Assembly: GCA_965243395.1 (NCBI GenBank)
Contig: CBDEUS010000002.1
Span: 1,216,001-1,280,000, forward strand
Length of the DNA: 64,000 bases
Direction: 5' to 3'
Source: Gammaproteobacteria bacterium
GTDB lineage: Bacteria; Pseudomonadota; Gammaproteobacteria; UBA4575
The translations under genes were made by a program, and so were the position numbers. The notes beneath the pieces are model-generated. The model did not search any database. It worked only from the letters and a program-made list of their open reading frames with translations, and had not been told where the DNA came from. Shown piece after piece: positions 1 through 64,000 of the stretch. Numbering within the stretch: position 1 is the first letter of the stretch; the number at the start of each line of letters is the position of its first letter.

Positions 1-120
1 ATCGTTGTAGTGGTGATGGATTTTATGGCGCAAGTGCAAGCACATTTAATGTCCCATCAGTATGAAGGCTTAATGAAGAAAGCAAATTTGAGAGGATCGG
101 GACGTAATAGGGCTCGTTAA
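1..120 (+). CDS. secY: Preprotein translocase SecY, 3' end (partial)
   Basis: Frame 1 reads [32 protein letters not shown]...stop, the SecY C-terminus; lies directly upstream of rpmJ-rpsM. Confidence 0.95.
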
Positions 121-146
121 TAAAGTAAAGAAATAGAGATAGAGTA

Positions 147-260
147 ATGAAAGTACGAGCATCCGTTAAAAAAATGTGTCGCAATTGCAAAGTGATTCGC
201 CGAAATGGTGTTGTACGCGTGATTTGTAAAGATCCGCGTCACAAGCAGCGACAAGGTTAA
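147..260 (+). CDS. rpmJ: 50S ribosomal protein L36 (zinc-ribbon form)
   Basis: Manual translation [37 protein letters not shown] (37 aa, too short for the ORF track). Confidence 0.98.
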
Positions 261-289
261 ACTAGAATTAGATTAAGGCTTATTTATAA

Positions 290-646
290 ATGGCACGTAT
301 AGCAGGCATTAATGTACCGGTGCACAAGCATACCGTAATTGCATTGACCTCCATTTATGGTATTGGTCGTGCTCTGTCGAACAAAATTTGTGAGTCGGCA
401 AATGTAGCACCTGATGCAAAGATAAAAGATCTTAGCGAAGATGAAGTCGGTCGACTACGTACCGAAATTGCAAAATATAGAGTTGAAGGTGATTTGCGTA
501 GAGAAATCACAGTAAATATTAAAAGATTAATGGACCTTGGCACCTACAGAGGTATCCGGCATCGCCGTGGATTACCGCTTCGTGGACAACGTACACGTAC
601 AAATGCACGTACACGTAAAGGTCCCCGTAGACCAATTAAGAGATAA
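290..646 (+). CDS. rpsM: 30S ribosomal protein S13
   Basis: [10 protein letters not shown]...[19 protein letters not shown]; alpha operon position. Confidence 0.99.
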
Positions 647-665
647 AGTTTAAAGAATATTTGTT

Positions 666-1055
666 ATGGCAAAAACACCAACACGTACACGAAAAAAAGT
701 AAAACGCGTTGTAACGGATGGCGTTGCACATGTGCACGCTTCATTTAATAACACTATTGTGACAATTACTGATCGTCAAGGTAATGCACTTTCTTGGGCG
801 ACTTCGGGCGGTTCGGGTTTTCGCGGTTCACGTAAAAGTACGCCTTTTGCAGCACAAGTCGCAGCGGATCGTGCAGGGCAAGCAGCATTAGAATATGGGT
901 TAAAAAATTTAGAAGTGCGTATTAAAGGTCCGGGACCTGGCCGCGAATCGGCAGTGCGTGCATTGCATGCGGTTGGCTATAAAATTACTAATATAAACGA
1001 CATTACACCCATTCCACATAATGGTTGTCGTCCGCCAAAACGTCGTCGTGTTTAA
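666..1055 (+). CDS. rpsK: 30S ribosomal protein S11
   Basis: [40 protein letters not shown]. Confidence 0.99.
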
Positions 1056-1069
1056 AGGTTGAAATTATT

Positions 1070-1690
1070 ATGGCACGTTACTTAGGACCAAAATGTAAAT
1101 TAAGCCGTCGTGAAGGTACCGACCTCATGTTGAAAGGTCGCGCCCGACCGCTTGATAGTAAATGTAAGATTGACAAACAACCGGGTCAGCATGGTGATAA
1201 GCGTGGTCGACCCTCCAACTATGGTATGCAACTGCGTGAGAAACAAAAGTTGCGCCGTATTTATGGGGTTTTAGAGCGTCAGTTTAGGAACTATTATAAA
1301 AAAGCCTCACGCATAAAAGGTTCTACTGGTGAAAACTTGTTACAGTTGCTTGAATGTAGATTAGACAACGTTCTTTATCGTATGGGCTTTGGAGTAACCC
1401 GTGCAGAATGTCGTCAACTCATTAGTCATAAAGCAATTATGGTGAATGGAGGTATTGTGAATATTCCTTCTTTTCACGTTTCACCCAGTGATGTGGTTGA
1501 GGTAAGAGAAAAAGCCAAGAAGCAGTTAAGAATTCAGGACGCACTTAATACAGCGGAGCAGTTAGGTTTACCAGATTGGGTTGAGGTGGATATCAAGAAG
1601 ATGCAAGGAACATTTAAATCTGTTCCAGAACGGGGAGATTTACCACCTGATATAAATGAATCACTCGTAGTTGAGTTGTATTCGAAGTAA
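1070..1690 (+). CDS. rpsD: 30S ribosomal protein S4
   Basis: [23 protein letters not shown]; start moved from 1025 to the ATG at 1070. Confidence 0.98.
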
Positions 1691-1742
1691 TCAGTAAGAT
1701 TAAATTTGCCAATTATATATTTAGTTATAAAGAGGGTTATCA

Positions 1743-2735
1743 ATGGTTGCAACAAGTGAATTATTAAAGCCTAGAGTTGTTGATGTTCAAGTAACTGATG
1801 AATGTCACGCCAAAGTTGTACTAGAGCCGCTTGAGCGTGGCTTTGGTCATACTCTTGGTAATGCATTACGTCGAATTCTGTTGTCATCAATTCAAGGTTG
1901 CGCAGTGGTTGAAGTTCAAATTGATGGCGTGTTGCACGAATACACTGCTATTGAGGGTGTACAAGAAGATGTCGTGGACATCTTATTGAATCTCAAAGGT
2001 GTTGCTGCAGTCATGCATAATAAAAATGAAGCGATGTTAACTTTGCATAAGACAGGTCCAGGTGTTGCCACTGCAGGGGATATCGAAACTGATCATGATG
2101 TAGAGATCATTAACAAAGACCATGTAATTGCGCATTTGACTGAGCAAGGTTCTTTAAGCATGACACTTAAGATTTCAAAAGGTCGTGGATATCAACCGGC
2201 AACGCAACGAAGAAATGAAGATGATCGTGCTATCGGTTCATTATTACTTGATGCAAGCTTTAGCCCGGTTCGCAAGGTTGCTTATTCAGTTGATAGTGCT
2301 CGTGTAGAGCAAAGAACAGACTTAGATAAACTCATCGTTGATTTAGAGACTAATGGTACGGTTGATCCAGAAGAAACTATTCGCAAGGCCGCGGGAATTT
2401 TACAGCAACAATTATCCGTATTTGTTGATTTGCAAGGCGATGAACAGGTTGAACAAGAGAAAACTGAAACAGAAATTGATCCGATTTTGGTTCGTCCTGT
2501 AGACGATTTAGAATTAACCGTGCGTTCTGCAAATTGTTTGAAAGCAGAAAATATTTACTATATCGGTGACCTAATTCAACGCACTGAAGTGGAGTTATTA
2601 AAAACACCTAATTTGGGTAAAAAATCACTTACTGAAATTAAAGATGTATTAGGGACGCACGGATTGTCTTTAGGCATGCGTCTAGAAAACTGGCCTCCGG
2701 CTAACTTGCGTGAAGAACGTAAAGTGATTATTTGA
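1743..2735 (+). CDS. rpoA: RNA polymerase alpha subunit
   Basis: [23 protein letters not shown]; C-terminal domain [25 protein letters not shown]. Confidence 0.99.
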
Positions 2736-2753
2736 TAAAGATAGGAAATTGTT

Positions 2754-3122
2754 GTGAGACATCGAAAATCAGGTCGACATTTAAATCGCAATAGCCCACA
2801 TCGTAAAGCGATGATGAGCAACATGGCGACCTCGTTATTTTCACATGAAATAATACGAACTACTTTGCCAAAGGCAAAGGAGCTGCGACGCTATGCAGAG
2901 CCGCTGATTACTTTAGCGAAAGAAGATAGTGTCGATAAAAGACGTTTAGCCTTTTCACGCTTACGTGATAAAGCTGCGGTTGGAAAATTATTTTCTGAGC
3001 TTGGGCCACGTTATAAAGAGCGACCTGGTGGATATACACGAATACTTAAATGCGGATTTCGTCCGGGTGACAAAGCCCCTATGGCACTGGTTGAACTTGT
3101 AGATCGCCCCCTCGAAGAATAA
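2754..3122 (+). CDS. rplQ: 50S ribosomal protein L17
   Basis: [12 protein letters not shown]...[10 protein letters not shown]; GTG start. Confidence 0.99.
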
Positions 3123-3147
3123 AAAACTTTAATTAAATTGTATTAAC

Positions 3148-3172
3148 AAGCCAGGTTAACCCTGGCTTTTTT
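3148..3172 (+). terminator. Intrinsic terminator of the alpha operon
   Basis: Hairpin AAGCCAGG-ttaac-CCTGGCTT running into a T tract, 25 nt after the rplQ stop. Confidence 0.85.
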
Positions 3173-3208
3173 GTGCTTATTTGATAGTAAAAACACAAAG
3201 TCAAAAAA

Positions 3209-3224
3209 TGTGAATATTGTCACA
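3209..3224. promoter_or_regulatory. CRP/Vfr-type binding site
   Basis: TGTGA-atattg-TCACA matches the TGTGA-N6-TCACA core exactly, with an A-rich 5' flank, about 140 bp upstream of the ATG at 3361. Confidence 0.7.
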
Positions 3225-3360
3225 AGTTAGTGTAAACAGCTGTGATCTTTAATAAATTTCAATCAGTTAACAAGCGTATTTAAAAATAACATCCAAAATA
3301 CTTGCTGATTCAACTATTTTATATATGTAGAATTTGACAATAAATGTTTATGAGTTGGAC

Positions 3361-6300
3361 ATGAAATTCTTCACAAAATTTAAGATAGCAATAAATTTAC
3401 TTTTAATCTTTTTATTGTTTTCTGCTAATGCGACATATGCAGCAACTATTATCGTATTAGATAGTGAGCCCGGTGATTTTGTTGGTGCAGGCCAATTAAT
3501 AATACGTGATACCACGGATGGCACATTTACTACGATGCGCGCGAACTCAAGCCATGTGAATATTAGAATGAGTGGGACTGGGACTTTTTGGGGGCTAGAT
3601 TTCGAAGCTATAGAAGGTCAAGAGCTAGTTCCTGGAACATATTTAAATGCTACTAGATATCCGTTTAATCCAACAAATGTAAATGGGCTTTCTGTAAGTG
3701 GTGATGGCCGTGGTTGTAATCAACTCTCAGGTCAATTTACCGTACTTGAAGCAGTTTATAATTCGTCTGATGGGTCTGTCCAAAGTTTTGCAGCAGACTT
3801 TGAGCAGCATTGTGAAAATGCTATACCAGCGTTATTTGGGCAAGTACGTTTTAATAGCAATGTGCCACTATCTATTAATGTAGATTATGACTTGTCAATA
3901 AGTAATCTTGCTAGTAAGGAAAACTATCTTGTCGGTGAAGATATTATTTATACCATTGATGTTTCTAATTTACATACTACAGTCGCGAGAGATGTAACTG
4001 TAACTGATAGTTTACCATCAGGCTTAAATTTTATTTCAGTAACACCAAGTATCGGTAACTGCACAGGTGGTATAAATATAACATGCAGTCTTGGGGACCT
4101 TAATCCAGGCGTAAGTGCAAGTATTAATTTAGTCACTAGAGCACAATCTACTGGTAATTTCTTTAATACGGTATCCGTATCTGCAAGTGGTATTAATTTA
4201 AATGATTCAAATGATAACTTCACAGAAGTAGTAACGGTTAATCCCCTTCCATTAACTGAAAATTTATATCCACTCACAGAAAGAAATCATTGGACTTATT
4301 TGCAAGATGGTGGGTTAAATTATACTGAAACGGTTACGGATGTAGGCGTTACATTTAATGGACAAACTACGGTAAGTGTACTTGACTCAGACGGAGATAC
4401 GACTTACTACTCCAATGATCAGAATGGATTATTAGAACATGGATTCAAAGATAATAGTGGAGATATTGCAACACTGACACCACCTGTAAAAATTTTGAAT
4501 GCTCAACCGCAAATTGGAGACATTATAAATAGTGGTGGAACAGCACAATTTAACTTATCGAGTCAGGGTTTAGGTACATTCGATTTTCTCTACACAGCAA
4601 CCTCTGAAGTTCTTGGTGTTGAACAAGTATCTGTACCATTTGGCAGTCTTATTGCTGTCAAAGTACAACTTACTGCAATGATAAGTGGAAATGTTCAAGG
4701 AATCCCTTTTAATGAATCTAGTATTGACACTATATGGTTTGTTGAAGATGTTGGATATGTAAAGAACATAGTTAATGATCAAGATGATTTCTCAACAACA
4801 ACTTTTGAACTCTTTAGTTTTGAAACTTTACCACCACCCCCTACGATTACATCGCCGACCGATGGCTCCACGTTTACGGGAAGCAGCGTGACCTTCATGT
4901 GGGATGCGATGGGCACGCCGGTGAGTGAATGGTGGATCAACTTAGGCAGCACCTTGGGTGGGCGCGACATTCATGTGAGTGGATCGTTGGGCAGTGCCAC
5001 GAGTGTCACGATTAACAACATCCCTGTGGATGGCAGCACAGTGTATGCACGGTTATGGTATCGCAACGGTGGCGGTGCATGGCAATCACAAGACTTTACC
5101 TATACCGCATTTACCGGACCGCCTCCGCAACTTCCTACGATTACATCGCCGACCGATGGCTCCACGTTTACGGGAAGCAGCGTGACCTTCATGTGGGATG
5201 CGATGGGCACGCCGGTGAGTGAATGGTGGATCAACTTAGGCAGCACCTTGGGTGGGCGCGACATTCATGTGAGTGGATCGTTGGGCAGTGCCACGAGTGT
5301 CACGATTAACAACATCCCTGTGGATGGCAGCACAGTGTATGCACGGTTATGGTATCGCAACGGTGGCGGTTCATGGCAATCACAAGACTTTACCTATACC
5401 GCATTTACCGGACCGCCTCCGCAACTTCCTACGATTACATCGCCGACCGATGGCTCCACGTTTACGGGAAGCAGCGTGACCTTCATGTGGGATGCGATGG
5501 GCACGCCGGTGAGTGAATGGTGGATCAACTTAGGCAGCACCTTGGGTGGGCGCGACATTCATGTGAGTGGATCGTTGGGCAGTGCCACGAGTGTCACGAT
5601 TAACAATATCCCTGTGGATGGCAGCACAGTGTATGCACGGTTATGGTATCGCAACGGTGGCGGTGCATGGCAATCACAAGACTTTACCTATACCGCATTT
5701 ACCGGACCGCCTCCGCAACTTCCTACGATTACATCGCCGACCGATGGCTCCACGTTTACGGGAAGCAGCGTGACCTTCATGTGGGATGCGATGGGCGCGC
5801 CGGTGAGTGAATGGTGGATCAACTTAGGCAGCACCTTGGGTGGGCGCGACATTCATGTGAGTGGATCGTTGGGCAGTGCCACGAGTGTCACGATTAACAA
5901 CATCCCTGTGGATGGCAGCACAGTGTATGCACGGTTATGGTATCGCAACGGTGGCGGTGCATGGCAATCACAAGACTTTACCTATACCGCATTTACCGGA
6001 CCGCCTCCGCAACTTCCTACGATTACATCGCCGACCGATGGCTCCACGTTTACGGGAAGCAGCGTGACCTTCATGTGGGATGCGATGGGCACGCCGGTGA
6101 GTGAATGGTGGATCAACTTAGGCAGCACCTTGGGTGGGCGCGACATTCATGTGAGTGGATCGTTGGGCAGTGCCACGAGTGTCACGATTAACAACATCCC
6201 TGTGGATGGCAGCACAGTGTATGCACGGTTATGGTATCGCAACGGTGGCGGTGCATGGCAATCACAAGACTTTACCTATACCGCATTTACCGGACCGCCT

Positions 6301-6984
6301 CCGCAACTTCCTACGATTACATCGCCGACCGATGGCTCCACGTTTACGGGAAGCAGCGTGACCTTCATGTGGGATGCGATGGGCACGCCGGTGAGTGAAT
6401 GGTGGATCAACTTAGGCAGCACCTTGGGTGGGCGCGACATTCATGTGAGTGGATCGTTGGGCAGTGCCACGAGTGTCACGATTAACAACATCCCTGTGGA
6501 TGGCAGCACAGTGTATGCACGGTTATGGTATCGCAACGGTGGCGGTTCATGGCAATCACAAGACTTTACGTACACTGCTGCTACTATATTTGTTGGCGTT
6601 TATTCAATGAGTGGGACCAATGTAGATAGCGGTTGTCAAGATCCGTCAGATAATGGCGTGACAACTCTAGCAGGTAGTTTCTCGATACCGAGTCAATCCA
6701 GCAATGCATTTGTAGGGACTTTTGATGTAGAGACACTTGATGGAATTGTACTTTCGCAGACAGGAATAAGTATTACTGGCACATTTAATTCAAATTATAC
6801 ATCTGCAACTAACATTTCAGGTACCTATGTATTCGAGGCAAATGAAGGTGTAAATTTGTTAGCGAGAAACGAAGGGACATTTACGGCAAACTTAATCGGA
6901 AATCAATTCTCAATCAGTTACTCAGGTATGGATACAGTAGGCGATGTTTGTCAAAGTACTGGGGGATTATCAGGGCGTACTTAA
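3361..6984 (+). CDS. Large secreted multidomain surface protein (signal peptide, Cys-pair beta domain, DUF11-like domain, beta domain, six 98-aa Trp-rich repeats, C-terminal beta domain); putative adhesin
   Basis: MKFFTKFK...SANATYA signal peptide from ATG 3361. DLSISN..VGEDIIYTIDVSN..DVTVTDSLPSGLNFIS..ITCSLGDL is DUF11-like. Six repeats PTITSPTDGST...WQSQDFTYTA. Confidence 0.8.
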   Translation: MKFFTKFKIAINLLLIFLLFSANATYAATIIVLDSEPGDFVGAGQLIIRDTTDGTFTTMRANSSHVNIRMSGTGTFWGLDFEAIEGQELVPGTYLNATRYPFNPTNVNGLSVSGDGRGCNQLSGQFTVLEAVYNSSDGSVQSFAADFEQHCENAIPALFGQVRFNSNVPLSINVDYDLSISNLASKENYLVGEDIIYTIDVSNLHTTVARDVTVTDSLPSGLNFISVTPSIGNCTGGINITCSLGDLNPGVSASINLVTRAQSTGNFFNTVSVSASGINLNDSNDNFTEVVTVNPLPLTENLYPLTERNHWTYLQDGGLNYTETVTDVGVTFNGQTTVSVLDSDGDTTYYSNDQNGLLEHGFKDNSGDIATLTPPVKILNAQPQIGDIINSGGTAQFNLSSQGLGTFDFLYTATSEVLGVEQVSVPFGSLIAVKVQLTAMISGNVQGIPFNESSIDTIWFVEDVGYVKNIVNDQDDFSTTTFELFSFETLPPPPTITSPTDGSTFTGSSVTFMWDAMGTPVSEWWINLGSTLGGRDIHVSGSLGSATSVTINNIPVDGSTVYARLWYRNGGGAWQSQDFTYTAFTGPPPQLPTITSPTDGSTFTGSSVTFMWDAMGTPVSEWWINLGSTLGGRDIHVSGSLGSATSVTINNIPVDGSTVYARLWYRNGGGSWQSQDFTYTAFTGPPPQLPTITSPTDGSTFTGSSVTFMWDAMGTPVSEWWINLGSTLGGRDIHVSGSLGSATSVTINNIPVDGSTVYARLWYRNGGGAWQSQDFTYTAFTGPPPQLPTITSPTDGSTFTGSSVTFMWDAMGAPVSEWWINLGSTLGGRDIHVSGSLGSATSVTINNIPVDGSTVYARLWYRNGGGAWQSQDFTYTAFTGPPPQLPTITSPTDGSTFTGSSVTFMWDAMGTPVSEWWINLGSTLGGRDIHVSGSLGSATSVTINNIPVDGSTVYARLWYRNGGGAWQSQDFTYTAFTGPPPQLPTITSPTDGSTFTGSSVTFMWDAMGTPVSEWWINLGSTLGGRDIHVSGSLGSATSVTINNIPVDGSTVYARLWYRNGGGSWQSQDFTYTAATIFVGVYSMSGTNVDSGCQDPSDNGVTTLAGSFSIPSQSSNAFVGTFDVETLDGIVLSQTGISITGTFNSNYTSATNISGTYVFEANEGVNLLARNEGTFTANLIGNQFSISYSGMDTVGDVCQSTGGLSGRT
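4840..6569 (+). repeat. Intragenic tandem repeat, 294-bp unit x ~5.9 copies
   Basis: Units start at 4840, 5134, 5428, 5722, 6016 and 6310. Only single-base differences were seen, at 5371, 5607, 5797 and 6547. Confidence 0.98.
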
Positions 6985-7000
6985 GTTACATTGTTTTAAT

Positions 7001-9823
7001 TTACATTAAAATATTTTCTAAATATTGTCCTGTGAATGAATGTTTAGTAGAGGAAATATCTTCTGGTGTTCCAGTAGCAACAACACTGCCTCCTCTATGT
7101 CCACCTTCTGGCCCAAGATCAATTATCCAATCTGCTGTTTTAATTACATCAAGATTGTGTTCAATCACAATTACTGTATTACCTTGGTCTCGTAGTCGAT
7201 GGAGCACTTTTAAAAGTTGTTCTACATCATAAAAATGCAAGCCTGTTGTAGGTTCATCCAGTATATATAATGTGCTTCCTGTGCTACGTTTTGAAAGTTC
7301 ACGAGAAAGTTTCACACGTTGGGCTTCACCACCAGATAAAGTAGTCGCACTTTGCCCAAGTGTAATGTAGGAAAGCCCCACGTCCATCAACGTATCTAAT
7401 TTACGTTTTACCACTGGAATGGCATCGAAAAATTCCACTGCATCTTCAACAGTCATTTCCAGGACTTCATGTATATTTTTCTCTTTGAATAGAATCTCAA
7501 GCGTCTCGCGGTTATAACGTTTGCCATGACAAATATCACAAGGAACATAGATGTCTGGAAGAAAATGCATTTCAACTTTTATTACGCCATCACCTTGGCA
7601 GGCTTCACATCTTCCACCTTTAACATTAAAACTGAATCTTCCCGGAGAATAGCCGCGAGAACGCGATTCTTGTGTATTGGCAAATAATTCGCGAATGGGT
7701 GTGAATAAGCCTGTGTAAGTTGCAGGGTTTGAACGTGGTGTTCGTCCAATGGGGCTTTGATTAATATCTATAACTTTATCAATTTTATCTAAGCCTTTTA
7801 TATCTTTGCATTCAGAAGGGAGCAGTCCCGAGCCATATATGTACCTCATGCAGAACTTATATAAAGTATCATTTATAAGAGTTGATTTTCCTGAGCCAGA
7901 CACACCCGTGATTACCGTTAGTAGCCCTAAGGGGATTTCGACATTAATATTTTTTAGATTATTACCTGATGCTTTTACTATTTTAATGGCGTCGCTTTTT
8001 TGAAAAGGCAACCTCATCTCTGGGAGTGGTATCTTCCTGTTGCCTGAAAGATATTGCCCAGTAAGAGATGCTGAGTTACTTTCGATTTCATTAGGAGCGC
8101 CTTCTGCTACCACTTTTCCACCATGTACGCCTGCGCCTGGGCCAATATCTAAAACATGGTCTGCGCTACGAATCGCTTCCTCATCATGTTCAACAACAAT
8201 TACAGTATTGCCTAATTCTTTCAAATAGTTGAGTGTATCAAGCAAGCGTTGGTTATCGCGTTGGTGTAAACCAATGGAGGGTTCATCAAGGATGTAAGTT
8301 ACGCCAACCAAACCCGATCCAATTTGACTCGCAAGACGAATACGTTGCGCTTCTCCACCGGATAAGGTGTCAGCACTCCTGTCAAGGGTTAAATAGTCAA
8401 GGCCTACATTGACTAAGAATTTGAGTCGCTCGTTAATTTCATTTATAACTTTTTCACCCACTTTCGCAAGGTGACCCGGTAATTTCAGTTTTTGAAAAAA
8501 ATTAAGAGCTTCTTCTGTAGACCACGAAGTTATCGTGGGTAAGTTAATCTTTTGAATAAATACGTTTCTTGCTTCAGTATTTAATCTCTCGCCATTACAA
8601 GTCTGACAAGTCTGGGTGGTTAAATATTTGCTTAGTTCTTCACGTACCGCACTGGATTCTGTTTCGTGAAAACGCCTATCCATATTTGGAATGATGCCTT
8701 CAAAAGTATGCCAGCGTTTATAGATTTTTCCATTTTCGTTAGTGTATTTAAATTGAATTTCCTCATCTTCACTACCATAAAGGAGAATATCCTGTATTTC
8801 TTCTTCTAAATCGTTAAAAGGTGCTTCGATGTCAAATTCGTAGTGATCAGCAAGTGATTGGATCATATTAAAATAATAGGCGTTGCGTCGATCCCAACCG
8901 CGTATCGCTCCACCCGCTAAGCTAATATCATCATTTACAACCACTAGTTCAGGGTCAAAAAATTCTTCAATGCCTAGACCATCGCAATCCTTACAAGCAC
9001 CTACTGGATTATTAAAAGAGAATAAACGTGGTTCAAGTTCATTCAAGCTATAACCACATTTTGGACAAGCAAACTTCGCAGAAAAAACAAGTTCGGCCTC
9101 ATCTGGATTATCCATTGAGGAAATGATTGCAATATCATCAGCTAGCTTTAATGCGGTTTCAAAGGACTCAGCTAATCGCGATTTTAAATTTTGCTTTATT
9201 TTGAATCGGTCAACGATTACTTCGATATTATGTTTGCGGCGTAAATCTAACTTTGGAGGTGCATCCAGCTCATAAATCTCTCCATCTATACGAGCACGAA
9301 TGAATCCATCGGCTTGGAGTTTTGCAAGTAATTGAACATGCTCACCTTTGCGATTTTGAATGACCGGTGCAAGCAACATATATTTTTTATCTTCCTCAAA
9401 AGAAAGTACTTTATCCACCATTTGACTAATGGTTTGTGCATGAAGATCTATATGATGTGTTGGGCACCTTGGAGTGCCTGCTCTTGCGTATAAAAGTCTA
9501 AGGTAGTCGTATATCTCTGTAATGGTGCCTACAGTTGAGCGTGGGTTATGAGAAGTTGCTTTTTGTTCTATAGATATTGAAGGAGATAAACCATCAATGG
9601 AATCCACATCGGGTTTATCCATGCGAGCCAAAAATTGTCGTGCATAAGCGGATAAAGATTCAACGTAACGTCTTTGGCCTTCGGCAAATATTGTGTCGAA
9701 TGCTAGAGATGATTTTCCTGAACCTGATAGTCCAGTAATTACAATTAATTTATCTCTGGGTAGATCGATATCGATATTTTGTAGATTATGAGTTCTTGCC
9801 CCACGGATACTAATTTTTTTCAT
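7001..9823 (-). CDS. uvrA: Excinuclease ABC subunit A
   Basis: [21 protein letters not shown], two ABC cassettes with LSGGEAQR, zinc fingers; 940 aa. Confidence 0.99.
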
Positions 9824-10081
9824 TCCTTGGCTCGGTAAGTATCAAACCCACTAATATACTTGTATTTTAAGAGGAGAGTGAACTATTGATTGATATTCTT
9901 AGAGATATAGTAATTCATATTTCAGTAAATTAGCTTGTAAGATTCAACTAGATTCTTAAGAGATGCTTTGGAATATGGATGGTTAAAAAATACACATCTT
10001 TATATAGTCACCGTGTGTTTTTGGGTATAAGGACGTAAAATACAAACTTATAAATTTATACTTATATATAGGTGAATAGAG

Positions 10082-10519
10082 ATGGCTAGAGGCGTGAATA
10101 AAGTTATATTGGTTGGAAATCTAGGGCAGGACCCTGAAATAAAATATATGCCTAGTGGGCAAGCGGTATGTAATATCAGTATTGCAACTACTGAATCTTG
10201 GAATGATAAAACGTCTGGGGAAAAAGTAGAAAAAACGGAGTGGCACCGTGTAGTTTTTTTTCGTCGTTTAGCTGAAATTGCGGGAGAGTATTTACGCAAA
10301 GGTTCACAGGTTTATGTAGAAGGACGTTTGCAAACAAGAAAATGGCAGGATCAAAGTGGAAACGACCGCTATACTACAGAAATTGTTGCAAATGAAATGC
10401 AAATGTTAGGCGGAAAAGGCTCAGGTGTTGCTTCAATGCCTGAATCAAACCCAACTTCGCAACCTGAACCTGTGGCAGCTGGATCATCTGATGATTTTGA
10501 TGATGATATTCCATTTTAA
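10082..10519 (+). CDS. ssb: Single-stranded DNA-binding protein
   Basis: [20 protein letters not shown]-terminal DFDDDIPF; divergent from uvrA. Confidence 0.99.
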
Positions 10520-10599
10520 AGTTATAGCCTTAGAAGTTAGTCATTAAAAACTTAGACTCATTCTTCGGATACAATTAACAGTTTATAAAACAGTCTAAA

Positions 10600-11538
10600 T
10601 TATATTTGCTGTCTGGAAAGTAAGCGTCTTGCAACGGACCGCAAGTATCGCCCAGAATTTAAATCAAATTTCTTTTTAAATGCTGGTGGTAAACACCGGC
10701 AAAGAATAGATTCAATAGCGTAGGAAATACGTAAAGTACGCAATCCCTGGCGGTAAGCTTTGCGATCAGAAATGCTGTAGTGCTTTCCCATCAATTGAAA
10801 AGCTTGAATGGAAATCTTAACAGTTTCTTTTCTAGGTGCTCCACTGGATAGTCCCTGTGAATGTATTCGGTAAAATCCCATTACCTCATCGATAAAGCCA
10901 TAATCACCATGTAATAGATTGCCTGTATGTAAAAGTATGTCACCAATAAGTGACTTCTTGAACCAATCCGGAGCAACATTCTCACGATTACGAAACACAA
11001 CACTCAGTACTGGTGAAAAAACTCCATAGCGTAGTAAGTAATCGAGAGAATATTGCTCTCTACGTATTGGTGGGTACCCCATATCTGAACATATGATTTC
11101 GTCGTTTTCGTTTACTTGCCCAACTTTATGATAACAGCCTGATAAGTTCGGATGATTTTCAAGATAACTTATCTGTTTTTGTAGTTTTTGATCATTACTC
11201 CAAAAATCATCGCCATCACATAAAGCGATATACTTTCCACGACATGCTCTTAATGTCTCAATATAATTAAATTGCCAGTTGCCGATGCAACCCTCGCGAT
11301 TCGGATCGTCACGTTTGCGTTCAAAAAGCCGAATGGTATCGGGATAGTTGCTCGCATACTTTTGACAAACTTCCCTTGTTCCATCATTTGAGTCGTCTTC
11401 ACCTAAGCATATTTCAAAACTAAAGTTGGTTTTTTGACAAAGGATACTATCGAGACATTTACTGATGTAGTTGACATGATTATAAGTGATGACCCACACG
11501 CTCACTAAAGGTGGATCGTTCTTTAGATGAACATTCAT
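10600..11538 (-). CDS. Glycosyltransferase family 2
   Basis: PLVSV..ITYNH, EDDSNDGT, GKYIALCDGDDFW (DxD), YRIH. Confidence 0.9.
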   Translation of the reverse strand: MNVHLKNDPPLVSVWVITYNHVNYISKCLDSILCQKTNFSFEICLGEDDSNDGTREVCQKYASNYPDTIRLFERKRDDPNREGCIGNWQFNYIETLRACRGKYIALCDGDDFWSNDQKLQKQISYLENHPNLSGCYHKVGQVNENDEIICSDMGYPPIRREQYSLDYLLRYGVFSPVLSVVFRNRENVAPDWFKKSLIGDILLHTGNLLHGDYGFIDEVMGFYRIHSQGLSSGAPRKETVKISIQAFQLMGKHYSISDRKAYRQGLRTLRISYAIESILCRCLPPAFKKKFDLNSGRYLRSVARRLLSRQQI

Positions 11539-11541
11539 TAA

Positions 11542-12525
11542 TTATTTGAAAAGGGGGGCTTTTCGTGACAATGCGTTTAAAATACGTTTGGCAACGGGAA
11601 TAGGGCCATGTGAACAACCTAAAAGAAGCATTTCTCTACACCTGCCGCGTAAAGTTACGCGTTCGTCTAGTCTTGAATAATAACGTTTAATAACGCGTAT
11701 TGCGCGCTGTTTGTTTAGTTCTCCATTATTTTGTATAAATCGTTGATTAACTGGACGTCTGTCTTGTACTTCGGGTAAGCGTCGCCAATCATCGTAGTAT
11801 GATAGGTATTGCTCAGGTTTAGAAGGAATCATAACTTTTAATCCATTATATTCGATATCTTTAAGAGGAAAAATATCTGTGTAACGATGATGTTGCATGG
11901 TATTTTCACGAGTAAAGTTATTAACGCAAAGTTCTTCAGGTTTGCAATTTTCACTTCTTGCCAGCAATTCAGCAGCATAGTCATTATAATAGTAATTTCT
12001 GAATTCTTTTTTTTCCTTACGGCTTAATGTTGGTTGTGAAGAATTTATCTTAAATCCGGTCGAGCAGTATGTCAGCATTTGGGACATTTCTCGTTCTTTA
12101 GAAATATCTTCAGGGGTATTTGGAAAAATTTTCATTGGAGCAATATCTATTCGCACTGGTAACCACCCTGGCGCCGCCATTACAAGCACTTGTAACGAGC
12201 CGAAGTATTCTGCCCATAATCGACCACTGTCCTCAGGATAAAAGAAAAGCAAGCGGCTATCATCTAATTTACAACGTTTGTGGAGAAGAGGGATAAGCTG
12301 ATCAAAATCTTCTTTGGGGACACATATATCCATATCGTCATCCCATGGAATAGGCTTTCCATGTCTCATTGCACCAATTAACGTACCACCATCCAACCAA
12401 TAAGAGAGATTATTTTCACGACAAACTTCGTCGACAATTGCTAATTGACCTAACAGCTGTTCTTGCATCTCCTCTAAGCCATCAATCGTGTAATACTCCA
12501 ATCCATCTTTGTTGATTAATTTCAT
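11542..12525 (-). CDS. LicD-family phosphotransferase (CDP-alcohol donor to glycan)
   Basis: YWLDGGTLIGAMRHGKPIPWDDDMDI signature; C-terminal DIFPL...IPSKPEQYL..Y.DW. Confidence 0.9.
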   Translation of the reverse strand: MKLINKDGLEYYTIDGLEEMQEQLLGQLAIVDEVCRENNLSYWLDGGTLIGAMRHGKPIPWDDDMDICVPKEDFDQLIPLLHKRCKLDDSRLLFFYPEDSGRLWAEYFGSLQVLVMAAPGWLPVRIDIAPMKIFPNTPEDISKEREMSQMLTYCSTGFKINSSQPTLSRKEKKEFRNYYYNDYAAELLARSENCKPEELCVNNFTRENTMQHHRYTDIFPLKDIEYNGLKVMIPSKPEQYLSYYDDWRRLPEVQDRRPVNQRFIQNNGELNKQRAIRVIKRYYSRLDERVTLRGRCREMLLLGCSHGPIPVAKRILNALSRKAPLFK

Positions 12526-12528
12526 TAT

Positions 12529-13206
12529 TTAAGTTTTTGGTTGGCCGAAATACTCTGATTGTTTTTCGCGATTGAAATTTCTATACAAGTAATCTAGATC
12601 TTGTGGCGTGTCAATTTCAAAGACATCAACAACTTCCGCAGCAATTGGCAACATTTTCTCAACTTCGTTATAAACAAAATTTGCATGTGGTGAAATTTGT
12701 AAATCTGAAAAATATGCAATTCCACACCATTCAAATTTATCAGGGGGACTTCTGCGGAAAGCTTCAATCATCTGTTGTTTTTTATTTAGCTCAACGAACA
12801 CTGCTTCTTGTGTAAATGATTCAGAAATACCGATTAGATTTCGGTGTTTACTGCAACTTTCTACAAAATGGAGAAACGAGTCTGGCTCAACATACATATC
12901 TCCATCTATAGATAAATAAGGTTCTGTGAGATCACGTGTTGCTAAATATAGACTGTATGCATTTGTGCTATTTGCATAGTTAGGATTCCTTACGAAAGTA
13001 ACGTCGGGGCGAAGTGCACGAACATAGTCAATGACTTGTTGTTCCTTAAAACCAACTACTATTCTGATATCAGGTACATTATTGAGAAGTTGCAACAAGT
13101 AGTAAATTAGACAGTGACCTTCAAGCTCTACCAAACATTTTGGTATATCTAGCCCTAACCTGTTACCTAATCCTGCAGCGGATATTACAGCATGTTTTAT
13201 TTCCAT
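12529..13206 (-). CDS. NTP transferase (LicC-like cytidylyltransferase)
   Basis: ISAAGLGNRLG..PKCL, VVGF, NPNY..TN.AYSL, DGD, FEIDTPQDL. Confidence 0.85.
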   Translation of the reverse strand: MEIKHAVISAAGLGNRLGLDIPKCLVELEGHCLIYYLLQLLNNVPDIRIVVGFKEQQVIDYVRALRPDVTFVRNPNYANSTNAYSLYLATRDLTEPYLSIDGDMYVEPDSFLHFVESCSKHRNLIGISESFTQEAVFVELNKKQQMIEAFRRSPPDKFEWCGIAYFSDLQISPHANFVYNEVEKMLPIAAEVVDVFEIDTPQDLDYLYRNFNREKQSEYFGQPKT

Positions 13207-13209
13207 TGC

Positions 13210-13818
13210 TTAAGGATTCCTTAATGTTGTTAATATGTTTAATAGACCATTTGGATGATAAGTTACAAAATCTGCCATTTTAATCAGAGTTTCAACCGGG
13301 TCATGAACTCCGCCATAAGCTATGCGTATGTCTGCTGCCTCAAATAGGGGAGTATCATTCATACCATCTCCTACAGCTACAATCTCGTCATATGAACTTT
13401 TTAATTCTTGAATGGCTTCGGACTTATTAATAATACGTGCAACACCCAGAAGTTTGTCATCCTCCCATTCTGCATCAGAGCTGAAAACTTTGCATTTCAA
13501 TTTAGGTTTAAGATCATCAATCCAAACATTCAGGTTGCCCGTAACTACGTAACAGTCAGTTTGGTTAGCATGTAAAAATTCTAAAAGACATTGTTCTATG
13601 GGTACGCCGGATATAATACGACGTACTTTAGAAATAGGAACTTCCGATAACAACCTCACACGTAAGCGAAACGAGTTCTCAAAAGGCAACAATCCTTCCA
13701 TTGTTGCTCGAGTCAAAGTGGAAATTTCTTCGAATAAGCCAATTTCTTTGGCTAGCATTGGAAGTATTTCCTCTGAAGTAAGTGTTCCATCCAGATCAAA
13801 ACAAAATGCTCTTTTCAT
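13210..13818 (-). CDS. HAD-IB family phosphatase/phosphotransferase (SerB/ThrH-like)
   Basis: FDLDGT (motif I), T..TMEG.LPF..SFRLRV cap, VTG (motif II), GDGMND (motif IV). Confidence 0.88.
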   Translation of the reverse strand: MKRAFCFDLDGTLTSEEILPMLAKEIGLFEEISTLTRATMEGLLPFENSFRLRVRLLSEVPISKVRRIISGVPIEQCLLEFLHANQTDCYVVTGNLNVWIDDLKPKLKCKVFSSDAEWEDDKLLGVARIINKSEAIQELKSSYDEIVAVGDGMNDTPLFEAADIRIAYGGVHDPVETLIKMADFVTYHPNGLLNILTTLRNP

Positions 13819-13825
13819 AAGAGAT

Positions 13826-14488
13826 TTATCCTTCAGATATTGCTTTGGTGCAGACGAATAAAAAATGACGAGTGTTAGGCCACTTATTTAACCAGTCGGG
13901 GAATATGTCGTGAAGCTCAACTGTTTCAAATCCAGAATCTAATATTCGTTGCTTTTCGTCCTCGTAATAGCGGTACTCGGCGTAATAGTTAGTATCAAGT
14001 TCTTCAGAAAATCGATCAACAATGACATCTTCCTTTATTCCACAGTGGATGTGCGCAATAAAATGGCCTCCAGGTTTAGTCATATTGAAAATGTTTTGAT
14101 ACAAATCTTGAATAAAACTCCCTTCTAGACATTGAATTACACCGGTTGCAAGAACCAAGTCAAATTGTTTATATAAACGAAATCCTATGATATCGGCATT
14201 GATAAGTTCGAGTTTTTTTGACTGTTGAATATATTGTGAAAAATTCTGAAACTTTTCCACTGCAGTAATATGGCCTACTAATTCGACAAGTTTGTTTACA
14301 ACTAATCCAGTGCCACTACCTAAATCGAGAACTGATAAATCAGGCTTAAGATACGGTCTTAGAAATTCGATTTCTAAATCTGAATAGTCACCTCGCTTAT
14401 TGCGCGTTTGTTGTGGGTCTGTGATCCGATTTGCAAGATTTGCCCAGTATTCTTTTGATATGGTTTTTTCATTTGCTTTCATAATCAT
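13826..14488 (-). CDS. Class I SAM-dependent methyltransferase
   Basis: VLDLGSGTG (motif I), FDLV, KPGG. Start may be 14482. Confidence 0.9.
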   Translation of the reverse strand: MIMKANEKTISKEYWANLANRITDPQQTRNKRGDYSDLEIEFLRPYLKPDLSVLDLGSGTGLVVNKLVELVGHITAVEKFQNFSQYIQQSKKLELINADIIGFRLYKQFDLVLATGVIQCLEGSFIQDLYQNIFNMTKPGGHFIAHIHCGIKEDVIVDRFSEELDTNYYAEYRYYEDEKQRILDSGFETVELHDIFPDWLNKWPNTRHFLFVCTKAISEG

Positions 14489-14523
14489 TAATCTTATGTC
14501 AGTTTATTATTTACCTTGAAGAT

Positions 14524-15834
14524 TTATATAGGGTTATGAGATTTTATATTTATTTTATAAATACTTATAAAAATATATGCGAATAACAACATCATTGCAT
14601 TTAATATTGCGACCGTATACACAACTCCTTCTACAGCAAAAAATTTAGCCGCAAAACTGTAGAAGATTAAGGCCAGTAGTGCAAAAGCTATTTGGATAAC
14701 AGCTAATTTTATTGTTTTCATTTCGGCACGAAGTTTTAATAATAGTTGTTGTGTTATACCATAAAATCCACCTGCCATGATTAGCCATGGGAATATCCAG
14801 CTATACGAGCGAAAATGCTCTCCCATTAGTAATTTAGCCAAAAAGGGGTGTGCAAAAAAAGCAATTATAACAACAAGTAAAACAGTAGCTAATGTTAATG
14901 TACTCAACCGGAACGTGCTCACCATAGCTTCGTCAATAGATTCAATAGTTTTTTCATAAACAATTGGAGCTAAAAATGTTAGTAGAATTCCACTTATGAT
15001 TAGCATCGGAATAAATGCTAATTGATGATAGGCCCCATAGATACCTACATCAGCAATATCGCAAAACCATCCTAATACCCATAGAGGCGACATCAAAAAA
15101 ATCCAGACACCAAAACCTACTATTAGCAAAGGTATAGCATAATTAATAAAAGACTTGCTTAATTGTTTTTGCTTCTCAAAATTTTTATTTTCTTGATTAT
15201 TGCGTAGAAGCTGAAAGCGTACATATAAAATGTGAAAGCAGGCGATAATACCAGCACCTAACAAAAACCCACTCATTGCGAATTCCGCTGATGCGGATCC
15301 AAAATAAATAAAAAAAGCAGCTATACTAAATCGTGTTAGTTCAAAAGAAACACGAAATATTGCGCTGACTTGACGTCGTCTTGCGCCTTCTACTAATCTG
15401 ACTCCAACACCTGAAATGAGCAGTACTATAGAAAAGCCAAATGTTAGCAAATATAAGGGATCTATTACTGGCCAATTTATGTAGCTGACCATTATCGCAC
15501 CTATTGCACAAATTATTGCGCTACCTACCCAGAAACGAAATATAATTTTTCGTAAATCACTTAGCCTATCTTCTGCACGATAAATCGAATAGAAACGCAT
15601 CGATGCACCTCCGACTGCATGCCCTACGACTTGGTCGAAAACTCCGGCAAGACTTATCATCAATGCAAGCCGTCCATATTCAACATGTGAGAGAAAGGTT
15701 GTGAGGAAGCGTGTTCCAGCTAAAACTACACTTATTGAAAAAATCGTACCGAATGCAACCCATAACATCTCACTGTTCATCCGCTTAGCAACTAGCATAA
15801 TATTTTTTATATAACAAATTCTTAGAATAGGCAC
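14524..15834 (-). CDS. Wzx-type oligosaccharide flippase
   Basis: About 12 hydrophobic segments, TRFLT..LS..EYG, FINYAIPL, DVGIY. Start uncertain (15834, 15798 or 15780). Confidence 0.8.
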   Translation of the reverse strand: MPILRICYIKNIMLVAKRMNSEMLWVAFGTIFSISVVLAGTRFLTTFLSHVEYGRLALMISLAGVFDQVVGHAVGGASMRFYSIYRAEDRLSDLRKIIFRFWVGSAIICAIGAIMVSYINWPVIDPLYLLTFGFSIVLLISGVGVRLVEGARRRQVSAIFRVSFELTRFSIAAFFIYFGSASAEFAMSGFLLGAGIIACFHILYVRFQLLRNNQENKNFEKQKQLSKSFINYAIPLLIVGFGVWIFLMSPLWVLGWFCDIADVGIYGAYHQLAFIPMLIISGILLTFLAPIVYEKTIESIDEAMVSTFRLSTLTLATVLLVVIIAFFAHPFLAKLLMGEHFRSYSWIFPWLIMAGGFYGITQQLLLKLRAEMKTIKLAVIQIAFALLALIFYSFAAKFFAVEGVVYTVAILNAMMLLFAYIFISIYKINIKSHNPI

Positions 15835-16617
15835 ATAATTGAATACGTATAGTTTTCAACTATTTCGAAACACAATTTACATTGATTCGAGATTAAGCTT
15901 ATATGGGCTGTTTTGTGGAATATAAATAAAGAATATAGAAACCGGAAATTGTAACATTACTGTGTCATTCATGAAAATCGCATAAACACCTAAATTATAA
16001 ATTGATTCACACAGTAGCGTGCATAGATAAAGTTAAATTAAAGTTTATATACAACGCGGTTCCACTAATAAGGGCTAAATATATTCTAGAAAATATTCAT
16101 TTGGTTCATGTGCAGATTTGGGGCCATCCCACTCATTAATAATTTAATTTAGAAGATATATAACCCAAACTAATTAAACATTCAGGTTTAATATTCTTTG
16201 TACAGTCTAGTACTGGATTTACATGACTGATAAAAATTATTTTGCTATAATATTTTGAATCGGTTGGAGATATTTAAGCATTTGCTTAGGTATGTCATCT
16301 ATGCGAAATGTGTTCGTAAAGCTAGACGTTCATTTTTAAACAGCTTGAGAAAATATTTTACAACAATATTCTGAAAAGAATTTAGTTTTAAAATAGCAAG
16401 TGCGTAATTAAGGTTGTTACACACTTTAAAGTAAATTAAGTGTCTTCGGGGACATCGTTTAAATAAATTCAACAAAATCGAGTGGCAATGAATGTGCTTC
16501 GTTGTCCTTGCGCGTCATTGTATTTTTTAACAAGGAATGTGTTAGAGCTTTATTAAATAGGCATGAGTAAATTTAGTAATCCAGTATATAGAAATATACA
16601 GATATTAATGTAGCCAC

Positions 16618-19602
16618 ATGACCGACAGTACTACTACTGATTTTTTTATTCCTAAGGTTCTTTGGGTTTTGTATTTCTGTTTTGCAACTTGTATTGCTCT
16701 TATCTTTCAGAAACTTGTATTACCTATGGTCCCATCATTGCATGCGGGAAGTGGTCTGCTAACTAACGATGCAATATATTTTCATACAATAGCAATAAAT
16801 TTAGCTGACCAAATTCGAGATGACGGTTGGTCTAATTGGTCACTGTGGCCAGCTCAAGGATGCGGGGCGAATGTTGCAGACTTGTCAATATTATATGTTT
16901 TTTTTGAACCTGACCCATCATTAGCTATTCCTATAAATGCTATATTGCACGCAAGTAGTGGTGTACTAATCTACTTAATTGCACATGCAATTTTTCCAGG
17001 ACGTGTTGGCAAATATGCTGGAATCTTTAGTTCAGTCCTTTTTATTGTGTTTCCTTCTAGTCTGAATTGGTATGCGCAGCTTCACAAAGATGGCTACGCA
17101 ATTTTAGGTATTTTAATTGTACTTTATTCATGGGTGCAGTGGACAGCACAAGAATTTAGTGTATCTAGGATTATTTTATTTCTAATTGGGAACATCGCAG
17201 GATGTATTTTAATTTTATCTGTTCGCCCTTATGCATTAGATGTGTTGTTTCTTGCTGTGGCTATATTACTCTTAATTTGTTTTTTTAATATTATTTTAAA
17301 TAAAAACAATATATGGATTAAATTTATAGGAGGTATATTCGCACTATTATTTATTGGGTTGTTTGTATTGTCAGTTCATACGCATAAATTAGGCAATAAT
17401 ATAAATTCCTTTATTTTATCTACTGGCTATAGTTTTAGTAGCGATAACTCTAGTGACGCTAGTTCTAGTAGTGATAGTTCTAGTGGTAATAGTTCTAGTA
17501 GCGAAAATTCTAGTAGCGATGATCAAGTAACGAATAATTGTCCAATCCAAAATGGGTGGCAATGGCAATCAGAAGATCTGGTTCCGGAAAAAATAGATAA
17601 TTTTGCTTATACAGCAGCAAAGGTGAGACTAATATCTATTTGTACAACTTATGAATCCAACTCCATTTACGATAAGCATAAAGCTCCAGATAATATTTTA
17701 AGTCTAGTTGGATACCTGCCAAGAGCAATTCAAATCGGATTATTTGCGCCATTTCCTAATACTTGGTTAAAAGAGATATCAATAACTAAAATAATTGGTT
17801 GGATTGAAATATTTGCATGGTATTTATTAGTTCCCGGAATAATTTATTTATTGTGTCAACGTCAGACTCAACAGATTTGGCTAGTATTAAGTTTTGCATT
17901 AGTTTTTTTGCTTGTGTATAGCTACGTTACTCCAAATCTAGGATCACTGCATCGAATTCGATATCCATTCATAATGCTATTGATGTTACTAGGTGCTTTA
18001 GGTTGGTGTCATTTAATTTTAAAACATTTTTACAGAGAGAACTTCAAGAAAAATATAAAGCAATTCTATCTTGATAATACAGGTGTATCTGCACCGGGAC
18101 GTGCAAAAATTCTTTATGCGGGTTTTTCAGTAGTTGGGTTCACTGCATTTTCTTTTTTATTGCTCTTTTATCGCGATGTTTTGATGGGCCAAAAATTTGG
18201 AGTTGGAACTGAACTTGATGCATTCTTTTTGGCCATGTTGTTACCTATGTTTATTGTAAATGTTTTTAGTATCCCTTTAGGTTCTGCTCTTATCCCGGTT
18301 TACCATAAGTTAAATACATCCTCTCAAAGAGATGCAGAATCGATGCTTTCAACATTGCTGTTCTATTCACTGTCTGGGCTAATATTAATTGGTGGCATGT
18401 TGCTCATTTTAGGAGAGACGATATATCCGAGTATAGTGAGCGATTTAGAAGAAGTTACAATTAGGAGAACATTAGATTTACTGCCTATCGCAGTACTAAT
18501 TCTAGTTTTAAGTATTGTAGTTATATTAGGTAATGCTGTACTCAATGCGAGACAAATTTACAGTTGGCCTGCAATTTTTCAAATTGTTGTTCCAGTTTGT
18601 GCAATCATATCTTTACTCGCATTTGGCAAGGAATTTAATGCAACTAGCGTTGCTGCAGGAATGCTTATTGGACAAATTATTAACTTAATTTTAGTAGTCT
18701 ACTTGTTATATAAAGATAATTTTAGATTAAAACTCAGTTTTCCAAATAAATTTCGAGGTGAAAATTATAACTCATTGTGGCAACTTTATGGTGCACTTGC
18801 TGTAGCTGCGTTATTTGTAAGTGCAGCTGCGGTGATTGATAATATTATGGCTTCTAGCCTTGGAGAAGGCAGTATAGGGGTTTATTCATTAGGAAATAAG
18901 GTAATAATATTTGTAACCGGTGTTATTGGCGCTGGTGTTACTTCAGTTGTATTACCACGATTTTCCGCTTTATTGTCACAAGGAAATATTGAGGGTTGTA
19001 GACGAGATCTTGCTTTTTTTATTTACATAGGAACGGCTATAACTATTCCAGCTGGATTAATATTGTTCGGATTATGTGATGATGTTGTACGTTTAATTTT
19101 TAAAGGCGAAATGATGACTATAGAAGATGCTGACGAAATTGGGCGTGTTGCTATATTTGGGGTTATACAACTTCCATTCTTTGTTTCACATGCCTTGCTA
19201 ATTAAGTTTGCTAATGCGAAACAAAAGGGAAGAATAGTTGTAATTACAGCCGCATTTGGTCTTTTGTTAAATATTGTATTAAATATTTTCTTAATGCGTG
19301 AAATTGGTGTAGCAGGTCTTGCGCTTGCAACAACGTTGTCTATGTTAGTGACCAGTTTTATCCTTTTAGCTATTATTATGAGACTCGGTTATCTCAGACC
19401 TCTCGAAATCGTATTAATCTCACTTTCGTGGGGGCTTTATTTAACTACTATATTATGTATATATTTTCGAAGTTATGCTGGAGTCGTAGTTTCTATTATT
19501 GCAATGATAATATTATTATGGGAAATTTGGATGATAAATCGAGAAAATGCTTCAAAAAGTGGGCCTAGGTTTTACTGGTTAAAAAACAGCTTTAGTTCTT
19601 AA
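16618..19602 (+). CDS. Fusion membrane protein: N-terminal Wzy/O-antigen ligase-like polytopic domain + C-terminal MurJ/MviN-like flippase
   Basis: aa ~1-470: multi-TM, DAIYFH, FPSSLNWYAQLHKDG, large loop, NLGSLHRIRYP. aa ~495-930: RDVLMGQKFGVGTELDAFFLA, IDNIMASSLGEGSI, TSVVLPRFS, IGVAGLALATTLS (MurJ-like). Confidence 0.75.
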   Translation: MTDSTTTDFFIPKVLWVLYFCFATCIALIFQKLVLPMVPSLHAGSGLLTNDAIYFHTIAINLADQIRDDGWSNWSLWPAQGCGANVADLSILYVFFEPDPSLAIPINAILHASSGVLIYLIAHAIFPGRVGKYAGIFSSVLFIVFPSSLNWYAQLHKDGYAILGILIVLYSWVQWTAQEFSVSRIILFLIGNIAGCILILSVRPYALDVLFLAVAILLLICFFNIILNKNNIWIKFIGGIFALLFIGLFVLSVHTHKLGNNINSFILSTGYSFSSDNSSDASSSSDSSSGNSSSSENSSSDDQVTNNCPIQNGWQWQSEDLVPEKIDNFAYTAAKVRLISICTTYESNSIYDKHKAPDNILSLVGYLPRAIQIGLFAPFPNTWLKEISITKIIGWIEIFAWYLLVPGIIYLLCQRQTQQIWLVLSFALVFLLVYSYVTPNLGSLHRIRYPFIMLLMLLGALGWCHLILKHFYRENFKKNIKQFYLDNTGVSAPGRAKILYAGFSVVGFTAFSFLLLFYRDVLMGQKFGVGTELDAFFLAMLLPMFIVNVFSIPLGSALIPVYHKLNTSSQRDAESMLSTLLFYSLSGLILIGGMLLILGETIYPSIVSDLEEVTIRRTLDLLPIAVLILVLSIVVILGNAVLNARQIYSWPAIFQIVVPVCAIISLLAFGKEFNATSVAAGMLIGQIINLILVVYLLYKDNFRLKLSFPNKFRGENYNSLWQLYGALAVAALFVSAAAVIDNIMASSLGEGSIGVYSLGNKVIIFVTGVIGAGVTSVVLPRFSALLSQGNIEGCRRDLAFFIYIGTAITIPAGLILFGLCDDVVRLIFKGEMMTIEDADEIGRVAIFGVIQLPFFVSHALLIKFANAKQKGRIVVITAAFGLLLNIVLNIFLMREIGVAGLALATTLSMLVTSFILLAIIMRLGYLRPLEIVLISLSWGLYLTTILCIYFRSYAGVVVSIIAMIILLWEIWMINRENASKSGPRFYWLKNSFSS
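17431..17520 (+). repeat. Degenerate 15-bp tandem repeat x6 encoding a Ser-rich linker
   Basis: agttttagtagcgat|aactctagtgacgct|agttctagtagtgat|agttctagtggtaat|agttctagtagcgaa|aattctagtagcgat. Confidence 0.9.
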
Positions 19603-19743
19603 GTTAAAAACAATGGTATTTAATATACCCTACATACATTAAGATAAAATCTTATAACAGTTTACTCAAATTTATTGTTTTATATTAAAAACGAAATTTA
19701 AATTTAACTAATTACAAAGATAAATTGAAACATTGCTAGACAC

Positions 19744-20889
19744 ATGAAGATTGCAATAGTTGTATCTAGCCCAATGACAATCAAAGCATTCTTGCATGAT
19801 CTAATCATACGTCTGTCCGAGATCTCTGAAGTTACTGTTGTAGCAAATATTTCAAATCCTAAAGATCTAGTAGTGCTTGAAAATAGTGCAAAAATTGTTA
19901 GTGTCAAAATTGTCCGTAAGATTGCACTTTTTACAGATGTGAAAGCACTGTTAACATTATTGAGTTTATTCAGGAGAAATAAGTATGATCTAGTTTATTC
20001 AGTTACTCCAAAAGCAGGGTTACTAGCAATGACTGCTAGTTTTTTAGCTCGGATTAATTGCAGAATTCATATATTTACCGGACAAGTTTGGGTAATGAAG
20101 CGTGGAGTAAGGCGATTATTTTTAAAAATTGTGGATAAACTAATTGTAAGATTAGCTACCAACGTATTAGCAGATAGTATCAGCCAAAGTAAATTCTTAA
20201 TTAACGAAAATGTAGTTAATTCAAATAAGATTGCAGTATTGGCTAATGGTTCAATTAGTGGGGTTAACTTAAAACGATTTTGTAAGGACGAAAATATTAG
20301 AAATGAAGTTCGCGAGCAATTAAATATTGATAAAAATGAGTTAGTATTTTTATTTCTTGGTAGGCTTGATCCTGATAAGGGGATACTTGATTTAGTAGAT
20401 GCATTTAGTCTGATCTATAATCGATATAAATTTGTCAGGCTTGTTATTGTTGGGCCTGATGAAGCAGGAATATGCAGTCAAATTGATTCGAAAATTCCGT
20501 CTAAAACTAATAATATAATTTTCGTAGATTTTACAAATCGACCAGAGTCGTACATGAATGCGGCTGATGTTATTTGTCTCCCCAGTTATAGAGAAGGTTT
20601 TGGTAGTGTTGTGATTGAAGCAGCTGCAATAGGTATACCTGCAATAGGTAGCAATATTTACGGTATAAGAGATGCAATAGAAGATGGAGTAACTGGCATT
20701 TTATATCCTCCTCGAGATAAAAAGGCACTATATTCAGCAATGCAAAAACTTATTTTAGAACCGGAGACAAGAATACGATTTGGTGTTGCAGCACAAAAAC
20801 GTGCCAAGCGTTTATTTTCACAGAATCTTGTAACTTCATCTTATATAGACTATTTCAAACAAGCAGTAGATAGTTGTATTTCTCGATGA
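19744..20889 (+). CDS. Glycosyltransferase family 4 (CapM/PglA-like)
   Basis: TPKAGLL, FTG, NGSISGV, FLGRL..DKG, LPSYREGFG..VIEAAA (EX7E). Confidence 0.9.
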   Translation: MKIAIVVSSPMTIKAFLHDLIIRLSEISEVTVVANISNPKDLVVLENSAKIVSVKIVRKIALFTDVKALLTLLSLFRRNKYDLVYSVTPKAGLLAMTASFLARINCRIHIFTGQVWVMKRGVRRLFLKIVDKLIVRLATNVLADSISQSKFLINENVVNSNKIAVLANGSISGVNLKRFCKDENIRNEVREQLNIDKNELVFLFLGRLDPDKGILDLVDAFSLIYNRYKFVRLVIVGPDEAGICSQIDSKIPSKTNNIIFVDFTNRPESYMNAADVICLPSYREGFGSVVIEAAAIGIPAIGSNIYGIRDAIEDGVTGILYPPRDKKALYSAMQKLILEPETRIRFGVAAQKRAKRLFSQNLVTSSYIDYFKQAVDSCISR

Positions 20890-21476
20890 AACGAATATTC
20901 GACATAATTATTACTGTTATACTTTTTGTATTGCTAAGCTTTATATTCATTGTCATTGCTTTTCTGATACTCATTACTCTCGGCAAACCCATATTGTTTA
21001 CTCAAATGCGTCCAGGTCTTAATGGCGAGCTTTTCAAGATTTATAAATTTCGAACCATGAAAATAAAATATGACAAAAATGGAATGCCATTGCATGATAG
21101 TCAAAGACTTACACGATTTGGTGCTTGGTTAAGACGCACCAGCTTGGATGAATTACCAACTTTATGGAATGTTCTGTGTGGTCATATGAGTTTAGTAGGG
21201 CCAAGACCTTTGCTAATTGAGTATCTTTCTTTATATTCGCCTGAACAAAAGCGAAGGCATAACGTTAAGCCAGGAATAACAGGCTGGGCGCAAGTTAATG
21301 GTAGAAATGCAGTCAGCTGGGAAGAGAAATTCAAACTAGATGTATGGTATGTGGAAAACCATAATTTTTGTTTGGACCTTAAGATTTTATTTTTAACTAT
21401 AATTGCTGTGTTTAAATCTACGGGAATAACCCAAGAAGGGCATGTAACAACAGAAAAGTTTCGAGGTTCAAATTGA
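20886..21476 (+). CDS. Monotopic initiating phosphoglycosyl transferase (PglC-like)
   Basis: MKRIFD, FTQMRPG, KFRTM, SLDELP, MSLVGPRP, KPGITGWAQVNGRN; ATG 20886 overlaps the GT4 stop. Confidence 0.92.
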   Translation: MKRIFDIIITVILFVLLSFIFIVIAFLILITLGKPILFTQMRPGLNGELFKIYKFRTMKIKYDKNGMPLHDSQRLTRFGAWLRRTSLDELPTLWNVLCGHMSLVGPRPLLIEYLSLYSPEQKRRHNVKPGITGWAQVNGRNAVSWEEKFKLDVWYVENHNFCLDLKILFLTIIAVFKSTGITQEGHVTTEKFRGSN

Positions 21477-22102
21477 AACCCAAGTTATTAATTGTTGGAG
21501 CAGGAGGGCATGGGTCTGTAGTTGCTGATGCTGCTATTGAACAGAACATATGGTCTGAAATTGCTTTTTTAGATGATAATGTAAATGAGCCTAGCATAGT
21601 GAATGACATACCTGTTTTAGGGGTAATTGCTGATATACATAAGTATTCTGGTCAATTTGGAGATTTGGCAATAGCTATTGGCGATAATATTCTTAGGATG
21701 AAACTAATAGAAGAATTTATAAATAGTGACTTTTGTTTACCGGTCATTTCTCACCCAAAGGCAATTGTTAGTAAAAATTCAGAAATTGGGCCAGGCACAT
21801 TTTTAGCAGCGAACGCTGTAATCAATGCAGGGTCCACGTTGGGTAAAGGTTGCATAATAAACACTGCTGCAACTGTTGATCATGACAATATTTTGTCAGA
21901 TGGTGTGCATGTATCTCCAGGTGCTCACCTTGGCGGAAATGTGGTAGTCGGGAAGTGTAGCTGGATTGGAATTGGCGCGAGTATTAGGGAACAAGTTTCC
22001 ATAGGCGAGAATGTAATCATTGGTGCAGGTGCAGCAGTCGTGGAGAACGTAGGTAATTCTTTGCAAATGCTGGGTGTACCAGCCCGCCCAAATGAGAAGT
22101 AA
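21473..22102 (+). CDS. UDP-4-amino-sugar N-acetyltransferase (PglD/NeuD family)
   Basis: GAGGHG, AIGDN..R, HP.A, INTAATVDHD, hexapeptide repeats, GVPAR. Confidence 0.9.
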   Translation: MKPKLLIVGAGGHGSVVADAAIEQNIWSEIAFLDDNVNEPSIVNDIPVLGVIADIHKYSGQFGDLAIAIGDNILRMKLIEEFINSDFCLPVISHPKAIVSKNSEIGPGTFLAANAVINAGSTLGKGCIINTAATVDHDNILSDGVHVSPGAHLGGNVVVGKCSWIGIGASIREQVSIGENVIIGAGAAVVENVGNSLQMLGVPARPNEK

Positions 22103-22104
22103 AG

Positions 22105-23337
22105 ATGTCGCCTATAGTTAAAAATGATTCTCTTGCGATTGAGGGAGGTGATTGTGAAGTTAGTCGTTCATTCCCTGCTTGGCCACAATATTCGAGTGAA
22201 GAAATTAAGGCTGTTACAGATGTACTAGTATCCGGAAAAGTTAATTATTGGACAGGTAATGTAGGTAAAACTTTTGAAAATGAGTTTGCAAACTATTTTG
22301 GATTAAAACATGCCGTTGCATTATCAAATGGTAGTGTTGCACTTGAAGTTGCTTTGAAAGCTCTAAAAATTGGTGAAGGTGATGAAGTGATAGTTACGCC
22401 ACGCACATTCATTGCTTCGGCTAGTAGTATATCTATTTGTGGGGCAACCCCGGTTTTTGTAGATGTTGATAGAGAAAGTCAAAACATAACTGCAGAAACA
22501 ATCCAAACTGCAATCACTAGTAATACAAAAGCTATTTTATTAGTGCATTTAGCAGGCTGGCCTTGTGAAATGGATACAATAATTGATATAGCTCACCGTC
22601 ATAATCTAAAAGTAATAGAAGATTGTGCCCAGGCGCATGGTGCAAAATATAATACTCAATATGTTGGCACATTTGGTAACGTGGCTACATTTTCATTTTG
22701 TCAAGACAAAATAATATCTACAGGTGGGGAAGGTGGAATGTTATTAACGAATGACGAGTCTATATGGAGTTTTGCATGGAGCTATAAAGATCATGGAAAG
22801 AATGTAGATTGCCTGAATCATTCTAATGGATTTAATAATAATTTGTTTAGGTGGGTACATGATTCAATTGGGTCTAATTATAGAATGACTGAAATTCAGG
22901 CAGCTATTGGATTAGAGCAGTTGCATAAACTTAATGATTGGGTGCTTCAGCGTCAAAAAAATGCTGAACAGTTAACTAGTTATTTTAAAAATATACCTGC
23001 ATTAAGAGTGACAATACCAAATAAAAATATTGATCATGCGTATTATAAATATTATGTATTTGTTAGAAATAAACTACTAAAACCAGGATGGACAAGAGAT
23101 AAAATTGTCCAGGCAATTAATAAAGAAGGAGTGCCTTGTTTCACAGGCAGCTGTAGTGAGGTATATAAAGAAAAAGCTTTTGTTGATGCAAAAATATTTC
23201 CCAGCAAAGACTTTAAAATTGCAAAAGAGTTAGGAGAGACAAGTCTAATGTTTAATGTCCATCCTATGCTAAATACTCAAGATATTGAGAGTATTTATCA
23301 TGCAGTAAAGAAAGTATTCAACCATGCCTCTATTTAG
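22105..23337 (+). CDS. DegT/DnrJ PLP aminotransferase (bacillosamine pathway, PglE-type function)
   Basis: SGKVNYWTG, IEDCAQAHGA, FSFCQDKIISTGGEGG. Confidence 0.92.
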   Translation: MSPIVKNDSLAIEGGDCEVSRSFPAWPQYSSEEIKAVTDVLVSGKVNYWTGNVGKTFENEFANYFGLKHAVALSNGSVALEVALKALKIGEGDEVIVTPRTFIASASSISICGATPVFVDVDRESQNITAETIQTAITSNTKAILLVHLAGWPCEMDTIIDIAHRHNLKVIEDCAQAHGAKYNTQYVGTFGNVATFSFCQDKIISTGGEGGMLLTNDESIWSFAWSYKDHGKNVDCLNHSNGFNNNLFRWVHDSIGSNYRMTEIQAAIGLEQLHKLNDWVLQRQKNAEQLTSYFKNIPALRVTIPNKNIDHAYYKYYVFVRNKLLKPGWTRDKIVQAINKEGVPCFTGSCSEVYKEKAFVDAKIFPSKDFKIAKELGETSLMFNVHPMLNTQDIESIYHAVKKVFNHASI

Positions 23338-23361
23338 AAATTTTAATTTTATCTTTTAATT

Positions 23362-25245
23362 ATGTCGCTTATTCATAATCGCTGGTTGGCACTTATCCAT
23401 GACATTATTTGGATTCCGCTAGCCTTATTAATTGCATTTTGGGTTAGATTCAATTTAGGAATGATTCCATCGGAATTTTGGCCTGGCATTTATCAAATTA
23501 TTATTGTTTCTCTCGTCGTGCAAACTGCGAGTTATTGGTATTTTGGTTTATATAGGGGTATTTGGAGATTTGCATCGGTTCCTGATATTTTTCGAATATT
23601 AAAAGCAGTCATAATTGGCGTTAGTTTGTCACTTTTAGGGGTATTTTTATTTTCAAGATTAAGTAATTTTCCTCGGTCAATTTTAGTTTTATATCCGCTT
23701 TTTTTATTTTTAGGATTAAGTGCGTCGCGTCTTTTATATAGATGGTATAAAGACAGGGATTTTTATTTTGAGAGCGGTGAAAAAAAACATGTCTTGATCG
23801 TAGGTGCAGGTCAAGCGGGTGAAATGCTTGTAAGAAGTATGTTGCGAGAAAATAAGCTTGTTCCTGTAGGGTTTGTAGATGATGATGTTGGAAAAATAGG
23901 ACGAGATATCCATGGTGTCAGGGTAAAAGACAAAATAGATTCATTAGAGAAAGTAATAAAAAAAATAGATGTGGATTTGGTTATTATCAGCATCAGAAAT
24001 ATTTCTGCGAAACCTTTAAAAAATATTTTACGTGTTTGCAATGATAATAAAATTGATTGTCAAATTATTCCGTCACTTATTGAAATCAGTAGTGATAGTG
24101 TGGATCTCTCATTACTCAGACGAGTTAAAATTGAAGATTTATTAGGTAGAGAATCTGTAAAATTAGATAACCAATTGATTAGAAAGTTTATTAAAGATAA
24201 ATGTATTTTGGTTACGGGAGCAGGTGGCTCTATAGGCTCTGAGTTAAGCAAACAAGTGCTTACATATGCTCCAAACAAACTTATCTTACTTGAGCAAAGT
24301 GAATTTAACTTGTACACGATAAAAAAGAAATTATTCGACCGTGAAGATCTTGGAGAATCAGATGTAATTTCAGTGCTTTGTGATATCAGAGATGATAAAG
24401 CTTTAAATGAAGTGTTTAATAAATACAAACCTCATGTAGTACTTCATGCAGCTGCTTATAAACATGTGCCGATCATTGAGGAAAATATATTTGAAGGCGT
24501 AAAAACTAATATATTTGGAACTAAAAAATTAGCCGAAATAGCTGCTAAAAATAATGTCGATAAGTTTGTGATGGTGTCAACAGATAAAGCGGTTAATCCA
24601 AGTAGTATGATGGGCGCTACTAAACGTGCAGCTGAGATATTTTGTCAAGCATTAAGCAATCAAAATAATACAAAATTTATCACTACCAGATTTGGTAATG
24701 TTTTAGATTCGACAGGATCTGTGGTGCCACTATTTCGTGAGCAAATAAATAATGGAGGGCCGGTTACGGTAACTCATAAAGATATGTCCCGATATTTTAT
24801 GAGTATTCCTGAAGCGGCTAGTTTGATATTGCAAGCAGCTTCTATGGGAGAGGGTGGTGAAATATTTGTGTTAGATATGGGCAATCCGGTAAAGATATAT
24901 GATTTAGCAAGACAAATGATCCGATTATCAGGCTACGACCCTGATCATGATATTAAAATTGAAATTATTGGATTGCGTCCAGGCGAGAAACTATATGAGG
25001 AGCTATTCCATGAGTCAGAGGACTATATTGGGACTGAGCACCCAAAAATATTATTGGCAGCATCTAGGAAAGTAGACTGGGATATTTTTTCGATACAGCT
25101 TGAAAATATTTTAAGTGCCTGTGAAAAACGAGATGCCGATAATCTAATTGAGACTATGAAATCAATAATTCCAGAATATACTAAAGACTATTCAGAATCT
25201 TCTGATAAGATTGCGAAACCAAGTGAGGCGCCTATTATTCACTAA
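23362..25245 (+). CDS. Membrane-bound UDP-GlcNAc 4,6-dehydratase (PglF/WbpM/CapD family)
   Basis: N-terminal TMs, GAGQAG, IEDLLGRE, TGAGGSIGSEL, HAAAYKHVP, STDKAVNP, RFGNVL, GLRPGEKLYEEL. Confidence 0.95.
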   Translation: MSLIHNRWLALIHDIIWIPLALLIAFWVRFNLGMIPSEFWPGIYQIIIVSLVVQTASYWYFGLYRGIWRFASVPDIFRILKAVIIGVSLSLLGVFLFSRLSNFPRSILVLYPLFLFLGLSASRLLYRWYKDRDFYFESGEKKHVLIVGAGQAGEMLVRSMLRENKLVPVGFVDDDVGKIGRDIHGVRVKDKIDSLEKVIKKIDVDLVIISIRNISAKPLKNILRVCNDNKIDCQIIPSLIEISSDSVDLSLLRRVKIEDLLGRESVKLDNQLIRKFIKDKCILVTGAGGSIGSELSKQVLTYAPNKLILLEQSEFNLYTIKKKLFDREDLGESDVISVLCDIRDDKALNEVFNKYKPHVVLHAAAYKHVPIIEENIFEGVKTNIFGTKKLAEIAAKNNVDKFVMVSTDKAVNPSSMMGATKRAAEIFCQALSNQNNTKFITTRFGNVLDSTGSVVPLFREQINNGGPVTVTHKDMSRYFMSIPEAASLILQAASMGEGGEIFVLDMGNPVKIYDLARQMIRLSGYDPDHDIKIEIIGLRPGEKLYEELFHESEDYIGTEHPKILLAASRKVDWDIFSIQLENILSACEKRDADNLIETMKSIIPEYTKDYSESSDKIAKPSEAPIIH

Positions 25246-25284
25246 ATTTATAGGGTATTTGTGGTCAATCTTTGAATAGTTGAA

Positions 25285-26616
25285 ATGAAAAAAGTTTTTG
25301 TAAAGACACAAGGATGTCAGATGAATGAGTATGATTCAGATAAAATGCTGGATGTACTTAGTCATGAGTGTGGGATGCAAGTTACTCAAGATGCTTCCGA
25401 AGCTGATTTATTACTTTTAAATACATGTTCTATTAGGGAAAAAGCACAAGAGAAAGTGTTTTCTCAGTTAGGGCAGTGGCGGCCGCTTAAAGAAAAAAAC
25501 CCAAACCTAATGATTGGGGTTGGTGGTTGTGTTGCAAGTCAAGAAGGAGATGCGTTATCAAAGAGAGCAAAGCAAGTAGATTTTGTATTTGGCCCTCAAA
25601 CGATTCACAGATTACCAGAACTATTATCTAAAGCTCGATCGACTAAAAAAGCAGTTGTTGATATTTCTTTTCCAGAAATAGAGAAGTTTGATTGTTTACC
25701 TGATCCTAGGGCAGATGGTCCAAAAGCATATGTTTCCATCATGGAAGGTTGTAGCAAGTATTGTACGTATTGTGTCGTACCTTACACGAGAGGAGAAGAG
25801 TTTAGTCGACCATTGCTAGATGTTATGCGGGAGGTAAATTCACTTGCTAAACAGGGGGTACGTGAAATTACATTGCTTGGTCAAAATGTGAATGGATATC
25901 GCGGTTTAGATGAGAATGGTGAAGTAGTAGATTTTTCTTTACTTGTTTATTTTGTTAGTCAAGTAAATGGGTTAAAAAGAATTCGTTATACAAGTTCACA
26001 TCCGATAGAGTTTTCTGAAAATCTTGTTAATGCTTATGCAGAGATACCTGAGTTAGTGAATCATGTGCATTTGCCTGTGCAAAGTGGGTCAGATCGTGTG
26101 CTAGCCTCAATGAAACGAGGGCATACCGCTATAGAATTTAAATCAATAATAAAAAAATTACGTGAACACCGGCCTGACATAAGTATAACTTCTGATTTTA
26201 TTGTTGGATTTCCAGGGGAAACCGATGAAGATTTTGAAGATACTTTGAAATTTGTTGAAAATATAGGGTTCGACCAGTCATATAGCTTTGTTTATAGCCG
26301 TCGACCAGGAACACCTGCTGCTGCTCTAGACGACGATGTTAAACCTGAAGTAAAAAAACAACGTTTACGACGATTACAACGACTTATAAATAAATTGTCT
26401 GCAGAATATTCAAAAGCGATGCTAGGTACGGAACAAATTGTATTAGTAGAGGGATTGTCAAAAAAATCAGATCAAGAATATTCTGGCCGTACAGAAAACA
26501 ATCGGGTTGTTAACTTTTCAACAACAGAAAATGTAATTGGAAAATTTGTTAATCTTTTTATATCTGATGTATATGCAAATTCTTTGCGAGGTAAATATCT
26601 TGAAACCTTGTACTAG
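25285..26616 (+). CDS. miaB: tRNA i6A37 methylthiotransferase
   Basis: [26 protein letters not shown] radical-SAM motif, TRAM domain. Confidence 0.98.
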
Positions 26617-26629
26617 AGGGTTTTAAAGT

Positions 26630-27595
26630 TTGTCTTCAGAAGATTATTCCATAGATGTCGTGCTTGAACCTGCCGATAATCCAAGACTTGCGAATTTGTG
26701 TGGACCTCTAAATGAGCATCTTAGCCAAATGGAAAAAAGGCTCGGTATTGAAATAAATAACCGTGGCAATACTTTTTCAATTCGGGGTGATGCAAAAACT
26801 GTAAATACGGCTGCTGAAGTCTTAAAAGAGTTATATGACTCAACGAAGGAAAATACTTTATCTTCATCTGATATACATCTTTATCTTCAAGAGTCTGAAT
26901 TAGCACAGACCGCTGAACAGAATCAGGTAACAAATCGCTCAACTATCCACACAAGACGCTCGATAATTAAAGCGAGAGGAAATAATCAAGAAAAATATAT
27001 CAAGGCGATTGAAGAGTGTGATCTAGTATTTGGCGTTGGGCCAGCGGGTACGGGTAAGACTTATTTGGCAGTAGCATCTGCAGTTGAGGCGCTTGAACGA
27101 GATAATATACGCAAGCTCGTTTTGGTTAGACCCGCGGTTGAAGCAGGAGAAAGGCTAGGATTTCTTCCTGGAGATTTAGCACAAAAAATTGATCCGTATC
27201 TCAGGCCTATGTATGACGCGTTGTATGAAATGATGGGCTTTGAGAAAGTGAATAAATTAATTGATAGAAACATAATAGAAATTGCTCCGCTAGCATATAT
27301 GCGTGGACGCACATTGAATGATGCCTTTATTATTCTAGATGAAGCCCAAAATACTACGGTTGAACAGATGAAGATGTTTCTTACACGTATAGGCTTTGGT
27401 TCAAAAGCTATTGTTACTGGAGATATCACTCAAATCGATTTGCCGAATGCAAAAGAGTCTGGTCTAAAGCATGTAATACGTATTTTGCAAAATACTAAAG
27501 GTATTTCTTTTTGTAACTTTGAGTCTAAAGATGTAGTGAGACATCCTCTCGTTAAAAAGATTATCCAGGCTTATGCTAAAAATTCAAAAGAATAA
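26630..27595 (+). CDS. ybeZ: PhoH-family ATPase (YbeZ)
   Basis: GPAGTGKTYLA, RPAVEAGERLGFLPG, MRGRTLN, DEAQN. Confidence 0.95.
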   Translation: MSSEDYSIDVVLEPADNPRLANLCGPLNEHLSQMEKRLGIEINNRGNTFSIRGDAKTVNTAAEVLKELYDSTKENTLSSSDIHLYLQESELAQTAEQNQVTNRSTIHTRRSIIKARGNNQEKYIKAIEECDLVFGVGPAGTGKTYLAVASAVEALERDNIRKLVLVRPAVEAGERLGFLPGDLAQKIDPYLRPMYDALYEMMGFEKVNKLIDRNIIEIAPLAYMRGRTLNDAFIILDEAQNTTVEQMKMFLTRIGFGSKAIVTGDITQIDLPNAKESGLKHVIRILQNTKGISFCNFESKDVVRHPLVKKIIQAYAKNSKE

Positions 27596-27609
27596 ATAAT
27601 AAAGTTTCA

Positions 27610-28059
27610 ATGAGCATTAATTTGGATGTGCAAATTGCTTCTAAAAATTTAGATATTCCTAAAGCAGCCGAGTTTAAGATCTGGGCTGACTCGGTGCCCA
27701 TTGATTATGAAACAAGTTTATGTTTGAGAATAGTTGATGAACAGGAAGCTAAAACACTAAATAAAAAATATAGAAAGATTGAAAAAGCTACGAATGTGCT
27801 TTCATTCCCAGCAGGACTTCCTTCTGGTTTAAAAATTGATTTTCTTGGAGATATAGTAATTTGTGCGCCAATAGTAACTCTTGAGGCACAGGAATATAAT
27901 AAAGATTTAAAGAATCATTGGGCACATTTACTTATTCATGGGATATTGCATTTACAAGGGTATGATCATGAGCAAAATGTCGATGCTGAAAAAATGGAGT
28001 CGTTAGAGATTAAAATTCTCAGTAGTTTAGGTATTTCTAACCCGTATGAATCAATTTGA
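27610..28059 (+). CDS. ybeY: rRNA maturation endoribonuclease
   Basis: TNVLSFP, LGDIVIC, HGILHLQGYDH. Confidence 0.97.
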   Translation: MSINLDVQIASKNLDIPKAAEFKIWADSVPIDYETSLCLRIVDEQEAKTLNKKYRKIEKATNVLSFPAGLPSGLKIDFLGDIVICAPIVTLEAQEYNKDLKNHWAHLLIHGILHLQGYDHEQNVDAEKMESLEIKILSSLGISNPYESI

Positions 28060-28078
28060 ATATAAGAACTAAATAATA

Positions 28079-28918
28079 ATGAGTACAGATACAGATAATA
28101 GTTCTACAAGTTTAGGTTTAATTGCATCCATAAAGCTGTTTTTGAATGGTGTTCCTCAAAATCGAGAACAAATTATTAAGCTACTACGTAATGCCGAAAA
28201 AAATAATATTTTAAGTAGAGACATCCTTGAAATGATTGAGGGTGCATTTCAAGTTTCAAATATACAAGTAAAAAATATCATGATTCCTCGTTCTCACATG
28301 GTAGTAGTTCGAGAGGGTTCCACTTTGCAAGATATGTTACCGCTAATCATTGATTCAGCTCACTCCAGATTTCCTGTAATCGGTGATAGTCGTGATGAAG
28401 TGCTTGGAATATTACTAGCAAAAGATTTATTACGTTTTTTTATCGAAGGCAAACAAGAAGAGTTTAATTTAGCTGATGTGCTGCGCCCCACTGTTGTAGT
28501 GCCAGAATCTAAGCGCGTCAACACATTGTTAAATGAATTTAAAGATGGCAGAAATCACATGGCCATTGTGGTCGATGAGTACAGCAGTGTGTCAGGTTTA
28601 GTTACTATTGAAGATGTGTTAGAGCAAATTGTTGGAGAAATTACCGACGAACATGATATTGAGGAAGACCGTTATATTTTTGAACACTCTAAAGGTCATT
28701 TTGGCGTGAAGGCATTAACTCCGATTGAGGATTTCAATGAATTTTTCTCAACAGAATATAGCGATACTGATTTTGAAACATTTGGAGGTTTAGTGCTGAG
28801 TAAATTTGGACACTTACCGAAAAAAGGTGAAAAAATAGAATTCGATAGTTTTAAAATAGAAGTGTTACGTGCCGATCGGAGAAGATTGCATCTTTTAAAT
28901 GTATCCCAACATAGCTAA
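28079..28918 (+). CDS. corC: Mg/Co transport-associated CBS-domain protein
   Basis: MIPRS, SAHSRFPV, HMAIVVDEY, TIEDVLEQIVGEITDEHD. Confidence 0.93.
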   Translation: MSTDTDNSSTSLGLIASIKLFLNGVPQNREQIIKLLRNAEKNNILSRDILEMIEGAFQVSNIQVKNIMIPRSHMVVVREGSTLQDMLPLIIDSAHSRFPVIGDSRDEVLGILLAKDLLRFFIEGKQEEFNLADVLRPTVVVPESKRVNTLLNEFKDGRNHMAIVVDEYSSVSGLVTIEDVLEQIVGEITDEHDIEEDRYIFEHSKGHFGVKALTPIEDFNEFFSTEYSDTDFETFGGLVLSKFGHLPKKGEKIEFDSFKIEVLRADRRRLHLLNVSQHS

Positions 28919-28971
28919 TTAAGGAATCTTTTTAGCTCATTATTAATTAGCTGATAGTCTAACAACAATAC

Positions 28972-30462
28972 ATGCCATTGTTATTTAAAATAATTCTGCT
29001 TGCTATTTCAGGCGCAGCACTCGTTTTAGCTTATGCGCCATTTTCTTATTGGTGGCTAACGTTTATTTGTCCAATTTTTCTATACTTGGCTACTATAAAA
29101 TTACCAGTGCGCACTGCATTTCTGTGTGGATTTATATTTGGCTTATTCTTTTTTGGATTTGGTGTTCCCTGGACATTTAATAGCATACATGAGTTTGGTG
29201 GTGCGCCATTATTGTTGAGCGCAATTCTTGCAAGTTTATTGGTTTTAGTGCTCGCTTTATTTCCTGCAACTATTGCAGCATTGAATGTTTATTTATGTCG
29301 TGATGATTGTCGTCGTTTATTCAGTGCTCTAACTTTTGCGAGTTTATGGGTATTGTTTGAGTGGCTGAGAGGTTGGGTATTTACAGGATTTCCTTGGTTG
29401 CTGATTGGGCATGTTCATCATACAGGGCCTTTGCAAAGTATATTACCTATCTTTGGATCATATGGCGCAAGCTGGATTACATTATTAATAGGATGCTTGG
29501 TCGTTACCTTGTTATTAGCTGAGTATAAGCAGAAAATTTATTCTGCAATAATTTTAGTAATTATTGCATTCTCTTTATATTCATTGGATCAAATTACATG
29601 GACTGAAGCGGAAGAAGAATCATTAGATGTGATTTTAGTACAAGGAAATATACCTCAAGAAATGAAATGGGATCGTAGTAAGCACAATTTCATAATGAAT
29701 AAATATTTACAGATGAGTAGCCGTCATTTTAATGCAGATATTATTATTTGGCCTGAAACCGCAATTCCTACTTATTATTCAATAGTAAAAGATTCATTTA
29801 TTCCGCAAGTAAGCGAGACTGCAGAAAAAAATGATTTGAATTATTTGATTGGTGTTTTCACTTTTGATCCAGAAAATGAGCATGTCTACAATAGTGTAAT
29901 GACATTGGGCGACGAGTTGGGATTTTATCGTAAACAGCATTTAGTCCCGTTCGGAGAATATCTTCCTTTCCGCGGGATACTCACAATTCTTGAACGTTAT
30001 ATCAATCTTCCAATGGCAGATATTTCTAGTGGCGAGGGAAGGCCATTGGTGAAGTTAAAAGGGCATGCGGTGGGCGCTTCTATTTGCTACGAAGCCGTAT
30101 ACGGAAATGAAGTGATTAGGGCACTACCTGAAGCTAAGTTCTTAGTTAATGTGAGTAATGATGCATGGTTTGGTGATTCACTTGCCCCGCATCAACATTT
30201 AGAAATCACACGTTCAAGAGCGGTCGAAACGGGCAGGTATCTATTGCGTGCAACGAATACTGGTATTTCGGCAGTGATTGATCCAAATGGAACGATAATT
30301 AATAAGTCTGTCCAGTTTGAAGACGATATAGTTCGATCGACTATAAAACCACACACAGGGACTACGCTCTATGCGAAATGGGGGAATTGGGGTATTGTCA
30401 TCACTGTATTAGTTACATTGATTATTCTGTGTTTTCAAAGATGGGTAACTGCAAAACATTAA
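28972..30462 (+). CDS. lnt: Apolipoprotein N-acyltransferase
   Basis: GFPW, QGNI, WPETA, KQHLVPFGEY, ICYE, SNDAWFG. Confidence 0.97.
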   Translation: MPLLFKIILLAISGAALVLAYAPFSYWWLTFICPIFLYLATIKLPVRTAFLCGFIFGLFFFGFGVPWTFNSIHEFGGAPLLLSAILASLLVLVLALFPATIAALNVYLCRDDCRRLFSALTFASLWVLFEWLRGWVFTGFPWLLIGHVHHTGPLQSILPIFGSYGASWITLLIGCLVVTLLLAEYKQKIYSAIILVIIAFSLYSLDQITWTEAEEESLDVILVQGNIPQEMKWDRSKHNFIMNKYLQMSSRHFNADIIIWPETAIPTYYSIVKDSFIPQVSETAEKNDLNYLIGVFTFDPENEHVYNSVMTLGDELGFYRKQHLVPFGEYLPFRGILTILERYINLPMADISSGEGRPLVKLKGHAVGASICYEAVYGNEVIRALPEAKFLVNVSNDAWFGDSLAPHQHLEITRSRAVETGRYLLRATNTGISAVIDPNGTIINKSVQFEDDIVRSTIKPHTGTTLYAKWGNWGIVITVLVTLIILCFQRWVTAKH

Positions 30463-30480
30463 TAATGCAGTAAAAATATT

Positions 30481-31899
30481 ATGTCAGTATTTTCAATTAT
30501 TCCTGTTGTTTTATCGGGTGGAACGGGTTCACGTTTATGGCCACTCTCTAGGAAACTTTACCCAAAGCAGTTTATTCCTTTGAATGGAGATAAAAGCCTC
30601 TACCAGTCCACACTTGAACGAATAGCAGATTTAAATGGCGTCGAGAAAATAATAACAATTTGTAATGATGAACACCGATTTATGGCTGCTGAACAAGCTC
30701 GTCAGATTAAAGCTGGACGTTCTGAAATTATATTAGAGCCTGTTGGGAGAAATACTGCACCCGCAATAACCATTGCAGCTTTGCACGCAGTGAGCACTCA
30801 AGATGATGCCTATTTGCTAGTGCTTCCTGCGGACCATATCCTTGGTGATAAGAAGAAGTTTGCATTAGCCGTTCAACATGCGCATGAAGCGGCGACTAAT
30901 AATCTGGTAACTTTTGGTGTTTTGCCAACCCGTGTTGAATCGGGTTATGGATATATAAAACATGATAACAATACAATTTCAGATAACGCTTTTTCAGTAA
31001 CGAAATTTGTTGAAAAGCCCGATCATAAAACCGCTGAAGCCTATCTTAAAAGCGGTAACTATCTTTGGAATAGTGGGATGTTTTTGTTTCGTGCTGAACT
31101 TTTATTACAAGAAATACAGCAATATCAGCCTGAAGTTTATAATGCCTGCAAACTAGCATATGAAAATAGTGAAAAAGATCTAGACTTTATTCGCCTGCAT
31201 GAAGAGTTTTTTGCTTCTGCACCTAATATCTCTATTGATTATGCAGTCATGGAGAAAACAAAAAATGTCGCAGTTGTGTCTTTAGAAAGTGGTTGGAGTG
31301 ATGTCGGTTCATGGCATGCGCTGTGGGATTCTTTTGAACATGATGCTAATAGCAATGCTACATATGGAGATGTTGTTGAGGAAGATTGTAGTGGTTGTTT
31401 AATTCACGCCAATAATCGCTTGGTAGCCGCAGTTGGTGTTAAAGATCAAGTCATCGTAGAAACTGCAGATGCAGTATTAGTAGCGCCACGTGATCGCTCT
31501 CAAGATGTTAAAGAAATTGTTAATACTTTAAAGCTTTCAAAACGTGATGAAGTAGATATTCACCCAAAGGTATACCGACCTTGGGGTGCTTATGAAACCA
31601 TTGATATTGAGGATCGCTTCCAAGTAAAACGGATCACGGTTTATCCTTTACAAAAATTATCTTTGCAAATGCATCATCACCGTGCAGAACATTGGATTGT
31701 TGTTAAGGGTACCGCACGAGTCACTTGTGGAGAAGAAGAATTTATTTTAAGTGAAAATGAGTCTACCTACATTCCCATAGGTACCAAGCACCGCTTAGAA
31801 AATCCGGGCAAGATCCCACTTGAGCTAATTGAAGTGCAATCTGGTACGTATCTAGGAGAAGATGATATCGAGCGTTTTGATGATGTATATGGTCGTTAA
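30481..31899 (+). CDS. manC: Mannose-1-phosphate guanylyltransferase / mannose-6-phosphate isomerase
   Basis: LSGGTGSRLWPLSR, EPVGRNTAPA, FVEKP, WSDVGSW, RPWG, HHHRAEHW cupin. Confidence 0.96.
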   Translation: MSVFSIIPVVLSGGTGSRLWPLSRKLYPKQFIPLNGDKSLYQSTLERIADLNGVEKIITICNDEHRFMAAEQARQIKAGRSEIILEPVGRNTAPAITIAALHAVSTQDDAYLLVLPADHILGDKKKFALAVQHAHEAATNNLVTFGVLPTRVESGYGYIKHDNNTISDNAFSVTKFVEKPDHKTAEAYLKSGNYLWNSGMFLFRAELLLQEIQQYQPEVYNACKLAYENSEKDLDFIRLHEEFFASAPNISIDYAVMEKTKNVAVVSLESGWSDVGSWHALWDSFEHDANSNATYGDVVEEDCSGCLIHANNRLVAAVGVKDQVIVETADAVLVAPRDRSQDVKEIVNTLKLSKRDEVDIHPKVYRPWGAYETIDIEDRFQVKRITVYPLQKLSLQMHHHRAEHWIVVKGTARVTCGEEEFILSENESTYIPIGTKHRLENPGKIPLELIEVQSGTYLGEDDIERFDDVYGR

Positions 31900-31974
31900 A
31901 AAACTAAGTAGCATCATATGATCCAGTGTTCATTGGTAGTATTGTCTATATACTCTCATTAATCTTCTCTACTG

Positions 31975-32004
31975 TTGAGACTAATGCGCACTAGCTGTTA
32001 TGCT
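31975..32004 (+). promoter_or_regulatory. Candidate sigma70 promoter for leuS
   Basis: TTGAGA-N18-TATGCT with extended -10 (TGtTATGCT), ~33 nt before the ATG. Confidence 0.4.
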
Positions 32005-32037
32005 CTCACGCTTTTGATATATCACAACTAATCTTAT

Positions 32038-34509
32038 ATGAGTGATTTGTATAATCCGCAAGAAATTGAACGTTCTGTTCAAGAGAGCTGGGAATCACAG
32101 CAAGCTTTTAAAGCAATAGAGAACAGTCAGCAAGAAAAGTTTTATTGCTTGTCTATGTTTCCATATCCCAGTGGCCGATTACATATGGGTCATGTGCGAA
32201 ATTACACAATTGGTGATGTCATTAGTCGATATCAACGTATGCAAGGTAAAAACGTTATGCAACCTATGGGTTGGGATGCATTTGGTTTACCTGCAGAAAA
32301 TGCTGCAATAAATAATAAAGTTCCACCTGCAAAATGGACTTATGAAAATATCGATTATATGCGCGCGCAGCTCAAACGATTGGGATTTTCCTATGATTGG
32401 AGTCGAGAATTAGCAACTTGTCATCCTAAGTATTATCGTTGGGAGCAATGGTTTTTTACTAAATTGTATGAAAAAGGCTTGGTTTACAAAAAGAAAGCTA
32501 CCGTAAATTGGGATCCAGTTGATCAAACTGTATTAGCGAATGAACAAGTAATTGATGGTCGAGGTTGGCGCTCGGGAGCAGTAGTTGAGCGTAAGGAAAT
32601 TGAACAGTGGTTTTTAAAAATCACGGAGTATGCAGATGAGCTGTTAAACGATCTTGGTAATTTAGAGGGTTGGCCAGAACAAGTAAAAATGATGCAGCAT
32701 AATTGGGTAGGTCGATCTGAAGGTGTAGAAATAGAATTTTCTATAGATAACATTAATGGTGATGAACAATCTTCCATAAGAGTTTATACCACTCGTCCAG
32801 ATACATTAATGGGTGCTAGTTATGTTGCTATTGCTCCAGAGCATAAATTGGCACAACATGCTGCAAAAAATAATTCAGAGATTGAAGGCTTTATAAATAA
32901 TTGTAAGCAGACAAAAGTTTCAGAAGCAGAAATTAGTACATTAGAAAAACAAGGTATTGATACTGGGTTATTTGCAATTCATCCAATTAGCAATAAAAAA
33001 ATTCCTGTCTGGATTGCAAACTTTGTGCTAATCGAATATGGCTCCGGTGCCGTTATGTCGGTACCCGCACATGATCAGCGTGATTGGGAATTTGCAAAAA
33101 AATATAATCTACCAATCATTCCTGTCATCACTAATGAGCAAGATGGTAATTATGCAGATATATCTAAGGGTGCGATAACTGATAAAGGCTGGTTATTTAA
33201 TTCGCAACAATTTGATGGATTAAGTTCTGAAAATGCATTTGACGAGATTGCTAAACAGCTTGAAAGCGAGAATAAAGGTAGTAAACAAGTAAATTATCGA
33301 TTGCGTGATTGGGGGGTTTCACGTCAGCGCTATTGGGGCTGCCCAATCCCAATAATTCATTGTGATTCTTGTGGCTCGGTTCCTGTTCCAGAACAAGACC
33401 TACCTGTTTTACTGCCTGAAGATATTGATTTTGATGGTGCGAGTTCACCTCTTAATAAACTAGACGATTTTATAAATGTAGAGTGTCCAAAGTGTGGCGC
33501 TCCTGCTAAAAGAGAGACCGATACATTTGATACTTTCTTTGAGTCAAGCTGGTATTTCGCGCGATATTGTAGCGTGGATAATGATCAATCCATGCTTGAT
33601 GAACGCGCAGAATACTGGCTACCTGTAGATCAATACATTGGCGGCATTGAACACGCCGTTTTACATTTATTATATGCAAGATTTTTTAACAAGCTTATGC
33701 GTGACCAGGGTTTATTTGAATATGACGAGCCTTTCACTAATCTTTTAACCCAAGGTATGGTATTAAAAGATGGTGCAAAAATGTCTAAGTCAAAAGGTAA
33801 CACAGTTGATCCTGAGAAATTAATTAATCAATATGGTGCAGATACTGTGCGCTTATTTGTGATGTTTGCAGCACCGCCCGATCACTCTCTTGAATGGTCA
33901 GATACTGCTGTTGAAGGCTCTTATAGATTTATAAATAAATTATGGAGAATGGTAGAGAGCTTTAAAGAAAATGTAAAAGAGACGCATGAAATTTTAGCTT
34001 CAGAGTTAAATAAGTCGCAAAACAATCTCCATCGCAAGGTTCACGAAACCATTCAAAAAGTAACAGACGACATTGGCAGACGTTATACATTTAATACTGC
34101 CATTGCAGCCAATATGGAATTAAGCAATGAGCTGCAAAAGTTTGATGATGATTCAACACAAGGCCGTGCTGTTTATCAGGAAGCCCTGGAGTCTATTGTT
34201 CTAATGTTGTCACCTATAATCCCTCATGTTTGCCACATATTATGGCAAAAATTAGGTAATACTCAGGCTATACACGAAATTCAGTGGCCTAAGGTTGATA
34301 CTAATGCACTGAAAAAAGATAACATTGAATTAGTAGTTCAAGTAAATGGGAAAAAGCGTGCTACTATTAGTGTTGGTTCAAAAACAGATAATAAACAGAT
34401 TGAAGAAACTGCATTAAAAGATGAAAATGTTTCAAGAACTATAGCTGATAAAAATGTAGTCAAAGTTATTATTGTTCCAGGTAGATTAATTAATATTGTA
34501 GTGAAATAA
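32038..34509 (+). CDS. leuS: Leucine--tRNA ligase
   Basis: [31 protein letters not shown]. Confidence 0.99.
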
Positions 34510-34523
34510 ATAAAAACGAATAT

Positions 34524-35003
34524 ATGTTAAAGTTTGTACCCTTATTTTTTATAATATTGTTAGCTCAAGCTTGTGGTTTTCATTTAGCAGGGGAAGGTGA
34601 GTTTAGTGATGAGGTAAGTAACACACATATTCAAGCACTTTCTTCAAGTAGAGACTTAGTACGCCTAGTAGAAAAAAATTTACGTTCTAATCAGATCAAT
34701 ATTGTCAGTGTAGAAAATGCAACTGCACTTTTGCGTATTTTAAATGAAGAGACAGAAAGAGTTGTTCTGACATTAGATAATGATGGTAAGGCACGGGAAT
34801 ATGAATTATTGCTAAAAGTTAGCTTCGATGTAATTCGTCCAGATAACAGTATCTTGTTAAATAAGCAGCAAATAGACCTCAATCGAGACTTTGTTTTTGA
34901 TAAAAGTGAACTATTAGGAACAAATGAAGAGGAACAGGAACTGTTCAACGAAATGCGAAATGACGCAGCAAAGTTAATAGTTTATCGATTGCAAACTATT
35001 TAG
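34524..35003 (+). CDS. lptE: LPS assembly lipoprotein
   Basis: Lipobox-like LAQA-CGFHL; position directly after leuS. Confidence 0.9.
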   Translation: MLKFVPLFFIILLAQACGFHLAGEGEFSDEVSNTHIQALSSSRDLVRLVEKNLRSNQINIVSVENATALLRILNEETERVVLTLDNDGKAREYELLLKVSFDVIRPDNSILLNKQQIDLNRDFVFDKSELLGTNEEEQELFNEMRNDAAKLIVYRLQTI

Positions 35004-35014
35004 ATGTATTAAAA

Positions 35015-35893
35015 TTAACTTATTTCACTGAAAATTACTTTTGCTATTGCAGAAGAATCAAGATCACCATTTCCTTTTTCAACTAATTCTTTTAGATATT
35101 GTTGCGCCATTTCCGCACCAGGAATTGTTATATTATTTTGCTCAGCACTTTGTAGTGCAATCCCCATGTCTTTTAGATGTAAGGAAGCTTTAAAGCCGGG
35201 TTTGTAATTTCCCTCTAGCATTCTTTTTCCATGAAGATCTAATACTTTGCTATTGGCGAATCCGCCCAGTAAAGCATCTCTTACTTTGCTTGGGTCTACA
35301 TTAGAAGACTTTGCTAGCAACAACGCTTCGGCTACTGCAGAAATTGTTTGTGCGGCAAGTATTTGATTACAAGCCTTGGCAACTTGACCTGCACCATGAT
35401 CACCAACATGTACTATATTCTTCCCTAATATTTTGAAAATGGGTAAAGCTTGATTGAATACATCAGGTTTTCCGCCTACCATGATCGATAATGTTCCATC
35501 TATCGCACCCACTTCACCTCCGGATACGGGCGCATCAAGCATATCAATTTTCTTTTTAGCAAGTTGCTGTGCTAAGGAACGGGTTACTTCGGGTGAGATC
35601 GTACTCATGTCAATCACTAAGTGACCAGATTGAGCACCATGGATAATTCCATTATCACCGCTAATGACATCTACAACGTCAGGGCTGTCTGCTACACAGA
35701 TAATGGTAGCTTGGCAATGTTTAGCAAGCTCTGACGGGCTTTTATAAATTACGATATTGTCTGTTTTAAAAGGCAGTAGAGTTTCAGCGCTTCGAGCAAA
35801 TAGACCTAGTTGATAATCAGCGTCAAGCAAATTTTTTGCCATGGGCTTACCCATGATCCCTAATCCAATAAGACCAATTCGATTAATAGTCAT
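35015..35893 (-). CDS. 2-hydroxy-3-oxopropionate reductase / beta-hydroxyacid dehydrogenase family
   Basis: IGLGIMGKPMA, DMSTISP, LDAPVSGG, GAGQVAKACNQI, GFKASLHLKD. Confidence 0.92.
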   Translation of the reverse strand: MTINRIGLIGLGIMGKPMAKNLLDADYQLGLFARSAETLLPFKTDNIVIYKSPSELAKHCQATIICVADSPDVVDVISGDNGIIHGAQSGHLVIDMSTISPEVTRSLAQQLAKKKIDMLDAPVSGGEVGAIDGTLSIMVGGKPDVFNQALPIFKILGKNIVHVGDHGAGQVAKACNQILAAQTISAVAEALLLAKSSNVDPSKVRDALLGGFANSKVLDLHGKRMLEGNYKPGFKASLHLKDMGIALQSAEQNNITIPGAEMAQQYLKELVEKGNGDLDSSAIAKVIFSEIS

Positions 35894-35991
35894 AATTTAA
35901 CAAATTTAAAAAACATTGATGCATTGCCAAGCTTAGCAGAAATGCTAAAAAGTTTATCAATATTTATTAGTTAGTTTGATTTTATATAAAT

Positions 35992-38544
35992 TCAGCTGGA
36001 GCCAGCTTTATCTTGACTAGTACGGATATCATTAATTACTGAACTCAAAGCTAAATCAAATCGATTACTTTCACTAATGAGATTGCTTCTTCCTGTAGAA
36101 AGATCATCCAAGAATGTTTCAAGATCAATCTCAAAACGATAATCTCCTGAACGGTCTGTAAAAAATAGTAGTTTATTTTCAGAGTCAGCATTAGAGAATT
36201 TGAGTCGGCGTTTAGCCTTATTTTCTCCTTGAAAGATTTCTAGCCATACACCAGGAATAATGCTCTCAGGAAGGTGCTCTTCTACACTTAATTCAGGTTC
36301 TTCATCAAGCTCACCTTCCTCAAATTCCATCTCTGAGTCAAATTGATCAACAGAGTCTATGTTTTCTGAAATATCCTCATCGGTTTCATCAGAATCTTCA
36401 GTTCTTTCTGAATTATCATTTTCATCAGCTTCGATTGTCTCATCATGAACCGATTCTGTTGATTCACCTTCCACAGCAACATGGTCTTCAAGAGTAATTT
36501 TTTCCACATCTTCAACTGACTCTTGATTTTGCGCATCCCCTTCGCTATCAAAAGCTGGGTCAGCTGTATCTGGCACAGATGTTAAATTTTTGAAAAGATG
36601 AATTACATTATCTTGTTGTTCAACATTATCAGTTTCAACATTTTCCTCATTAGTATTTTGCTCTTGTTGAGCAGTCTCTTCACTTTCTCGTTGAATTTTT
36701 CTTAAATAGGTTAAATACCAAACTTCTGCTCCCTCTAAAACTTCCTCAAATTCTTCGTTATGATTTGAGAAATGTTCAAGTTCAGCACGGATATTCTCAA
36801 AAAAATCATTCGGTTCATGAATATATCGATTTATTTCATTAAGAGAATGGTTGCCCTGGGAAACTTCAAGTACTCTGCGCAAGGTGCGGACAGAGTTTCG
36901 CCATTCTTTTGTAGATCTACCATGATTCATATAAACATAAGCCATATGTGGTGCCCAACACTTTAGGCAGAATTCAAGCATTGGATTTGGTATTTCTTTC
37001 TTGCGGGTAAACTTTTTAATTGTATGGATTACAATCCGTTTGGCGGCAGAACGTTGTGATCTTAGCTGGTGATTTTTTTGTTCATTTGCTTGTTTTATAG
37101 CATCATTGAGTGTTTGTGAATCGAGTTTATTGATATCATGAAGCGCGTGATAAAATACTTTCACATCTGTTTCAAAATTATCAGTAATATTTTTTATTAT
37201 TAATTTTAGTTTTTTGAATAATTCTTCTTCTTTTCCGCTAACACTAACACCAATAGAAGTAAGCTTATTAAGTAATTGTCTTGCGGGATGTTTAGAATTT
37301 TGAAAAAACGTAAAATCAATCAGTGCAAGTTTAATTGTAGATATCTGTAGTCTCGCTAAAAGCGCTTTCATTGCATCGCATAATGAATCATCTTCAAGAA
37401 TAACCTGGAAGATATTGCTCACAAAATCGATAACCTTTTCTTCATTATCTACTATTTCAACAGCATCAAGTGCACCTTTTTCATGTAGAGTTCTTCTAAC
37501 AGCAGTTTTAATTTGATTGGCTTTGAAAACTGCATTACTCGCTGCTTCAACTTGTTGTACACGTGACAATGCACGTACGAATTGACGCCTTTGTGCAGGT
37601 GAAGAATTTGATTGAGTACCAGGGCTATAAGGTTGTAGCAATAAACCAATGGTAGTCTCATCTAACCCAGTTTGACCCGGGCCATAAACGTCCATTGCAA
37701 TTTCATCTATTATTTCAGTATTGAGAATTTCCGCTTGCTTATTTAGTTGATCACTTACAGGGTCATGCTGCGCTTCAAATTCCTGATTCCACATTTTTTG
37801 TTCAACAGGCGCAAAAAATTGCCCTGTTGACATACTCATAATCGATGAGTCAGTTGCCGCATTTTCAGAGTATTTATTATCGCCTGAGGCCTTGGAACTC
37901 TCGTTTGGTTGGATTCCAATATCAAGTAAAAATTTTCGCATTGCTAAATAAAAATCATTTAAATTTGGCGAAATATTTTGATATAACAATTTACAAATTA
38001 AAATTTTTCCATCAGCAGGTATATTTAAAGGTGCAATGCAATTTTGAAATAATTTGTAAAAGTCTTGTGGATGTAAGCAATGAGTATTAAATTCTTGATG
38101 TGATAAAGATAATAACTCTTCTAATTGCAGAATAAGTTGATCAATTAAACCAGCATGTCGATCAACACTGCGATTAATTAATGTATCTATAGCTAGGGCA
38201 AGTTCAATCAAGTCTGTATCCATTGTTTGGATTCCATCTTGATTGATAGTTTGAGAGCGCATAATTCCTGAGTACGATGTATAGAACCGTGACTCTAATT
38301 CAACATAAAATTCTGAAGAGACAATATGTTTACGCTCCAGGAATGTGTCTAATGCCTGATCACTTATTTTACTGGTGGTTTCATTAATCTGCGTTCGGTA
38401 ATTTCTATCTCCAGCCATGGAAAAGCTTTCATCTAATATTGCATTGAGAAAGTTTTTTAGATTGATATGGACAATTTCGACTACTTTGTCATAGTCGATA
38501 CGGCCTTCATTATCGAAGATTTCTTGTTGGTTGGATTCAGGCAT
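35992..38544 (-). CDS. DUF1631-family protein with long acidic linker
   Basis: IDFVSNIFQVILED..L...KALLARLQI..KLAL.D..FF....HPARQLLN core; C-terminal PGVWLE...RRLKF...LFFTDRSG. Confidence 0.75.
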   Translation of the reverse strand: MPESNQQEIFDNEGRIDYDKVVEIVHINLKNFLNAILDESFSMAGDRNYRTQINETTSKISDQALDTFLERKHIVSSEFYVELESRFYTSYSGIMRSQTINQDGIQTMDTDLIELALAIDTLINRSVDRHAGLIDQLILQLEELLSLSHQEFNTHCLHPQDFYKLFQNCIAPLNIPADGKILICKLLYQNISPNLNDFYLAMRKFLLDIGIQPNESSKASGDNKYSENAATDSSIMSMSTGQFFAPVEQKMWNQEFEAQHDPVSDQLNKQAEILNTEIIDEIAMDVYGPGQTGLDETTIGLLLQPYSPGTQSNSSPAQRRQFVRALSRVQQVEAASNAVFKANQIKTAVRRTLHEKGALDAVEIVDNEEKVIDFVSNIFQVILEDDSLCDAMKALLARLQISTIKLALIDFTFFQNSKHPARQLLNKLTSIGVSVSGKEEELFKKLKLIIKNITDNFETDVKVFYHALHDINKLDSQTLNDAIKQANEQKNHQLRSQRSAAKRIVIHTIKKFTRKKEIPNPMLEFCLKCWAPHMAYVYMNHGRSTKEWRNSVRTLRRVLEVSQGNHSLNEINRYIHEPNDFFENIRAELEHFSNHNEEFEEVLEGAEVWYLTYLRKIQRESEETAQQEQNTNEENVETDNVEQQDNVIHLFKNLTSVPDTADPAFDSEGDAQNQESVEDVEKITLEDHVAVEGESTESVHDETIEADENDNSERTEDSDETDEDISENIDSVDQFDSEMEFEEGELDEEPELSVEEHLPESIIPGVWLEIFQGENKAKRRLKFSNADSENKLLFFTDRSGDYRFEIDLETFLDDLSTGRSNLISESNRFDLALSSVINDIRTSQDKAGSS

Positions 38545-38722
38545 TTCTCTCGTTTTTTCTTATAAATAGCTATATTTTTACAAGAAATAGTGTAGGGTAT
38601 TCCTGTTAAACATAATGATAATTAGTAATCGCTTAATCTAGGCCATTGTGCCGTTCATCGGCTATCATGTACGCTGTAAGATAAGATCATAATCCCAATG
38701 CCAGAGTTCCTGTTTCGTACTT

Positions 38723-39715
38723 ATGCAAATACGGTATTCACAGTTAAAAGACAAATTAACCAAGCCTTTAATTTCGCCCATATTAGTTAGTGGGGATGAG
38801 CCTTATCAGCACATGCATGCGTGTGATATGTACCGTGCGAGAGCTAAAGCACTTGGGTTTAGTGAGCGAAAAGTTTTGACTGTTGAAAAAAGCTTTGATT
38901 GGTCAGAGCTTGAGCAGGAGAAAAATAATATGTCGTTATTTGGCGAACGTACTTTAATTGATTTACGTATTCCAAATGGTAAACCGGGAGCAGCGGGTTC
39001 AAAAGCGATTATTAATTTTTTAGACGGTATTCACGCAGATGTGATGCTACTAATACAAGCACCTAGGTTAGACCGCAATACAATTAATTCTGCCTGGGTT
39101 AAAGCTTTAGATAAAGTAGGTATGGTATTGCGCATTTGGCCATTGAATGAAAAGGAAACGCGAAGATGGATTCAAGAGAAATTACGTGCGAAAAAACTAA
39201 TTGCCAGTAATGATATTGTAGACTTTATTACTCAACAAGTTGAAGGCAATCTACTTGCAGCAATGCAAGAAATTGAAAAAATATCTTTAATTAGTCAAAG
39301 TAATAATTTAGATAGAAATGCGATCCATGCGATTTTAAGTAACAGTAGTCACTATTCGCTCAACGAATTGATGGATGTAGTGATAAAAGGCGATGTTGCA
39401 AAAATTATACGTATTATAGACAGCTTGAAAAAAGAAGATGTGGCACCACCACTTTTACTATGGGGATTAACTGAGCAAATAAGGAAGTTAATAGAAGCTA
39501 AACCAAATCAAGCAGTAATTTCAGCTGATTATAAAAACGCGTTACAAAAGATAAGTTTTTTACATCAAGAAAATACAGACACAAATAGTAAATTAATGAT
39601 GTCAGAATTATTGAAAAAATGTGCACATGTTGATCGTGTTATAAAAGGTCGGTCATATGGTGATTCTTGGCACGAATTATTAAAATTGAGTATCGCCACA
39701 AGAATTTCAGTTTAA
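38723..39715 (+). CDS. holA: DNA polymerase III delta subunit
   Basis: [34 protein letters not shown]. Confidence 0.93.
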
Positions 39716-39725
39716 ATTTTTAATT

Positions 39726-41009
39726 ATGAACATTGCAGTTTCAGATCAAACATCATCCATCAAAGAGTATATTGATGAAGTAACTCAGCGGTCTGCTAAT
39801 GCACGTGCGGAAATAGCTGCTGCTAGTGCTGAAGTGAAAAATCAAGCATTGAGATATATAGCAAACGAAATTCTCGATTCTCGCGAAAAATTAAAGAGTA
39901 AAAATATTCTTGATCTGCAAGCAGGTAAAGAGCGAGGATTAGCAAGTGCAATGTTAGATCGTTTGGAACTTACGGATGCGCGAATTGAGGCAATGGCTGA
40001 AGGGTTAGTGCAAGTGAGTGAACTACCTGATCCAGTTGGTGAGATGAGCGAAATGAATACACGTCCTTCTGGCATAAAAGTAGGCAAAATGCGTGTGCCG
40101 ATAGGCGTGATCTTGATTATTTATGAGTCTCGGCCAAACGTAACTGCAGATGCAGCAGCTCTTTGTATTAAATCCGGTAATGTAACGATACTAAGAGGTG
40201 GTTCGGAAGCAATACATTCTAATCAGGCAATTGCCAGCTGTCTTCACAATGGTTTGGAAAAAGCAGGTATATCAAAAGATGTCGTGCAAGTGATTGCTAC
40301 TACAGATAGACAGGCTGTCACAGAGCTTCTACATGCAGATGAAGTTATTAACATTGTAATCCCACGTGGCGGCAAAGGTTTGATAGAAAAAATAACACAA
40401 GAATCTCGCATACCATTAATTAAACATTTAGATGGTGTATGCCATGTATATATTCATGAGGATGCGAATGTGGAAATGGCAACTGAAATAGCCGTAAATG
40501 CAAAAGCGCAACGCTTTGGTGTATGCAATGCTATGGAAACTTTATTAATAGATGAAAAAATAGCTAACCAAATCCTGCCAGATTTAGAGAAGAGATTTAA
40601 AGAAAAGCAGGTAGAGTTAAGAGGGAGCACAAAAACGCAAAAAATCCTACCAGATGTTAAAAGCGCAAGTGAGGATGATTGGTATGAAGAATATTTGGGC
40701 CCTGTGTTAGCAATAAGAGTAGTAGAAAATATTACTGAAGCAATTCAACACATAGAAAAATATGGTTCACATCATACAGACGCTATCGTTACAGATAATG
40801 AAGCAATTGCGCAACAGTTCCTACGAGAAGTAGATTCTAGTTCTGTCATGGTCAATGCTTCTACAAGGTTTGCTGATGGGTTTGAATACGGTCTCGGTGC
40901 TGAAATAGGTATCAGCACGGATAAATTACATGCCAGAGGACCCGTAGGTCTAGAAGGTTTGACTACTCAAAAGTTTATCGTACTAGGTGATGGAAACATA
41001 CGTGAATAA
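39726..41009 (+). CDS. proA: Gamma-glutamyl phosphate reductase
   Basis: [49 protein letters not shown]. Confidence 0.98.
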
Positions 41010-41021
41010 TAAGGCTGGGGA

Positions 41022-41651
41022 GTGATAGGTATATTTGGTGGAAGTTTTGATCCACCTCATTTTGGTCATATCAAGTCTGCATTTGCGTTGCTTGAACAAT
41101 TTGAATTTGAACAAATACGATTTGTACCTTGTCAGTTATCTCCACATAAAAATAAAGCGCATGCAAGTGCCCAACATCGTTGGCAAATGCTAAGTCTAAT
41201 TTGTGATAGCCATGACAAGTTAGTGGTTGATGACTGCGAGTTAAAACGAGAAGCCCCTTCTTATACTATTGATACATTAATTGAGCTTCGACAACAGTAT
41301 GATGAGCAAAAATCATTAGTTTTAATTTTAGGAATAGACGCCTACTCGTCATTTTGCCAATGGCATAATTTTGAAGATATCTTATCTTATTCTCATTTAA
41401 TGCTGTTGCAACGTCCTGGTTATGCATTACCTAAATCTGGTTGTGAAAAAGATTATATTGATACACGTCTTGTAAAAGATATAAATTTATTAGTGAATAG
41501 TGCTAATGGTAAAATTTACCTATGTGATATAGAAAAAATAGATATATCATCAACGTCAGTTAGAAAAACTATTTCTAATGGTGAGCAACCAAGATATGCG
41601 ATACCGGGAAATATTTGGAACTATATAAAACGCAATAATCTGTATAGATAA
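41022..41651 (+). CDS. nadD: Nicotinate-nucleotide adenylyltransferase
   Basis: GIFGGSFDPPHFGH, SYTIDTL, ISSTSVR. Confidence 0.95.
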   Translation: MIGIFGGSFDPPHFGHIKSAFALLEQFEFEQIRFVPCQLSPHKNKAHASAQHRWQMLSLICDSHDKLVVDDCELKREAPSYTIDTLIELRQQYDEQKSLVLILGIDAYSSFCQWHNFEDILSYSHLMLLQRPGYALPKSGCEKDYIDTRLVKDINLLVNSANGKIYLCDIEKIDISSTSVRKTISNGEQPRYAIPGNIWNYIKRNNLYR

Positions 41652-41671
41652 TTAATACCAATTACTTACAT

Positions 41672-42010
41672 ATGAAAAATAATAATAGTGTTGAAGTTGC
41701 AGTTAATGCGCTTGAAGAAATGAAGGGTAAAGATATCACAGTAATAGATACACAAGGGAAAACAGATGTATTTGATGCCATGATTATTGTTACCGGAACA
41801 TCGGATAGACATGTTAAATCACTATCTGATCGTTTGATAACAGATGCAAAAGAAAATAATCTTGAAGTACTCGGAGTTGAACAAGATCGTTCATGGATAT
41901 TAGTAGATCTATACGATGTTATTGTGCATGTGATGCTGGAAGAAACGCGTGAATTTTATAGTCTAGAAAAACTTTGGCAAATAGGTTCTAGTCAGAAACA
42001 AGTTTCATAA
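41672..42010 (+). CDS. rsfS: Ribosome silencing factor
   Basis: KGKDI, TGTSDRHVKS, WILVD..DVIVHVM...REFYSLEKLW. Confidence 0.96.
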   Translation: MKNNNSVEVAVNALEEMKGKDITVIDTQGKTDVFDAMIIVTGTSDRHVKSLSDRLITDAKENNLEVLGVEQDRSWILVDLYDVIVHVMLEETREFYSLEKLWQIGSSQKQVS

Positions 42011-42016
42011 AATTCC

Positions 42017-42487
42017 GTGCAAATCAATATTGTAGCAGTTGGTGAAAAGAGCCCAGTTTGGTTGGAGGAAGGACTGAATCAATATTTGGCACGAATGCCA
42101 CGTGAGTGCTCAGTAAAAATAATAACTGTCGCAACTACAAAACGAGTAAAAAATATATCAATTTCTCAGGCTCAAAGGCATGAGCAAGACTTGTTACTTA
42201 AGGCCGGTTCAAAAAGCAACTACTCTATCGCTTTAGATGAAAGTGGAATAAGTTGGAATACTACAAAGCTGGTCAGTAATTTAGAAAGCTGGTTACAAAA
42301 TAGGCCTGTTGTCACTTTATATATAGGCGGGCCTGATGGTTTTACTAAAGATTTTCTTGAGCAAGTTGATGCGGTTTGGTCTTTGTCTTCTTTAACTATG
42401 CCTCATATGCTAGTTCGCTTAATATTAGTAGAACAACTGTATCGTGCATGGACAATTCTTCAGGGACATCCTTACCATCGGGAATAA
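42017..42487 (+). CDS. rlmH: 23S rRNA pseudouridine-1915 N3-methyltransferase
   Basis: IGGPDG, SLSSLTMPH, EQLYRA, HPYHRE. Confidence 0.97.
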   Translation: MQINIVAVGEKSPVWLEEGLNQYLARMPRECSVKIITVATTKRVKNISISQAQRHEQDLLLKAGSKSNYSIALDESGISWNTTKLVSNLESWLQNRPVVTLYIGGPDGFTKDFLEQVDAVWSLSSLTMPHMLVRLILVEQLYRAWTILQGHPYHRE

Positions 42488-42513
42488 ATACTACTCGTTA
42501 TTTTTTGTCTGTA

Positions 42514-43092
42514 ATGTTTAATTCTTCAGAGAGAGAGCTGATTCTGGCATCAGGGTCATGTCGTCGGCGCAAATTACTGGATAAACTTAATATAAGTTAC
42601 AGTTCTTATATTCCAAATGTGGATGAATCAATAAATCTTGATGAAACAGCTGGTCAGTATGTTAGCCGTATTGCTTGCTTAAAGGCGCATACTGTAAATG
42701 AATCAATGAGCAGCAATAAAATTATCTTGGCTGCAGATACTATTATTTCTCTTAAAGAAGAGGTGATTGGGAAACCGGAAAATAAGCAACATGCAAAAAA
42801 AATTCTACAAAATTTGTCTGCTAAAGAACATGAAGTTATTACGGGAGTATGTTTATTAATTTCAGATCAAGAATATCAAGCTATCGTGATAACGAAAGTG
42901 AAATTTAGACGGCTTAGTAACAGGGAGATCAATGCATATACTGAAATGGAGGAACCTTATGATAAAGCCGGAGCTTATGCTATACAGGGGGAGGCAGCAG
43001 GTTTTGTTGAATATATTGCGGGCAGCTATACAAATGTTGTCGGATTGCCATTGCTCGAGGTTTATGGGCTGCTTAAGCACGCAAACTTATAG
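42514..43092 (+). CDS. maf: Maf-family nucleotide pyrophosphatase (YhdE-like)
   Basis: LILASGSCRR, LAADT, GKP, DKAGAYAIQG, GSYTNVVGLP; start reassigned to ATG 42514. Confidence 0.93.
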   Translation: MFNSSERELILASGSCRRRKLLDKLNISYSSYIPNVDESINLDETAGQYVSRIACLKAHTVNESMSSNKIILAADTIISLKEEVIGKPENKQHAKKILQNLSAKEHEVITGVCLLISDQEYQAIVITKVKFRRLSNREINAYTEMEEPYDKAGAYAIQGEAAGFVEYIAGSYTNVVGLPLLEVYGLLKHANL

Positions 43093-43122
43093 TTTTATTA
43101 CAGTGTCTAGGTACAATTAAGC

Positions 43123-44628
43123 ATGAGCGAAGAAATTTTAATCAATGTAACTCCGCAAGAGACAAGGGTCGCGGTAGTTGAAAATGGCGTACTTCATGAG
43201 ATTCAAATCGAACGTGTAAGCAAGCAAGGATTAGTTGGAAATATCTTTAAAGGATGTGTCAGTAGGGTTATGCCCGGAATGGATGCAGCTTTTGTAGATA
43301 TCGGTTTATCAAAAGCAGCTTTCATACATAGCTCTGATGTTGCATATTTACCAAAAAGTTCACGTGGCTCGCAAACAGATGTAAATCCCCCTGATGAAAC
43401 TATTTTGCAATCGTTCAATGAGAACATAACTAACTTACTTCATGAGGGCCAGCAATTACTTGTTCAGGTAGTTAAAGATCAGCTAGGTACTAAAGGAGCC
43501 CGACTAACTACAAATATAACCGTACCTTCACGTTATATGGTGTTGTTACCTTACTCAAATGATGTACGTATTTCTACACGTATTGAAGATGAAGAAGAGC
43601 GAGAACGATTAATTGTAACTACTCAAAATCTTTTAAAAGAATTTGATGCAAATTGTGGATGTATTTTGCGAACAGCTGCTGAAGGCATTGGTGAAGCTGA
43701 ATTAAGACGTGACTTGAAATTTTTGCTAAATCTTTGGGCCACTATTGTAGAAAAAGTAAATCAGTCTTCTTCAGTAGATGAAGTATATTCGGATCTACCT
43801 CTTGCTGTTCGTACTCTTCGAGATTTATCAGTTGATGACATTGAAGAGGTTCGCATTGATTCTCGTGTTAGCTATGAAACGGTTAAAGAGTTTGCCGAAA
43901 AACTTGTTCCGGAATTAGCAACGCGAATAAAACGCTATTCAGGAAGCCGACCAATATTTGATCTCTATTCTATAGAGGATGAATTGCAGAAAGCCTTGCA
44001 CAGAAAAGTAGCACTGAAATCTGGTGGTTATCTGATATTTGATCAAACTGAAGCGATGACTACAATTGATATCAACACAGGTGGGTTTGTTGGACATCGT
44101 AATTTAGAGGAAACCATTTACAAAACCAACCTTGAAGCAGCACAAGCCATCGCTAGACAACTTCGTTTACGAAATTTGGGCGGTATTATTATTATTGATT
44201 TTATCGATATGGAAGATGATGAGCATAAGCGACAAGTAATGCGTGTGTTTGAGAAATCTCTGGATAAAGATCGTGCGAAAAGCCAGGTTTGTGAGGTATC
44301 ACCTCTTGGTCTAGTAGAAATGACACGCAAACGCACACGTGAAAGCTTAGAACATGTGCTATGCGAATCTTGTTTCACTTGCTCAGGCAGAGGCTACATT
44401 AAAACCGCTGAAACGATTTGTTTCGAGCTTTTTCGCGAAATAATGCGTGAGGCCAGACAATATGAAACGAACGAATTGCTTGTTTTGGCGTCTCAACCAG
44501 TAGTGGATTTATTATTAGATGAGGAGTCAGCCAGTCTTGCTGAATTGGAAGATTATATTGGTAAAACCATAAAATTGCAGGTGGAATCACTGTATTCACA
44601 AGAGCAATTTGATGTGGTGCCACTATGA
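43123..44628 (+). CDS. rng: Ribonuclease G
   Basis: MSEEILINVTPQETRVA, TEAMTTIDINTG, LRLRNLGGIIIIDFIDM. Confidence 0.97.
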   Translation: MSEEILINVTPQETRVAVVENGVLHEIQIERVSKQGLVGNIFKGCVSRVMPGMDAAFVDIGLSKAAFIHSSDVAYLPKSSRGSQTDVNPPDETILQSFNENITNLLHEGQQLLVQVVKDQLGTKGARLTTNITVPSRYMVLLPYSNDVRISTRIEDEEERERLIVTTQNLLKEFDANCGCILRTAAEGIGEAELRRDLKFLLNLWATIVEKVNQSSSVDEVYSDLPLAVRTLRDLSVDDIEEVRIDSRVSYETVKEFAEKLVPELATRIKRYSGSRPIFDLYSIEDELQKALHRKVALKSGGYLIFDQTEAMTTIDINTGGFVGHRNLEETIYKTNLEAAQAIARQLRLRNLGGIIIIDFIDMEDDEHKRQVMRVFEKSLDKDRAKSQVCEVSPLGLVEMTRKRTRESLEHVLCESCFTCSGRGYIKTAETICFELFREIMREARQYETNELLVLASQPVVDLLLDEESASLAELEDYIGKTIKLQVESLYSQEQFDVVPL

Positions 44629-44640
44629 TAAGTTTTGATT

Positions 44641-47600
44641 ATGTTACGTAAATTACTTTTAGGTGCTTGGTACATTTTTTTTGTAGTTTTAATGCTGCTT
44701 GCATTTACTATCAGTATTGCACGCGGTTATCCAAGCTTATATCAAAAATATTTACCTGTAATCCAAGAAAATATTTCTACACTTGTTGGTAAACCCGTCC
44801 ATGCAGATTCGATTCGTATTGACTGGTATGGAATTACGCCATTTATTTCAACTAATAACTTGTCTATTTATGAAGATGAAACTCAGTACGACTTACTATT
44901 AAATGCCGAAAAAGCGACTATTTCATTGGATTTATACAAGAGTTTATTACAAAAAAAGGTAGTTTTTAAAGAATTAACTCTTATTGATAGTAATCTTGAT
45001 CTGTTAAGGACTGCTGATGAGAAAATAATATTAAATGGAATCGACATTAGCGAACGGTTATCACAACGTAAAAAACTGGAACAAAAAAACAAACTTATTA
45101 TCAACTTGCTTGACAGCACTATATCAATAGAAGATGAGCTCAAAGAGTTAAATTTCTTTTTTGATAGAGTAGATATTTCACTTGGATTTTCAGATGAAAA
45201 TTTTAATATAAAGTCTGAATTTATATTGCCTGAAACGTTAGGAAGATCACTCACCATTGTTGCTGATATTCGTGATTTAGATAAAGGCTTAAAAAATATA
45301 AAGGGTGAACTATATGCAAATGGAAACAATATCAATCTTGAGCTGATAAATGACTTTTTCCCTAAGTCTAATCTAGGAGTTAAGAAAGGCAATTCTGATT
45401 TTCAAATTTGGGGAGACTTCAGTTCATTAAAACAACGTACACTATCTGGTAAGTTTAGTTTGCGTGATCTTGTTTATAGCGAAGTTGATATTCCGTTGCT
45501 TCCAACATTAATAAATAAAGAAATAATTGCAGTAGATACGTTTTTTCAATTTAGTGGTGATATGAATAATTGGAAACTCGCATTAAATGAAGTAAATATT
45601 CAAACCACCGATCATGCGTGGCCCGGTAAACAGTACGAAATAAGCTGTCGAAGCTGTGAGGAGCAATCATACATTCTTGCAGCAGCTTTAGATTATGTAA
45701 ATTCTGATCAACTGCTTTGTACCTTGCAACATTTCCCTTTTATTGCTGAGCGACTAAACCAAGTACTTAGCAAAATTGAATTACATGGTGAACTACAAGA
45801 CATTAAAGTATTAGCAGAATTCGGTGAGAAAAAAATTACTAAATATCAATATCAAGCATCATTGCTGGGTGCAAATTTTTCAATACCTGAATATGAATTT
45901 TCCGCTTCGGAAGTAACAGGTGATGTGATTGGTGATCATAGCGCCGGCGAGATCAATTTTGCTACTCAATCAACTGCTATTGCTTTAAATCATTTGCTAA
46001 ATAATCCATTAGAAAATCAAAATATAACTGGTGTAATAAAATGGAAGCTTAGAAAAAATGATAAATTGTTTGCATTGCAAAAGTTAAATATAGAGTCAAA
46101 CGATATGAGTGTTGATTTGCAAGGTCTTGCGCATATTATTGATGGTAAACCACATGTTGATATCCAATTGTCAATCCCGGAAGCTGATGTAACAGAGGTA
46201 AAGAAATATTTACCGTACAAACGCATGCATCCAAAACTATCAAAATGGCTAAATGAAAGCATTTCTTCTGGAATAATTAAGAATGGTAAGTTGCTCATAC
46301 AAGGCAACCCAAAAAACTTTCCTTTCAAAAACAAGCGTGGGCGTTTTCAGGTGAGTGCTGAAATAGAAAAAGGAGTTTTGGACTACCGAAAAAACTGGCC
46401 AAGTGCAAAAGATATCGTTGCTAATTTTGAAATAAACAATGATCATTTAGTACTTAATGCTACGCATGGTTCAATACTTGATTCATCATTAAGTCACGTT
46501 CATGCGGAGATTGCTGATTTAAAATTACCATTATTGGTTATTAATGGTACTGCAGCAGGACCTTCAAATAATATTCTGGAGTATTTACAGCAATCTTCAT
46601 TGCTTTCTGAAAACAGTCAAGTAATTAAACAAATATCAGCTAATGGAACTTCTGAGCTAAATTTGAACATCAAACTTACATTAACAAGAAAATTAGAGAA
46701 GCAGCTTTTAGTAAGTGGTGAAATTGAATTTAAGGACACCAATATAAGTGTAAAAGCTTTATCTCTACCGTTTACACATGTTAATGGTAAGCTGAAATTT
46801 GATCAAAATGGCGCTCAAGGAAAAGATCTAAAAGCTAAACTTTATGGCGCACCAATATTAGCCAGTGCAGAGAAACTGAGCGAGGGTCGAACCAAATTAT
46901 TAATAAGTGGAGACCTAGATCTTGATAGCTATTTGTTTGAAAATTATCGTGACTTAAATAAATACTTAAAAGGCATCACAGACGTTTCAGCAGAAATTAA
47001 CATTCCTAAGCTTGATAAAAATAGTTCAGATAAATCTTTAAAAGTAGCAGTGACAAGTGATCTATATGGAGCACAAATTTTATTACCGGAACCATTTCGA
47101 AAAGAGCCTAATGATTCTCGTCAGTTAGTAATACATTCAAAACATCAGCAGGGTGAAAACAGCGAAGTTTTTGCTAATTTAAACAGCCAGTATTTTATGA
47201 AGGCCATTTTTGGTAAAGAGTCAGGTAAATTATCTGCTATGAATGTGCATATGGGCAACGAACAATTTATTATGCCTGAGTCCGGAATAAAAATTTCAGG
47301 CCGATTAAAGCATGTAAATTTAAACCAATGGCGCGATATAATTTCTTCTAATGAAGAAAAGAATGTTGAGGTAAATGAAATTGATTTATATGTCAATCAA
47401 ATGAAACTGGGTAATATAGAAATTGATAATGTTGATTTTCATACCCGAAAAAAAGAAAAATTTTGGATCGGTGAAATTCATTCATCAGTCGCAAAGGGTG
47501 GATTTGAATATCCCGTGGATTCAGAAAGCGGTAGTGTAGCAACGTTTGATTTTGATTATTTACGTTTTCCTTCAGCAAACAATGAATCGGAAGATGAAGC

Positions 47601-48567
47601 TACAAGTTTTGATCCGCGTTCTTTACCGGCATTAGTAGCCAATACAAAAGAATTTAAATATAAAGATGCAGCTTTTACTGATGTTAGTCTTAAGACAAAG
47701 CCATCAGAACATGGTTTAACGATTGATTCTTTACAGGGTAGTGGTAATGATTTGCATGTTTCGTCAAATGGTGCTTGGAATATAGAGGACGACAATTCAC
47801 ATATAACCCAACTGCTGATAACTTTACAAACAGATAATATACAAAATTCTCTTACGGGTTTGGGGTTTGATAGTGCGGTTACCGGTGGAAGAGGAAGGGT
47901 TACAGCAGATTTTAGATGGCCAAAAGCACCTTATCAGTTTTCTTTAGCTTCTGTATCTGGGAACGTAAATATCAGGCTTAATGATGGCGCAATCTCTTCT
48001 GTTGAGCCAGGGGGTGCAGGGCGTTTGATCGGTTTAGTTAATTTAGGTGAAATTTCTAGGCGTCTGTCACTAGATTTTACAGATTTCTTTTCAAAAGGTT
48101 ATTCCTTTGAAAAAATACGTGGTGACTTACAGTTTAAAGATGCAAATTTAACAACTGAAAACTTGAAGGTGAAAGGCCCGTCTGCAGATATACTTATACA
48201 AGGTAGAACGGGAATTACCGCTAAAGATTATGATCAAATTGTTACAGTTACACCGCATGTGAGTGGTGGGCTTCCCTGGATTGGTTTGGCAGTAGGTGGG
48301 CCACTAGGTGCAGTTGGAGTCATAGTAGGCGAAAAGATTGCCAAAACCATTGGTGTAGATGTAGATAAAGTCACAGAAGTGAAATACAGCATGACTGGGA
48401 GCTGGGAAGACCCTAAGTTAGAGCCGATTGCACGAAAAGTTGCAGAAAATTCAACTAACAACCAGGGGCAACTATCGCCAAATTCTACATCGCAGAATTC
48501 TCCACAAGTTTCTCCTCAGGCTCCGCAGTCAGAATCAAAAGAAAGTTCTGATACTGCAACGCCTTAG
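44641..48567 (+). CDS. yhdP: YhdP/AsmA-like phospholipid transport protein
   Basis: ~1310 aa beta-rich, single N-terminal TM, YLP..WL, RRLSLDFTDFFSKG, Y..TGSWEDP; follows rng. Confidence 0.9.
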   Translation: MLRKLLLGAWYIFFVVLMLLAFTISIARGYPSLYQKYLPVIQENISTLVGKPVHADSIRIDWYGITPFISTNNLSIYEDETQYDLLLNAEKATISLDLYKSLLQKKVVFKELTLIDSNLDLLRTADEKIILNGIDISERLSQRKKLEQKNKLIINLLDSTISIEDELKELNFFFDRVDISLGFSDENFNIKSEFILPETLGRSLTIVADIRDLDKGLKNIKGELYANGNNINLELINDFFPKSNLGVKKGNSDFQIWGDFSSLKQRTLSGKFSLRDLVYSEVDIPLLPTLINKEIIAVDTFFQFSGDMNNWKLALNEVNIQTTDHAWPGKQYEISCRSCEEQSYILAAALDYVNSDQLLCTLQHFPFIAERLNQVLSKIELHGELQDIKVLAEFGEKKITKYQYQASLLGANFSIPEYEFSASEVTGDVIGDHSAGEINFATQSTAIALNHLLNNPLENQNITGVIKWKLRKNDKLFALQKLNIESNDMSVDLQGLAHIIDGKPHVDIQLSIPEADVTEVKKYLPYKRMHPKLSKWLNESISSGIIKNGKLLIQGNPKNFPFKNKRGRFQVSAEIEKGVLDYRKNWPSAKDIVANFEINNDHLVLNATHGSILDSSLSHVHAEIADLKLPLLVINGTAAGPSNNILEYLQQSSLLSENSQVIKQISANGTSELNLNIKLTLTRKLEKQLLVSGEIEFKDTNISVKALSLPFTHVNGKLKFDQNGAQGKDLKAKLYGAPILASAEKLSEGRTKLLISGDLDLDSYLFENYRDLNKYLKGITDVSAEINIPKLDKNSSDKSLKVAVTSDLYGAQILLPEPFRKEPNDSRQLVIHSKHQQGENSEVFANLNSQYFMKAIFGKESGKLSAMNVHMGNEQFIMPESGIKISGRLKHVNLNQWRDIISSNEEKNVEVNEIDLYVNQMKLGNIEIDNVDFHTRKKEKFWIGEIHSSVAKGGFEYPVDSESGSVATFDFDYLRFPSANNESEDEATSFDPRSLPALVANTKEFKYKDAAFTDVSLKTKPSEHGLTIDSLQGSGNDLHVSSNGAWNIEDDNSHITQLLITLQTDNIQNSLTGLGFDSAVTGGRGRVTADFRWPKAPYQFSLASVSGNVNIRLNDGAISSVEPGGAGRLIGLVNLGEISRRLSLDFTDFFSKGYSFEKIRGDLQFKDANLTTENLKVKGPSADILIQGRTGITAKDYDQIVTVTPHVSGGLPWIGLAVGGPLGAVGVIVGEKIAKTIGVDVDKVTEVKYSMTGSWEDPKLEPIARKVAENSTNNQGQLSPNSTSQNSPQVSPQAPQSESKESSDTATP

Positions 48568-48683
48568 TTTTATTCAATGAAGATGCGGACAAGTCGATTG
48601 TTTATCTCTACTAGAGTAGAGCCGATTCATACAAAGAGTTGCAATAATATAGTTTCTTAAAAACAACCAATAGTGGAATTGAT

Positions 48684-49499
48684 TTGAGTAAAGTTGCATC
48701 TGTTCAAATGGCCTCCAGTCCTAACGTGGATGCCAATCTACATGAAGCTAATCGCCTGATTTCTCAAGCTGTGGATGCTGGGGCGGAGCTAATTGTTCTC
48801 CCTGAAAACTTTGCCATTATGGGGATTGAGGAAGAAGATAAAGTTGCTGTACGAGAGCCACAAGGAGATGGTCCTATTCAAAACTTTTTGTCTGAACAGG
48901 CCAAGCAACATAATGTTTGGATTATAGGCGGTACAGTGCCGATGGTTTGTGATGATCCGAAGAAAATTCTTGCAGCTTGTTTAGTATATGACAATAAAGG
49001 CAATCTTGTTGAACGCTATGACAAGATACATTTATTTGATGTTGATCTTGTTGATACAGGTGAGAGTTATAACGAATCTGAAACCATAGAATTTGGTAAC
49101 ACAGGTTTAAAAGTAATTGACACTCCATTCGGAAAAATTGGTTTAGCCGTTTGCTATGATTTACGTTTTCCTGAATTATTTAGAGCATTGCTAGATTTAG
49201 GCGCAGAAATAGTGGTCCTGCCTGCAGCTTTTACGGCAGTAACCGGGGAAGCGCATTGGGAAAGTTTATTGCGTGCACGAGCAATTGAAAACTTAATCTA
49301 CATTATTGCCTCTGCTCAAGGCGGTTATCATATTAATGGTCGCGCAACGTTTGGTGATAGCATGATTGTTGATCCTTGGGGTACGATATTAAATCGCATT
49401 AAGCATGGCGCAGGATTCGCAATAGCAGATATAAACCTGAGCTATTTACAATCACGTCGTAAAACATTCCCTTGTATAGAACACCGAAGAATGAAATAA
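48684..49499 (+). CDS. Carbon-nitrogen hydrolase (Nit1-like deaminated glutathione amidase)
   Basis: LPENFA, YDKIHLFDV, CYDLRFPE (E-K-C triad), RARAIEN. Confidence 0.92.
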   Translation: MSKVASVQMASSPNVDANLHEANRLISQAVDAGAELIVLPENFAIMGIEEEDKVAVREPQGDGPIQNFLSEQAKQHNVWIIGGTVPMVCDDPKKILAACLVYDNKGNLVERYDKIHLFDVDLVDTGESYNESETIEFGNTGLKVIDTPFGKIGLAVCYDLRFPELFRALLDLGAEIVVLPAAFTAVTGEAHWESLLRARAIENLIYIIASAQGGYHINGRATFGDSMIVDPWGTILNRIKHGAGFAIADINLSYLQSRRKTFPCIEHRRMK

Positions 49500-49532
49500 A
49501 TTTAATTACGTTACACATTTAAACTAAACACT

Positions 49533-50975
49533 ATGCAAAAACCATTAGAACTTGCAAAAGCAAGCATCTTAGAACCTTCTGGTTTAAATGAAACACATTT
49601 ATCGCAGGCATTTTCAACTTTATTAGATTCTTCTGCAGACAGTGGCGATATTTATTTCCAAGTACGTAAACATGAAGCTTGGTCGTTAGAGGATGGTATT
49701 GTTAAAGATGCCAGTTTCAACATTAGCCAGGGTGTAGGTATACGTGCGATTAAAGATGATAAAACAGGTTTTGCGTATTCTGATGAAATTGTATTACCTG
49801 CATTATTGGAATCATGTAAAGCCGCACGTGCTATAGCACGTGGTAATCAAAATGGTCAGGTAAAGGCATGGCAGTCAAATGCTGGTAACGAACTCTATTT
49901 ACCTGATGACCCAACAAATTCGCTTACTGAATCAGACAAAGTTAATTTATTGCGTTCGCTAGATGCTTTGGCGCGCAAACAAGACTCACGTATTAAACAA
50001 GTGATGGCATCAATTGCAGGTTCACATGAAATAATTTTGGTTGCCAATAGCGATGGTTCTATCGCGGCGGACGTAAGACCTTTGGTGAGACTAAATGTGT
50101 CCGTTATCGTTGAAGATAAAGGCAGGCTGGAACAAGGCAGTGCTGGGGGTGGTGGTCGTGTGGCATACGACTTTTTTACCGAAGAAGATCGCGCACAATC
50201 TTATGTCCATGAGGCTGTGCGAATGGCTCTACTAAATCTTGAAGCGGTGGACGCACCTGCTGGAGAAATGAAAGTAGTTTTAGGCCCTGGATGGCCTGGA
50301 GTTTTATTGCATGAGGCTATTGGACATGGTTTAGAAGGTGATTTTACACGTAAAGGTACTTCAGCATTTAGCGGGCGTATAGGTGAGCGCGTGGCAAGCA
50401 AAGGAGTTACTGTGGTAGACGACGGTACTTTAGAAAAGCGCAGAGGCTCTTTAAATATTGATGATGAAGGCACTACTACACAATGTACTACATTAATCGA
50501 GGATGGGATCCTTAAAGCGTTTATGCAGGACAAGTTGAATGCAAAACTTTCAAATGTTGAGTCCACAGGAAATGGCAGACGTGAATCCTATGCACATCTA
50601 CCCATGCCACGCATGACAAATACCTACATGCTTGCTGGTAAATATGATCCCGGTGAAATTATCAGCTCCGTAGATTCTGGTTTTTATGCTGTTAATTTTG
50701 GCGGTGGTCAGGTAGATATTACTTCGGGCAAGTTTGTGTTTTCGGCCTCTGAAGCGTATTTAATCGAAAAAGGTAAAGTTACCAAGCCTGTAAAAGGTGC
50801 CACCTTGATAGGTGACGGTCCCGATGTACTTACGCGGGTCAGTATGATTGGTAATGATTTAAAATTGGATCGTGGTGTAGGAACTTGTGGAAAAGAAGGG
50901 CAAAGTGTTCCGGTAGGAGTGGGTCAGCCAACATTAAGAATTGATGGCATTACAGTTGGGGGCACAGCTCAATAA
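49533..50975 (+). CDS. tldD: Metalloprotease TldD
   Basis: [39 protein letters not shown]. Confidence 0.98.
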
Positions 50976-50993
50976 ACTTGTGTAAGTAATTGT

Positions 50994-52331
50994 ATGGACA
51001 TCCAGCCTTCGCCCTATTCAAAAGAAAAATTAGAAAATTTGGTGCATCTATGTTTAAGCGAAGCCAAGCAACAAGGTGCAAGTAGTGCAGAAGCAAGTAT
51101 AAATGTTGAGCACGGTTTATCTGTAACTGCACGCATAGGTGAAGCAGAAACATTAGAACATCATAATGACCGTGGTCTAGGCGTTACAGTTTATGTGGGA
51201 AAAAAGAAAGGTTCGGCAAGTACTACAGATTTCAAATTATCTTCAATTAAGGATGCCGTTACAGCAGCATGCAATATTGCCAGTTTTACAGAAGAAGATA
51301 GCTGTGCAGGGTTAGCAGATGCTGATCGTATGGCAACAAAAATACAAGATTTAGATCTTGATCATCCTTGGGGATTATCACCCGAAGAAGCATTAGAGAT
51401 TGCAATCGAATGTGAAAATACTGCTAGAGATGTAGATAAGATTTCAAATTCAGAAGGAGCATCTTGTACCACATCAAGAAGTACTACTATTTACGCTAAT
51501 ACGCATGATTTTCTAGGCAGCTATACTTCTACGCGCCATAACTTGTCTTGTATTGTAGTTGCAGAACAAGATGGCAATATGCAAAGGGATTACTGGTTTT
51601 CAACTACCCGAGACCCTAAAAATTTAGAGTCTGCTGGAAGTGTTGGCAAAAAAGCTGCAGAACGAACTGTGAACCGGTTAGGCGCGAGAAAGCTTTCTAC
51701 TCAGACCACACCTGTAATATTTGAAGCAAATATGGCGCGTTCATTGTTATCCCATTTTATTTCTGCTATCAGTGGTGGAGCTTTGTATCGTAAGGCTTCG
51801 TTTTTGATTGATCATTTGGATAAGAAAGTTTTCTCTGACCAAATAACTATAAGCGAAGATCCTTTTATCAAAGGTGGTTTGGGTAGCAGTTCATTTGATG
51901 CAGAAGGTGTTGCTACACAAGCGCGTACACTTGTGGATGAAGGAATATTAAAGGGTTATGTGTTAAGTAGCTATTCTGCAAGAAGACTAGGTATGCAGTC
52001 TACGGGTAATGCAGGAGGGGTTCATAACTTAGCTCTGCAAAAAGGTGAAGATAATTTACAAGAGCTCATGCAAGAAATGCAAAAAGGCTTGCTAGTTACC
52101 GAATTAATTGGTCATGGCGTGAATACAGTGACAGGAGATTATTCTCGAGGTGCAGTCGGTTACTGGGTAGAAAATGGTGAAATCCAGTATCCTGTAGATG
52201 AAATTACCATTGCTGGAAATTTAAAAGATATCTACCAAAAAATTGTTGCGGTAGGTAATGATATTGATGAACGAAGTAATATTGTTACACCTTCGTTGCT
52301 CATTGATAATTTAATGGTTGCGGGAAATTAA
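50994..52331 (+). CDS. pmbA: Metalloprotease PmbA (TldE)
   Basis: MQRDYW, FDAEGV, STGNAGG, GVNTVTGDYSRGA, EITIAGNL. Confidence 0.97.
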   Translation: MDIQPSPYSKEKLENLVHLCLSEAKQQGASSAEASINVEHGLSVTARIGEAETLEHHNDRGLGVTVYVGKKKGSASTTDFKLSSIKDAVTAACNIASFTEEDSCAGLADADRMATKIQDLDLDHPWGLSPEEALEIAIECENTARDVDKISNSEGASCTTSRSTTIYANTHDFLGSYTSTRHNLSCIVVAEQDGNMQRDYWFSTTRDPKNLESAGSVGKKAAERTVNRLGARKLSTQTTPVIFEANMARSLLSHFISAISGGALYRKASFLIDHLDKKVFSDQITISEDPFIKGGLGSSSFDAEGVATQARTLVDEGILKGYVLSSYSARRLGMQSTGNAGGVHNLALQKGEDNLQELMQEMQKGLLVTELIGHGVNTVTGDYSRGAVGYWVENGEIQYPVDEITIAGNLKDIYQKIVAVGNDIDERSNIVTPSLLIDNLMVAGN

Positions 52332-52341
52332 ACAAAATATT

Positions 52342-53097
52342 TTAATTGCTAAAAGTATTATCCAGCCACTTCACATCAGTTATTCGAATTGAAATATCTA
52401 ATTTTCCGTTTTCAAATTTATCTAGCTTAACGGGTAAATAGTTCAGTTTTTCTGCAAACCAGCTGTAGTAAGTGGTTTTTTTATCATTATCTTTTTTTCG
52501 TACAAGTTTATGTGCGTCATACTTACCAGCTTTAGTTTCAATAATTTCATTATCTTCTAATTGATAGGCGTACTCTTTTAGTCTGCCTTTTGATATTACA
52601 GAATAACGATTTATGCCTTTTTCCTGAGCAGGCTTTCGCATAAGTAATAATTGCGCAGAGTAATTGTCGAAGGTGTAATCTTGTAATTCAACCTCATTCT
52701 TTCGGTCTTTGTATTTGACAATAGCCTTTTTGTTATCCCAGTCAAAAATGTAATGCTCATTGCGATTTTTATCGCTGTTTTTCATTTCATGTTTGAACTC
52801 AATCGTATGATATTGATTGTTAATTAATTTAAGCACTGCGCGATCTGTGACTACTTGATTTCCCAAAAAGAGAGCAGCCATACCAACAGGTTTAGTGATT
52901 GACTCGTAAATTAATTCGCCATTCACTTTTTTAAGGCTCACGTCCATTTTACCTACCCGCATTGTGCCTTTATGAACATCGTAACTAGCCTCAAACTCAG
53001 GCGGTAATGTGCTGTCATTTAATATATATGTAGAATTGGCTGCAACGGATTGAATCAATCCGACAGCAACTATAGCTATGAGCAATATCTTTTTCAT
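52342..53097 (-). CDS. Secreted DUF3108-like protein
   Basis: Signal peptide, FEASY, FDW, IETKAG, WFAEKLNYLPVK; typical position after purN. Confidence 0.75.
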   Translation of the reverse strand: MKKILLIAIVAVGLIQSVAANSTYILNDSTLPPEFEASYDVHKGTMRVGKMDVSLKKVNGELIYESITKPVGMAALFLGNQVVTDRAVLKLINNQYHTIEFKHEMKNSDKNRNEHYIFDWDNKKAIVKYKDRKNEVELQDYTFDNYSAQLLLMRKPAQEKGINRYSVISKGRLKEYAYQLEDNEIIETKAGKYDAHKLVRKKDNDKKTTYYSWFAEKLNYLPVKLDKFENGKLDISIRITDVKWLDNTFSN

Positions 53098-53765
53098 TGC
53101 AATTCATTCTCATGTTCTGAGTTCAACATGATTACCTGTTCCAGTGGTTTGTTATCAAAATACACATTTGATGCATTCAGTCTTAATCTCCCTTCACAAA
53201 ACCATTTCACTGTTAGTGGGTAGATAATATGTTCTTTCTCTAATACACGCTTGGCAAGGGATTCTGGTGAATCTGATTTCTTAATATTTACTTTTGCTTG
53301 AAGAATAAGTGGACCTTCGTCTAATTCCGCAGTAACAAAATGTACACTGCAGCCATGCTCGGTATCGTTAGCGTTCAAAGCGCGCTCATGTGTATGTAGT
53401 CCTGTATATTTTGGAAGTAAAGACGGATGAATATTAAAGACTTTGCCTTGATATTCATTAATGAAATAAGGGCTCAATATACGCATAAATCCTGCTAAAA
53501 CGATTAGCTTAATGTTATAGACTTTGAGGGTCTTTATGAGTTCCCTGTCAAATTTTTCACGTGTAGCAAAATTGTTATGTTCAATGATATGTGTAGCGAT
53601 ATTGGCTTCTTTAGCGCGTAACAGACCATACGCATTTGGATTGTTACTGATCACACAAGCAATGGACGCATCAATATGTCCTTGCTGTATATGATCGATT
53701 ATAGATTGCAGATTACTACCACTGCCTGAAATAAGAACAGCTATCTGGCATGAAGTTTTGGACAC
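53094..53765 (-). CDS. purN: Phosphoribosylglycinamide formyltransferase
   Basis: VLISGSGSNLQ, LAGFMRIL, NIHPSLLPKY, ELDEGP. Confidence 0.98.
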   Translation of the reverse strand: MSKTSCQIAVLISGSGSNLQSIIDHIQQGHIDASIACVISNNPNAYGLLRAKEANIATHIIEHNNFATREKFDRELIKTLKVYNIKLIVLAGFMRILSPYFINEYQGKVFNIHPSLLPKYTGLHTHERALNANDTEHGCSVHFVTAELDEGPLILQAKVNIKKSDSPESLAKRVLEKEHIIYPLTVKWFCEGRLRLNASNVYFDNKPLEQVIMLNSEHENELQ

Positions 53766-53776
53766 AGGGTTACAAT

Positions 53777-54802
53777 TTAAAGTAATTCTATCTTTTGATT
53801 TGAAGAAGAGTTTTTAATTTCACCAATCTGAATAGCTTGATGGTTATTTTGTTTGCATAGGCTAATGACTTCTGAGGCTTGCTCTTGAGGAAGCATGATT
53901 AACATGCCCATACCGCAGTTAAAGACGCGTAACATTTCAGATTCTTCCACTTGCCCTATATTCTGTAACCAATTAAATATTGCAGGACGTTGCCAACTTT
54001 GGCTATTTATTTGTGCGCAGTAGCCCTCCGGCACAACGCGTGGGACATTTTCAATTAAGCCACCGCCAGTGATATGGCACAAACCATGAACAGTAAAGTT
54101 TTCTAAAATTTTTAATATGACATTCACATAAACAATTGTCGGCTCCAGCAATAAGTCTCCCAAACTTTTGTTCTCGATTTTTTCGTCCAATGAAATGTTC
54201 ATAGTTTCAATTATCTTATTGACTAGTGAAAAGCCGTTTGAATGAATGCCGCTGGAAGGAAGGCCAATAATGACATCTTTGTCATTAATCATACTTCCGT
54301 CAATAAGCTGATCGCGTTCAACAACGCCTACGCAAAATCCAGCCAGATCATATTCCCCTGCATCATACATACCTGGCATTTCTGCAGTTTCACCGCCAAT
54401 TAATGCTGCTCCAGACTGTCGGCACCCTTCCGCGATACCTTCTATTACGGTTTGTGCTTCTTGGACGGAGAGCTTACCGGTAGCAAAGTAATCTAAAAAA
54501 AATAGCGGTTCAGCTCCTTGCACAATTACGTCATTAACGCACATAGCGACTAAATCAATTCCGATCGAAGCATGTTTACTTAATTTTTGAGCGAGGCGCA
54601 GTTTGGTACCGACACCATCGGTACCGGATACAAGTATAGGTTGGCTGTATTTTTCGGCTTGTAAGGCAAATAACCCACCGAAGCCGCCAATACCTGATAG
54701 AACCTCTGGACGGTGGGTAGTCCGAATAGCAGGTTTAATAAGATCAACAAGTTGGTTGCCTGCATCAATATCGACACCGGCTTTTTTGTAATCAAGGCCC
54801 AT
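53777..54802 (-). CDS. purM: Phosphoribosylformylglycinamidine cyclo-ligase (AIR synthase)
   Basis: [37 protein letters not shown]. Confidence 0.99.
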
Positions 54803-55008
54803 TTATTTATCTAAATTAAGTTTATAAGGTAACTAATTGATATTTATCAAGTGCGATAAAGTAATTACATGGAATACATCGCTAATTTGCGATTTAAATT
54901 GCTTCATAATACGGTTACTTATACCATCTAAAAGATACTAATAATAAGCATTTTAATAGTGGATGGAGTGGGGCTTTATTGTAATCCACTGAGGAGTCTA
55001 GACATAGC

Positions 55009-55566
55009 ATGTCTTATTGGAGATATATACCAAACTTGATTACGTTGATGCGCTTTGCAGCAGTGCCTTTGCTTGTTTGGTGGTTAATTGATAATCAATT
55101 TTATAATGCACTTTTATTATGTTTACTCATGGGTTTATCTGATGCCTTGGATGGATTTTTAGCTAAGACTTTTAACTGGAAAACCACCTTAGGGTCTTAT
55201 CTAGATCCTGCTGCGGATAAAGTGATGCTGATTAGTGCATATATCGCCTTAGGTGCACTTCATCTACTTCCTCACTGGCTAGTATTCATTGTCATCATGC
55301 GCGATGTTGCGTTGCTTGCAGGTGCGGTGTCATATGTATCAATGACTAGGCGCCTGGAAATCGAGCCGAGCCTAATAAGTAAATTCAACACGTTTAGTCA
55401 AATTATCTTGGTGCTTGCAGTAGTCTATAGCCAAATAAATGCATTCCCATCTATTATTATTCAAACATTAATAGGTATTACCTTATTTACTACAATTGCT
55501 AGTGGTTATGACTATCTGGCGGAAGAGCGCTCTAGACGTGCGAGGCATTCCGGCAAACAAGCATAA
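55009..55566 (+). CDS. CDP-alcohol phosphatidyltransferase family protein
   Basis: IPNLIT..R, SDALDGFLAK...LGSYLDPAADK. Confidence 0.93.
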   Translation: MSYWRYIPNLITLMRFAAVPLLVWWLIDNQFYNALLLCLLMGLSDALDGFLAKTFNWKTTLGSYLDPAADKVMLISAYIALGALHLLPHWLVFIVIMRDVALLAGAVSYVSMTRRLEIEPSLISKFNTFSQIILVLAVVYSQINAFPSIIIQTLIGITLFTTIASGYDYLAEERSRRARHSGKQA

Positions 55567-55602
55567 TTCAGATATTTTTTTCTCTAATTTCTGGTTAATC
55601 AA

Positions 55603-56334
55603 ATGGCGACTTCCTGTCTGCAGAAACCTACTCAGTATTTATTAGATATTGCTCTACCAAAGTTTGCTACCTTTGATACATTTGTAGATGCCTGTGACGG
55701 TCAATTGTCATCAGCACTTCAGCAGTTAACACAAACTTTGCCTACTGCATTGGATGAAACTCAACAATTCTTTTTATGGGGTGTTGCTAATACTGGCAAA
55801 ACTCATTTACTGCAAGCAATTTGTAATCAGTCAGCGTTGACACAACAAAAATCTGTTTATTTACCCATGCGTGAGCTAGAAAAATTGGATGCAAATATAT
55901 TAGAAGAAATGCACCAGTTTGATATCGTTTGTATCGACGATGTAGAAATTGTTTTAGGAAGGAAACAGTGGGATAGAGCCTTATTTAATTTAATTAATGA
56001 GCTCCGCGATGAAAATAAAAATCTTGTGATAACTTCAAGTTATAATCCGAATGACATAAAAGTTAGCTTTAATGACTTGGCTTCGAGATTAGTTTGGGGA
56101 CAAGTATATAAACTGAACTTACTAAGTGATGATGAGAAGGCAATAGCAATTCAATTACATGCTAAAGCGCGTGGTTTAGAAGTTTCACAAGAGGTATGTA
56201 GCTATTTGCTTAAACGTTACCCACGCGAACTTGATAAGCTAATAGGGTTTTTAGACGAACTGGATAAGCAATCGATGATTCAACAAAGAAAGGTCACTGT
56301 CCCATTTGTAAAGACTGTTTTGCAGGATAATTGA
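55603..56334 (+). CDS. hda: DnaA regulatory inactivator Hda
   Basis: ATFDTF, WG...TGKTHLLQA, DLASRL.WG, RKVTVPFVK. Confidence 0.93.
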   Translation: MATSCLQKPTQYLLDIALPKFATFDTFVDACDGQLSSALQQLTQTLPTALDETQQFFLWGVANTGKTHLLQAICNQSALTQQKSVYLPMRELEKLDANILEEMHQFDIVCIDDVEIVLGRKQWDRALFNLINELRDENKNLVITSSYNPNDIKVSFNDLASRLVWGQVYKLNLLSDDEKAIAIQLHAKARGLEVSQEVCSYLLKRYPRELDKLIGFLDELDKQSMIQQRKVTVPFVKTVLQDN

Positions 56335-56348
56335 ATTTTAAATTTCGT

Positions 56349-57280
<932 letters not shown>

Positions 57281-57396
57281 TGCTTCTTATTATCCTCAAA
57301 GATTCTAGTTATATTTATCCGCTAGTATATTGGATAATCATTACAAATATAAGAAAAGCCAAGCATACATATACTAAATAGACATATATATTTAAT

Positions 57397-57696
57397 ATGA
57401 ATATAGGTGAAAATATAATCTCGGTTAGATGTATTGTTTCAGGCAAAGTGCAAGGTGTGTTTTTCCGTGCATCTACCCGTGATCGAGCTTTACAACTCAA
57501 TATAAGAGGTTATGCAAAAAACTTAAGTAGTGGAGAAGTCGAAGTCATTGCGTGTGGTAATAAGGATGCCATCGAGCAATTAAAGCAATGGCTAAAATGT
57601 GGTCCTAAATATGCCAAAGTTGAAAATATTGACTGCAAAGTCATTAGTATTCAAGAAATAGAAAATATAGATTTAAATAACTTTAAAGTGTTGTAA
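57397..57696 (+). CDS. acyP: Acylphosphatase
   Basis: [22 protein letters not shown]. Confidence 0.93.
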
Positions 57697-57698
57697 AT

Positions 57699-58082
57699 AT
57701 GCCGATTTACGAATATCAGTGCCAAGCCTGTGGAGCGGTGCATGAAGAACTACAAAAAATTAGTGATCCTCCATTAAAGAAATGCCCTTATTGTGGAGAA
57801 CTTAAATTAAAAAAATTAATTTCAGCACCAAGCTTTCGTTTAAGCGGTACAGGCTGGTATGAAACTGACTTTAAATCGGACAAAGATAAACAACGAAACT
57901 TGAGTACAAAGGATTCAGAAAGCGAAGGTCAAAGTAAAGACCAAAGCAAGGATAATAAAAAATCAGACTCTAAAGACAGTAAAAACAAAAAAGATAAATC
58001 AGGTTCAGATAAAGGTAGCGGAAAGACAAAAAACACTAAAAAAAATAAATCTAAAACCAGTTCAAAATCAAAAGAATCCTGA
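57699..58082 (+). CDS. FmdB-family zinc-ribbon protein with Lys/Ser/Asp-rich tail
   Basis: [30 protein letters not shown]. Confidence 0.92.
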
Positions 58083-58138
58083 AACTCATCACAATTACTG
58101 ATTCCGTCAGAAAAATATACGAATATTAGATACTTCTA

Positions 58139-58167
58139 TTGCATGCCATGAGGTCAAAACGTACTAT
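58139..58167 (+). promoter_or_regulatory. Candidate sigma70 promoter for aspS
   Basis: TTGCAT-N17-TACTAT, ~31 nt before the ATG, which is preceded by an AAGGA SD-like sequence. Confidence 0.45.
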
Positions 58168-58198
58168 TCGCCGCTTGATACTATGTATAAGGTAAGGA

Positions 58199-59977
58199 AT
58201 GAGATCTCACTATTGCGGACAAGTCACAGAAGAGCTGATTGATCAAGAAGTATCGGCTTGCGGTTGGGTCAATAAAAGACGTGACCATGGCGGTGTAATA
58301 TTTGTCGATTTACGTGATCGAGAGGGCATTCTGCAGGTTGTTTTTGATCCCGATACACCTGAAATTTTTTCTATTGCGGAACAAATTCGTAATGAATATG
58401 TATTACGTATTAAAGGACGTGTCCGTAGGCGTCCCGAAGGCACAATTAACCCTGATTTGCCTACCGGTCAAATAGAAGTGCTTGCAAAAGAATTAGAAGT
58501 CTTAAATGAATCGGACACTCCCCCTTTTCAGTTAGACGATGATGATGTACATGAAGAGAACCGCTTGCGATACCGTTATGTTGATTTACGTCGTCCATTC
58601 ATGCAGGAGCGCATTCGTGCAAAAGCAAAAGTGGCAAGTGGTATTCGAAGCTTTTTAGACAGTAATGGCTTTTTAGATATTGAGACTCCTATCTTAACCA
58701 AAGCCACTCCGGAAGGTGCGCGCGACTATTTAGTTCCAAGCCGTACGCAACCAGGTTCATTCTTCGCGCTACCTCAATCCCCGCAGCTTTTTAAGCAATT
58801 GTTAATGATGAGTGGATTCGATCGTTACTATCAAATAGTACGTTGCTTTCGTGACGAAGATTTACGTGCAGATCGCCAACCAGAATTTACTCAATTGGAT
58901 ATTGAGACATCTTTTTTAGACCAAGATGAAATCATGTCGATTATGGAAGACATGATGCGCGAATCATTTAAAGAAAACTGTAACGTTGATCTGGACAATC
59001 CATTTCCAAGAATGACGTATGCTGAAGCCATGCAGCGTTTTGGCAGCGATAAACCTGATTTGCGTATCCCATTAGAATTTATAGATATCACAGACTTAAT
59101 GAAGAGTGTTGAGTTTAAAGTATTTAATGCTCCAGCAAATGACCCTGACAGTCGTGTTGCAATGTTAAAAGTTCCGCAAGGCTCAAAATTATCGCGTAAA
59201 GAAATTGATGATTACACTGAATATGTAGGTCAATATGGTGCAAAAGGTTTAGCCTACATTAAATGCAATGACGTAAGTGATCTTAAAGAGGGTTTGCAGT
59301 CCCCAATATTAAAATTCCTACCTGAGGAAATTATTCAACAATTAGTCGAAGTTTCAAAAGTTGATGATGGTGACTTATTATTTTTTGGCGCAGACAAGAA
59401 AATAATTGTGAACGCCGCTCTTGGTGCTTTGCGCGTAAAAATTGGTCATGATATGAAAATGGTGGAAGAGGGATGGAAACCGTTATGGGTCATTGATTTC
59501 CCTATGTTCGAGTGGGATCAAGATGTAAAACGTTGGTCTGCCTTGCATCATCCGTTTACTGCACCTACATGTAGCGCAGAAGAACTTAAAGCAAATCCTG
59601 GTGAAGCTTTATCAAAAGCCTACGATATGGTACTCAATGGTACCGAAGTGGGGGGTGGTTCTATACGTATACATAAACAAGATATGCAAGCGTCTGTATT
59701 TGAAGTGTTAGGAATTGAAAAACAAGAAGCAGAAGACAAATTTGGTTTCTTATTAAAAGCGCTTAAGTATGGTGCGCCTCCACATGGTGGAATCGCATTT
59801 GGTTTAGATAGGCTCGTTATGTTAATGACAGGTAGTCAATCGATTCGTGATGTTATTCCATTTCCAAAAACCCAAAATGCAACGTGCTTATTAACCGATG
59901 CTCCAGCAGAAGTAAGCGAAAAACAACTCAAAGAGTTACACATACGCATACGTACTAAGCCTAAACAAGATAGCTAG
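58199..59977 (+). CDS. aspS: Aspartate--tRNA ligase (likely non-discriminating Asp/Asn type)
   Basis: RRDHGGVIF (His at this position, as in non-discriminating enzymes), [28 protein letters not shown]. Confidence 0.98.
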
Positions 59978-59998
59978 TGTGGCAATAAATTGTAAAGA

Positions 59999-60862
59999 TT
60001 ATTGATATACGGGTTCGTTTTCTAATAGTTCACGCACATCAAAAACTGCAGGCTTAGATTGAGTATCTGTATTAGGAACTATTTGTTTTGCTTCTTTAGA
60101 ATTTGGAAACTGTTGGACAAGTATGAGTTTATACTGGTCAGCTAGATCGGATTTACCATTGGCATCGTTAATTTGTGCACCTAATAAAAGTGTTTTTGGC
60201 GTAGGCTGTGCTACTTTCTCATATTCTTGCAGTAATCGATATGCATTATCATAGTTATAATTTCCGTATTGAATTTTTGCAAGCTGATACCAAGGTACGG
60301 GTGATTTAGGATTTATCTTTAAGGCATTACTGAAATATCGAGTTGCTTTGACTTTATCAGGAATTCCTAGCACACAGAGACCGGCATTAGTGTAGGCAAC
60401 ATCTCTTTGATTATTTTTAACATTATTAGCTGCTGCTAAGAATAATTTTTCTGCTTCTAAGGGTTTGTCATTTTTACATAAGAAGCTTGCATAATTCGTT
60501 TGTGCTGCTGAATGATCAGGTTCAAATGATAAAGCACGTTTAAAATATCGCTCAGCTAAATCCAGCTGATTATTTTCTTTATAAATTAGACCGGCCACAG
60601 TATAAGCATCCGCAGATTTTTCATTTAACTGAATCGCTTTTCTCACCGATACAAGTGCTGCATCTAAACGGCCAGCATTCATATACTGTACGGCCTGTAC
60701 GACATAACCTTCTTCCTGAGGGGCCTTATTTGTAGGGGTGCTAGCACAAGAGACCATGGCACAGGCCAGCAAAATAAGGATCGATCTGGCTGCAATTCCT
60801 TTAGGCAAAAGCAGAGTTTTAACTGTACACTTTAGTCTAGAAATATTTTCCAAGTGGTTCAT
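59999..60862 (-). CDS. Type IV pilus biogenesis/stability TPR lipoprotein (PilW/PilF-like)
   Basis: Lipobox-like AMVS-C, TPRs, NYASFLC, AYTNAGLC, QFPNSKEA. Start uncertain. Confidence 0.8.
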   Translation of the reverse strand: MNHLENISRLKCTVKTLLLPKGIAARSILILLACAMVSCASTPTNKAPQEEGYVVQAVQYMNAGRLDAALVSVRKAIQLNEKSADAYTVAGLIYKENNQLDLAERYFKRALSFEPDHSAAQTNYASFLCKNDKPLEAEKLFLAAANNVKNNQRDVAYTNAGLCVLGIPDKVKATRYFSNALKINPKSPVPWYQLAKIQYGNYNYDNAYRLLQEYEKVAQPTPKTLLLGAQINDANGKSDLADQYKLILVQQFPNSKEAKQIVPNTDTQSKPAVFDVRELLENEPVYQ

Positions 60863-60887
60863 TAATAAAAATATTTGCGAATGTTAT

Positions 60888-61322
60888 ATGGAATATAAGC
60901 GCCCTGAATCAGTATTGGTCATTGTATACACACAAGCAAGTGAAGTCTTGATGTTACGCCGTAAGTTTCCAAGCGATTTTTGGCAATCTGTGACAGGTAG
61001 CCTCGAATGGGATGAAAAACCCATGCAAGCCGCTTTGCGTGAGCTACAAGAGGAAACAGGAATATCTGGGTATGAATTGAAAGACTGTGAATTTTCACAA
61101 AATTTCGAGATTTATTCGATCTGGCGTGACCGATATGAGCCAGGAGTGACTGAAAATAAAGAACATGTTTTTGTACTTGAGCTACCTGAAAAAATGGATA
61201 TTAGATTAGACCCAAGAGAGCATCACGAGTTTATTTGGCTATCTAAGAATAAGGCAATAGAAGTGGCTTTTTCACATACGAATCAGGAAGCAATAGAACG
61301 CTGGGTACCCAACGCAGGGTAG
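60888..61322 (+). CDS. nudB: Dihydroneopterin triphosphate diphosphatase (Nudix)
   Basis: YKRPESVLV, FWQSVTGS, AALRELQEETG, N.EH.F; start reassigned to ATG 60888. Confidence 0.93.
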   Translation: MEYKRPESVLVIVYTQASEVLMLRRKFPSDFWQSVTGSLEWDEKPMQAALRELQEETGISGYELKDCEFSQNFEIYSIWRDRYEPGVTENKEHVFVLELPEKMDIRLDPREHHEFIWLSKNKAIEVAFSHTNQEAIERWVPNAG

Positions 61323-61374
61323 TTAAATAATGAACTTTTCTGAAATTCATACCATGATAAATTTATTTAAGTAA

Positions 61375-61998
61375 ATGCGTGAAGTTGTTGTTTGTACTCA
61401 TGGTATTTGGATGAAAGGTTGGGTAATGCAGCCTATTGCTCATTACCTTCGCAAACACGGACATGATTGTGTTCAGTACTCTTATAAAAGTGTGCGTCGT
61501 TCCCCTAGAGAGAACGCCTTCTTGTTAGGTAAATTTGTCGATCAACTTGATGCAGATATTGTGCATTTTGTAGCTCACAGTTTAGGAGGGGTGATATTGC
61601 TGCATTATTTTGATTTATTTGATACCGCCCAGCCCGGGCGTGTCGTTATGCTAGGTTCACCGGTTGCGGGAAGTGGCGTAGCCAGATTTGTTTCAAAAAA
61701 TAATTTCATGAAAAATAATATGTTAGGAGCAAGCGCTAAGACTTTACTTGGAAGTGTGCCAAAGTGGAAAGGTACTCACCCTTTGGCAGTTATAGCCGGT
61801 ACAAAAGGATATGGTGTTGGCCAAATGTTAGGTGCTCCACTAGATAAACCGAATGATGGAACAGTTGCCGTTTCCGAAACAAAAGTCGATAACTGCACTT
61901 TGCATCTTCAAGTGCCCTACAGCCATACGGGGATGCTGCTATCTAAACATGTAGCGGCTGCAGTAGATTCGTTTATTCGCACCGGTGACTGTCACTAA
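61375..61998 (+). CDS. Alpha/beta hydrolase (lipase-like)
   Basis: HGIWM, AHSLGG nucleophile elbow, LGSP..GS, NDGTV, H.GML. Confidence 0.85.
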   Translation: MREVVVCTHGIWMKGWVMQPIAHYLRKHGHDCVQYSYKSVRRSPRENAFLLGKFVDQLDADIVHFVAHSLGGVILLHYFDLFDTAQPGRVVMLGSPVAGSGVARFVSKNNFMKNNMLGASAKTLLGSVPKWKGTHPLAVIAGTKGYGVGQMLGAPLDKPNDGTVAVSETKVDNCTLHLQVPYSHTGMLLSKHVAAAVDSFIRTGDCH

Positions 61999-62107
61999 AG
62001 CAACTGCAATTAAATGGGCCAAAGTGCTAAAATATGACCGTTCATTTGGGAGTGCTCTAAATGATCTAAGAGCAAGTCATTTAGAGTAATAAACTAGAGG
62101 AGTTTCA

Positions 62108-62854
62108 ATGGCCGGTCATAGTAAATGGGCCAATATTCAGCATCGCAAAAAAGCACAAGATGCGAAGCGCGGTAAATTATTCACCAGACTGATTCGGGAA
62201 ATTACAGTAGCTGCACGGATGGGCGGTTCCGATCTCGATTCCAACCCACGATTGCGCTTGGCTGTTGATAAAGGCTTATCCGCTAATATGAACAAAGACA
62301 CGGTGGATCGTGCGATCAAGCGTGGCGCAGGTGAGTTGGATGGTGATAATTATGAAGAAGTTCGCTACGAAGGCTATGGTCCGGGAGGGTCAGCGATTTT
62401 AGTGGATTGTATGACAGATAATCGCAACCGTACGGTTGCAGAAGTGCGTCATGCATTTTCCAAATATAATGGTAATTTAGGTACATCAGGTTCGGTTGCC
62501 TATATGTTTTCGAATGCTGGAGTCATTCAGTTTGCACCGGGCAGTGATGAAGATGCAATAATGGAAGTGGCACTTGAGTCGGGCGCTGAAGATGTTATTA
62601 CAGCAGACGATGGTAGTATCGAAGTATTAGCCACTCCTGATGATTTCATAGTAGTCAAAGATGCATTGGAAGACGCAAACCTCTCTCCCGTGCAAGCAGA
62701 AGTCACCATGCGAGCCAGTAATATGACAGAACTTTCGGATAAAGAAGGTGAAAGCATGTTGAAATTACTCGATGCCTTGGATGAATTAGATGATGTGCAA
62801 AACGTTTATTCCAATGCAGATATTCCTGAATCCGTTTATGAAGCTGTTGCGTGA
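62108..62854 (+). CDS. yebC: YebC/PmpR family protein
   Basis: [38 protein letters not shown]. Confidence 0.97.
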
Positions 62855-62876
62855 TAACAGTGAAATAGAGCGTTGA

Positions 62877-63428
62877 ATGCAATACAACGTACCTGATAAA
62901 AAAGAAAATACTATTCGTATTCTAGGGATTGATCCTGGATTACAAGTTACAGGTTTTGGGATCATTGAAAGTGATGGTCGTACCAGTCATTACATTCACA
63001 GTGCTAATATCAAAGCAAAAAATGTTAAGGATGATGTAACGATTCCTCATCGACTGGGCATAATCTTTAGCAAGTTAAGTGAAGCGATAGAACAGTATCA
63101 ACCTGATGAAGTTGCAGTAGAAGAAGTTTTTATTAATAAAAACGCATCTTCTTCATTAAAACTTGGGCATGCGCGTGGTGCTGCAATTTGTGCAGCGGTA
63201 CATCATCATATACCTGTCAGCGAATACAGTGCACGATCGGTTAAGCAAGCTGTAGTCGGAAATGGTGCAGCTAACAAGGACCAAATTCAACATATGGTTT
63301 TGCGTTTATTGGCATTGCGCGGCAAATTACAAGCTGATGAGGCAGATGCATTAGCCGTGTGCTTATGTCATGCGCATACAGCTTTATTGTTGAACAGCAA
63401 ACGTGAGCATGCTGGAGTTTACGCATGA
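62877..63428 (+). CDS. ruvC: Holliday junction resolvase
   Basis: RILGIDPG, EEVF, KLGHARG, VKQAVVG.G.A.K.Q, DEADALA. Confidence 0.97.
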   Translation: MQYNVPDKKENTIRILGIDPGLQVTGFGIIESDGRTSHYIHSANIKAKNVKDDVTIPHRLGIIFSKLSEAIEQYQPDEVAVEEVFINKNASSSLKLGHARGAAICAAVHHHIPVSEYSARSVKQAVVGNGAANKDQIQHMVLRLLALRGKLQADEADALAVCLCHAHTALLLNSKREHAGVYA

Positions 63429-64000
63429 TTGGGCGTTTACAAGGTGAAATTATTGAAAAGCAAGCACCCTATCTATTGTTAGATGTCAAAGGGGTGGGCT
63501 ATGAGCTTGAAGCACCAATGTCTACGTTTTATGAATTACCCGACTGTGGCGAAACGGTAATGTTGCATACGCATTTACTTGTGCGTGAGGATGCACACAT
63601 TCTTTATGCTTTCAAGCAAGTGCGTGACCGCAGCTTATTTCGCAATTTACTAAAAGTGAATGGAGTAGGGGCTAAAATGGCATTAGCGATTTTGTCAGGC
63701 ATGGATGCAAACTCTTTTTCACAATGCATTATTCATGGAGATGTTGATTCACTCGTACGCATTCCTGGTGTAGGTAAAAAAACAGCAGAACGTTTAATTT
63801 TAGATATGCAAGATCGACTTGATAAAGAAATGACAACGCAGGGAGCAAACAACGGTAAAACATCAAATGGATTAAATGGTCAGGCTAAACAAGATCCCAT
63901 TGCGGATGCAGTTTCAGCATTAGTATCTTTAGGATATAAACCTAATGAGGCTAGTCGCATGGTAAGTAGCATTGATGCTAAAAATCAAAATAGTGAAGAT
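63425..64000 (+). CDS. ruvA: Holliday junction branch migration protein RuvA (partial, runs off the window)
   Basis: ATG 63425 overlaps the ruvC stop; MIGRLQGEIIEKQAPYLLLDVKGVGYE, VREDA, KVNGVGAK, IPGVGKKTAERL. Confidence 0.96.
   Translation, partial: MIGRLQGEIIEKQAPYLLLDVKGVGYELEAPMSTFYELPDCGETVMLHTHLLVREDAHILYAFKQVRDRSLFRNLLKVNGVGAKMALAILSGMDANSFSQCIIHGDVDSLVRIPGVGKKTAERLILDMQDRLDKEMTTQGANNGKTSNGLNGQAKQDPIADAVSALVSLGYKPNEASRMVSSIDAKNQNSED

Follow-up and report, generated by a model that had tools for sequence, protein, structure and literature searches.

A 64,000-nucleotide stretch of gammaproteobacterial DNA (the window) carries a six-gene operon which, in a reading we hold with slightly better than even confidence, would use phosphoserine to drive the synthesis of a CDP-(N-methyl)-hydroxy-amino acid, probably threonine, moved by LicD onto an undecaprenyl-linked glycan before the latter is flipped. 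The decoration, a rare one, probably sits on a cell-surface sugar chain and not on the flagellum. The operon (10600..15834) consists of six intact minus-strand ORFs with intergenic gaps of 35, 7, 3, 3 and 3 bp; the gene order and tight spacing (3–35 bp) claimed in an earlier sequence-only reading are borne out by ORF coordinates and family profiles. These genes and their relevant neighbours are:

14524..15834, minus strand: Wzx/MOP-type oligosaccharide flippase (Pfam PF01943, 5.6e-11; about 10 hydrophobic segments)
13826..14488, minus strand: class I SAM methyltransferase (Pfam, 4e-9), a distant FtaC/PA1088 relative
13210..13818, minus strand: HAD-IB enzyme of the FtaA/PA1089 family (Pfam HAD, 5e-10; above the HAD-IB NCBIfam cut-off)
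12529..13206, minus strand: cytidylyltransferase (NTP) of the FtaB/PA1090 family, LicC/PntC superfamily (NTP_transf_3, 1.6e-10)
11542..12525, minus strand: LicD/fukutin-family phosphotransferase (Pfam PF04991, 1.1e-28)
10600..11538, minus strand: GT2 glycosyltransferase (Pfam PF00535, 4e-19)
16618..19602, plus strand: 994-aa protein fusing a GT-C-like membrane domain to a MurJ-type flippase (MurJ, 6e-46)
19744..25245, plus strand: GT4, initiating phosphoglycosyl transferase, acetyltransferase, aminotransferase and 4,6-dehydratase (Pfam, NCBIfam)

A congener (G014) and the metagenome contigs L088 and L089 carry the same six-gene block, which is therefore no assembly artefact of the window's own genome (G000, 100% complete). 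The flippase gene also heads the block in G014 and L088–L091, and GT2 is likewise its last gene in G014, L088 and L089. Judged from the L089 homolog, translation of the flippase probably begins 12 codons inside the ORF, at the ATG near 15798. The block has a GC3 (0.26–0.33) similar to that of the genes around it (0.21–0.28), so there is no clear signal of recent transfer. A promoter/terminator scan gave nothing above shuffled sequences (18 versus 25.6; 4 versus 4.0). Viral contigs yielded only two weak matches, and none of this HAD family was found among 261 pattern matches.

Two flagellin systems provide the reference: C. difficile FtaABCD (CD0241-CD0244), for the Type A flagellin glycan (bioRxiv 10.64898/2026.02.12.704994; PMC10714395; PMC4441256), and P. 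aeruginosa PA1088-PA1091, for the b-type flagellin glycan with N,N-dimethylthreonine phosphate (PMC11833859). The methyltransferase-HAD-NTP order had been likened to PA1088-PA1090, and it does match that of the P. aeruginosa b-type island. The further claim that the trio belongs to the CD0241-3/PA1088-90 clades stands for the HAD and the NTP, on identity and trees, and is weaker for the methyltransferase, a homologue that falls in a separate subfamily. The HAD is 44% identical over 200 aa to the PA1089-position protein and 39–42% to clostridial proxies (type-A-order clusters from clostridial genomes, which stand in for the C. difficile 630 proteins); the NTP is 41% identical over 207 aa to the PA1090-position protein (162 bits). 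A clostridial fliC-GT2-HAD-NTP-MT-TagF cluster shares 42% (HAD) and 33% (NTP) identity with the window proteins; with the P. aeruginosa island it shares 32% and 31%, lower than either does with the window. C. difficile 630 FtaA-C turned up neither among named homologs and plasmid records nor in 399 Clostridia genomes, which gave two HAD matches; G360 lacks the trio, and the published FliC peptides occurred in none of seven loci (G360 and six family members).

The HAD family is monophyletic against 10 SerB-like outgroups (SH 0.87; since SH-like supports are shown, this is a FastTree fallback rather than an IQ-TREE tree), and in both the HAD and the NTP trees the window proteins are nested within the family. 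Against the SerB NCBIfam model the HAD scores 100 bits (cut-off 144), and against ThrH 17–28 bits. Its residues D8, D10, E17, R53 and K132 are invariant, and it retains the equivalents of M. jannaschii PSP Glu20 and Arg56, which we take to bind the amino and carboxyl groups of the substrate. By sequence, the two proteins are members of the FtaA/PA1089 and FtaB/PA1090 families, not SerB or LicC, and the HAD is a predicted phosphoserine:hydroxy-amino-acid phosphotransferase. The two genes occur together in 40 of 43 GTDB HAD-family loci and are naturally fused in five contigs. Structure modelling predicts that the NTP (pLDDT 93; top fold match PntC, Z 25.6, rmsd 2.3, 215 aligned) binds the HAD: the complex scored 0.87 versus 0.00 for the best of three controls, with at least 95% contact agreement between runs and partner pLDDT of at least 90 (the mark for this score is reached by 116/157 solved complexes versus 2/215 mismatched pairs). 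An FtaA-FtaB heterodimer has likewise been predicted for C. difficile (bioRxiv 10.64898/2026.02.12.704994). Racemase genes lie beside family members in 8 of the 43 GTDB loci and in 31 of 36 distant metagenome loci, which indicates an amino-acid substrate; we regard an amino-acid donor as highly probable.

The methyltransferase is more distant. It matches the PA1088-position protein with 26% identity over 116 aa (half its length; E 5e-11) and the clostridial type-A-order methyltransferases with 21–22%, and it sits in a separate subfamily of about 210 aa; in the tree the two subfamilies are not joined to the exclusion of outgroups. Columns S161, Y168, Y172, R173 and T206 are common to the window and the PA1088/FtaC-type enzymes, yet the clades are separate, and Y168, Y172 and R173 also appear in two of five outgroup methyltransferases. 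It is predicted to be a CDP-amino-acid N-methyltransferase, distantly related to FtaC/PA1088; as it lies outside that clade, threonine and mono-methylation are assigned by analogy only.

The same architecture might carry another head group, such as serine or homoserine, or a di- or trimethylated one, a reading that we consider unlikely though plausible. It would accord with the distinct methyltransferase subfamily, with the fact that the two known systems themselves differ in degree of methylation, and with the precursors at hand: the genome contains serC and a gene, weakly matched in the choline-kinase search, which is presumably homoserine-kinase-like, so that phosphoserine and probably phosphohomoserine would be available. 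However, both characterised HAD/NTP members use threonine and bracket the window proteins, and no dedicated HAD would be needed to activate phosphoserine or phosphohomoserine, whereas 40/43 loci pair HAD and NTP. Threonine specifically is favoured to a fair degree, with a sizeable minority share left to other amino acids within the preferred, CDP-(N-methyl)-hydroxy-amino-acid reading.

The sequence-only reading had also proposed that LicD replaces the TagF-type transferase; the locus survey and the lack of TagF in the genome sustain this. The LicD gene abuts the NTP gene and is the only one of its kind in G000; at E<=1e-15, just 5 of the 300 genomes screened in the class carry a LicD (G000 counted), and among 15 congeners it is confined to the two with the block. 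The TagF family (PF04464) has no match in G000 or G014, and our own TagF HMM gave a single 26-bit match in G000, a glycosyltransferase of the pilin/pseudaminic-acid locus. Across the 43 GTDB loci the transferase is TagF-like only in 26, LicD only in 10, both in 1 and neither in 6, and no LicD is more than 16 bp away from a cassette gene. At least nine transferase switches were counted on the tree among 59 labelled tips, and one cassette is paired with a CDP-alcohol phosphatidyltransferase; the LicD-for-TagF arrangement is no isolated case of rewiring, recurring in several phyla. In L046, L106 and L147 (fragments), and weakly in L094/L095, LicD occurs together with a TagF-like gene; L147 was rejected as a clean swap because of its TagF-like fragments and several split ORFs.

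Among 19 cassette-linked LicDs, G47, G51, R54, P60, W61, D62, D64 and D66 are invariant and D127 nearly so; the window protein retains the catalytic D62, D64 and D127 and has no transmembrane segment. Its model most resembles FKRP (6kaj; Z 13.7, rmsd 3.5, 172 aligned), the runner-up reaching Z 8.5. A tree of 34 LicD sequences over 229 columns has poor support and does not assign a donor; at about 25% identity the sequences are too diverged for donor specificity to be read from them. As to other CDP donors, three PF01467 matches in G000 fit, by size and position, what we take to be CoaD, NadD and HldE, and were rejected. That LicD transfers the amino-acid donor appears very likely.

The acceptor was proposed to be a lipid-linked, Wzx-flipped glycan rather than flagellin, and the context agrees (a Wzx/Und-PP locus; fliC elsewhere). 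The flippase, glycosyltransferases and initiating phosphoglycosyl transferase lie close together, the arrangement by which we recognise a Wzx-glycan locus. The block fills the variable surface-glycan slot of the genus (ssb-miaB), which holds other wzx/glycosyltransferase/initiating-transferase sets in all four congeners examined. The genes at 19744..25245, presumably a PglC/D/E/F-like set, are the likely source of the Und-PP acceptor. They also come after the block in G014; in G000 the block is inverted relative to them with 3.9 kb between, so the pairing is positional. GT2, which has no similarity to FgtA, probably adds the sugar that LicD modifies. The 994-aa fusion is present in one of 15 congeners and absent from the block-bearing G014; it is possibly accessory and not required (PMT_2 occurs in 12–71% of members among its Atlas neighbours). 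No Wzy or Wzz was recognised in the slot, Wzy being easily missed and Wzz remaining below the cut-off; PF04932 matches sit in LPS-core and EPS loci. In the GTDB loci a flippase is near 7/11 LicD loci versus 2/27 TagF loci, and flagellin near 1/11 versus 8/27; five of the seven LicD-flippase loci come from one Bacteroidota clade, and two of these flippases were called by our own HMM only, so that the Fisher values exaggerate the contrast. A Wzx glycan is a likely acceptor.

It is improbable that donor and LicD instead act on LPS core, a pilin/flagellin glycan or Wzy/Wzc-locus EPS, with Wzx and GT2 merely travelling along. G000 does hold flagellin, a pilin glycan locus and a separate EPS locus, LicD lies within flagellar loci in L046 and L147, and no flippase was seen in 4 of 12 close metagenome contigs (some of them short). 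However, Wzx and GT2 share the tight operon in G000, G014, L088 and L089, the pilin locus comes with a pseudaminic-acid pathway and a flippase-like gene of its own, and fliC lies on another contig with no glycosylation gene beside it, flanked by what we take to be flgL-like and flaG/fliD-like genes.

De novo phosphocholine or methyl-phosphoethanolamine synthesis, in which the cell would make phosphoethanolamine, activate and methylate it, and pass it on through LicD in the manner of the Lic pathway, had been offered as the alternative and is very improbable. LicD is classically a choline phosphotransferase, and among PDB sequences S. pneumoniae LicC matches the NTP best; yet that match reaches only 45 bits over about 110 aa versus 162 for the PA1090-position protein, and the HAD retains amino-acid-binding positions. 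No LicA or flagellin gene had been noted in the window, which held: a choline kinase (LicA, PF01633) over the cut-off is also lacking from the complete genome. The operon has no decarboxylase, and no CobD-type enzyme passed the cut-off in 15 congeners. Nothing indicates host mimicry by a zwitterionic, phosphocholine-like decoration, as had been suggested; N-methyl-phosphothreonine would keep its carboxylate and be net anionic. That the HAD is a housekeeping phosphoserine phosphatase placed here by chance is scarcely credible and was rejected on congener distribution: it is the only SerB-like protein (E<=1e-10) in the serC-bearing G000, but 13 of 15 congeners have none, so members of the genus manage without one, and the HAD falls below the SerB cut-off, apart from SerB-like outgroups on the tree, and travels with the NTP.

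For the favoured pathway, from CDP-amino acid to Wzx glycan, we infer the identity of the amino acid, its degree of methylation and the final carrier. The steps would be as follows: (i) the HAD shifts phosphate from O-phosphoserine onto the amino acid, a phosphotransfer also proposed for FtaA, ftaA mutants lacking CDP-Thr (bioRxiv 10.64898/2026.02.12.704994); (ii) the NTP, probably HAD-bound, uses CTP to form the CDP-amino acid, by analogy with its family, in which the role of FtaB is itself putative; (iii) the methyltransferase may N-methylate the CDP compound, as shown for its distant relative FtaC (same preprint); (iv) LicD, taking the role of the TagF-fold FtaD to which it is unrelated, would pass the amino-acid phosphate to a sugar, freeing CMP; (v) that sugar would belong to a short undecaprenyl-PP glycan begun by the PglC-F-like genes and lengthened by GT4 and GT2; and (vi) the glycan, modified on the cytoplasmic face, would be flipped by Wzx and ligated to LPS core or another carrier.

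Like FtaABCD, the window combines a HAD, a nucleotidyltransferase and a methyltransferase for what would here be a CDP-N-methyl-amino acid, the first two homologous to clusters of the same order; unlike it, the transferase is LicD (nucleotidyltransferase fold) instead of TagF-like FtaD, the methyltransferase comes from another subfamily, and a flippase and GT2 stand in place of fliC and FgtA. PA1088-PA1091 shares the methyltransferase-HAD-NTP-transferase order and the HAD and NTP identities given above; its methyltransferase is similar over half the length only, its 1694-aa FgtA is dissimilar to LicD and GT2, and the block has no flagellin link. With S. pneumoniae LicABCD and TacF, where LicD acts on a lipid-linked glycan that the MOP flippase checks (PMC13385700, PMC10434233), it shares a CDP donor, LicD transfer to a glycan and a MOP-family flippase; there is no LicA, and instead of imported choline a HAD phosphotransferase and a methyltransferase are predicted to supply the donor. 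Fold and catalytic motif are those of polyol-donor LicD/fukutin enzymes such as FKRP. That family takes several CDP donors, with E. faecalis EPA and L. lactis YcbG enzymes proposed, and an amino-acid donor is undescribed for it in the literature consulted (PMC7188991, PMC9574508).

The first detection of CDP-threonine in cells dates from a 2026 preprint (bioRxiv 10.64898/2026.02.12.704994), and in the literature searched the compound occurs only in the two flagellin systems; that literature contained no paper pairing LicD with phosphothreonine, with a methyltransferase and CDP in an O-antigen gene cluster, or with a racemase, phosphoserine phosphatase and nucleotidyltransferase together. We give even chances to the view that HAD-NTP (with or without methyltransferase or racemase) is a general, portable donor module for surface glycans rather than a flagellar peculiarity, repeatedly combined with unrelated transferase folds (TagF-type, LicD, once a CDP-alcohol phosphatidyltransferase), and that this LicD is the first amino-acid phosphotransferase of its family, acting on a Wzx-flipped glycan. 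The methyl-amino-acid phosphate that it would attach is absent from the searched literature, and its amino acid or degree of methylation may be new. Assays, as well as synthetic standards of CDP-Thr and CDP-N-methyl-Thr, have already been described. If the reading is true, CDP-amino-acid chemistry would reach lipid-linked surface glycans and extend to Gammaproteobacteria, Bacteroidota, Verrucomicrobiota, Actinomycetota and Bacillota, the LicD/fukutin family would acquire a new donor class, and an annotation of 'LicD + LicC-like + phosphoserine phosphatase' in a glycan locus need not mean phosphocholine.

The operon proposed in the sequence-only reading, with its order Wzx-MT-HAD-NTP-LicD-GT2 and its tight spacing, was confirmed by ORF and Pfam/NCBIfam analysis (intergenic gaps, from Wzx to GT2, of 35, 7, 3, 3 and 3 bp).

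Genes of the operon (family of each confirmed with Pfam/NCBIfam)
14524-15834, minus strand: Wzx
13826-14488, minus strand: methyltransferase (MT)
13210-13818, minus strand: HAD
12529-13206, minus strand: nucleotidyltransferase (NTP)
11542-12525, minus strand: LicD
10600-11538, minus strand: GT2

The same block is carried, besides the genome containing the window (G000; 2.58 Mb, 100% complete), by its congener G014 (72% DNA identity across 5.8 kb, ssb included) and by the metagenome contigs L088 and L089.

The claimed kinship of HAD and NTP with the CD0241-2/PA1089-90 families is borne out by identities and trees, with clostridial proxies on the C. difficile side. The P. aeruginosa reference was a public record of a B-type island (flgL-MT-HAD-NTP-CDP-glycerol-transferase-family gene-fliC), whose genes were equated with PA1088-PA1091 on the strength of gene order and annotation; identity to the counterparts there is 44% (200 aa) for the window HAD and 41% (207 aa) for the window NTP. 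C. difficile was represented by clusters of a low-GC clostridial family rather than by C. difficile 630 proteins; HAD is present in 6 of 112 genomes of this family, and 4 of the 6 have the published type A order (fliC-GT2-HAD-NTP-MT-TagF). Compared with two such clusters, the window HAD is 39–42% and the window NTP 33% identical, more than the Pseudomonas proteins are to the clostridial proxies (HAD 32%, NTP 31%). In both trees (81 NTP and 85 HAD sequences) the window protein falls within the family, on the same side as Pseudomonas and beside a Bacteroidota clade, and the HAD family is monophyletic relative to 10 SerB-like outgroups (SH 0.87). The top PDB sequence matches are low (NTP with LicC, 45 bits; HAD with M. 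jannaschii PSP, 75 bits). The nucleophile motif is conserved in the window HAD, as are the positions corresponding to PSP Glu20 and Arg56, residues that we take to bind the amino and carboxyl groups. Passages of PMC4441256 give PA1088, PA1089 and PA1090 as orthologs of CD0243, CD0241 and CD0242, respectively. In G000, serC lies at G000:C1:318267 and the cassette HAD is the only SerB-like protein found; at E<=1e-10, such proteins are missing from 13 of 15 congeners. A scan of viral contigs returned no member of this HAD family among 261 pattern matches.

HAD and NTP probably act as a single unit. Their modelled complex scored 0.87 (best of 3 controls, 0.00), with contacts agreeing by at least 95% between runs and a partner pLDDT of at least 90; the score mark was attained in 116 of 157 solved complexes as against 2 of 215 mismatched pairs, and with the alignments used here both figures are approximate. 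Together with their natural fusion in a single ORF on 5 metagenome contigs, this score supports the predicted binding; PDB searches returned no complex resembling it. In the C. difficile type A flagellin glycan system (FtaABCD), an FtaA-FtaB heterodimer is predicted and FtaB resisted purification (bioRxiv 10.64898/2026.02.12.704994).

For the MT, homology to PA1088 and to the clostridial proxies of CD0243 held, but the membership in the PA1088-type clade that had been proposed did not: window-type (n = 42) and PA1088-type (n = 38, clostridial proxies included) sequences form separate clades. Identity to the MT of the P. aeruginosa island is 26% over 116 aa. S161, Y168, Y172, R173 and T206 are common to both types, but three of these five columns also occur in 2 of 5 outgroup MTs (each the second MT of its cassette locus), and in the tree the two types do not group together. 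The predicted MT activity is the least secure step of the scheme. A window-type MT also occurs on a Bacillus thuringiensis plasmid (L139:7923-8567), adjoining NRPS, MFS and 5'-nucleotidase genes, without HAD or NTP.

The catalytic motif is intact in the alignment of cassette-linked LicDs, and the structure model of the window LicD matches FKRP. Genome-wide searches of G000 found one LicD, no TagF family match and no choline kinase over the cut-off. LicD and HAD are confined to the same 2 of 15 genomes of the genus, and neither LicD nor GT2 is similar to the 1694-aa P. aeruginosa transferase. Scanning GTDB with the HAD alignment gave at least 596 pattern matches, at least 179 of them confirmed; 80 were retained, of which 43 loci (40–57% identity) were taken as the HAD family and 37 weaker ones excluded. 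Among these listed matches, NTP is present in 40 of the 43 loci and MT also in 40 (34 PA1088-type, 6 window-type); as nearby transferase, 10 loci have LicD alone, 26 a TagF-like gene alone, 1 has the two together and 6 have neither, and the counts stay the same with a rebuilt TagF HMM. Each of the 11 listed LicDs lies at most 16 bp from a cassette gene and is Pfam-supported (L013 by a local HMM); six are from Bacteroidota, two from Gammaproteobacteria, and one each from Verrucomicrobiia, Actinomycetota and an unclassified bacterium. Among 48 metagenome loci picked by MT (1 of 49 dropped; many contigs short), 16 have LicD only, 8 TagF only, 3 both and 21 neither. The survey that had been suggested, for the trio of MT, HAD and NTP beside LicD and a flippase, found LicD-linked cassettes recurring in several phyla, with a flippase near some of them. 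Over 59 NTP-tree tips, with four two-transferase loci left out, the transferase label switches at least 9 times, fewer than in shuffles (mean 17.5, minimum 12); the swap between LicD and TagF is therefore recurrent and partly inherited. Fisher values for LicD/TagF contrasts are too strong since related loci are non-independent. The gene after HAD-NTP at L014:10001-12144 belongs to the CDP-alcohol phosphatidyltransferase family, which adds a third transferase fold for the same donor pair. In three Bacteroidota-like loci (L094, L095 and L100), a 371-aa protein directly after LicD has a weak TagF-like score (47–55 bits) and no Pfam or NCBIfam match.

The ssb-miaB interval is a variable surface-glycan slot: in four congeners it is occupied by genes for a flippase, sugar synthesis, GTs and an initiating transferase, in sets that differ from one genome to the next. 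In G000 the block sits inverted in this slot, followed by a GT4 gene and by genes that we take to be PglC/D/E/F-like. No glycosylation gene flanks fliC in G000. Among the listed GTDB matches, 7 of 11 LicD loci (five of the seven being a single clade) have a flippase nearby, versus 2 of 27 TagF loci, and flagellin lies near 1 of 11 versus 8 of 27. LicD, GT2 and the trio lack transmembrane segments, which fits modification of the glycan by LicD on the cytoplasmic side, before Wzx would flip it; passages of PMC13385700 describe LicD modification preceding flipping by TacF in pneumococcus. The O-antigen-ligase-family genes of G000 sit in LPS-core and EPS loci, and its pilin has a separate pseudaminic-acid locus. 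The pilin glycosylation-like region (G000:C2:970398-987920) encodes a type IV pilin, a 648-aa membrane protein, GTs and a flippase-like protein, with PseB and PseI over the cut-off. A distinct Wzx/Wzy/Wzc-type exopolysaccharide locus (G000:C2:861338-889900) has several sulfotransferase-like genes, identified by eye. Window positions 16618-19602 (plus strand) encode a 994-aa protein in which a GT-C/PMT-like membrane domain is fused to a MurJ-type flippase, with a second copy at G000:C1:902410-905271; it is absent from 14 congeners, G014 among them, and in L089 and L091 it adjoins the block. A 1216-aa secreted-looking DUF11 protein with six near-identical repeats of ~95 aa, counted by eye, is encoded at 3334-6984 (plus strand) between rplQ and uvrA, and is not at this site in G014.

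C. difficile contains CDP-Thr and CDP-N-methyl-Thr, and mutants of ftaA or of ftaB lack both; methylation by FtaC is confined to CDP-Thr, and the TagF-like FtaD transfers the head group (bioRxiv 10.64898/2026.02.12.704994). The UniProt entries given in the papers are Q18CY0 for FtaD and Q18CY2 for FtaB. In passages of the respective sources, FtaA is proposed to be a phosphoserine:threonine phosphotransferase (PMC10714395) and N,N-dimethylthreonine is given for P. aeruginosa (PMC11833859). Because the window proteins are bracketed by these two characterised systems, threonine is, by analogy, the somewhat favoured amino acid of the donor. A racemase adjoins 31 of 36 distant MT relatives (metagenome loci L100-L135) and none of 12 close ones; such neighbours argue for an amino-acid substrate, and their absence from close relatives suggests that the L form is used here. 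The racemases are of the Asp/Glu-racemase family, with one racemase-MT fusion and with LicD or TagF alongside, and suggest a D-amino-acid variant in L100-L135; named homologs include proteins of Helicobacter hepaticus, Campylobacter lari and C. coli. The six-gene operon has no decarboxylase; in some clostridial loci, by contrast, HAD-NTP occurs together with an NTP-transferase/aminotransferase fusion. In L137, L138 and L147, HAD-NTP without MT adjoins a gene in which NTP-transferase and class I-II aminotransferase are fused (in L147 it is split) and whose product could decarboxylate the phospho-amino acid; L138 and L147 also have LicD. The product of the window system would be net anionic, which leaves the suggested phosphocholine mimic unsupported.

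The window trio would work like FtaABC, its HAD, NTP and MT supplying a CDP donor, here to LicD. Unlike FtaABCD and PA1088-PA1091, the window system has neither a TagF-type transferase nor a fliC link, which places it outside the flagellin systems. Of the overall interpretation (a CDP-N-methyl-amino acid transferred by LicD to a Wzx-flipped glycan), part is supported (the HAD/NTP family, LicD in the place of the transferase and the glycan-slot context), and the MT clade and phosphocholine mimicry are not. LicD is mentioned neither in the main text of bioRxiv 10.64898/2026.02.12.704994 nor in the passages of PMC1391919 consulted, and no description of an FtaABC-type donor set feeding LicD was found in the literature searched (for the preprint, its main text). 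Choline phosphotransfer is the classic LicD role according to passages of PMC10434233 and PMC13385700. Already known are the donor pathway, which is published, and several donors for the LicD family, with proposed E. faecalis EPA and L. lactis YcbG enzymes (passages of PMC7188991 and PMC9574508); the head group here is predicted. The HAD-NTP donor module is widespread and repeatedly paired with different transferase folds.
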